A stretch of 63,997 bases of DNA, counting the filler, from Dimargaris cristalligena (taxonomy: Eukaryota): NCBI GenBank assembly GCA_003614675.1. It is 16 parts of 16 records of this genome, joined end to end, with 100 filler letters (N's around TTAATTAATTAA, not from the genome) between each part and the next. Parts side by side here need not be neighbours in the genome. Positions count along the whole stretch, not along the records: positions 4,080 to 8,051 come from ML003849.1; 15 more parts are not named here. One strand, 5' to 3'. This document shows, piece by piece, positions 1-63,997 of this stretch. Each line of letters begins with the position of its first letter. The first letter of the stretch is position 1. Both the position numbers and the translations under genes were made by a program. The notes beneath the pieces were generated by a model. The model was not told the DNA's origin, did not search any database, and saw nothing but the letters and a program-made list of their open reading frames with translations.

Positions 1-3000
1 GAGGTCGAACGTTCGACTGATGGTGCGTTCGTAAAAGAGATTCTCCATGATCATGACGTCCAGTTTCACGGACCGGCCCGTGACGGCGTTCTTGAGCGAA
101 ATGGTGTAAATCCCGTAGATTTTAGCAAGTAGAGTCGGCAGTTCGTGGAAAATGGCTTCGGCCAAGTAGTGGAAGTAATTGGGCGCGAATTTAAGGAAAG
201 CGTCCATCTCGGGTTTGGAGATTTGCTTGAGAATGAAGCGATTATCCTGCGTTTTCAAAAACGCCGACCCTGATTTACCCCCGGAAGCGTTCCAGGGTGA
301 GCACCGGCTGAGGGATTCGATAAAAGCCGAGTCACAGTCGCAGCTCCGGCGCAGGGCATCGAACTGTTCGGCGAAGAATATCTTGCACGTGAATTTGGCC
401 GGTCCGTGACTGAATTCGTAGCGGGCGTGGTTGGATTGGGGGGACTTTAGGGAAGTTTCCAAGTGAATAAGGTTGGGCGAATCGACAGCTGGTGATTCGG
501 TAGCTGCTACGGCTGCTGCTGCAGCCGGTAAAGCGGCTTGTTGGGCAATGGCGGAAAACTGGTGGCGGAAATCACGCGAACTCAGGGTGTAGGCAATGAT
601 CGTACTGAGTTGGTCTTCGTAGATCACCACCGCCGAGTCGGGCAGAACATGGGCCGTAGGGGGAAGGGGGTAGTCCAAAGGCAGGAGGAGGTGAGTTAGG
701 GCCGGTACCAAATAGTTGGAGATGGCTTTTAGCACCGAGGTCTGTTCCGATGGAGTGACAGACACGACGGATTCGTGAGGGGTTGCCACGGTGGGGGACT
801 GCCCAAACGTCGATGTGGCATCATCGAGATGATTAGGGTCATGGGGTGGACCCATTGCCACCAGGCTTTTTTTCACTCCGGGGCAGCGAGTGTTGGCCCA
901 CGGGGTCGAAGAAGGTGGAATCGTTGGCATTATCATCGGTGGTCCACTCCGCAGGTCCCAGGATCCCTAGGTCGTAGTCCAAGGGGATTTCAGGGGGAGG
1001 GCGACGGTTAGGTCGGTGCGAGGTGTGGTGTCGTCGACGGGGGCGTTTAGGTTGGCCGATTTCATCCCGCGGGGATTTCGCTGTATCGCCAAAGGGGTCG
1101 AATTCCTCCCCGGGAGGTGGGGAAGGGGTCCTGGTTAAACGAAGAAAATCAGCCCCCAGTAAAGCTGCTAGCATTTGCTCACCCTCTGAATCCACATCAT
1201 CATCATCTTCTTCTTCGTCATCGTCGCCGTCATCGTCCACAAAGGAGAGGTCCGAACTCGAACTGCTCCCTGAGACGTTACGGCTATCCGAATAGTGATC
1301 ACCGTCAAATTCACCCGGGTACGCCGGTTCGGTGGGAAGCACGTCGGAGTCGCGCAATCGTCGGGGTGGGGGAGGGGTTGCCCCCATAGTAGTAGTAATA
1401 GTGGAGTGGCCTCGACCTTTACCACGGGCGGGTCCGCCAAACACCGATGTGGGCCCGACGGGTCCCGGGGCCCCACTTTGGTTAGAGCTAGATCCGGCTA
1501 ACGGACGGCCTGGGCCAGGTCTAGATCGCACGGGAACGGGGCTACGCGGTCGGTGGCGGACGGGGGGAATACGAGTCGAGGTTCCCGTCTCATTTTCATC
1601 GGGGTGGTCGAGGGTGGTGGAGGAAGTGGCAGGGTGATGCTGGCTGTGGTTGGTCACGGACCGTGATGGGCCGTAGGCACTACTATTCCGGTTCTGTGAT
1701 TGGGCATAGGGAGGGGCAGCCCCTCCGTAGGTGGAGGACGACACACGGGCCGGACCCCGAATATTCCGCGGCTTAGCTCGTTCGGGGGGTTTAGCATGGG
1801 ACAGGAGTCGGCGGGAGGGAGGAAGCAGGGAGGAAGCGACTGTTGGATCAGCCGGGGTGGGGGTTAATCGACCTCGCCGGTTTAGGCGATCCGAGCCACT
1901 GGCTCGTCGATCGAGACCGTTTTCCTCGTCATTACCGGCCTTGACCGCATCATTCGTAGTCGAGTACAGCTCCAACCGCGGCCGTACCGGGGCAGTCGAT
2001 CGTCGCATCAGCTTCGTACTATTAATTTGGAAAATCCGATTCAGCCGTTGCTTGCCATCGCCGGACCGCCCCAAAGTGGCCTGAATCCGGTGGGCTACTC
2101 GGCTGACATTAGCCCGCCACCGGGCGTCACTCGGAGGGTGGGGGGAAGACGACTGGCGGCCGCGCCCCCGGCCCCCCGGAGGAGGGACTGCGTCACGGGT
2201 CGGAGCGAGGGAAATTTGGTGAGGGTCGGGGGGGCCAAGGGCCGAAAGACGTCGGTTCGGAGCCAGATAACTGGTACTGGGCTGAGGGATCAGGCTGGGC
2301 GAGGGAAGTGGGCGACCCATACGCATTCCTGGGGGACGCGGGCCAATACCCGGCCCCCCACCAATCGAGGGGGGAAGCGGCGGTAACCCAGCTATGGGAA
2401 CCCCATTAGCTTTCAACACCGGCAAATCACGGCGGGAAGGTCCGGTGGGTTTGCGAGGGACCGGGCCGGTTGACCGGTCCCTGGCTTGGTTGGTCGGCAT
2501 CGACCAGGTCTCGACGGACCGTCGGGGATTGACGGAGCGCGATGCTAGAGCCGATAAAAACTCTGGGGTCGCCGTACCCTTGGCCGGGGAGGACGACACC
2601 GACGCAAGATCATCGTCAGTGGTTTGACCGGGCGTCGGGCCGCCGTATTTACGCACCCGGGGTCCCAAGGGGACATGGACGAACGGGGCGGTGGAAACCA
2701 CAGACACCCCACCCGTTTCCCCCGTCAGCGCTGGCAAGGGGAAGAGGGAAGCGTCCGTATCCCGGTCCCACATGGCGGAAGCCTCGGGCCCCTCACTATC
2801 CGGATAGAGGGATTCTGGGGTGGGGTTGATTTCCTCGGAGGATAGTTCGGGTGAGGGTACACGGCCCTCCGCCGCTTCAGCCCGCATATGTTCGATGGAT
2901 AGACGCCGGTATACGGTCGGGTTCATATTAACGGGGTAGGGGAGCCACTGGGTATCTTCGACGCAATGGGGGTGGTTTAGTCCCTGTAGAAAGGTATCAA

Positions 3001-3970
3001 GGTCCGGAATCGACACCTCCGAATCCGACTCGCCCAGCTCGGGAAAGAGGGGCAGGTCCTGTTGGTTGGACGGGGGGACTGGGTTGGTGGAATCGGCGGC
3101 GGGGGTCGTCAGGTGGTTATTAGCCAGGACCAGGTCCTCCAGTTTCTTACCCAACGACGGAACTTCCGAGGGCTCACCCGCACCGGCGGTCACTTCGGTG
3201 GGGACGCGCGAGGTTAAGCGGGGGCTCGTTTGCTGGGTGGGGCTTCCGACCACCGAAGGCACCCCCGTTTTAGTTCCGGATTCCGGTGGGGGACCCAGCA
3301 GCATGTGGCGAATTTTACGGCCAGCGTGCTTACGAAAATCCCGCTCGGGCAGGATATAATCCCGGGCGAACTGATCGAACCGGGAGTCCCAGTCGTAGAT
3401 CTTTTCTTGCACCACGGTCCGAACGGCATTGAGGGCTAGCGTATCGGCCGGGTGGGTATTTTCGTTGACCTGATTCACGAACTGGAGCATGTAGACCCGT
3501 TCGGCCTCGGCCATCTTGAGCATCTCGTTTAGCTCCACCCGACACGCTTCGATGCGTTCCGTCAGGACTAGGTCCCAGATATCAAACCCCTTGAGACGTT
3601 CGGCCAGAGAGTCCCAAAAGCGCACAATCTGGGTCCGCAACTGTTCCGCGTCCGCCCGTTTGATTTCGATATTGACCCGCGAGTCCACGTAAAGTTTGAG
3701 CGGGGGGATGGAGACCTCGGAAAGGACAATGGGGGTATAGAAAAACCGCGTCACCAGGCCCCGGTACCCAAAGTTAACGGTATGGTGGTAGTTGATGGAG
3801 TGGGGGCATAAATCGGCCCGACAGTATAGCGACGTTTGGTAAAAGAACAGTTCGAGGAACTTGCCGAAGGAGACCTTCCAGCTGTCGAGGGCCAGGGGCA
3901 CCACGGGCGTCCGGCGTCGGCAGATGCGAAGCTTGGGCCGTTTAGTGTGGCCTACTGAGAAACCCCCCAT
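1..3970 (-). CDS. FAB1: 1-phosphatidylinositol-3-phosphate 5-kinase Fab1/PIKfyve, partial at both ends
   Basis: ORF 839-3970 carries the Fab1 conserved block (RRTPVVPL..DSWKVSFGKFLELFF..CPHSINYHH). The same frame below ~815 gives the PIP5K domain: VVIYEDQLSTIIAYTLSS, CKIFFAEQFDALRR, SGGKSGSAFLKTQDNRFILKQ, LAKIYGIY, MENLFY, RTFDL. Three in-frame stops near 824-841 need an intron or compensating frameshifts. Confidence 0.93.
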
Positions 3971-3979
3971 CTGGTGGGT

Positions 3980-4079
3980 NNNNNNNNNNNNNNNNNNNNN
4001 NNNNNNNNNNNNNNNNNNNNNNNTTAATTAATTAANNNNNNNNNNNNNNNNNNNNNNNNNNNNNNNNNNNNNNNNNNNN
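3980..4079. other. Artificial contig linker N44-TTAATTAATTAA-N44 (first of 15)
   Basis: Identical 100-nt blocks start at 3980, 8052, 12116, 16180, 20235, 24286, 28339, 32391, 36440, 40489, 44531, 48572, 52608, 56637 and 60648. TTAATTAATTAA places stop codons in all six frames. Confidence 0.98.
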
Positions 4080-4328
4080 AAGGAATGGCTGATACTTGTT
4101 AAAAGAGTACAGCAAGGGAATAAATGTAATACTCAGAAAAATAATCCAATCAACAAGAAATATATAAACGTTGTATGACAATAACAACTATAAAAAGGGA
4201 AAACTTAGGCTAACAGTGCCAATTCCTTGACTAATCACCTAAATATGGATGGTGGTTTCAATTTAAAAGGGTAAAAATAAATAGGGCAATGCCCAATACT
4301 ACTATAGCCATTTGGCTATATCACAACA
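4080..4328 (-). mobile_element. LTR-like element A, truncated by the contig edge; first unit of a tandem stack
   Basis: Ends in ...TATCACAACA (reverse complement TGTTGTGATA, like the start of element C), followed directly by AAAG. Confidence 0.55.
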
Positions 4329-4332
4329 AAAG

Positions 4333-4841
4333 TATTGTGCAACAGTGGGAAAATACTAAAAATGAAAGTTTAAATAGTAATAAACGTCTGGTAAAAATTA
4401 GCAAAAGAATTAGTTATCTCAAAGGCAAGAAACAGGGCGTCAAAAGTCTGGTTTATTAATGTTGGGTGATTACCCCTTATTTATATATTGGGAAATAAAT
4501 CAAGGGTCTAGGTTATTCAGGGGCAATGGAAAGTAGTAGCTGGTCTTGATGCCATTATTGGAATAACCACCGGTGGTCCTGGGTCACTTGATGTTGTTGG
4601 CTGGGAACGTTGGGGACATCAGTGGTGTTGCTGGTTTTGATTGAGTTCCGAATGAGTTTGTTCTAATAAACTCAGTGGCTTGGCTACTGGGGAGGCCATG
4701 GGAACATTTGGTACTGGCGGGTTGGGGATTCTTGCAGGACAACTGGGGAAATCACCAGACCGGTCCTGAGGACATCCTGGTGACCTGGGCCTGGAAATAG
4801 GTGCCGCCGAAGTTTGTGGTTCTTGGGGAGGTGGCACAACA
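4333..4841 (-). mobile_element. Solo LTR, family B (509 bp)
   Basis: Termini T(A)TTGTGC...GCACAACA; TATAAATA and AATAAA on the minus strand; AAAG on both sides; homologous to 5353-5859 and 12287-12771. Confidence 0.8.
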
Positions 4842-4845
4842 AAAG

Positions 4846-5348
4846 TGTTGTGATAGGTACTGAACACCCTTAAGCTTTGGTGATGTCACCAATGATGTAC
4901 CTTATAATAATTAATCAAATTATCACATTTTTACTATATTTAGTTTAGTTTATCAGTATCAATACTATATCATATCTATATTTCGTTTATCACATTATAT
5001 ATCAGACTCATATCCATATATCTCTTTATATATCATTTATGCCATCTATTTTTCTTTTATCATAAGTATACAATAGAAGAACCTGCATAGATATAATAAT
5101 CCATTATTTCTACCGCACAATATTTCTAGGGTATAAATACCCCTTCAAATTGCAACTTGAATAAAACATCTTGATTTTGTACTTATTTACTTAGTATAGA
5201 ATTGTATTGACTTATAGTCTACAGTTCTCTGCCTATTTCAGACTATTGATTATTATTTACTAGTGTCTAGGTATTTTTCACTACTCTATAGCCATTGGGA
5301 CTTTTTTATTTATTTACTTCATCAAGTTTTTCCCATTGCTGCACAACA
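4846..5348 (+). mobile_element. Solo LTR, family C (503 bp)
   Basis: Termini TGTTGTGA...GCACAACA; TATAAATA at ~5132 and AATAAA at ~5160 on the plus strand; AAAG on both sides; internal sequence unlike family B. Confidence 0.75.
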
Positions 5349-5352
5349 AAAG

Positions 5353-5859
5353 TATTGTACAACAGCGGGAAAATTCTAAAAATGAAAGTTTAAACAGTAA
5401 TAAACGTCTGGTAAAAATGAGCAAAAGAATTGGTTATCTTAAAGGCAAGAAACAGGGTGTCAAAAGTCTGCTTTATTAAAGGTGGGTGATTACCCCTTAT
5501 TTATGTCAGGAAATAAATCAAGGGGTTAGAGTATTCAGTGGCGGCAGAAAGCAGTAGTTGGTCTTAAAACCATTGTTGGGATAACCACCGGTGGTCCTGG
5601 GTTACTTGATGTTGTTGGCTGGGAATGTTGGGGATGTCAGTGGCATTGCTGGTTTTGATAGAGTTCCGAATGAGTTTGTTCTAATAAACTCAGTGGCTTA
5701 GCTGCTGGGGAGGTCATGGGAACATTCAGTACTTGAGGGTTGGGGATTCTTGCAGGACAACTGGGGAAATCACCGGACTGGTCCTGAGGATGTCCTGGTG
5801 ACCTGGGCCTGGGAATAGGTGCCATCAAAGTTTATGGTTCTTGGGGAGGCAGCATAACA
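5353..5859 (-). mobile_element. Solo LTR, family B, second copy (507 bp)
   Basis: Aligns end to end with 4333-4841; termini TATTGTAC...GCATAACA; AAAG on both sides. Confidence 0.8.
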
Positions 5860-7199
5860 AAAGAATTAAGAAATACAATAAGATAAATAATCTAATTATG
5901 GCTACAGGTGGCTACCATAGTGAAGCTAAATAATACTTCTGTAGAAATAATATACAAACCACTCCTGCCTTAGCCAATAGTTGCATCTACTTGAATGATG
6001 GTATTATGGGCATTGATACAGAGCTAGGGACTTATAAGTGACAGGAACCCACAAAGGAATGTTGTATTGGTTTGCTATCCCAAAACCATCTCACAGTCCA
6101 CACAGGCAGGCTTCTTTGAAGTATCATAGCAGTATGTAGCTTGTCCAAGACTTATCGCCAGGGGGTTAAAGGCGGACACATAATATATGGGGCCTAGGAT
6201 GCAGGTACAAAACAGGTGTTGGTACAAAGGGATGTACTGGGACCAACTATGTATATATAAGCCAAGATGTATCGGACAGTACCTCAGGGTAGTATTTATA
6301 TGTGGGGATGCTGCCATAGAGGTTCTAAGTATTGAATTGGCGATACTGGAAGGTAGGGATTATTATCAACAAGACTGCAACTGGGCCCGATGGAATTTTA
6401 GTTCTGGTGAAAGGCAGCGGAGAGGACTGTAGAGTGTTGGATAGGGAGGTTAACAAATTATTCGTATGGTGACAGATATCGCCAAAGGGAATAGGCTATC
6501 ATAAACACAGTTAATTAAGTGGCAATTAAGGCCGCGAATCTGGTCACCATCGTGCAGATAATCCTGCATCACAAGACAAACTGTTGAAGGGGTCTCGACA
6601 CGAATTGTTTTTGGTTAGTAATCGATGATAATTATGAATTCAGCGGCAGCTAATCTTGTTAAGTAGGGCATACATGACCCTTCAAAAATATATCTGCCGT
6701 ACACCATATTGCCTAGATTCAAAATGTGTTTATCTACGACTTCCGGTGGGTGTTAACGGACTCTAAATCCCGGGATAATCGACTCCATGAACAATATGGT
6801 TACATATCTACTGGTTATAAATGCTTTCGGATGGGGAGTGCCAATCCTAGGCCTGCGGTGGGTAGGTTATTATGACATACAATAAAATTCATCACACAGA
6901 GATTATAATATATGTTTAATTTAATAGGGGGAGTACGCCAGTCCACAGCATCCGGGACCTTACAAGTACTCCGATTTAAAAGAATCCCAGAGGTTAGATG
7001 TGTGTAAGTAAATAAAATAATATCATAAAACTAGTAAAAAGAACATCATAAGTAGGCGAATAATTAAAATAATAATTAAAAAATAGCCAGGCGCCGTATT
7101 AAGGGTGAATTGGATATCGATCCAATTCCAAATTATGGGGAATGGCGCCAGGAGAGGAAGCTGAGAAACCAAGTCGAATCAAGAATGCCTAATCAGCAG

Positions 7200-7973
7200 C
7201 TATTCGTCGATAGAGCAATCCTGGATGGTAATGTCCACCTTCTCTTCAGTCACTAGTTTGTTGAGGCTCTTGTAGTTTGCTTCGGTTACAACGTACCAGT
7301 CGATTTGATTATTGACAAGGCCCCAGCCTTCATCGTCCACGCGTACACAACCGTTATGGGTCTTACCGTTGGGCAACTTGACCCCTTTGAGCTGGTCCAC
7401 CATCAAAGTAGTTCCGTAACTGATGTTTTTCGCTGCCACACTATAGTATGGTACCAGGGTATTTCCCTTAGTTCCTATTGGACCGTCGGTTTCCATGAAA
7501 CACATGTAGTTTTCGCAGTCGCAGCCGCCCAAGTTGATGGTTTTGCCGTTGCTAAGCGTGGCAGTACCCTCCATTACGGCGGCGTCGGCAAATGCCTCCG
7601 ACACGGACGCCAGTTTCTTGCCGCTGCACGTACCTAGAATAACATCGCCCGAGTCGGCCTCGGTCTGAACTTCACCCCAGTAGAAAGTGAGCTTGACGGA
7701 CTTGGACTCGCCACTGGAGTCGCGCGTCGACTCTTTATTCGTCAATTCTTCGTTCTTCAACTCTTCGGATGTCAACACCTTAGTACCAGGGTCCGAATTG
7801 AAGACGTGACTACGACGCATGGCGGGGTGAGTGGTGTGGCGATCCCGGCCATCCGCGGGGACGTGCTCCCCGGCGGGAAGGGCCTCGGCGACGGGCGAAA
7901 GAGATAGCCACATGGCGGCTGCCACCAGTGCGTAAGCACTCAGTAGGGACACGAGGCGAAAAGAGCGAGGCAT
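7200..7973 (-). CDS. Secreted 3D-domain (MltA-like double-psi beta-barrel) protein, 257 aa
   Basis: Signal peptide MPRSFRLVSLLSAYALVAAAMWLSLSPVAEA. C-terminal VKLTFYW...YYSVAA..ISYGT..KLPNGKTHNGCVRVDDEGWG..NQIDWYV matches the 3D-domain pattern. No introns. Confidence 0.75.
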   Translation of the reverse strand: MPRSFRLVSLLSAYALVAAAMWLSLSPVAEALPAGEHVPADGRDRHTTHPAMRRSHVFNSDPGTKVLTSEELKNEELTNKESTRDSSGESKSVKLTFYWGEVQTEADSGDVILGTCSGKKLASVSEAFADAAVMEGTATLSNGKTINLGGCDCENYMCFMETDGPIGTKGNTLVPYYSVAAKNISYGTTLMVDQLKGVKLPNGKTHNGCVRVDDEGWGLVNNQIDWYVVTEANYKSLNKLVTEEKVDITIQDCSIDE

Positions 7974-8151
7974 TTTGAATAATGCGTTTGGGTTCTTTTG
8001 TTGAATTGGGGGGGGGGGGACATGGGTATAGTAAGCATAGGTCAGGTTCAANNNNNNNNNNNNNNNNNNNNNNNNNNNNNNNNNNNNNNNNNNNNTTAAT
8101 TAATTAANNNNNNNNNNNNNNNNNNNNNNNNNNNNNNNNNNNNNNNNNNNN

Positions 8152-8221
8152 TAAGGCGCTATACGGCCTGATATGATGGCGGTCATATCAGTTGGATTAG
8201 GACGGATTAGGAGGGGCGACA
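8152..8221 (-). mobile_element. 5' end of a family-D LTR (TGTCGCCCCTCCTAATCC...)
   Basis: Near-identical to 60820-60887 and the reverse complement of the start of 42887-43453. Confidence 0.7.
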
Positions 8222-8429
8222 TCCTGTATGTCCCTTACATATACATTACTACTAGCTATTATTAGTTAGTACTGTGACCTGATATCTGCTGCTAGTGAAC
8301 CACTTAGTTAAGCCTAAGCCATACCTACCTTTAGAAGCTTATCCTTGGGACCCCTAATCAAAGTATAGTTAACTTAGTTGGTAAGATATAATTAAATATC
8401 AATTAATAAGTAAGTATTGACTATTCTTA

Positions 8430-8710
8430 GCAGGGTAAGGCTTTATAATATTCATAAAGAATCCAGCATGGCTACTCAGGGTGCCCCTAATTAGGCATAT
8501 ATCCTCTTAAAGAAAATTAGTAAGAATGGAAGGAGTATTTTTTTTTAATAAAAAAAACTCATTCTTAACAATTTATTTAAAACTCTTGGCACAATTACTC
8601 AAGAGTCTATTAACATATATAACTAGGTTATTTTATGATTGGTTGCATTACTACTACTTAATAAACTATGTAAAACGATTTTTTAAACTGTGAATTAGGG
8701 ATAGGGGGTA
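8430..8710. repeat. Diverged dispersed repeat; second copy at ~26455-26815
   Basis: Shared colinear blocks: CTTTATAAT, CTACTCAGGG, AACAATTTATTT, CTTGGC, AAGAG.CTATT, TGAATTAG..GGGGG. Confidence 0.45.
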
Positions 8711-9229
8711 CCATATGGCTAGGTGTACTATGTACCCATGACACCAGGGCTACAATTGCGGTGTGTGAATGGGATCCAATCAAATGAGCTACTGGCCAAC
8801 TTAGTCTGGCTGCTGTACAAGGTGTGCCCCCCCCCCCTCAAATGCCTGAACCATTGTTGAAAAGGGCCATTTATGACCAACACAGCAGATTAAACTGTGT
8901 TACACACCTTTGCATATAGAACCCACCCTGTTGTATAAAAATGGCATACCCTTTTTGACAATGAGCCTGACATCCATCCACCATATAACTACATCCACAT
9001 TTCTTAACCTATTTATTCAGAAACCTGTGGGTTCCAATATTTTTATAGATACGGCACTATTTTAGGTATATTGGTATAGAATATGTGAAAGAAAAAATAC
9101 GGACCTACTGTCTGAATACTAGATAATCTATCAATAACGGAAAATTCCCCCTGGACCCCACTCTACTTCGAGTGATACTAATAATAGAGCTAATACCGGC
9201 TGCAAAGCATTGTTGACCGCAGTGTCTAA

Positions 9230-10204
9230 TTAGACGGACAGTTCACGGATACGCTTCGGGAGCTCAGCAAAGTAGAACTCCATTATTTTATTCACGTCGA
9301 CCTTAGCCGCGGCAGTCAACCTTTGGGACTCCGACTCACCCGACTCATCATTCCAGCTGGAACTGGGTCTAAAATTATAATCATCATCCAACGACGCACT
9401 CATTTCCTGATCGGCGACCTCGGCATAACTCGGTAGACGGTCCCCGTCTTCGGAATGGTCGATACGCTCGTCATAACCGGGCGAGTCAGCCGAGTACTCG
9501 TCCGCCGGGGCATCCGAAATGTCAGATCCCCAATTGGCATAGTACTCGACGCCGGGTAGATGAGAGCCATGTGCGCCATACATCTCCTCAACGAAGGCTT
9601 GGATGGTCGGGTCCTTCAAAAAATCCACATAGTTTTGGTCCTTAACTTCTTCCTGCAGGGTGGATTGGACCGATTGAATAAAGGCATTGGCCTGCTCGGG
9701 ATCTTTGGCATAACAGTCCGCGAGAGGGTTGCCTGAATGCTTCAAAAAACTCCGCAATGACCTAAGCTTAACCTGGGGCTTCGGCTCAATGTTCAGATAA
9801 GCCTGGATATCGGCCCCGAGGATTTTTTTAATGGCCGCACTGGGGTCGGTCTTCAATTGATACTCAGCCTTTTTAATCGCTTTACACCCACCACCCTGAT
9901 AATAAAAAAAAAGAGTAATTTAACCATACCATGCCCGTCCGTAAAGATGTATATATATACACACACATATATATCTTAAAGTAGAATTAGTAACGGGGGT
10001 TTTATGGCCATTCGGCTATTCCGGAACGAGGCCACTCAAACCCGTTCCCTACTATTTTCGTCGGAACAATAGGGCACTCTTTTAGCCATTACATATGTTC
10101 AATACTACACCATGACTTACGAAGAGACTGGGGCCGGCTAGGGTCGATCTCGCCAGAATGGCGGTGAGCAGCAGAAACGTGGCTGCAGAAGGTCGAGTCA
10201 GCAT
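9230..10204 (-). CDS. Orphan secreted protein (~249 aa), exons 10204-10121 and 9895-9230
   Basis: Signal peptide MLTRPSAATFLLLTAILARSTLA. A phase-0 intron GTAAGT(10120)...CAG(9896) joins it to the frame of ORF 9230-9856. Acidic region contains an LPSY motif. Confidence 0.75.
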
Positions 10205-11886
10205 ACTGATAGGACGTTGGGCGGGAAAAAATGTAGAAGTCGAGAAAAGCCCGATAAATTCGATATATATGCAACAATGTGCTAATAACCACGGAAATCG
10301 ATAGGTAGGGCCCCAAAAAGCGAAGTATTGGGGAAGGGGGTTAGATAGTAAGGTAGTTTTATAATAGAAATAATAGAAAAATAGGAAGCAACTGATGCGG
10401 GACATGGTATGGGCTGGGAGATTGGCTTATATAAAGATGGCGGCTCGTACAAACCAGGATATGTGGCGACTGGCACTATGGGCAAGATGAATGGGAGGGG
10501 AGGGGGGAGGGGGACTCGCATCCCTCTAGAATTGATTGGGGCAAAACTGCTCTATATTCTTGGCCAGAATAACTGACTAGCGGGGGCCCAGATATCATCA
10601 ACGTAATGGTAAGTTATCATCCCCTCCTCCTTTCTATAAGTCTCTACTACCCGATCTATTGGCCAGATGTCCCCGACTCCGAATTCGCACAAAGCCTGTA
10701 TTGTGTCGCAGACTGTTCCTTCTCCATTGGCCCAATTTTATACAAGTACATACAGCCTCCTCCGGTATAATTACTCTAACTAGCTTACCCTTTTTGCTAC
10801 TCGCTGCGGAACTCGAAGGGGGTCTATCCCTTGGCCACCAATGCCGTTCACCAACCCGTGAGTAATGGTCTTAAAATGGTCCCTCAAGTCCAGCGACCAA
10901 GGGGTTAGGAAAGGGAATAACTGGAGGCTTGTCGATCGGGTCCCCGAAATTAGAAATTTGAGGAGATACGTAATAGGGGGTAAAGAAAGAGGCGAACATT
11001 TGTGGGTTTATGTCCTATCAAAATCTATGCCAAAGACCCATACATACCATGAAACCACAATCAACAACTGCCCTGTTCTTATTCCAAGCTTAAGCATCCC
11101 CCCCCTCGGGTCATTATGAATTGGCAAGAAATGGGCGATTCCCCAACCCCCTAACGGTCTAACTAACTTTGTATGTTTTATTATCAATACACATTATCTT
11201 ATTTTAACTCCATTTAATGATTCTACCAAGATGCCCCCGATGCTGCTCGGCTATCAAAATGGCGCTGAATGGGGAAGTGGGAGCTACCATTTCATTTATT
11301 TATATTTTTTAAAATAGAAAAATAAGATACATTTCAACTATTTGGCTAATACATGCCTGGCGTCGCATCTCTTTCCGCTTATAGCATCCCGTTTCCTCTT
11401 TCCATTAATTTTTAAATACCCGAATTTAAATTTCGAAGATTAGCCAGTACGGGTAACCTTCCCGAGTTCATCCATCCACTCAACAAGGCATACTGGATAA
11501 CTAAAGGGGTGGTAGGGTCCAACTCCAAAAGCATTCTCTTCATCTCACTCGTATACCCTTTTATCTAACTATGGAAAAATGGATATGCTCCCTTTTCACA
11601 CTTCCTATTTTTATATTATCATTATTTTAAAAATGATAACCCCGTAGACAGCGTGCGGGTAAGTGGGGTTAGTATTTTGAACCCCCCCCCCCTTGAGTCA
11701 GGCACAGTGGAATGGTCACACATCGGCTTCCTCCATATACCAATCATCGAGTCTTGTTCTTCCCCTCTTTACTGTCCATAGAACGCCTTCCCTTCTCTTA
11801 TTTATATAATTCCATTCGATTAAATACCACTTGCCTATCTTTTTTTTTACAGCCAAATGGAACTCAATAGCGCCCTAAAACCATAT

Positions 11887-12115
11887 GGGAGTAGTTCAGC
11901 GAGGCTGTATAACGAAAGATCCATTTGGATGAAATTCGGCCCAGCTATATATGGGTTTGCATTATACGTGTATGGGAAAATATATGGGAAATGTATTTTT
12001 AACTAGTAATATTGGCCGAATCCAATGGATTTTTTGTTATACAGCTTGGATGAACTTCTCCCATTTGATGAGGCAAATACTACTGGTTGAAAATAAACAT
12101 CCCACCGATTTTCCC
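11887..12115. mobile_element. MITE nested inside a MITE of the same family (inner copy 11927-12062)
   Basis: The outer copy matches the reverse complement of 40359-40488 but is split at ccATTTg. The inner 136-bp copy is flanked by ATTT at 11923-11926 and 12063-12066. Confidence 0.8.
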
Positions 12116-12286
12116 NNNNNNNNNNNNNNNNNNNNNNNNNNNNNNNNNNNNNNNNNNNNTTAATTAATTAANNNNNNNNNNNNNNNNNNNNNNNNNNNNN
12201 NNNNNNNNNNNNNNNACCTACTGTCCTCTAGCTGCTTTCTTCCCTTACTTCCAGTTTTATTTCCTTTACAACCTTAGTATTCCAAT

Positions 12287-12771
12287 ACCACAAACTTCAG
12301 CAGTACCTATTCCCAGGCCCAGGTTACCAGGATATCCTCAGGACCAGTCTGGTAATTCCCTCAGTTATCCTGCAGGAATCCCCAACCCTCAAGTACTGAA
12401 TGTCCCCATGACTTCCCCAGCAGCTAAGCCACTAAGTTTATTAGAACAAACTTATTCAGAACTCAATCAAAACCAGTAATGCCACCAATGTCCACAAAGT
12501 TCCTAGCCAATAACATCAAGTGGCCCAGGACTACCAGTGGTTATTCCAACAATAGTATCAAGACTAACTACTGCTTTCCATCACCCCTGAATACCCTAAC
12601 CCCTTGATTTATTTCCTGATATAAATAAGGGATAATTACCCATCTTTAATAAAGCAGACTTGGATACCCTGTTTCTTGCCTTTGAGACAACCAATTCTTT
12701 TACTAATTTTTACCAGATGTTTATTACTGTTTAAACTTTTATTTCAACTATTCCCCCACCATTGCACAACA
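12287..12771 (+). mobile_element. LTR family B copy, more mutated
   Basis: Reverse-complement homolog of 4333-4841; ends ATTGCACAACA; CpGs lost. Confidence 0.8.
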
Positions 12772-13803
12772 ACAGGAAAGAGATGCCATATTTTGCCATA
12801 TGTCAGAATATGCTCTGTATCCCATTAGATCTGTGAAAATAAGCTCTGATCAGCCAATTTAGTACTGAGGTGGGTGACTACTTGGGAATAGTTGGTGCTA
12901 CAACTTTTTTAATTTTTATTATCATCAAGTACATATTATATACATATATTTTTTGAATATATTTTCTATGTAATATGTTTCAAGCATCATTTTTATTAAT
13001 TTTCTTTTATTATCATATCTTAGTATAGTCCCCTAATTGGGATCCTGCAACAATATTTGGTTTATAATTGGTAAGATATTTTTTAAATTTGGTAACAGTA
13101 ATCATGTTAACTGAATCAGATTTATAGGGGGATAATATATGTATTTCCATAGTTGCACTGCTCAAAACTAAATTCAGTGATGCTGAACTTATTTTAAATA
13201 TTGGGCTATTTAACCAAGAGCACCCTTAAGACTTCTAGAGAATTCAGGTGGTAGCATTTAAGTTTGGTAATCTGGCAGTTGGCCATATCATTGGGACATG
13301 TCCCCTAATCCAGTAAGCATAGCTAACAAGGGCAAACTGTACACACCTGAATCAGATTCAGAGTTACAGAGGACATAAAGGAAATGCCTCCTTTGCTTTT
13401 GTTGAATGATACCAGTCAAAAGTATTGATGCACATATTCCGGCTTTTGCCCACAGCCACTATATATCACGTCTTATTAACTCTATCACAAGTTTCAGGGA
13501 GGTACAGCAGAGTATTCTCATCATCGGGGAAGCACACATATAAGGACACGCGGATTCGAATACTCCATTCATTAAGCGAATGGCTACTGAGTGATAGATA
13601 GTTTATATAAATTACAAAAAATAGATCGAAAAAAAAAGTATATAGAAAAAAAAGCTAGCTAAACTATTGATAAATGGCGTATCGGATGTGGAAAACCGGA
13701 TAAACTATTGTACCTCAGGATAATCGTAAAAAAAAATAATTCATATCATATCATTATATCCTGATCCAGCAAGACCGGTAACCCTCTCTCTCTCTCTCTT
13801 TCT

Positions 13804-16179
13804 CTATTGCTTGCACTGTAGACGGGGCAGAGGGTGCTTCTTCTTTGCCCAGTTACGGACGGGGCCCAAGACGACAAAGTATTCCCAAATGGCGACGGCC
13901 ACCATATTGGCGATGGAATAGCCCCACAGTTTGAAACGCATGTCCTGGGGCAATACGTTATGGCCCAGTTCACTGTTGTACGCCTCCACCTCAAACGAAG
14001 GGCGCTTGTAACCCAGTTGGACCAAGACTTCGGGCGTACCGCAGTTGAGTCGGAATGTGCAGCCGAGCCAGTTGGGGTCGGCTAGTTCGACGTAAGATAC
14101 CACCCCAATGAGCGCAGCCCAAATGGCCACCAGGGTGTAGTTACGCCACCACGATTGGCGGAACAGGTGTCCGAAATTGAACACTGCGGCGGCGTTGATG
14201 AATTGGAACAGGACCATCAGGGACAGCACTTCGCCCTCGTAGTTGTCGGCCAATAGCCACCATTTGGATAAATCGACTAGGCGCGAGTCGAACTCGTGGC
14301 ACTTGAACCAGGGTTGCGAGAATAAGAAGAAGAACCCGCCAATGATGAACATCCAGTTAATGAACACCTGACCAATGGCCGAGGCCAGCGTTTGGGGGCC
14401 CAACAGGCGCGCAGTGGGTCTGGACGCGCACAGGCGCCGGGCCGGACCGGATAGGGTCACGGCCACCGCCAGACCCACCGTGATAAATGCGTCAATGAGA
14501 ATCCAGAGGGGCTGCGAAATCTGGGACGAGAAGTAGAATCCAATCAGTTTGAGACAGGCCATGATTTGGCCATACAGAATCAGATACTTGTAGTCGGCCA
14601 GGGAAGTGGCAATCGCGGCGCGGCCCTGTCGGAGCAGTTCCACGCAGGACTGGATGGAGCGGACACTGGTGCTAAACGGGGAAACAATGGAGGCTTCGGC
14701 TTCGCTAAGGGCAATACCAACGTGGGCGGCGCGGAGGGCGCCGCAGTCATTACCACCATCACCGCACATGGCCGTGATACCACGCTCCATGTGAAGTTGG
14801 ACACAGTCGACCTTATCCTGGGGGGTCATACGGGCGAAAATGCGAATATCCAGCAGGTATTGGCGGATGGTTTCATTGTCAACCAACACCCGGAACGCTT
14901 TACCAGTGACGGCCAGTTCCACCCCACGGTCGGGAGTCTGGGATGTTAAGGCGTCATTGACCTGTACCGGCTGCTTGGTGTCCACGTCGATCCAAGTCAG
15001 ATTCCCCTGTTTGTCTACATCGGCGAGCAGGACCCGGTCGTTGGCGGGGGTCATACCACAGGCTTGGGCAATGTACACCCCGGTCAGAGCAGTGTCACCG
15101 GTAATCATTACGGTACGAGTGTTACCCTCCTTAAGTTCGGTAATGGCATCCGTAGTGTCCGACTTGAGGTTATTCTTAAATAGGATTAATCCAATGAAGT
15201 CGGCATTCTGTTCCAGTTGCTCGCGGCTGGTCCGGCGCACCTCCTCAAGATCCACCACTCCCAGGTCGCGATGGGCCATACTCAGCACGTAGCAACCCTC
15301 CTGGGCCAATTGGTTGGTGACCTGGTCGTAATCGGCGGGCAGAGACTCCTGCCGAACCAGGTCCTTGACCTTCTCGAACGAGCCCTTGATGAACACGTGG
15401 ACATGGCCGGTAGCGCTATCCAGCACCGCGACGGACATGGACATGCGAGCATGAATGAACTCGAACCGCTTGACGACATGGATGGCGGGGTCCTGGGGCA
15501 CATAGGAAGTGGGTCGCAGAGAATCGAGGTACTCGGGGCTCTCGGGCGAACAAAGATCCCACTGAGTCGACCGGAACATTTCAATATCCACGGGGTTACC
15601 AATCAACTGGCCTTCCACGTCCGTAACGGTATGCGCAGAGGCGATACCCATTCGCATAAGAGGCGCAGTATGGGCGAACTCGGGTTTCCGGGTGTCGAAG
15701 GAGGGTTTGTTGGTGATTGTGTTTAAGGCAGAAGAGGGTTCGGAGGGATTGGCTAAAGCCGCCACAGGCTGGGATCCGTAGAATTCAAGACCCTCCTTAG
15801 TCAGGGTGCCGGTTTTATCGAAGCAAAAGATTTGCACTTTACCGGCAATGACAATGCGGGGCAGGTCCACGCAGAAAATCTTCTTCTTGCGCAACCGGCC
15901 GGCGGCCATGGACTGGCCTACTACGAGGGCCGCGGGCAGGAGGGGACTCAGAATCTGCGAGATGCAGAACATACCGTAGAACCAGGAGGCCACGAAGTCT
16001 TCGTTCATCATCCACAGGGCCATAGCGAATAGGAATAGGCCGTAAATGAGCAACATGATGATGACGACCTTGAGTTGCTCGTTGAAAATAAACGAGATGG
16101 GGTTGGGGAACAGAATGTTGCGCACCAATTGGCCCTTGTCAGTAGCGGTACCCGTGCGGAAGACCAGAGCGCCCATTCG
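13804..16179 (-). CDS. P5-type (ATP13A/Ypk9-like) P-type ATPase, 5'-partial
   Basis: SPLLPAAL, CFDKTGTLT phosphorylation motif, FEF..ARMSMSV, KGSFE, MITGD, FARMTPQDK, MCGDGGNDCGAL, EASIVSPF, and C-terminal transmembrane helices. Confidence 0.93.
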   Translation of the reverse strand, partial: RMGALVFRTGTATDKGQLVRNILFPNPISFIFNEQLKVVIIMLLIYGLFLFAMALWMMNEDFVASWFYGMFCISQILSPLLPAALVVGQSMAAGRLRKKKIFCVDLPRIVIAGKVQIFCFDKTGTLTKEGLEFYGSQPVAALANPSEPSSALNTITNKPSFDTRKPEFAHTAPLMRMGIASAHTVTDVEGQLIGNPVDIEMFRSTQWDLCSPESPEYLDSLRPTSYVPQDPAIHVVKRFEFIHARMSMSVAVLDSATGHVHVFIKGSFEKVKDLVRQESLPADYDQVTNQLAQEGCYVLSMAHRDLGVVDLEEVRRTSREQLEQNADFIGLILFKNNLKSDTTDAITELKEGNTRTVMITGDTALTGVYIAQACGMTPANDRVLLADVDKQGNLTWIDVDTKQPVQVNDALTSQTPDRGVELAVTGKAFRVLVDNETIRQYLLDIRIFARMTPQDKVDCVQLHMERGITAMCGDGGNDCGALRAAHVGIALSEAEASIVSPFSTSVRSIQSCVELLRQGRAAIATSLADYKYLILYGQIMACLKLIGFYFSSQISQPLWILIDAFITVGLAVAVTLSGPARRLCASRPTARLLGPQTLASAIGQVFINWMFIIGGFFFLFSQPWFKCHEFDSRLVDLSKWWLLADNYEGEVLSLMVLFQFINAAAVFNFGHLFRQSWWRNYTLVAIWAALIGVVSYVELADPNWLGCTFRLNCGTPEVLVQLGYKRPSFEVEAYNSELGHNVLPQDMRFKLWGYSIANMVAVAIWEYFVVLGPVRNWAKKKHPLPRLQCKQ

Positions 16180-16929
16180 NNNNNNNNNNNNNNNNNNNNN
16201 NNNNNNNNNNNNNNNNNNNNNNNTTAATTAATTAANNNNNNNNNNNNNNNNNNNNNNNNNNNNNNNNNNNNNNNNNNNNGTACTCCCATTATTTCTTTAT
16301 AGTTACACGGCCCTACTCGGCCTTTACGGTTACACTAGCTTCCCGGCCAATTGGGATGGTAAGTTGAATAGACGACGAGGAGATGCTGTTCATCACACAG
16401 GGTTACACCTAATTTAATCACAGGGTTTATAGACCGCAGCTTGGGGTCATCGCGGTAGGAATAGCCTAATATTAAAGGATATCTGTTAACAGAGGGATAG
16501 CCAACCCGGCCCAATGGTATGGATTGGGAACATCTTCCAGTTTCTTTTGGTGAAACGGTCCTCAATTCTTGTTTGCAAGGCACAGGCAAGTGTTGTATTT
16601 CCGTGGCCCCTAATTTCCTTTGAATAGCAACGGCCAGGGATAATTACGGCCTTTACTTCTCCCAGCCGGCTCGGGTGTCTCTCCCCTTGCCCATATCTCG
16701 CGCTCCTTGCTCACCTGTGCTCTCCTCTCCGGTGCTCGTCCCCAGCATATAACCACGCCATTCCCCCCATATTTATTCTATACCACCTACTCCTAGCCTA
16801 CCCCATTCTAACCGATATTCGACTTCCCTTTTGTTTCTTTGCGCTTCCCCGCCATCTTCGACTATCAAGAATTGCTCGCCGTTAGCCGACCTGTTCTTTC
16901 CAACCCCCCTCCTAGATCTTCATCTATCG

Positions 16930-18651
16930 ATGATGAAGCCGTACGTTGTTCCGGTCACCTTGCTAAGCCTGGCCCTGACCCAAAGTGTTGTTGGCCGCCC
17001 CCAGCCCATGGGTGCATGCTGTTCCGTGGACCGCGGTATCTCATTAGATGAAGTTGAGTACCAATCTGGCGATCATCTCAATACAAATCCCGATAGCAGT
17101 GATACGCAGGCCAAACCTCCCTCCCAAAACATGGGTTTTCATTATACCCCCAACTATCAGCTTGCACTTATTCCCCAAGAGATTCGCGGAAGAATTTATA
17201 GAACATTGGATAATGATAGTCTTCTGCGCTTATCAGAGACCAATCGCCTATTACATACTAACGTCAAAACCGACCAAGAAAGTCAAGAATTTTTAAAAGT
17301 AAGTCTACCAGCTTTATCCGAAACAGTTAAACGGTTGCCCTGCCCTTCAGCTTGTCGCCATCCTTTTTAGTTTCTCTAGTTTGATGTTCTTTACTTTTGA
17401 ATTCTACCTCTATCCCCATCGACTAGTTCCTTATTTTAATCATTCTATGCTGTTGATCTGCATTGATTCTCGGATTGTCTACTGCCGGGAAAGTTGACTA
17501 AAAGCATCAACCCTGTGGTATCAAGTAGTGACCCCATAGATGTGGAAGGGTTAAAAACCCTCTTTCCGATGCAGCCAGCGGATGCAATCGCGGCCGCCAT
17601 CTGGTCTGACAAATGGAATTTAAGTGTGGATGAAAAGGGCCCTCCGACTGGGGAAGCCAACCCGTCGCACCGGAGCAACCTCTCCGAGGAAGAGTCGAAG
17701 AAAGTCACGAAACCTTTGCAGGGATACGAGAAATATAGGGAGGACTCCAACAATGCTTTGAGGGAATTTAAGGCGGATTGGGAATATTTGGACTTCACCG
17801 GATTAAATAGCGCCCAAAAACGTGTACTGTTCCCTGCATTATATTCCCTGATAGAATCATCCGAGGAATCTATTATCAAGCTATTCGAGAAGATATTGCC
17901 TTTAGATTCTGGCAGTATACCGGTTGATGCCCCTGAGCTACAGTATTATACCAACAAGTGGTTCGGAATTACATCGGAGCACGACGTCAAACTTACTTTC
18001 GAATGGCAAACGGCAGTCAGTGCCTACGCAGTCCTTGCCACTTTCGGCCGATTCCCCACCTTAAGAAAATTGGAGCAATTGATTATGGAGCATCGTCCAT
18101 CTATGTACAGAGAGCTACAACCGTTTGTGACTTTATTGCATTGGGAATTTGACCATTCCTCCGCCGGTCCAGAAGCCCCAGAGAACTATACATTCGGGTA
18201 TGACTGCCGTTATGCTGGTGATATGGGATTCACAAAGGCCGAGGAAGAGTGCCGTACCCACATGGAGAGCAAAAGTGCGGAGTTTGGTCTATTAGATCAA
18301 TGGACTGCTGAAGGGTTTATATACTTCCATCGCAACTCCCATGGCAAGCCCAAGTTGGCCATCCGAGTCCGTCGCTCAGCTGTCAATCAATTAATTAAGG
18401 ACAGCCAATTCCCGGAGCTCAATAATAGTTGGCTACCTCATAGCAATCTTGAAAGACAACAGGAATTGATGCACAATCAGCCAATGTACGAACCGGTGAA
18501 GCCTTCCCTCTCCACGAGCGAATCTTTCAGCTCTAGTTGGGATTCGGATGAATTTATGTGGCCAGATTCCCGTCGAGAGCCTACGCTTAGCAATCCGATA
18601 CCAGATAAGGGATACACTGATCATTTCGATATTACCAAGCTCATGTTGTAG
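16930..18651 (+). CDS. Orphan secreted protein with MGACCS motif and F-box-like motif; exon 1 16930-17298, second exon in ORF 17494-18651
   Basis: Signal peptide MMKPYVVPVTLLSLALTQSVVG. LALIPQEIRGRIYRTLDNDSLLRLSETNRLLH fits the F-box consensus. Phase-0 GTAAGT donor at 17299. The acceptor is unresolved; in-frame AGs end at 17493 and 17574. Confidence 0.65.
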
Positions 18652-19961
18652 TGAAAGATATTTTTTACTATTTTTTCTTCCCACTACTGTTCTACATCAA
18701 TAAACTGTTGGAAATATAAATTCGATGGTAAACACAAGTGCCTTCGGATACAACTGAATTGATTTAAAGAAGAGAGAAAGAACCGCAAGGGGCAAAGCTA
18801 GCTACCTGTGGTTGGTTTTATTGAGTTGGAATTAGCAGTAATGATGATAAAAACATTGTTCCGAGTATAGGGTGACATTATCATAGATATAGTATAGTCC
18901 CGGGTATTAGGACGGACCAATCAGAGGAAAGGAGTTGGTGGGACGGGGGAAATGAATTTCCAACATAAACGTTTAAGGTGGTGATCATCTGACACTCTAG
19001 ACCACTCCTGCTCACAGTATAAGCTAAATATCTAAGACTTACAATTGTAGGTTTTGTTACGTGCCAATAGGGCGAAATGGAACTACCAAAATATAGGGAT
19101 AGATATTTATTGTATAGGACATAAAACAGGGAAGAGCCTCCCAGAGCAACAGGGGGGTGGGAGCACTTGTTTTTGATAACCAATGATGGGGGAAATCCCT
19201 CTGACCTAGTATATGATATACTTGCACTATTATTAGCTGAGTGGCCCATTACAGTTTAAGAGTTAATGAAATGTAAGAATACTACATTGATTACTGATTA
19301 CTTGTACTTTTTAAAATAAGAAGAGCTCTTACTAATTGGTATTGGCAAGTCACTTATTTTAATAGATTTATTCTTAGTATAAAGTTTGGAACACAGAAAT
19401 CCTAGGTTGCCCTTAAGGTTAAATATAATAATCAAGGCTATTTATACACTCATGTTTTTTGTGAAGCAAGCAGTATATTTTTTTAGTCCCTCCACGTGGC
19501 TGAGAAGCCACTTAGTAGCTAAATATATTAGTTATCTAATCCAGAAGAACACTTGGATGGCAAAGTCCCTATCAATGTAGATATCTAGCCCAGGTGGAGT
19601 AAGTTGTATATATGGCTAATTAATGAATAGTGTCTTTCCTAAACTGACTAATAGTATGGGGCTTTTAACTTTAGGGTTTATTAATGGAGTATTATCCTAT
19701 GTGGTAATAGAAGATAGACCCAGCTATTAAATATCCCTCCTTTAGTAATTAAGTGACTTTCTGTTTATAAGGTTACTACTAGTATATTATGGCCTAGTGA
19801 ACTAGTTGGGTCAGATATTACATCATTAGGAGTAAAAGCTGGGCCACTGGGTAGGAAGTTCAGGTTAATTGTAACCCTAGTAAGTAACTTAAGGGTTACA
19901 ATGTAATAGATTTTAGATATATTTATTTAAAGTAACATATAAATTTATTACTCTTAGTCCA

Positions 19962-20234
19962 TGTGGTGAACCTACCATATTTACCTACTTTTATTTTTTA
20001 TATATTTTTCACATTTATCAGAACGATGCCCCTGATGAGTGAATATGCCCCTGCCCCTGACGAGTATAGTCATTTTTCCTCCATTTTCATTAGTATAGTA
20101 TTTTTTCTATTAGTATATTATATACCCTTTGTGGTGAACTTACCACATTTTTACCTACTTTTTTTATATCTATTTTTCACACTTATCGGAAGTACACCCC
20201 TGATAAGTGAATGAGCCCCTGCCCCTGCCCCTGA
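19962..20234 (+). repeat. Direct repeat with 168-bp period starting TGTGGTGAAC; probable LTR start, also inverted at 32491-32544
   Basis: Copies start at 19962 and 20130. A reverse-complement copy opens the contig at 32491. Confidence 0.6.
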
Positions 20235-20334
20235 NNNNNNNNNNNNNNNNNNNNNNNNNNNNNNNNNNNNNNNNNNNNTTAATTAATTAANNNNNNNNNN
20301 NNNNNNNNNNNNNNNNNNNNNNNNNNNNNNNNNN

Positions 20335-20510
20335 CCTTCTCTCCCTTTCTCTATTATTTATCTATCTTTTTATTTGGGCTTCTCTTTTTAAGTATTGATA
20401 CTCCCCCTTACTACCACTTAGAACAGTAAGTCTATCATCTCCTTTCCCTTTTTATCATCTATTTTTTAAATAAAGTTCAGTTTTTAAGGATTTAATTTCA
20501 GTTCTTTACA
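20335..20510 (+). mobile_element. 3' part of a family-E LTR (ends GTTCTTTACA)
   Basis: Homologous to 40589-40719; AATAAA present; differs mainly by CA->TA and TG->TA changes. Confidence 0.65.
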
Positions 20511-20599
20511 GCCATTCTAACCTTCCCATAGTTACCCCTAGAACTATGGGATTACCCTATATTATATAACCCTTCCCCTTCTGGACCCTGCCTCTTTGT

Positions 20600-21028
20600 A
20601 CTAATCACTTAAGTACTGATCTAACCCTCTCTTCTAGTTACTATCAGAGTCTTCCAGATACTAATGGCTATCTGGTTGGCCTATTTTACCTATACCTTAG
20701 TCTTAGTAGTATCCTTTCCCCAGGACCTCCCTCTGGAGTTATCCCTATATATATATAACTAGGCCCCATTAGGTCCAGTTAGATTCCTTAGCTTATTCTT
20801 ACCCCCTAGTTTGCCCCAATAAACTCTATGTATGTTTACCCCCCTTGTACTACTAGTAAGTGTGCCCACTGTACATCCCTAACATTAACCTGCATTTACC
20901 CTTTATTGGTTAGTACTACACCCCCATCCTAATGCTAGTAGCAGCTTGGCTGAGCCTAAGCCCCACCTACCATTAGAAGCATACCCTTGGGACTCTTAAC
21001 AGACTAAGAGTGGTAAACCCAGGCAACA
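20600..21028 (+). mobile_element. Decayed family-D LTR
   Basis: Colinear with ~43030-43453 (CCCCAGGACCTCCC, TATATATAAC, AATAAACTCTAT, GACTAAGAGTGG..GGCAACA). The left boundary is approximate. Confidence 0.7.
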
Positions 21029-21215
21029 GTGGTAATTACATATTGCTTGTCAAAGTACAAATGTGCAGGTGTTGTTAGCATCTCAAATGAAAGGCTCATT
21101 TACAATGATGGCAGGAATAATCAGAGTCTCACATATTTTTAATTGCAGATTGGTGTATAAAAAGATGGATGAGTATTCCATATAGATGCTTGCTGTCAAT
21201 TTTCAACTGTTTTAT

Positions 21216-21878
21216 CTAAGAAGATTTATGGGAACTTTTAGGGCAACTTTGGGAGCTACAACAGGCATATCTATTGTGCTTCCTGAGTGAATTGTGGCCA
21301 GTTAATTTTTTTAGACAATTGCAATATGTGACCGGTTGATGCATGTTCAAGATATGGTTTTTGAGGCACTTGGGATTGGGGGACACCCAGTTACATTTGG
21401 CATATGGTAGGTTATTCAAAAGTGTATGTGTTGGGTTATGGAAGGCATTGGTATCAGTGCTGGCTATTACCCATTTATTGCGCTTCCGGCAATATGCCCT
21501 ATAGATACCACTATTGGATTGCTTTGGGGTAGAGGGACTGACCAAGGGTTCAGCTCCACCACCATCCAGTATACCATAATTGGCCATGGCCCGTGCTTTA
21601 CTATCACAGTAATTGCCATAGTAGATTCTGCTGTCAGCATGGCCATCAACTCTGTCCCAGTCATTAATTGGGCCTGGCACATCACTGTCGCCCTCCCATG
21701 ACAAATGGGAATCTATGCACGTATTTGATTTATCCATGTTGGTGTTATCTGGGCCAGTGCTGCGAGGATACTGAGACACATTCGGTTCGTCTGCTAAGCT
21801 ACTAGATGCACCAAAATCATTCACAATGAAATCAAGTGACAACTTTTGACGTTATTGAGGACATTGATGTAGGTTCAT
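21216..21878 (-). pseudogene. Probable C2H2 zinc-finger-like gene with an in-frame TAA near the start
   Basis: ATG(21878) NLHQCPQ*RQKLSLDFIVN..., with the stop at 21852-21854. C-terminal YAKCNW..PKCLKNHILNMH and YCNCLKKLTGHNSLRKH resemble degenerate C2H2 fingers. Confidence 0.45.
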
Positions 21879-22150
21879 GAATGGACATTCCTGCTAGCCC
21901 CTTTAACCACTCCAGTAAGACAATTACAACCGCCCAATACGATAGCCTGTACATCAAAGCCAGTATTCACGAAGAAGCAGACTTGGGGGGTGGTAGCAAT
22001 AAAAATAGAACCAGTTAATATTCTGGGTGCAGCAATACACCGATAAACCAAATGGGTGAATAAGTCTAGTACAGGCTACTCTATAAACGGTGCTATTACT
22101 AGTAGCTTTCGAAATAAAGTGCGAAAGGTGTGTAATACTGTAGAAACAAT

Positions 22151-22289
22151 GTGAGAGGTTCATCAACCAAGCTGTTTAACGAAAAATCCATTGGATGAAG
22201 TGAATATTATTGGTTAAAAATAAATATCCCATATATTATCCCATACACGTATCATTTAAAAACTTATACAACTGGGCCGCATTTCACCC
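22151..22289. mobile_element. MITE copy
   Basis: Homologous to 11927-12062 and 25762-25897 in the opposite orientation; ends TTTCACCC|ATATG. Confidence 0.7.
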
Positions 22290-24385
22290 ATATGATAGCT
22301 TTGAAAAAATAGCATATAACGTGGTAGACATGTGCCCAGATATATAAATTGTACCCCGGAGGGCGTGGCGGGCTCGCAAAATGCAACATGCCGTCTTGCA
22401 CCTATTCTCGTGTTTTGATTGATAATATTCCTAAAGACTACTCACCAACAAATGGACATGTACTATATTGATCGAGCATGAGAGTTCTCAGCTAACAGCT
22501 ATAGGGGGTGGAATGAGACCGCCGTGATATCCTCAAAAGGTTACTCATGTAACATAGCTCCACCTTAAATGGACTTGAGTGGGGGTCTGTAGCTCCATTT
22601 TGGTTTCACAGCAGGGGTATTTGGAATTAAATTGGAAGGGACAGTGTGTGAACAACTTATACATGAGAAGGACAATGAGGCCGGCTAATCCGACTTACCC
22701 CTACCTTCCGCAGATACAATATATTTACATACTATTGACCCCCTGGTCCGTGGGTATATTATGTTTTTAGTTATGGTCGAGGCGGTCCTTCTTCAACCTG
22801 TAGCATTGCGACGCCTCCTGCATTTTACATACCCAGTACTACTCAAGTATGCGCAACGTGAAGCACTCCACCCAGTTGACCCTCGTGAGGGATATGGATA
22901 TTTTTAAACGGGTTTATGGATGTACTTCGTCATAAATGAAGTAATTTGGCTAAGCTATTTACATTATAGGGCAATGTTCTAGTAAATGTTAGAATGTCTA
23001 CGTCTAGAAAGATAATCTTTCAGAGATCACTCAATAAAGTGGTAAAATGTGCTTTATAGATTATGATCGGGATGGCCATCCAATATAAGGGATAGGTTAA
23101 CTAGTAGATGAATATGGGGTGCGATATTGTAACTGGAGAACAACTGTAGGAGTTGGCTCGGGTTTGTATAACTGTACAGCCTAAGAGTATGGGCGAAAAA
23201 CTCCCCAGAATTTGCCGGAACTGACTAGCTGTGAAAATAATTAAGAGTATATAGCCATTGTAGATATATAATCGATGGATAGGGAGGCCGGGAAGGCTGA
23301 AAGGTGGTAGCACCATTGGGGATTACATTACCATGTCCTATTGATGAAATTAAGCGGTACTACATCTTAATCCCTGATAATGGTCCGGATTTAATCCTGC
23401 TGATCATATAGCATGGCGGGCATTATGGCCAGAATAGTCAGAGGCAGTCATCCCAATACGGAGACGATGCGGTTATAGGAACCCACTACCCCCCCCCCCA
23501 ATAGATGGGCTCTATTGCCGCCCGCTAAAGCCTAACCGCAAGGCTATAGTATGTTTAAAGGGAGGCTGGATAGAGCTAAGTGAAACAACAGTTACTCACA
23601 ACGTATTAGCAAAGCAGCTTGCCCTAAGAAATGGAGATGGCGAATCCCCATTAAGAAAATGCAGCACATGGTGCGAAGATTAACGTAACCTACTCGTACT
23701 CCCCTAATCCTCTTTCACCCCATCCGAACGGGAAACATTAATGTGCTTATTGCAATACCAAAAAGAATACAATTGGGGTTTCCGAACAAGTCCCGTGTGT
23801 CAGTCACGGCTTTAGCAGTTCCGATTTAAGGATCAGTTCCGCTGGGAACTCTGACCAATATGTGTATACATTAATACATGTTACACACAGCTGTAGAGTA
23901 CTATTGTCAAAAATCTTACACATCGGAAACGGATATTATAATGGATACGGACTGCATGGCTACCTACAATTATCTCTTCAAGTATCCTCAATTTCCAGTG
24001 GCGCCCAAATCACACAACGCGTCGAAGAGTACTCTTATTGAGCACCCCAGTTTAGCTTCATGATAAAGTTTGAATCAGTCCCTCAACTAACTGAATGCTG
24101 GGGGAGCAGGGAGTGGTGGTCGGAAGTGACATCCCTACATGGTCTGACCCTTTCTCTCCTCCCACTTTCGCCCCGGCTAATATAAATAATCGCTGATCCT
24201 GGTGCTAAAAACGGTATCCACTTTAACTTAGTTCATTACCACCACTTACTAAACAGCCAAGCAGTCGGGTTTATATTTCGCTGCTNNNNNNNNNNNNNNN
24301 NNNNNNNNNNNNNNNNNNNNNNNNNNNNNTTAATTAATTAANNNNNNNNNNNNNNNNNNNNNNNNNNNNNNNNNNNNNNNNNNNN

Positions 24386-24620
24386 CGGGTCAGGGTGACA
24401 TGACTGCCGGTACGGAGATTGACAAACTCGCGCTGGTGGCAAGTTACAAACTTGCTGTGGTGCTGCCATACGACTTCCTCGGTTTCGGCTAGCTCAAGGC
24501 GCTTCTGGAAGCCGAGCATGCCCGAAAGTCGGCGGTAGATGATTTCCCCGTTTTCGTCAACGACGTTCTTGTCCCGCGACATTAGTCTCGGGCGCTGAAT
24601 TAGATACCGAATCACTTGTT
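24386..24620 (-). CDS. Exon of a possible tubby-C-terminal/LURP-one-like protein, truncated by the contig end
   Basis: Acceptor TTTAAC..CAATAG, then VIRYLIQRPRLMSRDKNVVDENGEIIY...LELAETEEVVWQ. The family resemblance is by eye only. Confidence 0.35.
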
Positions 24621-25761
24621 CTATTGGTTAAACGGTAATATCGGAAATAAACAGGTATAATTGGCCATTAATCGGACATGTTATAATGCAGTGTAAATAG
24701 GAAAAATAAAATATAGCGGGTCCTTGTTTAGACACCCCATTAAGACTATAATAATTGACGGACCCCTTAAATAGGGCCACGTGGAAATGTTGGACTTGGC
24801 GCTTCATTTCAGGCACCGTATTTTGCAGATGCAAATGAAGCAAGGGGGGCATCAAATTATACTTACTATTGCCCATGGTATCGGTGTGACGAAAGCTTGA
24901 CGCGAGCCTGGCTAGTCGATGGTTAAGATTAAACAGAAGGAACGGTATGTACTTAGATAGTAGAAGGTCGGATATAATAGTAATGGAACAGAGAGGGTAA
25001 TTAACGAGCTGGCCATCCATTCGGTTGGCCCAGGTATTTATAACTCCGCGCAGTTTTAGCGCAAGGTGGCCAGTGCCAAGAAATGGCCAAATTAAGCAGG
25101 AGGCGCGCATCCTTGGGTCATTCACGGCTAGGTAGGTCACAGTACAACCAAAGAACACCCCATACTATTTAGGTGAAGGTCCCACCTATGGAACTATCTC
25201 CCATTTTTCTTGCCATTGTATTCTCTGTGAGTAGACTGATAAAGCATTGGGAATGCAAAGTGCCAAAGTGACCATGCCCTCGTACTGCGGCAGTCCTTCA
25301 CTCACACAGATTATCCTTAAAATACGGCACTATGACATATCTACCACAACCATAATCAACCTATTGAATCGTCAGCGGACATAAACTATGAACTTTCAAT
25401 CCGCAATTGAAGTTTAACAAAGGTGGTGAGAGTTCTTTTTAGAACGGGAAGCCTGCAATATTCAATAGACGTGAGAGGGATACAAAGAGCCCAACAACCA
25501 CCCCGATAGTAGTTAGGTAGGTATGGGGTGCTATATTATGGATGGCTTCCATTTTATAGGGCTGGCGCCAGAAATTTCTTGGCAAGGAATCAGACAAATA
25601 GGGTGTATAAAAATATCAGACTGAATCTCGCTAGGTACATGTGGTAGCGAGTCATCGTAGTCTATAAGGGCAGGGTATTATAATATTTATCGAGTACCAG
25701 GGTCTTGGGAATGTTCTCTACAAGATAAATTCTGCCTAACTATATACGTCCAAGTACATAT

Positions 25762-25897
25762 GGCAGAAGTTCATCTAGGCTGTATAAGGTTTTACTAAAT
25801 ACGTGTATGGGTGTATATATGTGAGAAAAGCTTTTAACCAGTAATATTGGCCTCATCCAATAGATTTATCATTATACAGCCTGAATGAACTTCTCCC
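25762..25897. mobile_element. MITE, best-preserved copy (136 bp, ~26-bp imperfect TIRs)
   Basis: GGCAGAAGTTCATCTAGGCTGTATAA ... TTATACAGCCTGAATGAACTTCTCCC, flanked by ATAT on both sides. Confidence 0.85.
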
Positions 25898-27518
25898 ATA
25901 TGACAAGTGCCCGTGAGGGTGGGGTTCTATTGAATACAAAGCAAGGTGCTAATAGGCTATAGCCTAGATAGAGTTTTGTCAATTTGCCAGGCATATGGCT
26001 CCCCCCCACCAAGCATATGCTACGACGGGGGTACTAGATGCTTAGGCATATGGTTACCATCATACTGTAATGACCCGCCCAGCCAATAAAATGGTTAGTG
26101 TAACAGCCAGCAGAATGGGAAGATGCACCCTCATTGGCTGTTGTCAAAACTAACAGCCCCCACCAACTTATCTCCCCATAGTTCTGTGTGGTTCCTTCCT
26201 ATATTATTACTATGTAATAAATCATTTATACTCTAACCCAGCTGACTCTTATTGGAATGCAGCACTAAATAACTGCTTGTTAATGGGATTCACTTGTAAA
26301 ATATATTTTTTAATTGCACTAGAATAACACTAAAGATTCTGCAATTACCTAAGGGCTATATTGGTAAATATACCCCAGGTTCAAAAATATCAGATTTGGT
26401 CTTATGTAATGTATAATGAAATATCAATCAATAGGCTTGTACCAGCTGTCAGTAGCATGGTAAAACTTTATAATGTGCATAAAAGAACCCGAGAGGACTA
26501 CTCAGGGCAGCTCTATTTAGACCCCTAAACTCTTATCGAAATTGGCGAGAATGGGTAATGCACTATAAAAAAATCAGTAGGGAGTAGTTCTTAAACAAAA
26601 TTATTATCTTTCTCGCCTTGAACAATTTATTTCTAACACTTGGCGCCAGTACTGAAGAGCCTATTCATATATTCGAATTGGCGATTGAACTTCTCTAATC
26701 CCCTCTTAATGTTATCACAATAAGCTAGTTATTTTAGGTTCATTGGCCTTAAAACTGCTTAATGAACCAGGTAATATGATATTTTCGTACAATGAATTAG
26801 AAAGGGGGGGTGTCTTACACCTGTGCCACTGGAAGTGTACAGCTAGGAAGTCCACATAATAATCCAAAATTACTTAAAATACTTTTATAATTGGTTTTGA
26901 CTGAGCATATCATCAACGAAACAACTTACTGGTCCCCCACGATTGTATCTTGCTCAGGAGATTAGATTATTTAATTAATGTCGTTCTTGTAGATTATCTG
27001 CTTACCAAAGCAACATAGGCGAGCCCCATGGTTCATATTTACCCTTCCAAATAACAGTTCGCCTCCAAATACTGGGGCATGGCTCTATATACCAGTCAAC
27101 CCAGGCATAAATTTGATTAACAGAAGCCGACCGCCTAGACCATAGGTGGCCCGAATAAGGCTATATAATTATTTAGTCAATTGTTCCCAGTCGCAGCCTA
27201 AAGTCTTTCAAGCTGACCAGAGGCCTATGAAATGACAGCTTCTTTCATTTGCCGAGTCGTATTTGCATGAGAAGCTCAATGCACCAAAAGGCCAATACCG
27301 ACGACACGAACTGTACCGTCGTGTAACATTAGCATTAAGTTTAACGACCACTGCATTAAGGCCATTCACCGGGTTCATCAACATGCCATTACTATCCTAA
27401 ATTGAATGAGAAGTCGAACACAGAGACGCCACTGTTTCTCCCTCAAAAAGCTCTGTATTCTTTTAACATCTAGATAAATTCACTAACTGCTGCATCTGTC
27501 CAACATGGTTGATAATGT

Positions 27519-27652
27519 GTGAGAGGTTCAACCCGACTGTAACGAAAATCACGTTGAGTGAGGCTAATTCTATTGGTTAAAACCGAACCTCCCATATCTT
27601 TTTACATACACTTATCATTTAAACCCTTAAACAGCTGGGCGGAATTTCACCC
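27519..27652. mobile_element. MITE copy, diverged
   Basis: Colinear with 22151-22289; flanks ATGT and ATAT. Confidence 0.65.
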
Positions 27653-28438
27653 ATATCATTCACATTATAGGAAATACCCGTAACACTTAGCCATTGTCAC
27701 CCCCACTAATATTTCCAAATCCCAGAATATATAGAGAAAGCTGTCCCGTTGCGAGGGATAAAACTCACCATGTGGTTGGGTGTCGCTGCACCCCCAATTT
27801 CTATCGACAGATACTTTCGTCCAACTTATGTACCTTGTACGTGTGTCAGGTCTTGGGATTCGACCACAGCCGAAAGGTTCGTTGAAATATAAAAAAAAAA
27901 TGGCTTTAATATCATATGGGAGCTATACCGCAATTGAACCATATCGCCGTGTCAACAAGGCAGACCTGAACTAATGGGCTTACCGAGGAGCATCGCATAA
28001 CAACGCCTATGTCATAGACGGAAGCGATATTTATTTCACCCACCTGCAATGGTTACACGCGGTGATGCTACTACGGGATCAAACCGGTATGGTTTCCCCT
28101 TACTATTGAGTGAGGGCAGGATTCATATATATGTCACCGCCAATAAGCATCACATAACATGGCTTGCCGATAATATCTACAACGGCAGCTTAAAACCTAA
28201 AGAGTTACACAGTTTGAAAGGCAGCATCATCCCCACCCATGTCCAGGGCGGCCCAATGACTTATCAATGATGGGGCCTAGGTGCAACTGAGAAGAGCAAC
28301 CGAACGCTTGGCCTCAACTTAAACCCTAGACAATAGTGNNNNNNNNNNNNNNNNNNNNNNNNNNNNNNNNNNNNNNNNNNNNTTAATTAATTAANNNNNN
28401 NNNNNNNNNNNNNNNNNNNNNNNNNNNNNNNNNNNNNN

Positions 28439-30467
28439 CTAAACCACCCACATATAGATTAGAGGCGATTCCAGTGCCACCCGAAATGACAACAGAGCCT
28501 GTAGAAGTGCTAGTGCTTTGTTCAGTATTGGAGAATGTGACTGGACTAGAACCTGTCGTCGAAATGGTACCAGAAACGACTAAATTTCCACCTATGGTGG
28601 TATTGCTACCAACAAAGAGACTTTTCGCGATGCTTTGGCCACCATAAACTTGGAATGAGCCTGTAGATGCACTAGTTGAATCGTCAGTTTGGAAAACGGT
28701 AACATGACCTGTCCTCTTGTTTACGTTGAAAGTGACATAAGGGGCGATGATACTTGGAGAGGTCTGATTGTTTGTACGGAAATTGAAATCGGTTGCGTTA
28801 GTTTCGAATTCGCCGGAAGTGGACCCGGGTGTGCTTCTGATACTGACGTGAGAGCCGAGGGCGGAATTGATGTGAACATTGTTTCCATTGCTAGTCCAGG
28901 ATCCATTTTGAACAAACAAACTGGATCCAATCCAAACGGATTTAGCGACGCCAACTCCTCCCGCAACAGTCAGAGTACCAGTAGAAGAAGACGCGGTTTC
29001 TGTAGTTCCAAGGATTTGAACACTTTGGGTGGAGTCCCAAGTCAAAGCCACCAATTGTGATCCTGTTGTTGTCCCAAGTGCACCCCCGTTCGCACCAAAC
29101 AAGAGCGGACCTCCTGTGCTGGAAGTTGCTGAATAAACCAACCCACTGCTTTGGTCATTGGAATTTCCGAGGAAAAGATTGTTGTCATTAATCCAGACGT
29201 TTGAAGAAAAGTTGGTAATTCCAGTGAAATTTGATGCTCCGAGAACGTTGAGGACTCCGGCTATTCCAACACCACCGGAAACGACTAATGCACCAGTCGA
29301 AGAGCTGGTGGATGCTGTGGTTGTGTCAATGGTGACGTCGGTGGCGTTTATGGTCATGATGGAGACTTGAGACCCTGGAGGTGAAAATTTCAAGGGATTC
29401 CAAACGTTGGTCGTTCTAGCAAGATCGCTAGATTGAATCCAATTGGCAGAATTCGAGCATGTAAGAAGTCGAAAATTTCCAATGTTGGATGATACCCCCG
29501 CAACACTGGCGACATCAAGATAACCACCCACGAACGCATTTTTAGCGATACCAACGCCACCAGCGGTCTGAATGCTTCCCGTTGCAGTCGAAGTGGATTG
29601 AGCCGTATTTGTAAAAATAGCACTGCCGATGGTCAAGGTTTGGGTGTTTGGAGAATTGATGTTGCCACCTACATTCAACGTCAAGGCCACTGAAGCACCG
29701 CCTGCAACAGTCAAAGAACCACTGCCGACAGAAGTGGAGTCGCCGGTAGTCAACACCTGCAAACCTGCAGTGTTCACATTTACGGACCCGGAAACGTTGA
29801 AATTGGAAGTCGAAGAGCTGTTTACGTAAACATTGTGAACACCATTTTGATTGATGTAAAGATCGTTGGTAGGGCTGTTCAAAGATGTCAGTCCATTTGT
29901 GGGATTCGAGTTCAAAATCAAATTCCCTGCCAGGAAGATTGCACCGATTCCACTGCGTATATTTCCAGCGACACCTATACCTCCAGCAACGGTAAGTGCT
30001 CCATTGGTGTAAACTGTTGATTGGGTTGTGTCAGTGATCGTAACTGGACTCGAAAACGTTGATGTTCCCGAAACGGCCAATGTTGAATTCAAGGTGGTTG
30101 AACCAGTAACATTGAGAATGCCTCCCAAGTAAGTGGAAAGGGATACACCTAGGCCACCCTTGACTTGAAGGGAACCGGTGTTGGAGTTGGTTGCGTCTGT
30201 TACATTTGAGATCAAGATTCCAGTACTGAAAGTAGAAAGACCGTTGAAAGTAGAGGCAGCGTTGAATGTGGACGAATCCGCGACCGTGAACGTGGAAGAC
30301 AATGCAGTATTGCCGAGAACACCTAACGTTCCCTGAATATTAGTCGATGAACCAGCCAGCAGAGATGTTCCTGCAACCACGAGATTTCCATATCCTGAAG
30401 AGTTTACATCGTAACCGGGAACTACTGTCAAATTACCATAAGTGATTGTTCCTAAATTTGTAGCCAT
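28439..30467 (-). CDS. Virus fibre/tail-fibre-like repeat protein (>676 aa, 3'-truncated)
   Basis: Intronless, G/S/T/N/V-rich ORF with eight copies of a STS.STG(A/S)L.V.GG.G(I/V)A..L.VGG unit, a repeat type I recognise from large dsDNA virus and phage fibre proteins. No signal peptide. Confidence 0.7.
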
Positions 30468-30720
30468 AGAAAATTTCCCAGTTTAACTTATACAGAGAAA
30501 AAAAATGATCAATTTGTTGAACGGTATTAGTCAAAGAAATCAACTTGACTCCTTATCTCCACTCGACATGTCACGTAAGCGACAAATATGATTATTTTGG
30601 ATGTATTTTTATGGTTCTTCATGAGAAACGCTTTCATGTCTTATTTTGGCATTCTATTAAATGGTTCAGCAATATTTGTTTTTCAACGCAATACGGAAAT
30701 TACAGAAACGAAAAAATATG

Positions 30721-30777
30721 CATAGTTGGCAGAGTTGGCATAGTTGGTAGAGTTGGCATAGTTGGTATAGTTGGCAT
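30721..30777. repeat. 9-bp tandem repeat (C/T)A(T/G)AGTTGG, ~6 units
   Basis: CATAGTTGG CAGAGTTGG CATAGTTGG TAGAGTTGG CATAGTTGG TATAGTTGG CAT. Confidence 0.9.
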
Positions 30778-31106
30778 GGTAATATGTTGGCATTCGGAAT
30801 CATGTTTATCGATAAAGTTCCTTTTTAGTCATCTTGTTTGTGAATTGTTTTTGATTAAACAAATATCGTTATGGATTTGTAAAAATGTTTATCGATAAAT
30901 AAGAAGTTTTCCAAAGTTTTCCATAAATGTCCAATAGAAGTGTTGAGTGAAAACCGGGTTCGCACTTGACAGTTTTTGAATAATCTATCGATAAAGAGAT
31001 ATAAAGAGATATAAAAAAATCAAATACAGTTCAATTGATGTTCATCTTATTCGAATTTTGAAATGATGTTTTCAGTTATATCTATCGATAACCAGTGATT
31101 TCATTT

Positions 31107-31571
31107 TTACTCTCCCATGAACATGTCTTTAGGGAAAAATCTCATTTGGGATCTCTCATTCTTCATCTTTAACGTCAAATCCCCTTCACATCGCAGCAGT
31201 CGAATGAAGGTTTCCCCATCGAGAGCAACATGATCTATATCGATTGCATCGATGCGATCTGAATTGTGACAAAATGTTCCTCCCAGTTCTTCTCCGTTAT
31301 TATTTGAAAAAAATGTAGTCTCGTGCCACGATTCTTCCCAATCTTCACGAGTCAATCCTTCCAAGGGCTGTACGTCTCTGAGATGTAAACATTTTTCACA
31401 AAAATCATTCTGCATCTTTTTCATCAATATGCATTTTTCGTTTACAAAAATACCAATATTGTTGCCATATGCATATCCCCATATGTTGCTGTCTTCGTTT
31501 CCTTGATCGGCAGAATAATAATGACAATTTCCTTCCTTACATTTCCACTCTATAATGCATCCTTGGTTCAT
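31107..31571 (-). CDS. Hypothetical 154-aa Cys/acidic protein in virus-like context
   Basis: Intronless AT-rich ORF. It is in frame with an upstream 48-aa ORF (31721-31575), separated only by TAG TTT. Confidence 0.55.
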   Translation of the reverse strand: MNQGCIIEWKCKEGNCHYYSADQGNEDSNIWGYAYGNNIGIFVNEKCILMKKMQNDFCEKCLHLRDVQPLEGLTREDWEESWHETTFFSNNNGEELGGTFCHNSDRIDAIDIDHVALDGETFIRLLRCEGDLTLKMKNERSQMRFFPKDMFMGE

Positions 31572-31574
31572 AAA

Positions 31575-31721
31575 CTATCCCAGTTTGATTTGAATTGTCT
31601 TCAAAAAATCCTCGATTTCATTTCTTGACATTTTAAGAATTCTTTCAATTTCATCATTGTCAACTTTGACATTGCTCAGGTTTATGTGTCCAAAAGAAAA
31701 TTCTTGAATTTCGCTTGACAT
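31575..31721 (-). CDS. 48-aa ORF MSSEIQEFSFGHINLSNVKVDNDEIERILKMSRNEIEDFLKTIQIKLG; possibly the N-terminus of the next ORF
   Basis: ATG at 31721, TAG at 31577-31575; protein-like composition; not listed in the ORF track. Confidence 0.45.
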   Translation of the reverse strand: MSSEIQEFSFGHINLSNVKVDNDEIERILKMSRNEIEDFLKTIQIKLG

Positions 31722-32269
31722 GTCTACCGCTTAAAATTTGTCATAATTATACTTTTATGTACAATATTTCATCCAGATTGATTTATCTGAACATTTATCG
31801 ATAAATGGATTTGAAATGTTTACTTTTCATAATCATCATCTTCATCAAATATCAAATATCAAATATCAAATATGAAATACCAAATAACAATGTTGTTTCA
31901 ATTTTATCTATCGATAAATGAAATTAAAAAATTCACATACATTTTGTAATTATCTGGAAGCAAAAAAACTATTTTTTGTGGAATGACCAAAAATGTCTAA
32001 TAGACATTTTTAAGGAGTACCCGGGTGGCAGTAAAAGAAAAGTAAAGATTCTTTTCTCCACAGGTAATCTGTGCAAAATGAATTAAGAAGTATTGGTAAC
32101 GTCATCTATTCGTGTTTGCTAACTATCACTATTACAATTGTATATAGGCATCAGTATTGTGGACGGTTGCAGTGTTGGTGTCAGAAGTCGTGAAAGTCAG
32201 AGCAATACGAGTCTGGAATTCCAGGTATTCTGTAAAAATGCCATTAATGGATATTAAATGTGATTGTAT

Positions 32270-32385
32270 AATGTTGAAAGAATTTGCAATGGGATGGTGA
32301 TTCTAGAATGTTGAAAGAATTCGCAATGGGATTGTGAATGTATATGATTGATTGTAAAATGTTGAAAGAATTTGCAACGGGATTG
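32270..32385. repeat. Three direct copies of AATGTTGAAAGAATT(T/C)GCAA(T/C)GGGAT
   Basis: Copies at ~32270, ~32307 and ~32358, near the contig end. Confidence 0.85.
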
Positions 32386-35017
32386 TAAGTNNNNNNNNNN
32401 NNNNNNNNNNNNNNNNNNNNNNNNNNNNNNNNNNTTAATTAATTAANNNNNNNNNNNNNNNNNNNNNNNNNNNNNNNNNNNNNNNNNNNNGCGAAAAATA
32501 GATAAAAAATAAAAGTAGGTAAAAAATGTGGTAAGTTCACCACAGCCTGGTTAAAGTACTCCCATATGTTTGTATATAAGAGTAACTTTCTTTTCTCTAT
32601 TTTTCTGTGTGTCAATTTCTTTAGTTTAAATTTTAGTATCAATTTTGTGTATCTTTTCTTTTATAATAAAATTAATCTTTATTACTACTCTGGTTATTAG
32701 GATTCTGTACTTCAAGCTGTGGTTACCAAGGAATGACCCTTTGAGCTTCCAAATAAGTATTTTTTATATTAGATTACTTCAGTTAAAAATTTTATACAGT
32801 TAGGTGTATAATTATTTTTATTTGAGTGATAAACCAGTTTGCCTGGAGAAGCCACCCTGCCCTTTTGATATATTTTTGTTATTCATTTTAGTGGCCTGAT
32901 ACCACCATACTGTGACACCATAACCCAGCTCTACAATAAATGATGGGAAGTATTACCCACTAACTTGAATATAATCTATCTGGTTTCCACTTCATCCCAA
33001 GGATAAAGAGATAGTATATTTACTTTGAAGGCCCAGTAACTTAATACCTGCCACCTTTCATATCATTATCCCCTTGGTACCAGTGAATATAGATTGCATT
33101 TGGATTAGTCTGTACCCCCCAACTGGCTTAGTAGCTACTATTCAATAGTAGCCTCCCTAACTCACCCAACTGGGCTTGGTGTCACATTTTTAATTTATGA
33201 GTAATAAGAATTGCCACAGTTAACTGGGGCTTGGGTAAGGTAAGTATTCCCCTTCCTTGCATGTTTAATGGATTGGTCCAGTATCTACTAACTATCAGAT
33301 TTACACAGCCACATGAGCAAAAAACAAATCAAGCAGACCCTAGACAGCAGTTGTTTATGGTTTGACAGGCAGCAGGAAAAGTAGCCTAGAGGATAGGATG
33401 TGCTCCTTAATAGTGGTTGAAACTTAAATACCACTAGTCTTATAAATGCCCTACCCTACACACTACCAAATGGTTCACAGGAAAAACACCATTACCCTCT
33501 CCAGTTTTTTATAATATAAAATTCCTAAAGAGCAATAGTTGTGGCATGTATTTAGATATACCCCGTTTCACTACTGCCCCCTCTTAATCTAGGCCGCATC
33601 AAGCTATCTAGTCATATGTATAGTTTTTCCCTATTCCCTTCCCTCAATTTGTATTTTGTTTAAAGTAGTGCCCCTGGTCATTTCAGGATCATCCACCCTA
33701 TTACTATATTGGGTGACTCTTCCTCCGACCACCGCCCTCCTATTGCCTCCCCAATGCAAAGTATAGGCCAATTTGAATGTAAATCCTGTGGCCTTCACGG
33801 AGTTCGAAATAGGCCTTTGAAATACTCCCCTTAATCCCTATAGTGTCTTTTTATTGTATTCAAAAAAAAATGGCGGAGGGGGGGAATTCAATTGGTATCT
33901 ATAATAACCCTCCTCCCCCTAGCAACAACTAAATTCCTGCGTTTTTCGGGTAGTTCTTTTTTATTTTTTCATTATAAATCGGACATCACTACCGCAGTAC
34001 ATGCCACCCGACGTCCGGGCATTCTTCACATCGAGCTTCCGAACAGCTACCCTCATTTTTTAAGTCTCCCTCCTTCAATCGGAACAGCGCCGGTATTATT
34101 TCAACCGGTGCATTATTTTGTCTAAAAACTAAGCATGCCTCGAGGCCCATACTGAAAGTCTGATATGTGTGGTTTATGGTTTTTTTCATGAATGTCGTTA
34201 GAAAAAGGGCAGTGATTTTAGTATGGATAAATTAAAAGAATACCTCGATATTCACACATGCCATTTCAATACCGTTGATTATTAAGGTTCTTTTAATTAT
34301 ACCGCATTTGCGCTGTTCAGTAGAAGGGAGTGGGGGTGAGGGTTGAATGATACCCATATTGGGATGGAAGAAGGCTTAAGAGCAAACATGATTAGTTAAG
34401 CTGGAGTAAATTTTAATGGCAGTGTTACAGCTGTCTATCAATCTCTTTAGATATTGAGAAACGCGTTTTGGTCTACTAAAATTGTCACCGTCTGCTCGTG
34501 ATATTGTACATCACCGGTACTACCAATGGTGCAAGCCCTGGTTTTTTTTAACCAGTGCTTCCAATGTCATTGTATCCGGGGGCTTTCCAATATGCAATGC
34601 TAGGTATGAGATGTGTGCCCCTCGAACACTCAGATACGTGCTCACCAGTGACTCACCAACAAGAAGTATTGTACCCTATTGTCACAATAGGTCATGGTAT
34701 CGATATATACAACGACTACTACCCTATAGGCATGCGACTTGAAGAAATAATATACTGAAAAAACGTGTAATATCCAATCCACCAATATATGCTGAAATAT
34801 TGAAACACGACTTTATACGTCGCACTGAGGGAGAGCCTTATATTATACTAATTTATTGAAAGAATCCCAGCGTCGGATCACTTACACAGGTTGGTCAGCA
34901 GTGGGGCCAAATAGTTTTTTAATATGACCCTGTACTCTTTGACCATACTACCGAACGGGGGAGGGAGATGGGTTGTTGCTCTTGGTGAATAGTACTGCGA
35001 ATGACAAGTTTATTAAA

Positions 35018-36195
35018 CTACATCTTTCGGGCCACCACCACGAGGTGTACATAATTGGCGTAGAATTTGCCATTGCGGCACATAACGGGTGTTAAATACT
35101 GTTCCATACGATCGGCCACGTCCTTTCGTTGATTAGCGTCTCCCCAGTCTCCTAAACAGGGATCAATAAATGTGTCAATATATTGACGTATGGTGAAGGG
35201 AAAGTGGCCAACCCAGGGCGTCGCCTCGGCAGTCTCGACCTCGAATCCGGTCTTTTCCAACAGGTCGCGATACTCATCAGCTGTGGGAAAATATAACAAG
35301 TTCGGTAATTCGGCCACTCCATAGCTGTCCATGATAGCTGCAAGTACACCACGCAACGCTAGGAGAGGAGGATTTATAAATACAAGACATATATTTTCAG
35401 CAGTTCCCATGGGCACGATTAGCTTGTCAATGTATTTTAGAGAGTAATTTTCTGACCGTTGTACTTCAATTGGAGTAAAACGCATTAGGGAACACTAACG
35501 TGTACTAAATTATCTAGTATATAGATCAACTTACTGGAAACTGAATGGTGGGCTCCGAACTTAGCCACCAATAGTCCATTAGGCTTCAGGCAGCGGTGCA
35601 TTTCTCGGACCACTTTTCCGGGATCCTGTGCCATCCAATGCAAAGCTTTGATTTTGAATTTTGTGTGGGGGAGGGGATTATTCGGCCACCGGCATTTTTT
35701 TTATATAGAATATATACATTCGATTAAAGCAAACTGTAGAGCAACGTACGCAAAATGAAGGCTCACATGTGGAACATACATCTTCTGCAGCCCTACTCCA
35801 TCGATATATATATATATATATATATATAGGTATAGATATATCATCAGTCCCGCCGAGCACTTACCGTAGTGCGAAAAAATGGCGTCAAATTCCTCCCCAC
35901 CTATGCCCGCTGCCTGTAGGTCGGCACCATCTGCAATACGAGTATCCATTACGCCCAACTGCTTTGCGGCTTCCAGTAAAGCGGGACTCAGATCGACGCC
36001 CACCACACGGTCATGTTGTTTCTGTAATTGCATGGTCAACACGCCGTCACCACACCCCAAGTCCAGGACTTTAGCGTCGGAGGGTACATTGGCCTGAAGA
36101 ATTTGAAGGATTTCTCCGGCCCAGTGCATGGCATTTTCGCTGATCTCCTTGTAGTGGTTGGCACTCCAATCATTGGGTTTGGGCTCTTCAAGCAT
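35018..36195 (-). CDS. Class I SAM-dependent methyltransferase (trans-aconitate MT-like); exons 36195-35865, 35645-35535, 35358-35018
   Basis: WSANHY, VLDLGCGDG, VVGVDLSP. Two GTAAGT..AG introns restore FDAIFSHYALHWM..HRCLKPNG and the C-terminal YANYVHLVVVARK. Confidence 0.88.
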
Positions 36196-37404
36196 GCTGA
36201 GGTAATGAAGGGAGGATGGATTGGGGCCGGAAAGGGTAGAAATGGGGATTTAGAAAAAACTCCTTTAGGATGAATACGGTTGAATAAAGTGATTAAAATA
36301 TACTTTATATAGTTATTGGTTGCCTAGGGAAAACGTACTGTACTTATATGTAACTCAAACCTACGTATATGGATCCTTTAGGTCACCGTTTTTTCGTTGT
36401 TCGCTGCCTCTTCGCCCCCCCCCCCCCCCCCCACCAGATNNNNNNNNNNNNNNNNNNNNNNNNNNNNNNNNNNNNNNNNNNNNTTAATTAATTAANNNNN
36501 NNNNNNNNNNNNNNNNNNNNNNNNNNNNNNNNNNNNNNNCACCGCTGTCTGTAATTTAGAACTTCGCCCCTTCTTGCCCGCACTCACACGGCCTAAAAGG
36601 AATGGATCAGCGATTTAAGCCATGATCCGAGGCAGGATTAGAGTGGGGATTGGAAATAATCAGAAATGCCAGTCTCACCCTTGGGCTAATAATGCCCCTG
36701 TGGGCCATGTTATGCTACCTATCCTGCATTCCTGTGGGGCTCACTGGGACTAGGGAAGGACTGTTTAGGCGCAACCAAGCCTCTCTCTCTCTCTCTCTTT
36801 CGGAAAGGACTATATCGCCTATTATTAGGCTTGACCCCTGCCTTATCCATTAGCGGAGGTATATTTTCAATACGAAGGCCTTTAAACTCCGAATAGAGTA
36901 GCAGTCCATTTCAACAATACGTAAGGGTTGCGAGGGAGTAGTGCTGCGGCGGCAGCGGAGCACCCATGCAAAAGGCAGCGATGGCTCGAATCGGGCCGAC
37001 ACAGCCAGTGAGTAGAGCAGACTTTGCCAATCCGCAGAGACTAGGCAAGGGGCAAGAGGCCGGTTGCACTTGGACATGCCCGACGAGCAATTCCGAATAT
37101 CCAGAGACAAAGGAAAGTGCGCTTATCCTTGACGCATTCTCTCCGATAGCCTCTTTTCTCGTCTGTGTTACTCTCTCTCTCTCTCTCTCTCTCCGCCCAA
37201 TTTTTTTCTTTGCTTTGCTTTTCGGTTAAATGAGTCTCCACCAACCGCAACGCTCATTCCACTTCACCCACTGCATACATTCACATTCCCCTCACCCATT
37301 ATATAAACCCCGCCGGCCGCCTACCGACATTCGCCGTATCCCATAGCTCAACCTCCTACTCCACTCTTGACTTGACTCTACGCTTGTATAAACTATCTAG
37401 CACC

Positions 37405-38917
37405 ATGTAAGTTGCCTCTCTTCGAACAAACAAGGGGCGCTCTGTTCACCTCGGTCGGCTACCTACCACTACGGGAACTCTCCGCTGCGCTATGGCCCGC
37501 CTCCCTCTACCTTTATCTGGTCTGGTCTGGTCTGGTCTGGTCCGGGATAATACTAATACCCCCATGTTTTTATAACTACTACGCTACCCTTGCCTAACGA
37601 TGCACCACGACCGACAGGACTAAGCCCGAGACCTACGTTGTTGACTCTCTCGCCTGTATCAAGAACGGGTGGTTCACTGAGGACATTGAAACTTCCAAGG
37701 GGCAAGGTAATTTATATTACTTGATCAATGCCGGAAAACTCCGCTATACCAATCCATAAACTGTACCGGTTGGTATATTCCAATGATCAGGCAGTATCAC
37801 CCTAGCCCCTCTATTAAAAACATCCCTCCCCCCTTTCTGTATTCTCCTCCTCCAACTACCTTTCCATTATATGCACCAGCCTTTTGCCTGGAAGTCAAGC
37901 GCGTTCTCCACCACGAGCGATCTCCCTACCAAGATGTCTTGGTTTTCGAATCCACCAACCACGGCAACGTCCTCGTCCTCGACGGAATCATCCAATGCAC
38001 CGAGCGGGAGGAATTCGCCTACCAGGAAGTGATTGCTCATACTCCCCTGAACTGTCATCCCAACCCCCGGAAAGTTCTCGTCATCGGCGGGGGTGACGGC
38101 GGGGTCCTCCGGGAAATCGTCAAGCACGAGTGCGTCGAAGAAGTGGTGCTGTGCGAAATCGACGACGTGGTCATCCGGGTCAGCAAGAAGTACCTGCCGC
38201 ATATGGCCGTGGGGCTGTACCATCCTAAAGTCACCGTCCATGTGGGCGACGGTTTCAAATACATGGCCGAAAACTCCGATATGTTTGATGTCATTATCAC
38301 CGACTCGAGCGATGCCGTGGGCCCCGCCACGGTATTGTACGAACTCAACTACTACCGGCTGCTCCGCCAGGCTCTGAATGAATCTGGCATCATTTGTAAT
38401 TTGGGTAAGTGCTCCACTCCATATGTTTGCTCGGCTATCTAAACACGACCTGGCGTATTTATGTTATTTAGAACCATTGCGTATATACACCTCTATCCGC
38501 GCTCCTACGCTCTCCATGCAACACACACTAACTGTTCAGCTGGTACCTCTGGCATTCGACCTCTATAACCTCGCCTCGCCCTCCCCTCTTTATTACCAAG
38601 TGGACTCTGCTTGGGTCAACCCCCGCCTTATCCGGAACGTTCTGCGGTCCATCAAGGCCGAATACCCTTCCATCGCCCTCGCTACTGCATTCACCCCCGC
38701 CTACATTTCGGGCCAGATTTCCTTCATCGTGGCCAGTAAGGAACCCGGCCGTGAGCTATCCACTCCCATACGGCGCTGGACCCCCGCCGAAGAGGCCAAA
38801 CTGTGCCGCTACTATACCGCCGATACCCACAAGGCCAGTTTTACCCATCCTACGTTCGTCCGCAAAATGATCCGGGAAAGCCTCGAAGCCGTTGACTCCG
38901 ATGTGGAGGATAATTAA
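37405..38917 (+). CDS. SPE3: Spermidine synthase-like aminopropyltransferase; exons 37405-37406, 37618-37706, 37880-38404, 38601-38917
   Basis: [72 protein letters not shown]. Three GT-AG introns give one open frame. Confidence 0.88.
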
Positions 38918-39971
38918 TGTTTTCTCTCACTTCAAAAAAGGGAATCCCACTACCACTACCACCAACCGCCATACCAAATTTCAGCGCCGGTTTTATGCTC
39001 CACCCATTGCCATCCCCTTTTGCATGCTCTTGGGGAATATATCCTTCTTTATTATTCCTACACCTTACTTATATATCATTATTTTGCACAAAACTGCAGG
39101 CGATCCAATTTGTCTTCTTCCTAAGCGCTGACTGGCTAGACCTAGTTACGATTCCGGTAATGTGGGGCTGAGCCCACCATTGAGTGGAATGGGCTAGCTG
39201 GTCGACCAAAATTTATAGTCTATTGTAATAAAGTTTGTCACAATATTAAGGCTGGGCTACAAGGGGTGCGGCGGATGAATGTTAATCTATATAGATATAT
39301 ATCTATGCGCGTATTTGGCTTTCAAAAGGCACAAAGAAGGGAGTGGGATGTGATCTACGATATCTAGCAGTGTACAATGGTCTATTTAGAGAAATCGGCT
39401 GCTTTCCAAACGATAAACCCATTTTGAGTTTCCCGACACGCTGCTCTACAGTTCAATTAGCAAATTAATAGTAATGTGAGTTACCTCTAGTCCGACGGAT
39501 GCTCACCTAGCTTGGTGCGTTAGGGGTGTATAGTCTTTCGTTACAGCGGGAGCAACGCGTGGATAGAGTCAGATTCGTATTCCCAAAGGAACGGGAAAAG
39601 AGCGTGGGGACGGGCGACGTCATTGTTTGAAAGCCCCGTTACTTAATCCCAAACACCTGTCCGAGTTTGGATCCACCGCCGCACTACAGGCGGATAAATC
39701 TCCCCAGCAGTAGTAGTGACCTTAGCTTAGCAACCCCCCCTCCCCCGCTACTTATAAAATCCGCCGTAACGTACAGTCACATACCTCTACCTGTTGTTCC
39801 ACCCACCCATACGATACCAACATACACCACTCGACCCTTTTACCTTACTACTTTTGCATGCGGCCACCTCTTTTTTGGGGGTTCGCATTTCACTCTGGTC
39901 CCGATATTAACCAACCAACCCCCCCATTTACCCTCCGCCCCCACCGAAAATAGCCACACCAATTACCCCCC

Positions 39972-40197
39972 ATGCGGACCGACTCTCCTGCCACTGACCC
40001 CTACTCGCCCGAAGCGTTTAAAGGTCGTCTTCGCCAAGCGCTCCACCCGGACCGTAAACCCGGGCCTACCGAAAAAACTGGGCACTGTCCGAGCGTCACG
40101 GAACTCGTAGCCCGCAACCACCCCCATAATTGTGTGTACGACGGGTTTCGAACTAACCACCTGGTTCATAAACTCTACTCCCAGTGGGCCGTCGGAG
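39972..40197 (+). CDS. First exon of a possible questin oxidase/AflY-family oxidoreductase
   Basis: ELVARNHPHNCVYDGFRTNHLVHKLYSQWAVG resembles the family's N-terminal NH..H.L...ALG motif; GTAGGT donor at 40198; no further exons are recognisable before the contig end. Confidence 0.4.
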
Positions 40198-40358
40198 GTA
40201 GGTCAATAATAATAATAATAATAGGGCCAAAAATAGGGTGGTAGTATTTTTTTTGGGGGGGGGGGGAGGCCGTACGGGGAAAAGATAGTGTGTGTGAGTT
40301 GTCCCTTCCCACTACTTGCTAGGCCTCTTGGTCCTTGAGCGGACTTTCCCGTCCATAT

Positions 40359-40488
40359 GGGTAAAGTTCAGCTTGGTTGTATAAGGGTTTAACCGATATG
40401 TGTATGGGAAAATTGGTGGGATGTTTATTTTCAACCAGTAGTACTTGCCTCATCAAATGGATTTTTCGTTATACAGCCTTGTTGAACT
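40359..40488. mobile_element. MITE copy, truncated by the contig end
   Basis: cATAT|GGGTAAAGTTC...TTATACAGCCTTGTTGAACT. Confidence 0.75.
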
Positions 40489-40588
40489 NNNNNNNNNNNN
40501 NNNNNNNNNNNNNNNNNNNNNNNNNNNNNNNNTTAATTAATTAANNNNNNNNNNNNNNNNNNNNNNNNNNNNNNNNNNNNNNNNNNNN

Positions 40589-40719
40589 CTCTTTCGAGTA
40601 TAAATACTCCCCCTTGCTGCCACCTCTTGGAACAGCAAGTCTATCATCACCCTTCCCCTTTTATTATCTTTCTTTCAAATAAAGTTCAGTTTTCAAGGAT
40701 TTGAGTTTGGTTCTTTACA
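40589..40719 (+). mobile_element. 3' part of a family-E LTR
   Basis: TATAAATA, AATAAA, ends TTCTTTACA; homolog at 20335-20510. Confidence 0.65.
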
Positions 40720-40789
40720 GTAGGCTGCCAAACGGGCACTTTGATATCTAAAGGGTACAGTCAATAAAGGAATATCATACAAGGCAAAC

Positions 40790-41522
40790 GGGAACATTAG
40801 TATAGAGGGGGCATCAGACAGCAATTAGGCAAACAAAAAATCGGACAGAAAATCAATTAGTGGGTACATATTTACCTTAGCAAATGGCCTGGTAAGTTGG
40901 GCATCAAAGAAACAAAAGATTGTCACTACCTCTACAACTGAAGCAGAATATATTGCACTAGCCGAGGCTACTAAAGAAGCCATTTGGTTATACCAGACAA
41001 TGGGATATTTATATGAACTGTCAAATGTGATAACCATTGACTGTGATAATTCCATGTGTATTGCAATCACATCTAATCCCACTAATCATGGGAGAATAAA
41101 ACATTTTTTATTTACGCTATCGTATGATACGTGATTATCAAGAGAAGAATATTATAAAAACAAAACAAGTTGCGAGTAGTCAACAGAGGGCAGATTTTTT
41201 AAATAAATCACTCACTGCCCCTGTATTTACATGTAACATTGAATTATCAATAATGGCCAAGTGAATTAAATAAGGGGAATGTTAGAGATCACATGATTAA
41301 CTGTGATTCTCATTCTGCTCTTTTGAGCACTATTTGATTCACTATACAATGGCCACATCCCCTCCATTCTTATGGGTGTGTCTGCTATTCAACAAAACAA
41401 CTCAACTGGAGTTATTGGTTTTACCTTTGTGGCTTTCTTCTCTATTCATTACAATCTTTTACTAGTGATTATTTACCCATATAATAAAGCTTGCAGTTTT
41501 TATTCTTACAATTATTCCAACA
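40790..41522 (+). mobile_element. Ty1/copia relic: RNase H, polypurine tract and 3' LTR (41280-41522)
   Basis: DSN*A..DRKSISGYIFTLANGLVSWASKKQKIVTTSTTEAEYIAL..IDCDNS. Tract AAGGGGAA is followed by TGTTAG...CCAACA. Confidence 0.9.
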
Positions 41523-41559
41523 CTGGGGGTAACTATGGGATAGTTAATATAGTAATATA

Positions 41560-42260
41560 AGGCCTAATAGAGATGGATACTAAGGTATCCAGATTAAGAG
41601 GAATTAGATAGTCTGACAGATTTATAGGTAAGGTTAATTCTATCTCTGCATATTTACCCTAGATAACTGTATATTTAGTCCCATTATATATACTCATAGG
41701 GAAGAAATAGCTATCTAATACTGATCAAACTAAACTTAAACTATACTGGCAGGATCTTAAATACATTTTAGTAAACTCAAAATATCTATATAAGCTAATG
41801 GCAGGAGAATATCTAACCCTATAAGTAGATGCTAAGGAGGCTAGAGTAGGTACAGTCCTAGTGGCTCCCAAAGCTGGTAAAAATGAAGGAAGTAGAGTGG
41901 CTATATATTCTAATAAGGCCTTTAATGGTCAACAGGGTTACCAATACCCCAGATTCAGAGAGGCCTGGGGCCTGGTTTAGGCATTTTGTTATTTCTATAG
42001 CTTCTTAGATGGGGTAGCTAATCTAAGAATTGAGGTTAACGCCACTACCATACTAGGGCTCTTTAATTTTAAAGATGCCTGCCAATTGGATGAACTTGGG
42101 AGCTTTTGGGCTAAACTGGTCACCTCAGGGGTCCATGCCAATAAAATCTACCATAGGCCTAATGATACCCATTTAATATCTGACTAGTTTTCATGAAACC
42201 AGCAATATTAATAACCTAGAAAACTAATAAAACCACCTATTACAGTAATTGCAGCCCATT
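41560..42260 (+). mobile_element. Ty3/gypsy pol relic (RT connection plus RNase H), heavily mutated
   Basis: FIGKVNSISAYLP*..PLY, L*VDAKEARVGTVLV, REAWGLV*AFCYFYSFL; many TAA/TAG stops; almost no CpG. Confidence 0.6.
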
Positions 42261-42886
42261 AAATAGAAATGGAAATACCTAGCTTGAATAGCAAGGTACC
42301 AGCCTAGGACCTTAGTAGTAATGAAGAAACTGCTGACCTATTATTTGCTTTAGATAATAAAGAAGACTCAAGTAGTAATCTAGACCAATAGACACCAGGA
42401 GAAATTTTATTGCAGAAGGCTATTCCATCAGCTTGGACATGGGCTCTCACCTTAGAAGAACAGGAGGCCAATGGGCAACTCAGTAGGTGGATTAAACTAT
42501 ACCAGTAAAGAGATTGTTATGATGGGCTAGAAATAAGACCAGGTACCACAAAATGGACAGGACTTCAAAGGATGGAAATAGGTTTATTAGACTAGGTATC
42601 AGAAAGAGAAAATAAAAGAGGAGTTACAAGCTGAAGATTAAGCTGAGGGAAAATGGTTGGGGTTATATCTAACCTCAAGGGGCAGGGGAAGAATGATGAT
42701 AACTAATAAATACAAACCAGTAACTAGATAATAAGGGGATTAAAATAATGGGAATAAAATACAGTAGGATAATGGGTATATATTTCTATAATATTAAATA
42801 TTAATTTACTCATTTATTGGTATGGGCTATTATTTATATGGCTGGTTATTCTTGTAGTTCAAATTAGTTAGTCATGATATCACCCT

Positions 42887-43453
42887 TATTGCTCCGCCTA
42901 ATCTGTCCTAATCCAACTGATATGATCACTGTCATATCAAGCCATATAGCGCCATATTGTACCCCCGGCTCTAATAAGGCAGGGCATCACTGATATCTCC
43001 CCACCAGCCGGACCTCCTGGGTTCGCACTAATCACTCATAGGTGATCTTAGCGTCTTCTGATTCCCATGGAAGCCCTGCTCAACCAAGGACCAGCTGGTC
43101 CACCTTATTGTTATCCATTTTGTAGTTCCCCCCCCCAGGACCTCCCCTTTGGAGTCACCCTCAGCATATATATAACCAGGCCCCGTTTGGGACCAGTTAG
43201 AACTTCAGCTTATTCTTACCCCCCAGTTTCCCCCAATAAACTCTATATACGCTCAACCCCTCTCACTGCTGACTAGTAAGTGTGCATTTGTGCACATCCC
43301 CCACATATGTAGTGACACTTGCTTTATTTAGTTAGTACTGTCCCACCACCCCTAACGCTAGTAGCCTGCTTGGCCGTGTCCAACGCCCTGCCTATCGTTA
43401 GAAGCCTACCCCCGAGACTCTTGACGGACTAAGAGTGGTTAACTTGGGCGACA
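42887..43453 (+). mobile_element. Full-length family-D LTR (567 bp)
   Basis: Starts TATTGCTCC (decayed TGTCGCCCC) and ends GGGCGACA; TATATATAA and AATAAA inside; homologs at 8152, ~20600, 60748 and 63857. Confidence 0.75.
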
Positions 43454-44631
43454 GTTAGTGAGCAGGTTAATCCCATTGGAGTGGTTATGGATCCGGTCAC
43501 AAACTGCCCAATATTATAGACAGGTTTCATATCAAGTGGTTGAGTTTACGTCGCCATATGTATAACATACACTAGTGGTCATTTTAATAATAGTCTAAAT
43601 CAAGCCACTGCTAAGTCATGTCGGGGAATTTGAGAGAACTGGTTCGTTAGATTATCAGAATATATGATACTGGGGTACAATGTCCCCACTATCAACACCA
43701 ACGTGCATTTTCATTAAAACATTCCTCACATTTATTATAATGAATCCATGCACCTTTTTGCCAACCATTTAAGTTGGTTGGGTGTGCGTACGTTTAGGAA
43801 AACTGAAAATGGACCGGGTGGCGGTTGGGTACCTGGTTGGTCTCTGGGTATTGGAGCTTGGGACTCGTTATATCTGGTCGGGAGAAACTCCGGAACATGT
43901 GACATTTCCTGCACGTTAGCTGAGGGTATAAGGGTAGATAATAGATAGGGGAATGCGATGCACTTCTAACCACCCGATATTAATAGCATTATATTAAAGA
44001 CATGGGCCTGGAGGCTCAGGAGGTTAGGAACCCATTTTATTTCATTCTCTCCTTAGGGGCATTCTCGGATATGACCGCCATCCGACCGTTTTTATTAGAT
44101 TGGCCTGAATAAGGTCATGGCAAATTTGAATGCATAAATGATCACCTGGGGATAAGGGTAGGGAGGAGGCGGGGTGAACTAGGAGGGACGAGGTGGGCAT
44201 GGACGTACCTGTTGTTCCTTGGGGATCAATTAAGAAATGCACCTAGTCTCCTGGACTTTAGGCCATTTCAACCATGCAGCCAGGTACTATCAGGTCGGAT
44301 CCTCGGGAAGGTGTATTGTTAGTGTGCAAAGGCAATGGAGTTGACTAGGCGCATTGTATATCTGTGGGTGTTTGAAGGGGTAGAGGGAGGAGGAGGGAGT
44401 CGTACATCTCAGAGAAAACACGGCTGTACCATAATCATTGGGCCGTAGCTCTAAAAATGAGACGGTCGAAATATTCGATACTCTCGGGTCTTGGTCAATG
44501 GCGGCAACCAACTCAGGCTGAGCGGATCCTNNNNNNNNNNNNNNNNNNNNNNNNNNNNNNNNNNNNNNNNNNNNTTAATTAATTAANNNNNNNNNNNNNN
44601 NNNNNNNNNNNNNNNNNNNNNNNNNNNNNNA

Positions 44632-47600
44632 GAGTCGGCTGAATGGGCGAAAAGGACTGCCGCAGTAAATGAAGAGGTATTGGTACCAATGGCATCATTA
44701 TACCTGCCCCTTATCAGCTCCAATTGCTTGGAATTCAATACTCAGGGTAATTCAGAGTGGCTGTCAATCACTCTAGATAGCACTGTGTCGAATTTTCTAC
44801 TGGGGGTTAACACTTGCCTGGTCCAACCCCTGGAACTGATGCTCGCAGCCTTGTTCCAGGCCCTCTACTCTTTGACGCACACGTCAACTATTACTGTTTT
44901 CAATGAGTCCCACGGCCGTCATGTGTGGGACACCAACCTTGATCCCAGTGGCACTGTAGGCTGGTTTACTACTCTGGTACCCTGTCTGGCCCAGGTTAAT
45001 ACAGACGCAGTGGATTTAGATTTCCTTAAGCTGGCCAAGCAGGCGCTCCGCTCTCCAGGCAGTACTGATAGACGGATGTGCAACCGTGAAAAAATAATAA
45101 GATACTCCGACACCTCAACTTTCCCGGAGCAACTTTATTTACCTGTGGATGTTGTATTCAACTACCTGGGGAGCACTGTGGACCAAAGCACACTAGGGCG
45201 ACAGGGCCGTTCCCCTTGGGTTCTTCGCCCTGAATTAACCTCAATCTTAGCCGTATGCGACTCCAATGAACTTCTCACTCAAATATTGGAAATTATTGGA
45301 TTACCAACCCCCGATGGCGTAGTATTTATGATACACTACTCACCACAGGTCATAGCCACAAGAGTAATTGAGTCCCTTTTGGGCCACTTCCGGGATTCCC
45401 TTGTTAATTTTACTCGTTACCTCAATCAGATCCAGCCTTCTACATTGTGGACTCCGTCCGACTTTCCTGGCCTAAAAGCCACCTTACCTGAGCTCATGAA
45501 ACTCGAATCTGAGCTTATCTCCGGTGGTATTGCCCCACACGATATCGAAGACCTCTACCCCATGCTACCCATGCAGCAGGGCATGTGGACGGCCACAGCC
45601 AAGAATTCTTCCGAATATATGATTCAATTGGCACTTACAATAACTGGCGTTACGGATTTAGACCAAATTTACACTGCGACCAAAGCCATTGTTGCTGACC
45701 ACGCCATTTTGCGTACCATGTTTCTGACTACGTGGAGTAATCAGTACTGCAATGGTATCCAGATTGTCATCCGAGCCCCACATTTTGAATGGCACGTCCT
45801 CAATGAGTGGGTGGATGCGGGCGCCAACTGTGAAGACGAGCTCCTACGGCTAAATCAGGAGCGGGGGTTTACACAAAACGAGCCACTACTACGAGTCTAT
45901 GTTAAGCAGTTGTCATCCACTTCGTTCCGCTACCTGCTAGCTATTCACCACGCCCTAACTGATGGCTGGTCAATGGGACTTATTTTTCAGCAACTCCAGA
46001 TGCGGTTGCAAAATAGACTCCCGTCCCAATCGGGAGCTGCCCTATTTTTCCGCGACTATGCCAGGTATTGCCTAAACTCCTATACTCCGGAAGCCAAATT
46101 ATTCTGGGGCGATTACCTTCAAGGAGTCGAGCAGCCCACTGAGTTGGAGCTTCCTAAACCTTTAAATGGGCCTAGATCCCGGTGTATGTTGGAGTTCCAC
46201 TTTACCTTGTTCTCCGAGTATGACAGAGCCCAGCGAGTTGTCAAACATTTTGGATGTACTCTATATGCAGTCATTCAGTCATGTTGGGCCATCCTGCTTA
46301 GTCGCTATACCGGCCAAACTAATGTCATATTTGGTAACACTGTATCGGGTCGAGCACTTCCCTTAGCAGATATCGAATCACTTGTAGGGTGTCTCATTAG
46401 CGGATAACATCGGAAGATCATCGATGAGAGTGTGCTTTTCCGAAGCCTCGAGGGCGCAAACCAGTCCATTAATTCCTCGTCCCAAAGGATGATTCCGTTT
46501 GAACACCATCATTTAGCGAAGATCAATGCATGGGTGGATGGTGAGGTCCGCCCCAGTGATATGTTCAATACTTTGGTGGTCTATGAGAACTACCCTGCCA
46601 ATGGGTTGGAAAACTCGAATCAAACAGTTACTGTTACAGAGACTATGTCGGTTGAATCCACGGAATATCCCTTAACTGTGATTGCTCAAGTGGAGCATGA
46701 TGAAATTAACGTGTGTTTGAGCTGGGATTCGTCTCAGTTTGGACAACATTATGTGGAGACTCTGGCCCGGCATTTGTGCACCTTATTCAATGGACTGGTT
46801 TGCGCCCTCGAGGCTTCGGAAAAGCACACTCTCATCGATGATCTTCCGATGTTATCCGCTAATGAGACTGCATTAGTCACCGAACAGTTTTCCCGCCCAA
46901 CTCTGGCCATCGATTTCGATGCTAGTGTGCCCCGCCTATTTACTGATTCTGCCAAGGCCATTCCTGATACCATTGCAGTTGAGTACAAGGATATCCATTG
47001 GACCTACAGGGAGTTGTATAACCAATCGATTAACTTGGCTCACCGATTGCAGCATTATGGCGTTCAACGTGAGGCGTCAATTGGTCTTTTAATCGACCGG
47101 CTGCCCAGTACTATCGCGGCTTTTATGGGTGTTCACCAAGCCGGTGCCGCCTTTGTACCCCTCGACCCCACCTTCCCCGTCGATCGACTCAGCTACATAG
47201 TGGAGGACTGTGGTATCCGATTAGTGCTTACGAATATAGCCGACCGGGACAAGTTGGAGTCTATTCGACGACTCCTTGCTGGTATCGAGTTCCTAGCTAT
47301 AGATGACTGTCTACTCCCCCTTCATCTACTCTCGGGCGAATTGCCACAATTACCCCTGATTAAGCCTACCGACTTATCACATATCCTTTACACATCAGGC
47401 ACTACGGGCCGGCCCAAGGGTGTCCAGCTGGAACACCGCCTGATGGCCAACTATGTTCAACAGGCCGAGTCAACGGTTTGCATAACCCCTGGATTGCGGC
47501 TAATGCAGAATATGGCCCTGACGTTTGATGGTGCACTGCTTGAAATCTTCACCTGTCTATGCAAAGGTGGTACCATTGTCATGCGCACCGACATTCTAGA

Positions 47601-48571
47601 CACCCTGCCCATGGTAGAGGCCTTACTAGCCACGCCAACTGTTCTAGCGTCCTTGGACCCATCCAAGTACCCCAAGTTAAAAAAGGTCATGGCCGCGGGT
47701 GAGGCCCTTCCACGCCAAGTGGCCGAGCGTTGGGCGAATCATTGTCGGGTGTTCAATTTTTATGGACCCACTGAATGTCTCATGTCGCACTCCATCGAAT
47801 ACACACCGGGAAGTGCGCTTACTGTTGGCAAACCAGTTCCCAACACCGAGGCCTATATCCTTGACCGGAATCTCCGCCCTGTACCCGTTGGGGTGCGGGG
47901 AGAAATCTGTGTTGCGGGTATTCAAGTCACCCGAGGCTACGTCAACTTACCCGAGCTTACTCGTGAACGACTATTACCCAATCCCTTTACTGGCAATGGC
48001 CTCCTCTACCGTACGGGTGATACTGGGCGCTGGCTGGCTGATGGCACAGTCGAGTATTTTTCTCGACATGATGACCAGGTAAAAATCCGCGGGCATCGAA
48101 TTGAGCCCCAAGAAATCGAGACTGTCCTACTTAGTCATCCCGACGTGAAGAGTGCCGCCGTTGTCATCGTCAATCGAAAGATTTACGCATTTGTCTGCCC
48201 TAGTTCAGTAACAGTCGAGTCCGTTAAGTCACACATTGGTCGGATTCTACCTGCCTATATGAACCCCAACGCCATATTTTATATTGACGAGTTACCCCGC
48301 AACACCAATGGCAAGACAGACAAGCATGCTTTGGCTGCAAGAATCGCCGAATTAACCTCAATGGATACTGGTCGTACTATTACAGCACCGCAGAATCCAG
48401 TGCAGGTCCTAGTCGTGGAGGCCCTCAGCCAGACGTTGGATATTCCCTGTGACCAGATTGATATTTATGACTCATTTTTCCAACTCGGTGGCGACTCGAT
48501 TTCTGCCATTCGCCTGTCCTCCCTCTGCCGAGACCGTGGTCTACATATTTCAATCGCCCAGGTGTTCAAGT
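44632..48571 (+). CDS. Non-ribosomal peptide synthetase fragment: E(partial)-C-A-T, interrupted by an in-frame TAA at 46405-46407
   Basis: E domain: NESHGR, TVGWFT, FNYLG, TPSDFP. C domain: YPMLPMQQGM, IHHALTDGWS, FGNTVSGR. A domain: YTSGTTGRPKG, FYGPTE, YRTGD, KIRGHRIE, NGKTDK. T domain: FFQLGGDSI. Both ORFs are in the same frame. Confidence 0.95.
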
Positions 48572-49057
48572 NNNNNNNNNNNNNNNNNNNNNNNNNNNNN
48601 NNNNNNNNNNNNNNNTTAATTAATTAANNNNNNNNNNNNNNNNNNNNNNNNNNNNNNNNNNNNNNNNNNNNAAGGGTTTGGAGGACACATGGGGCAATGG
48701 CAGTGTATCACCTAGTAGCCATCCCCAATGCACTCTTAGTCCCACCAAAATGCCTCTATGTTCGCTCCCGCTAAGCCAATAGGTAAAGGCAGCTAGTGTT
48801 GTCCATTGCTGGCGACCAAACGGTTATCTTATTTTGGCGTTACAATAAGCAGGGCCCACCTGCATCACCCATGGATATCCGGTAGGTGGATGTCGCCTCA
48901 TCCGGTTGCTATTTAATACCATCGCATACTTTCTTTTTCTATCCGAACTTAGTAAATAGTTGATACTCTTTATAGTCGGTTCGCTCAGATCGATGTACAT
49001 TTATACGCATAGCCCTCTTTTATATACATACATATTAATACTGGTATTTTCACAGTT

Positions 49058-50520
49058 ATGTATAATCATTTCTCAATCATCGGTGTGCTACTGGCGGGGT
49101 TAGTCCCAACGGATCTAGTGAGTGGGTTCCCCAGTGCCACCACCTATTTGAATCGACCTGTCTCCCACTCTTTGCCAGATTTAGCTGGCTCAGGCCGGTT
49201 TAGCCGGGGTCTGATGTACCCGGCCGATGATTCTAGAATAGGGGAGTGGGCTGACCCCAGTCTCCCGAGTTACGAACAGGCGGTTCCCCCGCCCCAATAT
49301 GAGCCCTACGAAGACCTGCACGATATGACCCAGAGTCTGGGCATTGCTTATGCCATGGTACATCCTCAGCATCGCGAAGTACTAACCCTGCCGCAGTGTC
49401 TGTGGGACCTTTTGGCCTACCAATCTGAAGTGACCGAAGAGGTAAGTTGGGCTAGACTCGAGGCTGGCAATAGCCCTCGGTGCAGTCTAAACATGGTTCG
49501 TAGTTTTAGGACCTTTGGCCTATAGCTTGACTCGGCCGGCATTTTTTATATATTCGAATTACCATTTTATGTCAAGCAACGGCGGCACGCCTGTAAATTC
49601 TACCCAATTGGTTATAATGTACAACGATATTGATACCAGTTTTTCAACCTGTATTTTCCGTTTCTTTTTTACAGCAACGCAATGCTTTCTGGGGCCTACT
49701 AATGCAACCCAATCTAGAGCCCATTCAAGTCTCCGGGGTACTTAAATTCCTCAACCAAGTCCCCAGTTCGGCACTGGGCCAACTCGTATTGGACCATGTC
49801 TTGACCTGTCCCACTACCGTGGCCTTTCATCCGTCCGGAAACGGCCGCCGGATTCCCCACATCCGACTCCCGAACAACCATTTCTTTCGCCTCATGGCGG
49901 GACCCTATCCCGAACTAGCGCTGGAGATATTTGACATTGTTCATATGATGGCCCTATTTCGTATGAATGCGGGGTTTTCCGAGGCCGCTGCCATGCCCGC
50001 GGGTCCGGCCAAAGTACAGCTGCGCTACCGAATGGTTTGGTGGCGCTCCGCTTGGAATGCCATCCAGGACCAGACCCTCAAGATTATGGCGGTCCAGGAG
50101 GAGGGGGAGGCGGGGGAGAAGATCCACCGACTGGCCGAAATCTACCGGTTGGCCATTATGGATGTATTAGAACCCACCCAAACAATGACGACGCTCATGT
50201 GGGCATTTTGGTTCCACCGGGTCAACACGGTTCGCTTATTGGTCCAACATATCGAGTCCCGGCGGGCTACGTTGCCGGAACCGCTGGAGCAGCTGTACGC
50301 GTATATAAGGCAATGGGCTGAGGTGGAGAATAATAATAATGCTGATGATCCGTTGGTGCAACGCACCATGCATGCCACCATTCGGACGATTTATTGGGTT
50401 TCTTTTCATTCAGGGATATTCTTTGACCAGTTCCCGTTAGGGGAGGATTTATTATTGCAGCCGGTGGAGCAGATTCGGGATAGAGTGGTCGAAATTATGG
50501 TCAATAAAATTGAATTTTAA
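49058..50520 (+). CDS. Orphan secreted protein (~409 aa) with PY motifs; exons 49058-49441 and 49675-50520
   Basis: Signal peptide MYNHFSIIGVLLAGLVPTDLVSG; phase-0 intron GTAAGT(49442)..TTTTACAG(49674); LPSYEQAVPPPQYEPY. Confidence 0.78.
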
Positions 50521-51681
50521 GGGAGTAGTGGCGCCGATGCCGTGGCTGTCACCGGTCCTCAACTCAAACATATGTATATTTTCATTAATGGGATCCCCCA
50601 CCTCCCCTGTTTGGGCGGTTAAATGCGAAGTACCAATATAGTATTAGGGGGCGGGCTCACGGGGATATATAGTGCACAACACCCCAGCGGCTAGACTAGC
50701 GCCTTCTACGCAGGGCCTGGAAGTGTCCACGTTGGACCTTGGGAAGCCGATTGTTAATCATTTGAAGTCACTGTAGTTTACCCTAATACCAAATTACTTT
50801 ATCTTCGCTGTATTTATCTGCCCTCCCCCCTCTACCGTCCTTCAACATGGCTATTTGTAGTTGGTTTTCAATACCTCTCCCTGGACCAAACTATGATATA
50901 CTCCGCCTAGCCAGCCGGGAGGGCAAAAATGATGAGCACTGCCAATCTTCAGCGTCTTTATGCGGGGCGATTTCGATTAAAGGATTAATTTACATTCGAC
51001 TTCGCTGGGCTTGGGGATCAACGGCTCTTTATATCTGTTTTAATGGACAAATGAAATGAAGCCCCCCTACGTCCCTCCTTCTCTTCATCCATCCCATCTC
51101 ACCCCCTTCTATTATATTTCACTTCCATCTTAGATATCCTCGATATAAGCAGCCACTCTCCTTGAATAAATGAAAATCAAAAAGTTCCGGGCCTTGCTCG
51201 ATTTTCGCAATTCTCTTTATGCTAGTCCTTCTCCCTCATCTATTCGAGCCAACTCTCCGTGTTCTGTCTATTCTTTTGCGAATATCCCCCCAAGAGGAGT
51301 AGTGTGTTCCTAAGCCACCCCATTACCTCGCCGGGCTGGCCTTGTCATCCCTCACCCCCCTCTATGGATACTCTGCGCCAGACTATTGGCGACCCCGCCC
51401 GCCCAGCTAATAATATAAGGGGACTTTAGCTAGGTCTAAACAATATATATAAGGCCATAGACTTCCCCCACCCACTTGTATTCCTACGTATTTTCTTACA
51501 TTTTAGATTTCTTTCCCTATTAACTGCAGTCACTTAAACCCACCGCCTAGTGGTTCTGTTTGCAACCTCTTGCATACCGTCATTGATATCCACTACCATT
51601 TAAAAATATCACTATATTCTACTCACCATCCATTTGTATTCTACTCAATATTTTCAAGCCATTAATTATCTGCCTTTCACT

Positions 51682-52607
51682 ATGTCTACTCTCCGAAAAA
51701 TCCCTCGCACTCCCGATGCGCAAGCAACCCCACGCAAGGCCGCCACCTCCATGTCGAATACCCCTACCGCCAAGCAGGCCGAATTCCGCCACCGGTTCAC
51801 CGTTCTATTCGGGACCCTAACCTGTTTCTATATTGCCAGCCAGTTGCTTTACTTTCACTTCGCCGACCGCCTCCCCAGTCTCGCATCCTTATTTCTCTCC
51901 CCCACTCCATATACCCGCCCCGCCCTGACGGCAGCTTACTACGGCTCCCCACCGGTACCGTCCCCGGAACCCCTCGATATCGCCGTCACCGGGACCCTAC
52001 GGTCACCCGGTCCCGCGTGGAACGCCGTCCATTATACCAATACCAATAATACCACTGGTGGTGGTGGTGGTGACAGCGGATCAGCGGCTTCCTCCCCCAC
52101 GTTCGCCGCCGACCGCCTCGGTTTCGACCGGGTCTACCTCATCAACCTCGACGACCGACCCGACCGGCTCCACGGCACCCAAGCCATGCTCGAACACCTC
52201 GGCATCACCGGCTACGAGCGGCTCTCGGCCGTTTCGCGGGCCGACATGGAAGCCCATCCGGTGTATCGGCACCACATCACCGAGGACATGAACGCGGGGC
52301 GCTTAGCGTGTTGGTCGAGCCATATGCATATTTACCGCGAGTTGGTCCATGCGCCCCCCCCACGTGCAAACCGCGCTCATCTTGGAGGACGATATTGACA
52401 TGGAAAGCGATATCGTGGCCCAAACGGAAGTGGCCCTGGCGGATTTGGAAGGCGTGGCGTGGGACTTGTTTTACCTGGGCCAGTGCGGGGGCCAGTTCGG
52501 CGTCATGGGGGATAAGCTGATGAGTGGGACGGGTATCGACACATTCGAACAATCCGGGGCATTCCCCGCCGCCGCCGGTGTCGAAGGGGGCGAGGGCGAG
52601 GAGTGGG
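51682..52607 (+). CDS. Glycosyltransferase family 25, type II membrane protein; frameshifted at a C8 run; 3'-truncated
   Basis: N-terminal TM helix; LGFDRVYLINLDDRPDRL and GRLACWSSH, then ALILEDDID and WDLFYLG in the +1 frame after the C8 at 52354-52361. Confidence 0.85.
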
Positions 52608-53167
52608 NNNNNNNNNNNNNNNNNNNNNNNNNNNNNNNNNNNNNNNNNNNNTTAATTAATTAANNNNNNNNNNNNNNNNNNNNNNNNNNNNNNNNNNNNN
52701 NNNNNNNGAGGAGGAGGAGGGGAAGGTGCGCGTAGCGATTGATGGACGATCATCCGCTTGCGCCGTATGCTGCCACTTCCATTCCAGCACTTGAACATGG
52801 CCGACCAATTGGTACACAGTCTTCCTTCGTCTTTCTCTGGCCATACACACGTATGCACGTACGTACACGTAGAATAAAAGCTGCTCTGCTGAATAGGGAG
52901 GGGGCGTAGAACTCGCTGCATCCAGTAGAATGAAATGTCGTCCAAAAAGGAGGCAGGCACGATGGCCGCCACCAAATGTGCCACATCGCTATTTACATAA
53001 GCCAGTGCGACCGGCCCTATTCCTTGCCGCGACATATACTTTATGCTGGATCGCAATAGCACGCACACTGCTTGCCCTTCACTGCCCCTTCATTGCTCTC
53101 TCTCTCTATATATATATATCTCGCTGTCTCGCTGTACACGTCGACTCGGCGTGTTCTATCCTCGAGC

Positions 53168-53574
53168 ATGGCCACCACCACGAACACGCTCTCTGCCCAC
53201 GATGATACATCAATTGCCGTGGCACGCTCTGGCAGCTCCGTCTCGAGCTATGTGAGTACGGCTCACTCAGACAGCCACTGCACTGACCACTCCGCTCGTG
53301 TGCGTGCGCATAGGCCACTGCTCCCTCCATAAGGAGCACCGTCTACCTGGACTGCGAGGACGGCAAGGACACCTACACAGCCCTTGTGACTGCATTGCTT
53401 ACCTGCTGCCCATTAGGAACGGGCATTGCGTCGGCGGCCGAACAAGTGGCGGCGCCTGTCGCCGAGCCGGCAATTGAGCCGGCAATCGAATCAGTAGTCG
53501 AGTCAACAGTCGAGCCAGCAGCCACTGCACAAGTGGCCACCGAGCCAACCGTGCTGGTTATTTCGTCCGATGAA

Positions 53575-53605
<31 letters not shown>

Positions 53606-55078
53606 GACAGGGACAGGGACAGGAGCAGAGGGGACAGAGGGGGGAGATGGTGGCGGTGCATGCCGACCTAGCAGCCATGGTGAGTGTGGCAACCGAGCCA
53701 ACCGTGCTGCTCGATTCGAGCAAGGGGAAGGGGCCGGCCGTCGACGCGACTAGCCCGCCGTCGTCCAATAGCCAGGCAAGTAATGGTGGCCGCCGGCCAC
53801 GGAATGCTCCTAACCACCTAAAAGACGACGGGCGGCTACGTGCTCGGCGGGGAGCTTGGCAGGCAAGTAGCTGCTGCTGGCGAGGCCTACCTCCCCCACC
53901 ACCAACACATGCGTGCACAGAGGCACCTTCGGCGTGGTGCACAGAGGCGCGTCAAAAAAGACCGGCGACCTCGTGGCGATCAAAATAACGAAGAAATGCG
54001 AGAATAGCATGAGGGAGTGGGGCATCATGGCCAAGATCGACGGCCATCCCAACATCGTGCGCGCGATCGAACTGATGGTGGGCGCGGAGCATGTTTACTG
54101 CGTGCTCGAGTATGCCGAGGGCGGCGACCTGTTCTCGTATGCGATGAACTACGGCCCTCGACTGCTGGAGCCGAAGGTGCGGCAAATCACGCGGCAGATC
54201 GTGGCTGCCCTGCTGGCAAGTGGCACGCACTGGTAGCAAGATGAACGGGGCTAACTGCTTAGTAGCACCTCAATGCACACGGCATCGCACACCTTGGTAC
54301 GTTAGCGAGCAATGCTGCTCACAGCCACTAACGCACAGCTGATGACATGGACAACCAGATCTGAAGGCGCGTAAGGACATTCCATTTATGCAATGGTATG
54401 CTGACGCCATCATACAGCCAGAGAATGTGCTATTCAAGGATGCCGGTCACAACCACATCCTGCTGGCCGACTTTGGCACAGCCGTAGCGACGGACGATCC
54501 GAGCATGCTCTTCACTCACACTGCTGGCACCATCCGCTATATGGCGCCGGAAGTATTAGCCTGCAGCCCTGGAGCGAAGAACGTCACTTATGAGGCCATC
54601 CAAGGCGGCTTCAACAAACTAGCAGACAACTGGAGCCTCGGTGTTCTGGTGCACGCTCTGCTATACGGCAAGTAGTGAATAGTATCAAATGAACATTAGC
54701 TAACAACTAATTGTAGGCCACTATCCATTTTCTGTAGAAGGGCTGCTCCAAAGACCCCGCACTCAGCTGGAAAGAATACTAAAAAAGCGCACTCCATTTG
54801 CGAGTGCGACCGAAGATCTGGCTGCTCCACAAGGTAAGCAGCACTGTATGATTGCTGTGTGCAAGCTGGTTAATGCTGCCCTATCGCTAGACTTTGTCAG
54901 CCGGCTCCTACAGATCGATCCAGCACAGCGAATGACGCTGGAGGCAGCCCTTGAGCACCCGTGGCTGGTGGCCGCCCAGGGCAGCAAGCACGGCCACGAC
55001 GATCCACAGGCAGGACCATCGGGCACGCAGGCTGGCAAGCGGCCACGACTAGACCGCGGCATCAGGCCAGCTCCTTAA
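53168..55078 (+). CDS. Ser/Thr protein kinase (CAMK-group-like), at least 9 exons
   Basis: The spliced model gives LGRGTFGVV, VAIK, HPNIV, LEYAEGGDLF, HGIAHLDLKPENVL, LADFG, AGTIRYMAPE, DNWSLGV, YGHYPF, LLQIDPAQRMT..ALEHPW. Introns: 53252-53313, 53776-53824, 53863-53920, 54216-54265, 54297-54358, 54367-54417, 54668-54716, 54834-54890. Confidence 0.88.
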
Positions 55079-56575
55079 TTGCTCTGCAGCCACTCCTTTC
55101 TCCCTCCCTTTCTCCCTTCCTCCCTTCGCCTATTACTTTCTCATAGCTAGCTGTGCTTCCTAGTAGCGTGTACGCAGATGCACCAGCACACTGATCCATA
55201 ATAAATAGGATTGCTCATTGTCAGTGCACATGCGGAAACAATGAACCGTGCCAATGAGGCCACGCTAGGACACACTGTCCTTCCATGAGCGCATGCCGCT
55301 ACAAAGACGCGCTAAGGATCATTTGCTAAGGGGCATCACGATGCTGCACAATGCAGCCATCGCATTGCTGACCTTAGCTTATTGGAGCAACGCCATTATC
55401 CTCATACCGCACACACACACATATATATATATATGTGCTCGCTCTTCTTTTTCTCCCTCCTTCCTCCTCCTTTATTCGCATGCTTTTGACTGCTAATTTG
55501 CACACTCTTGTCCTTTCCGCAGTACAGGCCAGTAGGTTTGCGCACTGTATGACAATGAGCCAAAGGAGCAATATGAGAAGCAGGGCATTTCTTTGGTTAG
55601 TGGTAAACGTATTGACCTCTTACAGTCTTAGGCTATACTGTAGGCTCGCTTGCACTGCCACATTGTAACCGAATGAGTGTCTTGCTATTGTACTGCTGCG
55701 CGGTATATGCCGCTTGCTTGTGTGTGTCTGAATTTGACGCGACAGCAGTGGCATGTCGTTGCCTGCTTTGCTGCTATGGCCGCCTCATGGCGTGCACGCT
55801 GGCCATGCTGTACTGCTTGTACCTTTCCCGCTTGCTTTCTTCGCCCTGCCAATATGCGATCCAGGCGGGTAACGGGCAGTCATGTTGGCACGGCCGTCTT
55901 CCGGCCACGCAGCCACCGATAGCAGCCTGGCTCGCTGGCCTATGGGTTGCTGGCCCTATAGCGCGGCCGGTAATAGGCCAGGCGACGAGGGCACTGTGTG
56001 GGTGCGTGGCCGGGAACAGCCCATGAGCTGGAGCTCGTGCCGACGTAGACGGGAGGGAGCCTGGATCATATTGCTATGCATTGCATGGTGCAGCAGCGTT
56101 GTCATTCCCCCTTCTCTTTCTCCTTTTCTCCCTCCCTTTATTAGATGGTCAATCATGCACGTCATATCAATACAGTGCAGGTAAGTGGCTGCTTTGTTGC
56201 ATTGGCTAACTGCAGCTGTTTGCCATAGGGGGGTGCACTGGCAATAAGCGCATAGATCTCGATGGCTATGGTCACGAAAAGGGCGCACCGTTTATCACTA
56301 TCCTTAGAGCGATTGCTGGGCCATCTGAAGCAGCAGCAGATCGCCAACGAACTTTTCGCGCTAACACCCTCGCCCAAGCACTGCGACTGGATCGCATAGC
56401 GTCAGCATCTGGCTGTGCGTAAATAAACTGCGCTACGAACAGACGCCCACTCACCTTCCCGCGGCGTGTTCCAAGCATGGAGTCGCGTGCCAAATGCGAT
56501 GCTGTACTTGGCTCCGGCAGGCGTGGAGCATTCGACTTGCCCCATGGGTCGTCCAGCACATCCTGGCCATGGCTG

Positions 56576-56612
<37 letters not shown>

Positions 56613-56736
56613 CTTCATGTGCAGGGCATTGAATACNNNNNNNNNNNNNNNNNNNNNNNNNNNNNNNNNNNNNNNNNNNNTTAATTAATTAANNNNNNNN
56701 NNNNNNNNNNNNNNNNNNNNNNNNNNNNNNNNNNNN

Positions 56737-56770
<34 letters not shown>

Positions 56771-56901
56771 GGGGGGGGGGGGGGGGGGGGGTGGAAAATT
56801 ACGACAATACAGGTGGGTGAGTAACATGGGAAAGGGCTGGTAAAACAAGCGAACAAAAAGTGAGGGTGCGTGTGAGGGGGTTTGATTGAATGGGTTAGAG
56901 G

Positions 56902-56942
<41 letters not shown>

Positions 56943-57135
56943 CCAACCGCATTGGAAGGCGTAAGTTTAACACCGTCGATATTAACGACTAATTCCGTGA
57001 TGGCGGTGACATTTAAACTATATAAAAAAAAGGTATACTGGGAATGGTTGGCTCAAAAATACAGGTAAAAGGAATGAATAATATGGGTGGGGGAGGCTGA
57101 GAAGGGATCACTCAAACAGGCTATCGGCTGGTTAA

Positions 57136-59127
57136 TCAAACGAGCTTTGATAGTGGAGTATTGGCCATTAGACCAGTAGGTGGCGACACCAGAGAGGGAA
57201 TAGGTGAAGCCCCCATAGTCCCTGAACCGAGCATGGTTCGAATAGCCTCCGACGATAACTGGATCTTATTGGTCTTGGGTTGGGTGGAGCCTGGAATCCC
57301 ACTGATCGAACCAGAGGTTACCGTGGAACTGTTGAGGGGTAGCTTGGTCGAAATACTTGAAACCGGGTTGGTGGTTGAAGTAGGAGTGGCGGTATTTCCC
57401 GAGGTCGCCGGTAATACCGATGATTGAGACGCCGGGCCCACCATGGAATTGGCACCGCCGGCCAGGGACGTATTGGCCGAGAACGGAATAAATGCCGGCT
57501 GGGTAATCAAATTGCGCTGGTCGGCTTCGGAAAGAAGCCCAGCCCGAATACGGATAGTATCCCGGTGGGCTGGTTCCATTAAGATCAGATCATCGAAATC
57601 GGCGGCCCCACCATCGTCGTATCGGTAAGGGTCATAGTCGTAGTCATACCGCTGGAGAATACGGCGCTGTAGCTGAGGATCGGCGGGGGCTACAGGGATA
57701 TGCCGCCGGTCCATGAAAAGCCGACCACCTCGACCCATTCGGCACCGGAAGGCGGACCGACCGGGTCGGCAATACATGCTAGTGGTTGATGGGGACACTG
57801 GTTCTCCCGTGGAGAGGCGGTAGGGATGGGCTCGCCGAGGTGTAGACGTGGTATGACCGTCGACTGGCCGCGAGGAAGGGAAAGGCCGGAAAAGGCTGAG
57901 CGAATGAGGTAGGACCCGGGGTTCGTAAGGATTGGCGGTCGTATCAAGCCAGCCTTCGTTTAGGGCCCTCCGCCGGGCCACTTCGGCCACAGCACGTTCC
58001 GACAGTGATGGTACCAGTTTCGGAGGTACCTGAAAAGGAACCTTGAGCAGGCCGGCCGTGGCTGGTGACGAGGCGGCTGTGGACATCGACCCGGCGCAAT
58101 CCGCACTGTCTTTGATTTTGCGCAGGGGGATAGTGATGGTGTGTCGTCCTCCTTCGCCACCGGTGGCCTTGCGGGACTTACGCCGAGACCCGAATAACTC
58201 GTCGTTCTCGTCGCGCGGGTGGTTTAGGGCCCGGCGCTGTTCCAGCACGGTGCACTTCTGCTTAAAGATGATTTGCTCCAGGACCAGAGATTCCTTGCGC
58301 ATCTTCTCCCGCCGGGCCACCATCTCCAAGAGAGTCCGGGCGCTTTCTAGCTCCAGGTGCATCTTGCGCAGTTTCTCCAGGGAATGGGCATCCGTCCGCC
58401 GGGTCTTTCGCAAGGGCTTAACCTCGCGGCGGCGGAAGCACACGTAAGGGTCGGAATCGGTTGTGCGCCCCAGCTCTTCGAATTTGAGGGTGGGCATGAG
58501 TGGCCGAAGCTCCATTTCCTCCTTCTTGGTGCGCCAGTAGTCGTAGAGGGGTTTGGCTTGTGAGTGGAAGGCGATACCCTTTTCCTGGGCCCGCTGTTCC
58601 AAACTGGCGAAAGCGGGGATATCGTCGACGGACTGGAATACCATATCGCAGGTCAGTTGTTCGAATTGCCATAGGGTGGCTTCAAATACGTCGTCGGGAA
58701 CCTTCTGGCTACTCTTGAGGGACTTGTTAAACTGGTTGAGCCAGGCTGTGTCGTCCTCATCCATGCAGTAGGGGCAGCCCATGGAGTCCTCCACGGTGGC
58801 TGAGAAACGGATATAACTAGTGGGCCGACTGAACGATTTGCGGTAAACCTCGTGGTAATTGGCAACGGAGCGGGATGCATCGGGGGTCGGAATATAGAGG
58901 GGGGCCACCTTATCATTGCCCGTGCCGGAAGCGGCAGCCTGGGCGGCGGAAATCACGGCCTGCAGATGGTGTTCCTCCTCTTCCTCTTTCTCGACACCCG
59001 TCTCCACTAGCTGGGAGGTTCGTTGAAGCACCGACGCATCGTCCAAGTCCGGCAGCTCCGACGCCCGATAGACCGGAAGCGGACGCTTGAAGTCGATCTT
59101 GCGGGAACGGAACTTGGCCTTGGACAT
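57136..59127 (-). CDS. EPL1: Enhancer of polycomb-like protein 1 (NuA4 subunit)
   Basis: FRSRKIDFKRPLPV, ETGVEKEEEEEHHLQAVI, YIPTPDA, YIRFSATVED, YCMDEDD, YDYW, DPYVCFRRREVK..RKTRRTD, RMGRGGRLFMDR. Confidence 0.95.
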   Translation of the reverse strand: MSKAKFRSRKIDFKRPLPVYRASELPDLDDASVLQRTSQLVETGVEKEEEEEHHLQAVISAAQAAASGTGNDKVAPLYIPTPDASRSVANYHEVYRKSFSRPTSYIRFSATVEDSMGCPYCMDEDDTAWLNQFNKSLKSSQKVPDDVFEATLWQFEQLTCDMVFQSVDDIPAFASLEQRAQEKGIAFHSQAKPLYDYWRTKKEEMELRPLMPTLKFEELGRTTDSDPYVCFRRREVKPLRKTRRTDAHSLEKLRKMHLELESARTLLEMVARREKMRKESLVLEQIIFKQKCTVLEQRRALNHPRDENDELFGSRRKSRKATGGEGGRHTITIPLRKIKDSADCAGSMSTAASSPATAGLLKVPFQVPPKLVPSLSERAVAEVARRRALNEGWLDTTANPYEPRVLPHSLSLFRPFPSSRPVDGHTTSTPRRAHPYRLSTGEPVSPSTTSMYCRPGRSAFRCRMGRGGRLFMDRRHIPVAPADPQLQRRILQRYDYDYDPYRYDDGGAADFDDLILMEPAHRDTIRIRAGLLSEADQRNLITQPAFIPFSANTSLAGGANSMVGPASQSSVLPATSGNTATPTSTTNPVSSISTKLPLNSSTVTSGSISGIPGSTQPKTNKIQLSSEAIRTMLGSGTMGASPIPSLVSPPTGLMANTPLSKLV

Positions 59128-60747
59128 AGCGTTGGTTACCGACAGGCTTGAAAAAAATAGTTAATGGGTAAAATCAATAAGGGTTCGAAAGTGTGCACCA
59201 ATAGTGAGCTACGTTTGACACACTGTCGAATTATGGAAGGTAGTGAGGGGCGTAGGGTAAGGCAGATCCATGGGACGCGACGGGACGGTACAGGCGACGC
59301 GTAGATTCATGATGCAGAATTTAGTTTGACGCGAAATGGATGTCACCGTGGGTTGGTTGTGATGATAGAAAATATAGGAGAAATGGTACACAGATATGGT
59401 TAGCAACACGCTATTACAGGGGCAGTTTGGATGGTGGTGTGAAAAGGAGCATAGGTATTGCACGTGGTGGAGGGGGGACGGATAATAAAGCTACCCAGAA
59501 GCCTGGAAGATTATGTAGAAAGAGAGAGCTTTGATGACATCACTCTAAGCCCAGTCGATAAATGGGAAATAAAATACAACAGGTTGTAGAAAAATGAACC
59601 CACTGCCGACCAATCAATTAGCCGCTGAAATAGAAGGTGAAACAAAAAGGCAAGAATAGGGGGCTAATCAACTGACCACCCACCTGACCAACGAGAAACG
59701 AGGAAAACGGCCTTTCCTCTCTCTCACACTCTCATATGGGGCAGACGGTATACAGGCGGTTGATGATGAGTCAGCAAGGAAAAGGAAGTTGGTGAAACCC
59801 ACTCTACATAAAGGAAATGGCTGAAACGAATAGTATTGGGGCTTGGGAAAATATGGGTGGGAGACGGGGGGGAACAGGTTCTCCCGGTCCAATGTAATCC
59901 ACGTCTCTCCTCCCCCTTACCGCCAGCTAACACGGGCCACCGAAATGAAAGAGAAGGGGAGGAAGGAGGAGGAGGAGAAACGTAAGGATAGAAGAGTTTC
60001 CGTCCGTCCGTTCATGGGTGTGTGTGTGTGTGTGTACACCACACCCACCCAACATACCAGCCACACACACACGTCCCCTTCTCCCCCCCTTACTTCCCCC
60101 AACCAGACAGAGGCGGGGGCTGCCGGATGAGGAAAGTGGTGGAAAAGGGCGTCAGATGAGACACTGCAACACGGCACTGTTGGCCCTCCCTCCAAAAATA
60201 CGGTAAAGTATATAGCGGTGCGGCCGAAACCCTCCAGCAGGCGAGATGAGACCATCTAAAACCTTGTGCAAATGACGGGATAGAATGAAGGCCCTTGGGA
60301 GGCCAATCTAGCCTGTTAGATCCGTAAAAACTACGAGATGACCTACCTTTCAAGGGGATGGGAACGAATTAGACAATAAGATAAACAACGGGTTCGAACT
60401 CAACGAGGGTAAATCGAATGGCCTTGGCGTACGCTGTGGGTGGTGTTGGTGGGTGTTGGGTTGTTAGGTAGGTAGGGAGGGGTGGAAATAGCTGACACAA
60501 CAAGTGGGGGTGTCCACGCCTCTCTTTGCTTAACTACGGTGGAAAAAAAACAGCAGGTAACATATAGTCGGGGTACGGGGGGGTGTATACAATGTGAGTT
60601 CGCCACTACTATTGCCAAGAGGTGTGTGTTGTCCATATTAGAAGACCNNNNNNNNNNNNNNNNNNNNNNNNNNNNNNNNNNNNNNNNNNNNTTAATTAAT
60701 TAANNNNNNNNNNNNNNNNNNNNNNNNNNNNNNNNNNNNNNNNNNNN

Positions 60748-60887
60748 GAACTCCGGGGGGCCTGGCCGGTTAAGGGCTATCAATGATGTTCGGCCTGGTT
60801 AGGGCCGGGGGGTATACTATGGCACTATACGGCCTGATATGACGACAGTCATATCGGTTGGATTAGGACGGATTAGGAGGGGCGACA
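60748..60887 (-). mobile_element. 5' end of a young, CpG-intact family-D LTR (mirrored at 63857-63991)
   Basis: Ends GGAGGGGCGACA and retains CpGs that are mutated in the 42887 copy. Confidence 0.75.
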
Positions 60888-63800
60888 ACCAGAAATATAG
60901 ATATAAAAAAAGTAATAACTTGGGTACTCAAAAGATTTTCATGTTTTAATAAAATACTTATTATAAATTACAAATCTCATTCCCAATAATCCCACTCAGT
61001 ATTACTTGATTATTCTGTCCCCACTCAGCCCCCATTACACTATAGGGGGACAGCCCACCTTGCCACAGCAGGGGCTAATGAACATGTGACCCTGAGCATT
61101 AGGCTGAGTATCTCAGCTATAGCAGCTGACAGGCCCTGTTAGTTCAAATGTATGTCTTTAACTTATAGTAAGTTTACCAGTTTTATCATCTACAGTAACT
61201 AGGGCCAGTTCAACTGGCAACTACTATACTGAAAATTATACATTTGGCTTTCCACATCTTTACCCTTCCCCTGGTAGCCATTACCAGTTGACATATATTG
61301 GGCACAAAGTAGTTCAGGGATGTTGGCTATGGGACCTTAGGTGTGCCCATAACTGAGTTTTGCCTAGGTTGGATTCTAACAGGGTTATATCTCACTGCAT
61401 TTAAAGCTGGCATCCGAAATTACCTCCTGATATATTATAAACTATGTAAACCATCACATATTTAGCCCTTAGCTTAGGATTTTACCAATCTCCAGCTGTA
61501 GTTGAATAAAAAACTATGAAATATCTGTAAGTTAAATACAGGTAAGGTCTAATGGTAACATAACCTATGCACATCTCCCCCCAAGACAGATGTGTACATT
61601 AGAAATGATTAATAATAGTTAGGTGGATTTGGGGTACTCTCCACCTTGGTCATGCGTGATTTTAGCTTAATTATCTTAATTTGAAATAGATAGCCGGGCA
61701 TTTGGTTCTCACCATAAATATCTGACTATGCAAATAGGACAAGTCAACTTAAGTAATATAGCCGATAATTCAACTTGTATCAAGACGATCAGCTAAGCAG
61801 ATTATACCACCGATGTATTTGTTTATATTTTACCAGATGTCATATTCAAGATGTGGGTGTAACCGGACTCTTCTGGGCTCATCTATCTCACACCTTTCCA
61901 GGTGCCCATTAGCGGCAATTTCCAATGCGGTCAGCCAACCTACGCTGGGCTAAACTATTACTACCCAGTTACGAGTATACTCCGCCGCCATGGGACCCAT
62001 TCACTGCCATGGTCATCGCATATTAGTGGATAGGACTCATTGAAGGCCGAACGTAGAACAATGGCTAAAGCACTGATACCACTTCCGGTCTATGGAATTG
62101 TCCATTATTTGGGCTTCCACACTTGTACCTGTGCATGTGCAGCCATGTACTGCTGGGGTAAAATGGTAGGCAATATAGGTTCAGTGATGGCATTGACGAG
62201 TAAGTTTGTTTAGACCAAATGCTGTGTATAAGTTATCGAAGGAGTTCTTTGCACACTATCAGGAACAAGGCTTACATCACCTATCCGCTCATACATTTTT
62301 TTATGGGTCAACCCACCATTCCAGTCACCATCTTCACGATCATAGAGGCCTGGAAGTTACTAACTTATTGGCACTACATTGGACCGATAGAACAGCCACT
62401 GGGGTAGGTAAATACAATCGGCTGGGATTTATGGGCAAGTTGGTTTAGGGACATTGAGTATATTCATACCTCTCTGAATCCTTATTTAAAGTGGATTATC
62501 GGACTTTGGCTGGTCAAACGTAATACCCAATACTCTCGACTTACGGGGCCGTGGTACCCTGCTCTAGAAACTAAAGGAACCCCACCTCCCCCTGACGCAT
62601 TGGGCTTGAATATCTACAATGAGTAGTGCTCACTTTCTCAGTCAATTTATAAGAGTACGGACTGCTGGAGCTTTGGGTTAGCTACTCCAAATTCTTACAA
62701 TAGTATACCGACTCAAACATCACGACTAGTGCGAACGAAATAACCGCTGTCATTTTCTAAACTTGTGGGTTTTTTAATCAATAAGTATAGGCATGTCGAT
62801 TATGAAGATCACATCGGTTAATGACTATTATCGCTCCTACCTGCAGACCCGCCCTAAATCAAATACATCTAAATTTCAAGGAAGTCCATGATTACTGAAT
62901 ATGACATCTGGTAAAATATAAACAAATACATCGGTGGTATAATCTGCTTAGCTGATCGTCTTGATACAAGTTGAATTATCGGCTATATTACTTAAGTTGA
63001 CTTGTCCTATTTGCATAGTCAGATATTTATGGTGAGAACCAAATGCCCGGCTATCTATTTCAAATTAAGATAATTAAGCTAAAATCACGCATGACCAAGG
63101 TGGAGAGTACCCCAAATCCACCTAACTATTATTAATCATTTCTAATGTACACATCTGTCTTGGGGGGAGATGTGCATAGGTTATGTTACCATTAGACCTT
63201 ACCTGTATTTAACTTACAGATATTTCATAGTTTTTTATTCAACTACAGCTGGAGATTGGTAAAATCCTAAGCTAAGGGCTAAATATGTGATGGTTTACAT
63301 AGTTTATAATATATCAGGAGGTAATTTCGGATGCCAGCTTTAAATGCAGTGAGATATAACCCTGTTAGAATCCAACCTAGGCAAAACTCAGTTATGGGCA
63401 CACCTAAGGTCCCATAGCCAACATCCCTGAACTACTTTGTGCCCAATATATGTCAACTGGTAATGGCTACCAGGGGAAGGGTAAAGATGTGGAAAGCCAA
63501 ATGTATAATTTTCAGTATAGTAGTTGCCAGTTGAACTGGCCCTAGTTACTGTAGATGATAAAACTGGTAAACTTACTATAAGTTAAAGACATACATTTGA
63601 ACTAACAGGGCCTGTCAGCTGCTATAGCTGAGATACTCAGCCTAATGCTCAGGGTCACATGTTCATTAGCCCCTGCTGTGGCAAGGTGGGCTGTCCCCCT
63701 ATAGTGTAATGGGGGCTGAGTGGGGACAGAATAATCAAGTAATACTGAGTGGGATTATTGGGAATGAGATTTGTAATTTATAATAAGTATTTTATTAAAA

Positions 63801-63991
63801 CATGAAAATCTTTTGAGTACCCAAGTTATTACTTTTTTTATATCTATATTTCTGGTTGTCGCCCCTCCTAATCCGTCCTAATCCAACCGATATGACTGTC
63901 GTCATATCAGGCCGTATAGTGCCATAGTATACCCCCCCGGCCCTAACCAGGCCGAACATCATTGATAGCCCTTAACCGGCCAGGCCCCCCG
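60754..63991. repeat. ~1.1-kb near-perfect inverted repeat (arms 60754-61848 and 62896-63991, 1047-bp spacer)
   Basis: The arms are reverse complements. The only difference I noticed is G6 versus C7 in one homopolymer. Confidence 0.95.
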
Positions 63992-63997
63992 CGCGCT

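What the first reader, a model, noticed from the sequence alone, without database searches (positions are those of the whole stretch)
4080..5863. Stack of at least four solo LTRs from three families, each separated by the same 4-bp AAAG
Seen: the junction CA(C/T)AACA-AAAG occurs at 4329, 4842, 5349 and 5860, the first three followed by T(G/A)TTGT. It delimits units of 509, 503 and 507 bp plus one truncated unit. Units B and D are homologous and on the minus strand, C is a different family on the plus strand, and A is a third type. The spacer is always AAAG whatever the orientation. Inference: repeated base-exact integration into one target site regenerated the same TSD each time, and each insertion then collapsed to a solo LTR. 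The result is an ordered record of invasions and implies a shared site-specific targeting mechanism (compare Ty3 targeting of Pol III start sites). Simple tandem duplication cannot explain mixed families and orientations.
Basis: partly seen in the sequence, partly recalled or inferred. Interest (0 to 1): 0.76.

Follow-up and report, generated by a model that had tools for sequence, protein, structure and literature searches.

The report
Stack of solo LTRs sharing one spacer
At the edge of a short fungal contig, four retrotransposon end-repeats (solo LTRs) from three families sit end to end, each separated by the same four bases, which is best read as repeated insertion into exactly the same spot.

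Summary
Units A (4080-4328, cut by a contig end), B (4333-4841), C (4846-5348) and D (5353-5859) are each followed by AAAG. The 11-mer CAYAACAAAAG occurs 4 times here and nowhere else in the window (0.07 expected). The units behave as LTRs: TGTTGTG...CACAACA ends, a TATAAATA-28 nt-AATAAA core, and summed depth in public runs far above the unique flank. B and D are one family on the minus strand, C is another on the plus strand, and A is a third.

Exact run contigs at single-copy depth bridge junctions 1, 3 and 4. No listed piece bridges junction 2. Tandem duplication, 2-LTR-circle junctions and a B/D LTR pair with an internal region do not fit.

The best reading is at least three successive integrations into one 4-bp target, each regenerating AAAG, followed by collapse to solo LTRs. 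What guides them is open. The only other B/D copy in the window ends 16 nt upstream of a 5S rRNA gene, which fits Ty3/Tj1-like Pol III targeting. No Pol III gene is detectable right of the stack, and the left side is missing.

One caution: AAAG also ends a polypurine tract before another C-family copy. This is a new member of a known kind and moderately interesting.

The parts
4080..4328 (.). Unit A: right-hand 249 bp of an LTR of a third family, cut on the left by the contig end. Orientation is undecided.
   Evidence: It ends in CACAACA. It has no significant similarity to B, C or D. Summed depth in the runs is far above the unique flank, and other copies diverge exactly at 4328 (X5, 3 contigs, tables 2 and 7). 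The contig starts at 4080.
4329..4332 (.). Spacer 1, AAAG.
   Evidence: X3 record 17 covers 4302-4442 with no differences at near single-copy depth.
4333..4841 (-). Unit B: 509-bp solo LTR of the B/D family.
   Evidence: On the minus strand it has TGTTGTG...CACAATA ends and TATAAATA (4478-4485) followed 28 nt later by AATAAA (4452-4457). It is 88.6% identical to D.
4842..4845 (.). Spacer 2, AAAG, between the two U3 starts of B and C.
   Evidence: No listed run contig bridges it. In X2 a single-copy-depth contig joins the end of A through AAAG to the start of C (table 5).
4846..5348 (+). Unit C: 503-bp solo LTR of a second family.
   Evidence: It has TGTTGTG...CACAACA ends, TATAAATA at 5132-5139 and AATAAA at 5160-5165, 28 nt apart start to start. 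There is no BLAST match to B or D apart from the shared U5 end. Other copies are preceded by a polypurine-like run (table 7).
5349..5352 (.). Spacer 3, AAAG, between the two facing U5 ends of C and D.
   Evidence: X2 record 15 covers 5259-5408 with no differences at depth 295, against 329 for the unique flank. The facing 17-mers are 12 of 17 identical and 17 of 17 identical-or-transition.
5353..5859 (-). Unit D: 507-bp solo LTR of the B/D family.
5860..5863 (.). Spacer 4, AAAG, next to the unique flank.
   Evidence: Contigs of all 4 runs laid cross it: X1 record 7, X3 record 24, X2 record 16 and X5 record 32. X5 comes from a second study and shows 7 differences.
5864..7199 (.). Single-copy right flank with no recognisable Pol III gene. 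It lies downstream of a 3D-domain-like gene at 7203-8051 (-).
   Evidence: Depth is flat at the single-copy level (table 2). There is no Rfam hit better than E = 4.3, no tRNA and no B-box-like motif. describes the gene.
12285..12771 (+). Unit E: third copy of the B/D family in another contig. Its first 22 nt or so do not align with B or D.
12772..12775 (.). The 4 nt after unit E: ACAG, not CTTT or AAAG.
12788..12906 (+). 5S rRNA gene, decayed, 39% GC, with several broken pairs. It starts 16 nt after the end of unit E and is in the same orientation.
   Evidence: Rfam RF00001 scores 66.9 bits against a gathering score of 38, over model positions 1-120.

Best explanation
The region is a pile of solo LTRs from at least three related LTR-retrotransposon families. 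The families share the 7-bp ends TGTTGTG/CACAACA. C and B/D also share about 17 nt of the U5 end.

An element first integrated at a 4-bp target, AAAG, and duplicated it. Later elements, in either orientation, made their staggered cut across one of those AAAG copies. Each event therefore produced one more AAAG. Every full element later collapsed to a solo LTR by LTR-LTR recombination.

Hitting the same 4 bp at least three times needs a locally fixed cue. My preferred cue is a Pol III transcription complex, as for Ty3, Tj1, Tca8 or DGLT-A, because another B/D-family LTR ends 16 nt upstream of a 5S rRNA gene. If so, the anchoring gene would lie left of the contig end, or it has decayed beyond recognition.

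What is shown: the structure, the LTR nature of the units, their orientation, their multi-copy status, and read support for three of the four junctions. What is inferred: the order of events, the integrase mechanism and the cue. I give about 0.35 to the Pol III cue within the 0.6 for the whole statement.
For: - Exact spacing and spacer: 4 of 4 junctions carry CAYAACAAAAG, against 0.07 expected.
- B, C and D are each flanked by AAAG on both sides, as a 4-bp target-site duplication would be.
- LTR features: TG...CA ends with a 7-bp inverted repeat, and TATAAATA followed 28 nt later by AATAAA in B, C and E when read in the assigned orientation. A polypurine-like run lies directly before another C-family copy (table 7).
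- Summed depth over the LTRs is 1,964-201,331, against 154-578 over the flank (table 2). The tool warns that this is not a copy number.
- AAAG is not part of the A or B/D termini. E is followed by ACAG. Other A-family copies run on into other sequence at 4328 or 4331 (table 7).
- Junctions 1, 3 and 4 are covered by exact contigs at near single-copy depth: 424 against 578, 295 against 329, and the flank contigs themselves. Junction 4 is also present in a second study's strain (table 8).
- A and C are not similar (z = 2.8 and 0.9), so a duplicated C-B pair is excluded.
- E lies 16 nt upstream of a 5S rRNA gene. That is within the 1-33 bp range listed for Pol III-targeting Ty3/gypsy elements (PMC5911963 Table 1, passages read; PMC4600332, passages read).
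Against: - No Pol III gene is found in the 1.4 kb right of the stack: Rfam at E up to 10, ARAGORN, and no B-box-like motif.
- The 5S link rests on a single locus. The 5' end of E is not intact, so its own target-site duplication cannot be read.
- Junction 2 is not bridged by any listed contig. In X2 a contig at single-copy depth joins the end of A through AAAG to the start of C, skipping B (table 5).
- AAAG is also the last 4 nt of the polypurine-like run before another C-family LTR (X1, X2 and X5, table 7). For a pure target-site duplication this is roughly a 1-in-256 coincidence.
- B and D carry equal private change, 27 and 25 of 487 columns, so nothing records an order of arrival.
- The runs may include the data the assembly was built from, so they are not fully independent.
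- No internal gag-pol sequence is available. None of the 18 ORFs scanned has a retroelement domain.
Confidence: 0.6

Rival explanations
1. LTR-end-guided integration. The integrases of these families capture resident LTR termini as targets and cut the 4 bp directly beside them. Any first insertion then seeds a self-extending stack that inherits one spacer, and no Pol III gene or other external anchor is needed. In this stack the spacer could have been inherited from the polypurine-tract/U3 boundary of a C-family element.
For: - All junctions are LTR end to LTR end, and the ends are shared across families.
- Other LTR-to-LTR abutments between these families appear in the runs. The end of A is joined to the start of C through GAT (X3, depth 4,734) and through 9 nt (X1). 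The end of C is joined to the start of C (X3). The end of A is joined to the start of C through AAAG (X2). All are, tables 5 and 5c.
- AAAG equals the end of the polypurine-like run before another C-family LTR (table 7).
- No anchor gene is seen right of the stack.
Against: - E abuts non-LTR DNA next to a 5S gene on its U5 side.
- The other abutments have spacers of 1-9 nt and matched sides of only 22-31 nt, so they may come from variant copies.
- AAAG right of C and right of D still needs the founding target-site duplication to have been AAAG.
- I found no paper describing such a mechanism. The five searches were for other questions and returned nothing on it. What I know of LTR integrases does not include it, and that is recalled.
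Confidence: 0.12
2. Assembly artefact. The order A-B-C-D, or at least the B|C joint, is a wrong path through high-copy LTRs in a fragmented short-read assembly. The real loci would be shorter, for example A-AAAG-C-AAAG-D.
For: - The contig is 3,972 bp, starts inside a repeat, and comes from an assembly of roughly 4-kb pieces.
- The LTRs are high-copy (table 2).
- Junction 2 has no listed bridging contig.
- An A-AAAG-C contig exists in X2 at single-copy depth, 325.8 against 329 (table 5).
Against: - Exact, B-specific contigs exist at near single-copy depth in X3: 4302-4442 and 4528-4672, both with no differences.
- Junctions 1, 3 and 4 are bridged (table 8).
- Only the longest pieces were listed (2,487 were not shown), so the gap at junction 2 proves nothing.
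- Even the shorter form keeps several LTRs separated by AAAG.
Confidence: 0.1
3. AAAG is not a target-site duplication. It is carried in with the elements, for example as a polypurine-tract remnant on aberrant cDNA ends, or as part of the LTR. The constant spacer would then say nothing about target choice.
For: Other C-family copies read ...GGGAGG-AAAG-TGTTGTG in X1, X2 and X5 (table 7).
Against: - At junction 1 neither partner owns AAAG. Other A-family copies continue differently after 4328 (table 7). The B/D U5 end in E is followed by ACAG.
- For B and D, read in their own orientation, the spacer is CTTT on both sides, which is not purine-rich.
- Even if each element brought 4 nt, the elements would still have to land base-exactly beside each other.
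Confidence: 0.08
4. One composite or duplicated unit. Either B and D are the two LTRs of a single small element with C as its inside, or the array is a tandem duplication of a C-B pair.
For: - B and D are direct repeats of 88.6% identity, 511 bp apart, flanked by AAAG on both outer sides.
- They carry equal private change, 27 and 25, as two LTRs of one element or two duplicates would.
Against: - The supposed inside is exactly AAAG + a complete C LTR + AAAG, with its own TG...CA ends and promoter core. There is no primer-binding site or polypurine tract next to B or D.
- Removing C would leave B-AAAG-D, which again needs same-site use.
- A is not similar to C, so a duplicated pair fails.
- Tandem Repeats Finder reports nothing here, though it only looks for periods up to 500.
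Confidence: 0.05

Closest known systems
Ty3 of Saccharomyces cerevisiae (Ty3/gypsy, sigma LTRs)
   Same: It shows position-specific integration next to Pol III genes in either orientation, and leaves many solo LTRs. The review table gives 1-4 bp upstream of the tRNA transcription start (PMC5911963, passages read). As I recall, without checking, Ty3 LTR ends share the first six bases with the ends seen here.
   Different: The spacer here implies a 4-bp duplication. The 5-bp duplication of Ty3 is recalled and came from no call. The one dispersed copy seen here lies 12-16 nt upstream of the mature 5S start, not at the start site. No pol or integrase sequence is available, so superfamily membership is untested. 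The host looks like an early-diverging fungus rather than a yeast (weak evidence).
Tj1 of Schizosaccharomyces japonicus
   Same: [quoted passage not shown] E has the same orientation as its 5S gene, as all Tj1 inserts at Pol III genes did.
   Different: Tj1 makes a 5-bp duplication and has TGTCA...TGACA ends (PMC10085805, passages read). Its 5S inserts lay from 3 bp upstream to 41 bp downstream of the mature 5' end. The stack here holds both orientations.
DGLT-A (Dictyostelium) and beta/Tca8 (Candida albicans)
   Same: Both are Ty3/gypsy elements that insert 13-33 bp (DGLT-A) or 6-30 bp (Tca8) upstream of the mature tRNA coding sequence. DGLT-A does so in either orientation (PMC5911963 Table 1 and text). 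That distance range includes the 12-16 nt seen at the 5S gene here.
   Different: Those targets are tRNA genes. I saw no report there of multi-family stacks with one repeated duplication.
Cassandra, Ajax and Helenus (TRIMs carrying a 5S- or tRNA-derived sequence inside the LTR)
   Same: They associate an LTR with a 5S-like sequence (PMC10886601, abstract and outline read).
   Different: Here the 5S lies 16 nt outside the LTR, and B and D carry none. This is adjacency, not capture.

Membership tests
Solo LTR of an LTR retrotransposon | TG...CA termini forming a short inverted repeat. | tested here: met
   B, C and E end in TGTTGTG...CACAACA or transition variants. D has TGTTATG...TACAATA. Only the right end of A is visible.
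Solo LTR of an LTR retrotransposon | Flanked by a short direct target-site duplication of 4-6 bp. | tested here: met
   AAAG lies on both sides of B, C and D. Because all are the same 4-mer, these are not independent tests of the length. The 5' flank of E is unreadable.
Solo LTR of an LTR retrotransposon | U3 promoter and polyadenylation signal in one orientation. | tested here: met
   TATAAATA is followed by AATAAA 28 nt later (start to start) in B, C and E. D keeps AATAAA but has lost the exact TATA match.
Solo LTR of an LTR retrotransposon | Dispersed and multi-copy. | tested here: met
   A third B/D copy lies in another contig. Summed contig depth over A-D is about 6 to more than 100 times that of the flank. 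Many variant contigs carry other flanks.
Solo LTR of an LTR retrotransposon | Full-length relatives with a primer-binding site, gag-pol and a polypurine tract. | tested here: inconclusive
   A 12-nt all-purine run directly precedes another C-family LTR in X1, X2 and X5 (table 7). No internal sequence is in the window: 0 of 18 ORFs have retroelement domains. No genome is held.
Pol III-targeting Ty3/gypsy elements (Ty3, Tj1, Tca8, DGLT-A) | Insertions at a fixed short distance upstream of tRNA or 5S genes. | tested here: inconclusive
   This holds for the only dispersed copy with a readable flank, E, which lies 16 nt before the 5S gene. It does not hold on the visible side of the stack, and the other side is missing.
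Pol III-targeting Ty3/gypsy elements (Ty3, Tj1, Tca8, DGLT-A) | Ty3/gypsy pol domain order, and an integrase that contacts TFIIIB or Pol III. | not testable with these tools
   No internal element sequence could be reached.
Pol III-targeting Ty3/gypsy elements (Ty3, Tj1, Tca8, DGLT-A) | A 5-bp target-site duplication, as in Tj1 and its fission-yeast relatives. | tested here: not met
   The spacer is 4 bp if the LTRs end in TG/CA. The 5 bp for Tj1 and the Tosmo elements comes.
Tandem duplication or satellite | Successive units homologous in register (A like C, B like D). | tested here: not met
   B and D are 88.6% identical, but A against C gives z = 2.8 and 0.9 against shuffles. Tandem Repeats Finder finds nothing here (its longest period is 500).
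2-LTR circle junction or tandem LTR-LTR | U5 end joined to U3 start of the same element in direct orientation. | tested here: not met
   Junction 2 is U3 start to U3 start. Junction 3 is U5 end to U5 end, between different families.
TRIM with a 5S-derived LTR (Cassandra, Ajax) | A 5S-like sequence inside the LTR. | tested here: not met
   The only Rfam hit in the window, at 12788-12906, lies outside unit E. There is none in A-D.

The most novel reading that the evidence does not exclude
Resident LTR termini are themselves the targeting signal. Integrases of these related families dock on an existing LTR end and integrate exactly across the adjacent 4 bp. LTR stacks would then seed and extend themselves, each inheriting one spacer. 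Here that spacer would come from the polypurine-tract/U3 boundary of a C-family element. This would be a self-homing mode of LTR-retrotransposon integration. I found no paper describing it, although none of my five searches was aimed at it, and I recall none.
Probability: 0.12. Interest if true: 0.8.

Novelty: new member of a known kind. Interest (0 to 1): 0.47.

Why it matters
If the reading holds, the stack is a natural record of base-exact, repeated integration by several related retrotransposon families. It would point to position-specific, possibly Pol III-guided, targeting in a fungal lineage that is absent from the list of known cases in PMC5911963 Table 1. It would also supply a simple genome-wide signature to search for: LTR-N4-LTR with a constant spacer.

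There is a practical side. B-C-D mimics a 1.5-kb LTR element, with 88.6% LTR identity and a perfect AAAG duplication. I infer that LTR-finding programs could miscall it as a small non-autonomous element. I did not test this.

Tried and rejected
- **Whole genome.** None is held, so no genome-wide count of junctions was possible.
- **Metagenome scans.** A 25-nt B/D-family pattern gave 0 matches. A 19-nt U5-end pattern gave 120 loci, mostly gut and other bacterial contigs. blastn of the stack and of contig 4 against all 120 gave only one 22-nt chance match. No relative was recovered.
- **Anchor gene right of the stack.**
  - Rfam at gathering score gave only the 5S gene at 12788.
  - Rfam at E up to 10 on 5700-7300 gave 3 hits with E of 4.3 or more and no Pol III RNA.
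  - ARAGORN found 0 tRNAs.
  - My own ARAGORN runs with introns found 0 at default settings and only implausible calls at relaxed thresholds. One of those was on the minus strand at 5975-6090, with a 35-nt intron at a non-canonical place.
  - No B-box-like motif was found.
- **Polarity of decay.** Private changes are B 27, D 25 and E 45 of 487 columns, so there is no signal.
- **RIP as the source of AT-richness.** CpG is depleted (observed/expected 0.16-0.40 in A-D and 0 in E). TpA is not enriched in B/D (0.72-0.77). Differences run both ways. This looks more like CpG decay than RIP.
- **Transition-tolerant alignment of A with B, C and D.** Nothing beyond the ends.
- **Retroelement proteins in the window.** 0 of 18 ORFs (8 of the 18 had some other Pfam family).
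- **Junction 2 in the runs.** No listed piece covers it, and 2,487 pieces were not shown. I treat this as untested, not as absent.
- **Papers.** Five searches found background on Pol III targeting. They found no paper describing LTR stacks with one repeated duplication. This is a limited search, and supplements were not read.
Full report
**Context.** The window is not one stretch of chromosome. It is 16 contigs of about 3.9-4.0 kb, joined by N44-TTAATTAATTAA-N44 linkers. The finding sits at the very left end of contig 2 (4080-8051).

The genes in the window are fungal in character: PIP5K, a P-type ATPase, NRPS modules, EPL1 and spermidine synthase. 8 of the 18 ORFs scanned had a Pfam family, and none was a retroelement domain. 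The gene next to the stack (7203-8051, minus strand) has no Pfam match. Its nearest Atlas clusters are 3D-domain-like proteins, commonest in Mucoromycota and Zoopagomycota. That is a weak hint of an early-diverging fungus. No whole genome is held.

Reading the sequence and scripting the coordinates gives:

| Feature | Coordinates | Length |
|---|---|---|
| A | 4080-4328 | 249 bp, cut by the contig end |
| AAAG | 4329-4332 | |
| B | 4333-4841 | 509 bp |
| AAAG | 4842-4845 | |
| C | 4846-5348 | 503 bp |
| AAAG | 5349-5352 | |
| D | 5353-5859 | 507 bp |
| AAAG | 5860-5863 | |

- The 11-mer CAYAACAAAAG occurs 4 times in the window on both strands, all here. The expectation is 0.07, and 0 of 100 shuffles reach 4.
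- B and D are 88.6% identical, with 44 transitions, 12 transversions and 2 gap columns. In that script the units were taken one base to the right of the true ones.
- A third copy, E, lies at 12285-12771 in the opposite orientation in contig 4.
- A and C have no other copy in the window.

**The units are LTRs.**
- B, C and E end in TGTTGTG...CACAACA or transition variants.
- Read on the minus strand for B and the plus strand for C and E, each has TATAAATA followed exactly 28 nt later by AATAAA. D keeps the AATAAA. This common core fixes the orientations: B and D minus, C plus.
- The U5 ends of C and of B/D are related. At junction 3 the two facing 17-mers are 12 of 17 identical and 17 of 17 identical-or-transition. 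Elsewhere C does not align with B or D.
- A shares only the 7-bp end, plus 10 nt with the reverse complement of the start of C. Otherwise it shows no significant similarity (z = 2.8 and 0.9 against C). Its orientation stays open.
- All units are CpG-poor: observed/expected is 0.16-0.40, against 0.61 in the flank and 1.04 in the neighbouring gene. These are old copies.

**Public runs.** Five runs from two studies hold the stretch, and four were laid as contigs.
- *Depth.* Summed depth over 4080-5864 is 1,964-201,331. Over the right flank it is 154-578. The LTRs are therefore multi-copy and the flank is unique. The tool warns that this figure is not a copy number.
- *Junction 1.* X3 record 17 covers 4302-4442 with no differences at depth 424, against 578 for the flank. 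It holds 27 nt of A plus AAAG on the left, so it meets the tool's 31-letter rule only if the spacer is counted with A.
- *Junction 3.* X2 record 15 covers 5259-5408 with no differences at depth 295, against 329.
- *Junction 4.* Contigs of all four runs cross it. These include X5 from the second study, with 7 differences and 3 gaps over 5795-6600.
- *Junction 2.* No listed piece bridges it, but 2,487 pieces were not shown, so it is untested rather than refuted.
- *Independence.* The runs may include the assembly's own data.

**Three further rows matter.**
1. In X2 a contig at single-copy depth (325.8) joins the last 29 nt of A through AAAG directly to the start of C. This is either a B-less form of this locus or another locus.
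2. Other LTR-to-LTR joints between these families exist with other spacers: GAT at depth 4,734 in X3, 9 nt in X1, and a joint from the end of C to the start of C in X3.
3. In X1, X2 and X5, contigs that match from 4842 onward are preceded by ...CCCTAAGGGAGG. In another C-family copy the LTR is therefore preceded by a 12-nt all-purine run ending in AAAG. This looks like the polypurine tract of a full-length element.

**A link to Pol III.** Rfam finds one family in the window, a 5S rRNA gene at 12788-12906 on the plus strand. It scores 66.9 bits against a gathering score of 38 over the full model. It is 39% GC and has several broken pairs. Unit E ends at 12771, 16 nt upstream, in the same orientation, and is followed by ACAG. 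I expect that a random insertion would very rarely land there. It is still a single locus, and the 5' end of E does not align with B or D over the first 22 nt or so, so no duplication can be read.

Right of the stack I found no Pol III gene:
- no tRNA;
- no Rfam hit better than E = 4.3 in 5700-7300;
- no B-box-like motif.

The left side is beyond the contig end.

**Mechanism.** Three further hits on the same 4 bp cannot be chance, so either the structure is an artefact or integration was guided.
- Tandem duplication of a C-B pair fails because A is unlike C.
- A 2-LTR-circle junction fails because junction 2 is U3 to U3 and junction 3 is U5 to U5, between different families.
- Reading B and D as the LTRs of one element fails. 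The inside is exactly AAAG, a complete C LTR and AAAG. Without C it would be B-AAAG-D, which again needs same-site use.
- AAAG is not intrinsic at junction 1. Other A-family copies run into other sequence after 4328 or 4331 (table 7), and the B/D U5 end in E is followed by ACAG.

I therefore favour successive integrations across one AAAG, each regenerating it, followed by collapse to solo LTRs (0.6).

The cue is not established. A Pol III complex is my first choice because of E. An LTR-end-guided mode is the main rival (0.12), and it would also absorb the other LTR-LTR joints. The match between the spacer and the end of the C-family polypurine run is unexplained under the favoured model, at about 1 in 256 by chance. 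The test for polar decay gave nothing: B 27, D 25 and E 45 private changes in 487 columns.

**Comparison with known systems.** The review table in PMC5911963 (passages read) lists these insertion positions:

| Element | Position |
|---|---|
| Ty3 | 1-4 bp upstream of the tRNA start site |
| Tj1 | 1-10 bp upstream |
| Tca8 | 6-30 bp upstream of the mature tRNA coding sequence |
| DGLT-A | 13-33 bp upstream of the mature tRNA coding sequence |
| Yarrowia elements | about 5 bp upstream |

- Tj1 also inserts at 5S genes and always in the gene's orientation (PMC4600332, abstract and passages read).
- Tj1 and the Tosmo elements make 5-bp duplications. The spacer here implies 4 bp.
- Elements that carry 5S inside the LTR, such as Cassandra and Ajax (PMC10886601, abstract and outline read), do not fit, because the 5S gene lies outside unit E.
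- Membership of Ty3/gypsy cannot be tested without pol.

**Novelty.** Five paper searches found no description of multi-family LTR stacks with one repeated duplication. The searches were limited, and no supplements were read. I rate this as a new member of a known kind, position-specific LTR retrotransposons, seen through an unusually clean footprint. Interest is moderate.

**Limits.** The assembly is fragmented and there is no genome-wide view. No internal element sequence was available. One junction is unverified. The Pol III link rests on one locus.

Noticed in passing
window 12788-12906 (+): A dispersed 5S rRNA gene of 39% GC with several non-canonical pairs in helices I and III. It is probably a decaying copy. 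It lies between a B/D-family LTR and the 3' end of a P-type ATPase gene (13807-16179, minus strand).
   Followed up: partly
window 11920-12068, 22148-22296, 25779-25903, 27518-27659, 40352-40488: A family of repeats of about 140 bp with terminal inverted repeats, MITE-like and 72-81% alike. Several copies sit at contig ends.
   Followed up: partly
window 60754-61848 and 62896-63991: The last contig carries a 1,096-bp inverted duplication at 99.9% identity. This could be a real foldback or an assembly artefact. The window also ends inside this contig.
   Followed up: no
window 46391-46470 and 46789-46868: A perfect 80-bp inverted repeat lies inside the NRPS region, straddling the break between the two NRPS reading frames.
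   Followed up: no
window 7203-8051 (-): A reading frame with no Pfam match, running off the contig end. Its nearest Atlas clusters are 3D-domain-like proteins, eukaryotic in Mucoromycota and Zoopagomycota, next to bacterial 3D/MltA clusters.
   Followed up: partly
window 4300-4328 joined to 4842 onward, in run X2: A contig at single-copy depth joins the end of A through AAAG to the start of C, without B (table 5). It may be a strain or haplotype lacking B, or a second stack.
   Followed up: no
window 20703-21030 and 43119-43455: Another dispersed repeat of about 330 bp at 75% identity, shared between two contigs. It is unclassified.
   Followed up: no

Follow-up and report, generated by a model that had tools for sequence, protein, structure and literature searches.

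A fibre-bearing contig in the Dimargaris cristalligena assembly, probably part of a large eukaryotic DNA virus

A contig of 3,952 bp in the Dimargaris cristalligena genome assembly (GCA_003614675.1) is probably a fragment of a large eukaryotic dsDNA virus, most likely one of the Nucleocytoviricota, that is either integrated in the sequenced culture or accompanies it. The first-pass annotation had proposed a giant-virus fragment. This is favoured by the C-terminal head of full-length relatives of its main gene product, by a homolog in Allomyces, by gene density and by composition, whereas hallmark genes and relatives in IMG/VR were not found.

To our knowledge, all giant viruses shown to date in fungi come from zoosporic lineages. 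If the viral reading is true, the evidence for D. cristalligena or its culture partner grows beyond a single capsid gene, and a conserved structural gene becomes available as a second marker for such viruses in soil metagenomes. It would also supply a candidate regulatory motif and a composition signature for binning the remaining viral genome from the assembly.

The contig and its fibre gene

The window, i.e. the whole stretch of DNA analysed (63,997 nucleotides), consists of 16 contigs of 3.2-4.0 kb each. Positions 28439-32390 are exactly one of these, whole and flanked by N44-TTAATTAATTAA-N44 spacers, as the first-pass annotation had delimited it. The coding share is 63-67%, and the fibre ORF, ORF154 and a 48-codon ORF all lie on the minus strand, in line with the compact same-strand ORFs described earlier. 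The features are as follows.

28439..30467, minus strand: 5' part of the fibre gene, 676 codons, from the ATG to the contig end, which cuts off the 3' end
30481..30505, minus strand: conserved upstream element ending 13 nt before the fibre ATG, from alignment with the fibre upstream regions of L002-L005
30720..30777, no strand: 9-bp tandem repeat GCATAGTTG, 6.4 copies, in the spacer upstream of the fibre gene
30807..30814, no strand: TATCGATA palindrome, site 1
30890..30897, no strand: TATCGATA palindrome, site 2
30986..30993, no strand: TATCGATA palindrome, site 3
31083..31090, no strand: TATCGATA palindrome, site 4, 17 nt past the ORF154 stop
31107..31571, minus strand: ORF154, Cys/His-rich, 154 aa, family unassigned
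31575..31721, minus strand: 48-codon ORF, in frame with ORF154
31583..31608, minus strand: second copy of the upstream element (repeat D9), ending 11 nt before the ORF154 ATG
31796..31803, no strand: TATCGATA palindrome, site 5, 75 nt upstream of the 48-codon ORF
31909..31916, no strand: TATCGATA palindrome, site 6
32261..32386, no strand: direct repeat of 38 nt, three copies, at the contig end

The fibre frame is uninterrupted over its 676 codons and, as claimed before, requires no intron. A public gene model (P0003, 603 aa) leaves the open frame after residue 581, where relatives remain collinear with the frame. The window ORF corresponds to the N-terminal 45% of a conserved fibre family of ~1,490 aa; the earlier estimate of a protein longer than 676 aa was right, since full-length relatives have 1,474-1,508 aa. 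The copy is intact over its available length, and the gene is truncated by the assembly, not by mutation; in one sequencing run a contig extends 1,108 nt beyond base 28439. The eight STS..TG.L.V.GG.G(I/V) units reported at first reading are all present, with GG cores at residues 104, 162, 256, 303, 398, 503, 609, and 663, and a stricter regular expression recovers seven of them.

Among PHROG families, the fibre ORF matches 697 ('structural protein', E 1e-11) and 3018 ('head decoration', E 3.2e-4). When residues 1-330 are modelled in three copies, the prediction is an intertwined trimer that scores 0.85 (best of 3 controls 0.00), although resemblance to phage fibres of solved structure may account for part of this pass. 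In calibration, 21 of 30 proteins solved as one-chain pairs and none of 23 solved as single chains attained the same mark; the calibration was done with two copies, so these counts apply only roughly here. Between runs, no fewer than 92% of contacts agree, the partner pLDDT is 89 or higher, and the predicted contacts between chains are staggered i to i+6. The PHROG matches and the trimer prediction support the earlier claim of a fibre-type protein, and more specifically a virus-type trimeric fibre as modelled. In the mechanism we propose, three chains would wind into one long beta-structured shaft built from STS..TG.L.V.GG.G(I/V)A..L.VGG units, the N-terminus would anchor this shaft on the particle, and full-length relatives would use their ~340-aa C-terminal head to bind the host surface.

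Small ORFs, spacers and putative transcription signals

ORF154 has no Pfam or PHROG family, and none was assigned to the 48-codon ORF either. A homology search among 1.84 billion representatives, of the kind suggested in the first-pass annotation, returned P0123 as the single relative of ORF154 (77% identity over residues 1-81, E 4.9e-34). The 48-codon ORF is separated from ORF154 by one TAG and one further codon; this TAG is TGG in the variant of one run and W in P0123.

The spacers were described at first as AT-rich DNA that keeps its CpGs, which holds with a GC content of 30% and a CpG observed/expected ratio of 0.92, falling to 0.74 after masking the six CpGs within TATCGATA sites. The ratio is 0.37-0.75 in the eight other window contigs with 40-43% GC. 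All six TATCGATA sites of the contig lie outside the two larger ORFs, and the whole window holds seven against 0.89 expected. The palindrome recurs in two soil contigs with related fibre genes: L002 has seven sites against 0.05 expected, all seven intergenic, and L003 has seven against 0.06 expected, of which six fall outside its main ORFs. The palindrome is absent from L004 and L005.

The conserved upstream element consists of a T-run, a spacer, and then A(A/G)T(A/T/C)AA(A/T)C. Its pattern, which was derived from those very sequences in which its occurrences were counted, has a single occurrence in each of L002-L005, in every case 21-26 nt upstream of the fibre ATG, and two in the present contig. 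On the basis of these sequence patterns, TATCGATA in the spacers and the element 11-26 nt before the fibre and ORF154 start codons are putative transcription signals of this virus lineage. In the main text of PMC13533422, which concerns giant viruses of zoosporic fungi, the words 'promoter' and 'motif' do not occur.

The composition of the contig also sets it apart. Measured on its non-fibre part, the dinucleotide distance is 56 to L005, 80 to L002, and 126 to L003 (non-fibre parts likewise), and 156-284 to the other 15 window contigs, to which this contig is compositionally foreign.

Viral and cellular explanations

Sixteen further full-length members of the fibre family (1,474-1,508 aa) are 43-66% identical to the window's part, and the 1,491-aa ORFs of L002 and L003 are 62-64% identical to it over residues 1-676. 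Contigs carrying family members, metagenome contigs among them, reach 372,196, 152,247, 147,402, and 128,653 bp, and a 971-aa family fragment (P0006) lies on a contig of 135,389 bp. The coding density is 92% in L002 and 78-83% in L003; none of the genes has an intron, both strands carry genes, and one convergent pair overlaps by 4 bp. Ten neighbour ORFs were scanned in L002, L003, and L005, and three have a confident Pfam family: a C2H2 zinc finger protein with HTGEKP linkers, an HSP20, and a protein with a chitin-binding domain and a chitin deacetylase of fungal type (best PDB 8he1, E 5.6e-50). Gene density, intronless genes, orphan genes and foreign composition are as expected of a Nucleocytoviricota genome or of an endogenous copy.

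The same context could be taken for a cellular eukaryotic locus, i.e. a gene of viral origin that is old, domesticated or decaying and resides in the nuclear DNA of Dimargaris or a co-cultured fungus, the soil contigs being pieces of fungal chromosomes. The three named neighbours are cellular gene types, and relatives are annotated in Allomyces and Quaeritorhiza assemblies. In one run there is also a second variant that differs by 6-9% across roughly 29427-30214, and the listed differences include two in-frame stops; this is a hint of two or more copies, one of which has decayed. We nevertheless regard a cellular locus as unlikely. In general, fungi seldom yield soil-metagenome contigs of 128-372 kb, L002 and L003 are 78-92% coding with convergent overlaps and no need for introns, and seven of the ten scanned neighbours lack a confident Pfam family. 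In addition, length and sequence are conserved across the 16 members, which indicates that a virion-type protein is under purifying selection. In favour of a cellular locus, D. cristalligena was grown together with Cokeromyces recurvatus in a dual culture (PMC6784888), which would fit both the DNA found under three organism labels and a composition unlike that of the Dimargaris contigs.

For a virus of the Nucleocytoviricota, the signal comes from the C-terminal head of the relatives and not from the window's own 676 residues; the head lies outside the window and is known from full-length relatives. For the modelled head (pLDDT 72), the two best BFVD matches are labelled Mimivirus AB-566-O17 (A0A1X9VNT2, E 8.6e-23, 33% identity over 341 columns, and A0A1X9VNQ1, E 4.4e-20). 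These are uncharacterized proteins of 756 and 825 aa, matched in the part that is not in the window, and the modest TM-scores (0.46 and 0.43 on the query) reflect a different arrangement of the domains in the models. The three nearest Atlas clusters of the head are described as 'Viruses 100%, commonest Nucleocytoviricota' (scores 0.93, 0.91, and 0.89).

A distant homolog from Allomyces arbusculus (KAJ3371231.1, P0009) shows 36% identity across 534 columns that take in the head (E 3e-70) and sits on a contig of 333,850 bp; it is the sole link of the present contig to Mycodnaviridae. The A. arbusculus mycodnavirus comprises two contigs with a total of 345,111 bp, according to PMC13533422, and P0009 may belong to this viral region, judging from contig size. 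Similar to the present case, P0009 is a long fibre inside a fungal assembly, built on the same repeat unit and with a homologous head at its C-terminus. It differs in having only 31% identity to the window part, within the repeats, a different N-terminus, and a length of 1,113 aa compared to ~1,490 aa; moreover, hosts of Mycodnaviridae are zoosporic, whereas the host here is not.

None of the hallmark genes searched for (capsid, PolB, A32, VLTF3, and D5) was seen on this contig or on L002-L005, ~28 kb in total. IMG/VR, which contains many giant-virus bins, yielded no family member in scans that rely on a few exact peptide patterns (one weak phage-like locus, then 0 of 55 and 0 of 36 stretches confirmed). 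These absences would suit a large eukaryotic DNA virus or virus-like mobile element outside the Nucleocytoviricota, with a phage-like trimeric fibre and an undescribed genome style of TATCGATA-bearing spacers. The window part also resembles phage tail proteins as much as anything: its nearest Atlas clusters are either without recorded taxa or phage tail proteins, and the monomer model of the 676 residues was too poor for a structure search (pLDDT 56, TM at most 0.18). However, the best structural and feature matches of the head are giant-virus proteins, and the Allomyces homolog lies on a contig of mycodnavirus size. A single giant-virus capsid-protein hit is also in print for D. cristalligena, with no link to this contig shown (PMC13533422). 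An origin outside the Nucleocytoviricota seems improbable to us.

A bacterial or phage contaminant with an autotransporter-type adhesin or a phage tail fibre is largely refuted and highly improbable: it could draw on the JGI automatic name 'fibronectin-binding autotransporter adhesin' of the distant relatives P0016, P0072, and P0109 and of full-length P0130, on a Saprospiraceae protein among the weak matches (E 1.9e-11), on the PHROG matches, and on a ~90-residue sub-domain of the head that matches phage proteins, but the window fibre (P0001) and its 1,491-aa relative P0125 contain no autotransporter, YadA or Peptidase_S74 (PF13884) domain, 0 of 24 candidate stretches were confirmed as family members among prokaryotes (one genome each, 185,579 species), a search of 50,697 phage records with P0001 gave no hit at E 1e-5, and the neighbours of relatives are eukaryote-type genes. 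Phage tail fibres and tailspikes with a Peptidase_S74 chaperone (PF13884; PHROG 697) share a repeat-built trimeric shaft, here a predicted one, and differ in these same respects; PF13884 is carried by the more distant relatives P0018 and P0040. With bacterial trimeric autotransporter adhesins the predicted shaft has in common that it is Gly/Ser/Thr-rich, repetitive, beta-structured, and trimeric, whereas the window protein lacks a signal peptide as judged by eye, carries neither a YadA nor a translocator domain, and has no family member in the prokaryote genomes searched.

Carrier organism and sequencing runs

Returning to a Nucleocytoviricota-like virus, a bolder version is that the contig belongs to an undescribed soil giant-virus clade infecting walled, non-zoosporic (zygomycete-type) fungi, with the ~1,490-aa trimeric fibre, its giant-virus-type head, and TATCGATA as a regulatory palindrome of the spacers as its marks. 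One member would persist, integrated or latent and in more than one copy, in the Dimargaris/Cokeromyces culture. We put this forward tentatively, as a possibility that is more doubtful than not. In this version, at least one clade member would have a secreted chitin deacetylase with chitin-binding ability that could act on the host wall.

Near-identical DNA is present in runs under three organism labels from three studies, which could be due to a shared co-culture partner or a contaminant. According to PMC6784888, C. recurvatus also serves as host for another species of the same project. The same text describes growth of D. cristalligena without a host on supplemented media and an available culture, so the carrier organism is directly testable.

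The repeats at 32261-32386 are 37-51 bp long and multi-copy in the sequencing runs or source DNA, which is the likely cause of the assembly break at this end. In run X1, the depth is 3,866 in the last bin compared to 492, and many differing loose ends occur at the repeat-bearing contig end, some of which carry TTTATCGATAAATGAG.

The fibre gene and its predicted fold

The 63,997 bases of the window are 16 contigs of 3.2-4.0 kb, separated by N44-TTAATTAATTAA-N44 spacers, and do not represent a single locus. Positions 28439-32390 coincide exactly with one contig of 3,952 bp, on which the following features were located.

Features of the contig at 28439-32390
28439-30467, minus strand: fibre ORF, with its ATG at 30467 and 676 codons in an uninterrupted frame to the contig end at 28439
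Residues 104, 162, 256, 303, 398, 503, 609 and 663 of the fibre ORF: GG cores of the repeat units (n = 8)
31107-31571, minus strand: ORF154, 154 aa, on the same strand as the fibre ORF
31575-31721, minus strand: 48-codon ORF, on the same strand as the fibre ORF

The first-pass annotation had described eight repeat units, an ORF cut by the contig end and a 154-aa ORF on the same strand. The GG cores account for all eight units, and the frame coordinates confirm both ORFs. The fibre gene is truncated by the assembly: in X1, one of the sequencing runs holding DNA of this contig, a 4,543-nt contig spans 28439-31873 with 10 differences and extends 1,108 nt past 28439. In a protein search, the public D. 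cristalligena model BJ085DRAFT_33897 was 99% identical to the fibre ORF. The public 603-aa gene model of the fibre gene (P0003) departs from the open frame after residue 581 (window 28439-28725), and its final 22 residues are unrelated. Because all relatives stay collinear with the open frame, the last exon and 3' splice of this model look spurious.

The window ORF corresponds to the first 45% of a conserved family of fibre proteins. Proteins of 1,491 aa with 62-64% identity to it over residues 1-676 are encoded on two contigs from soil metagenomes, L002 (8,227 bp) and L003 (9,537 bp), and the 5' part of the gene lies on two shorter contigs, L004 and L005. When the last 342 residues of the L003 fibre served as query (E up to 0.001; 8,000 candidates scored), 24 proteins were found, and 16 of these have lengths of 1,474-1,508 aa and share 53-82% identity with the query region. 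Identity between the window's part and these 16 full-length members is 43-66%, and the mean column identity of an 18-row family alignment is 65%. Contigs of family members reach 372,196, 152,247, 147,402 and 128,653 bp, and a 971-aa family fragment (P0006) sits on a contig of 135,389 bp.

The product of the 676 codons (P0001) matched no Pfam family at threshold and none of the PDB sequences at E up to 1, while PHROG returned PHROG 697 ('structural protein', E 1e-11) and PHROG 3018 ('head decoration', E 3.2e-4). Its AlphaFold model as a monomer was poor (pLDDT 56.4), and the BFVD matches of that model, a mix of phage and giant-virus proteins with TM at most 0.18, were treated as meaningless. 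Modelled as three copies, residues 1-330 gave an intertwined trimer predicted with confidence (score 0.85, against 0.00 for the best of 3 controls), whose inter-chain contacts are staggered by six residues; at least 92% of contacts agreed between the three runs, and partner pLDDT was at least 89. In calibration, 21 of 30 proteins solved as one-chain pairs passed this mark and none of 23 solved as single chains did; these counts hold only roughly here because the calibration used two copies. The prediction supports a three-stranded beta-structured shaft, although the pass may come partly from likeness, since solved phage fibres have similar shafts. The C-terminal head of the full-length relatives, which lies outside the window, was modelled with a pLDDT of 72.3 and has no solved relative among PDB folds (0 matches at E up to 0.001). 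We consider it very probable that the window protein is a virus-type trimeric fibre. The N-terminus of such a fibre would anchor it on the particle, and the head of the full-length relatives would bind the host surface.

Composition, motifs and neighbouring genes

The AT-rich spacers that retain their CpGs, as reported from the first inspection of the sequence, have a GC content of 30% and a CpG o/e of 0.92 (0.74 with the CpGs of the palindrome TATCGATA masked); CpG o/e is 0.37-0.75 in the eight other window contigs of 40-43% GC. A comparison of dinucleotide composition set the contig apart from all 15 others: its non-fibre part lies at distances of 156-284 from these, and of 56, 80 and 126 from the corresponding parts of L005, L002 and L003, respectively. 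TpA o/e is 0.61 in the non-fibre part vs about 1.0 in the other window contigs, and the signature of the contig has CC/GG at about 1.0. By its dinucleotide signature, the contig therefore stands apart from the bulk of the assembly and groups with the soil contigs, and we regard a source foreign to the core genome of the fungus as likely. Ordinary eukaryotic genes are found on other window contigs, including PIP5K, EPL1, spermidine synthase, NRPS modules and a HAD-type hydrolase domain. On a neighbouring contig (window 44680-48570), NRPS condensation, AMP-binding and carrier domains lie in two long intronless frames.

The palindrome TATCGATA occurs at 7 sites in the whole window vs 0.89 expected. 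Six of the seven are in this contig, all outside its two larger ORFs, and 14 of the 15 other contigs have none. The remaining site (34698-34705), being single and on a contig of host-like composition, is at chance level. L002 has 7 sites vs 0.05 expected, all intergenic, and in L003, where 0.06 are expected, the count is also 7, with 6 lying outside the main ORFs; L004 and L005 have zero. Many sites precede a start codon by 45-220 nt. A 9-bp tandem repeat, GCATAGTTG, is present in 6.4 copies at 30720-30777, in the stretch that separates the fibre start from the first TATCGATA site. A hunt through IMG/VR for two TATCGATA within 30 nt returned 117 stretches; the densest records were rejected as genomes of the same style, their sites forming 14-bp tandem arrays at ~0.1 site per kb overall. 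No description of the fibre family or of the motif was found in literature searches on Dimargaris giant viruses and on the motif itself; judged by titles, and for a few papers by abstracts too, none of the papers listed for the motif concerns a viral regulatory motif.

The contigs also share another element, in which a T-run precedes A(A/G)T(A/T/C)AA(A/T)C. From its end to the ATG of the fibre gene there are 21-26 nt in L002-L005 and 13 nt in the window, where another copy stops 11 nt short of the ORF154 ATG. Elsewhere in these five contigs the pattern is absent; only this uniqueness counts, because the pattern was derived from the same sequences.

The fibre genes of the related contigs have the following neighbours, in addition to a C2H2 zinc-finger protein on L002 and an HSP20 on L003.

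Features beside the fibre gene in related contigs
L003 3654-4637, minus strand: secreted chitin deacetylase of fungal type with a chitin-binding domain, head-to-head with the fibre gene; best PDB match 8he1, E 5.6e-50
L003 3146-3640, L004 109-723 and L005 1656-2189: conserved coiled-coil protein whose C-terminal tail is Cys-rich, encoded upstream of the fibre gene

The small coiled-coil protein is present in 3 of the 4 related contigs and has no counterpart on the window contig, and seven further neighbour ORFs matched no family above threshold. The named neighbours are eukaryote-type, as they would be at a cellular fungal locus carrying a virus-derived gene. This main rival explanation is unlikely in our assessment; coding shares are 92% on L002 and 78-83% on L003, packed like viral genomes. 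Genes lie on both strands of L002 and L003 with no need for introns, and a convergent pair of genes shares 4 bp. L002 also encodes a 478-aa protein (2-1438) of C.H....C..C...C.H-type repeats with a C-terminal globular part, which has no Pfam or PDB relative. Directly after its fibre stop codon is a perfect GC-rich hairpin with an 8-bp stem and a 3-nt loop (L002 6626-6644); none like it is evident after the L003 fibre gene.

Occurrence of the DNA and a probable link to giant viruses

DNA of the contig is held by six sequencing runs from three studies, under three coded organism labels; no RNA run is among the runs listed. X2 matches exactly or near-exactly (0-1 differences per piece, depth 3-8), X1 holds a 0.3% variant at depth 492, and X6 covers 20 of 30 bins. 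X3 holds the window's fibre version together with a 6-9% diverged version (about 29427-30214) at equal or greater depth, and two in-frame stops, at codons 337 and 114, are among the differences listed. Two versions, one of them with stops, suggest at least two fibre copies, one decayed, which is easier to reconcile with endogenous copies than with one free genome; contig-end errors are a possible source of the second version. In the runs, the 38-nt direct repeats at 32261-32390 have 8-18 times the depth of the contig and join many different flanks, some with TATCGATA, which marks them as a spacer repeat dispersed in the source genome. Loose ends at this repeat-rich right end again carry TTTATCGATAAATGAG. 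According to PMC6784888, Cokeromyces recurvatus was the host in the culture of D. cristalligena and was used for another species of the project as well; a shared-host source of the contig DNA is a live possibility.

The link of the contig to giant viruses is indirect. The first-pass annotation had read it as a giant-virus fragment, and what speaks for this is the head, whose two best BFVD matches are labelled Mimivirus AB-566-O17 (33% identity at E 8.6e-23 for one, E 4.4e-20 for the other) and whose three nearest Atlas clusters are 'Viruses 100%, commonest Nucleocytoviricota' (scores 0.93, 0.91 and 0.89). Beyond these two, the BFVD matches of the head are mostly phage tail proteins with a ~90-residue sub-domain in common. 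Repeats and head are also shared with KAJ3371231.1 of Allomyces arbusculus (36% identity over 534 columns with the head included, E 3e-70; 31% over 261 columns, E 2e-19, for the window's own part). This homolog is probably viral, given the size of its contig (333,850 bp). An A. arbusculus mycodnavirus of two contigs totalling 345,111 bp is described in PMC13533422, which also gives one capsid-protein hit for D. cristalligena, the only non-zoosporic fungus with one. Only that paper and its preprints were found on Dimargaris and giant viruses.

Three results counted against the giant-virus reading: no hallmark gene is present on the window contig or L002-L005, three IMG/VR scans gave no fibre family member, and the window's own 676 residues have no giant-virus-specific Atlas neighbours. 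Further IMG/VR scans confirmed 0 of 26 stretches with neighbour proteins and 0 of 8 with the head domain; the head also had no match in three large IMG/VR records, a result that carries no information. On balance, we favour an origin of the contig in a large dsDNA virus of eukaryotes, probably of the Nucleocytoviricota. A virus or element outside the Nucleocytoviricota ranks next after the cellular locus and is improbable. The bacterial autotransporters named at the outset as a competing identity are disfavoured, and a bacterial or phage contaminant is highly improbable despite one partial phage match of the head (24% of the query covered), because neither P0001 nor the 1,491-aa relative has an autotransporter, YadA or Peptidase_S74 domain (Pfam), 0 of 24 candidate stretches were confirmed among 185,579 prokaryote species (one genome each), and P0001 has no match among 50,697 phage records.

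Extent of the ORF154 gene

ORF154 belongs to no Pfam or PHROG family and has no word-index homolog. Among 1.84 billion representatives searched with HMMER, its sole real relative is P0123 (77% identity); a weak repeat match to P0124 (E 1.6e-4) in the same search was taken as chance. The first 452 residues of P0123 align with the antisense frame of the L003 fibre (29% identity, E 4e-5). P0123 therefore looks antisense to a fibre-like gene over these residues and is probably an over-long ORF call. The TAG at 31575-31577, between the 48-codon ORF and ORF154, is TGG in the X1 variant and W in P0123; on this comparison, the real gene may be a ~204-aa fusion of the two ORFs.
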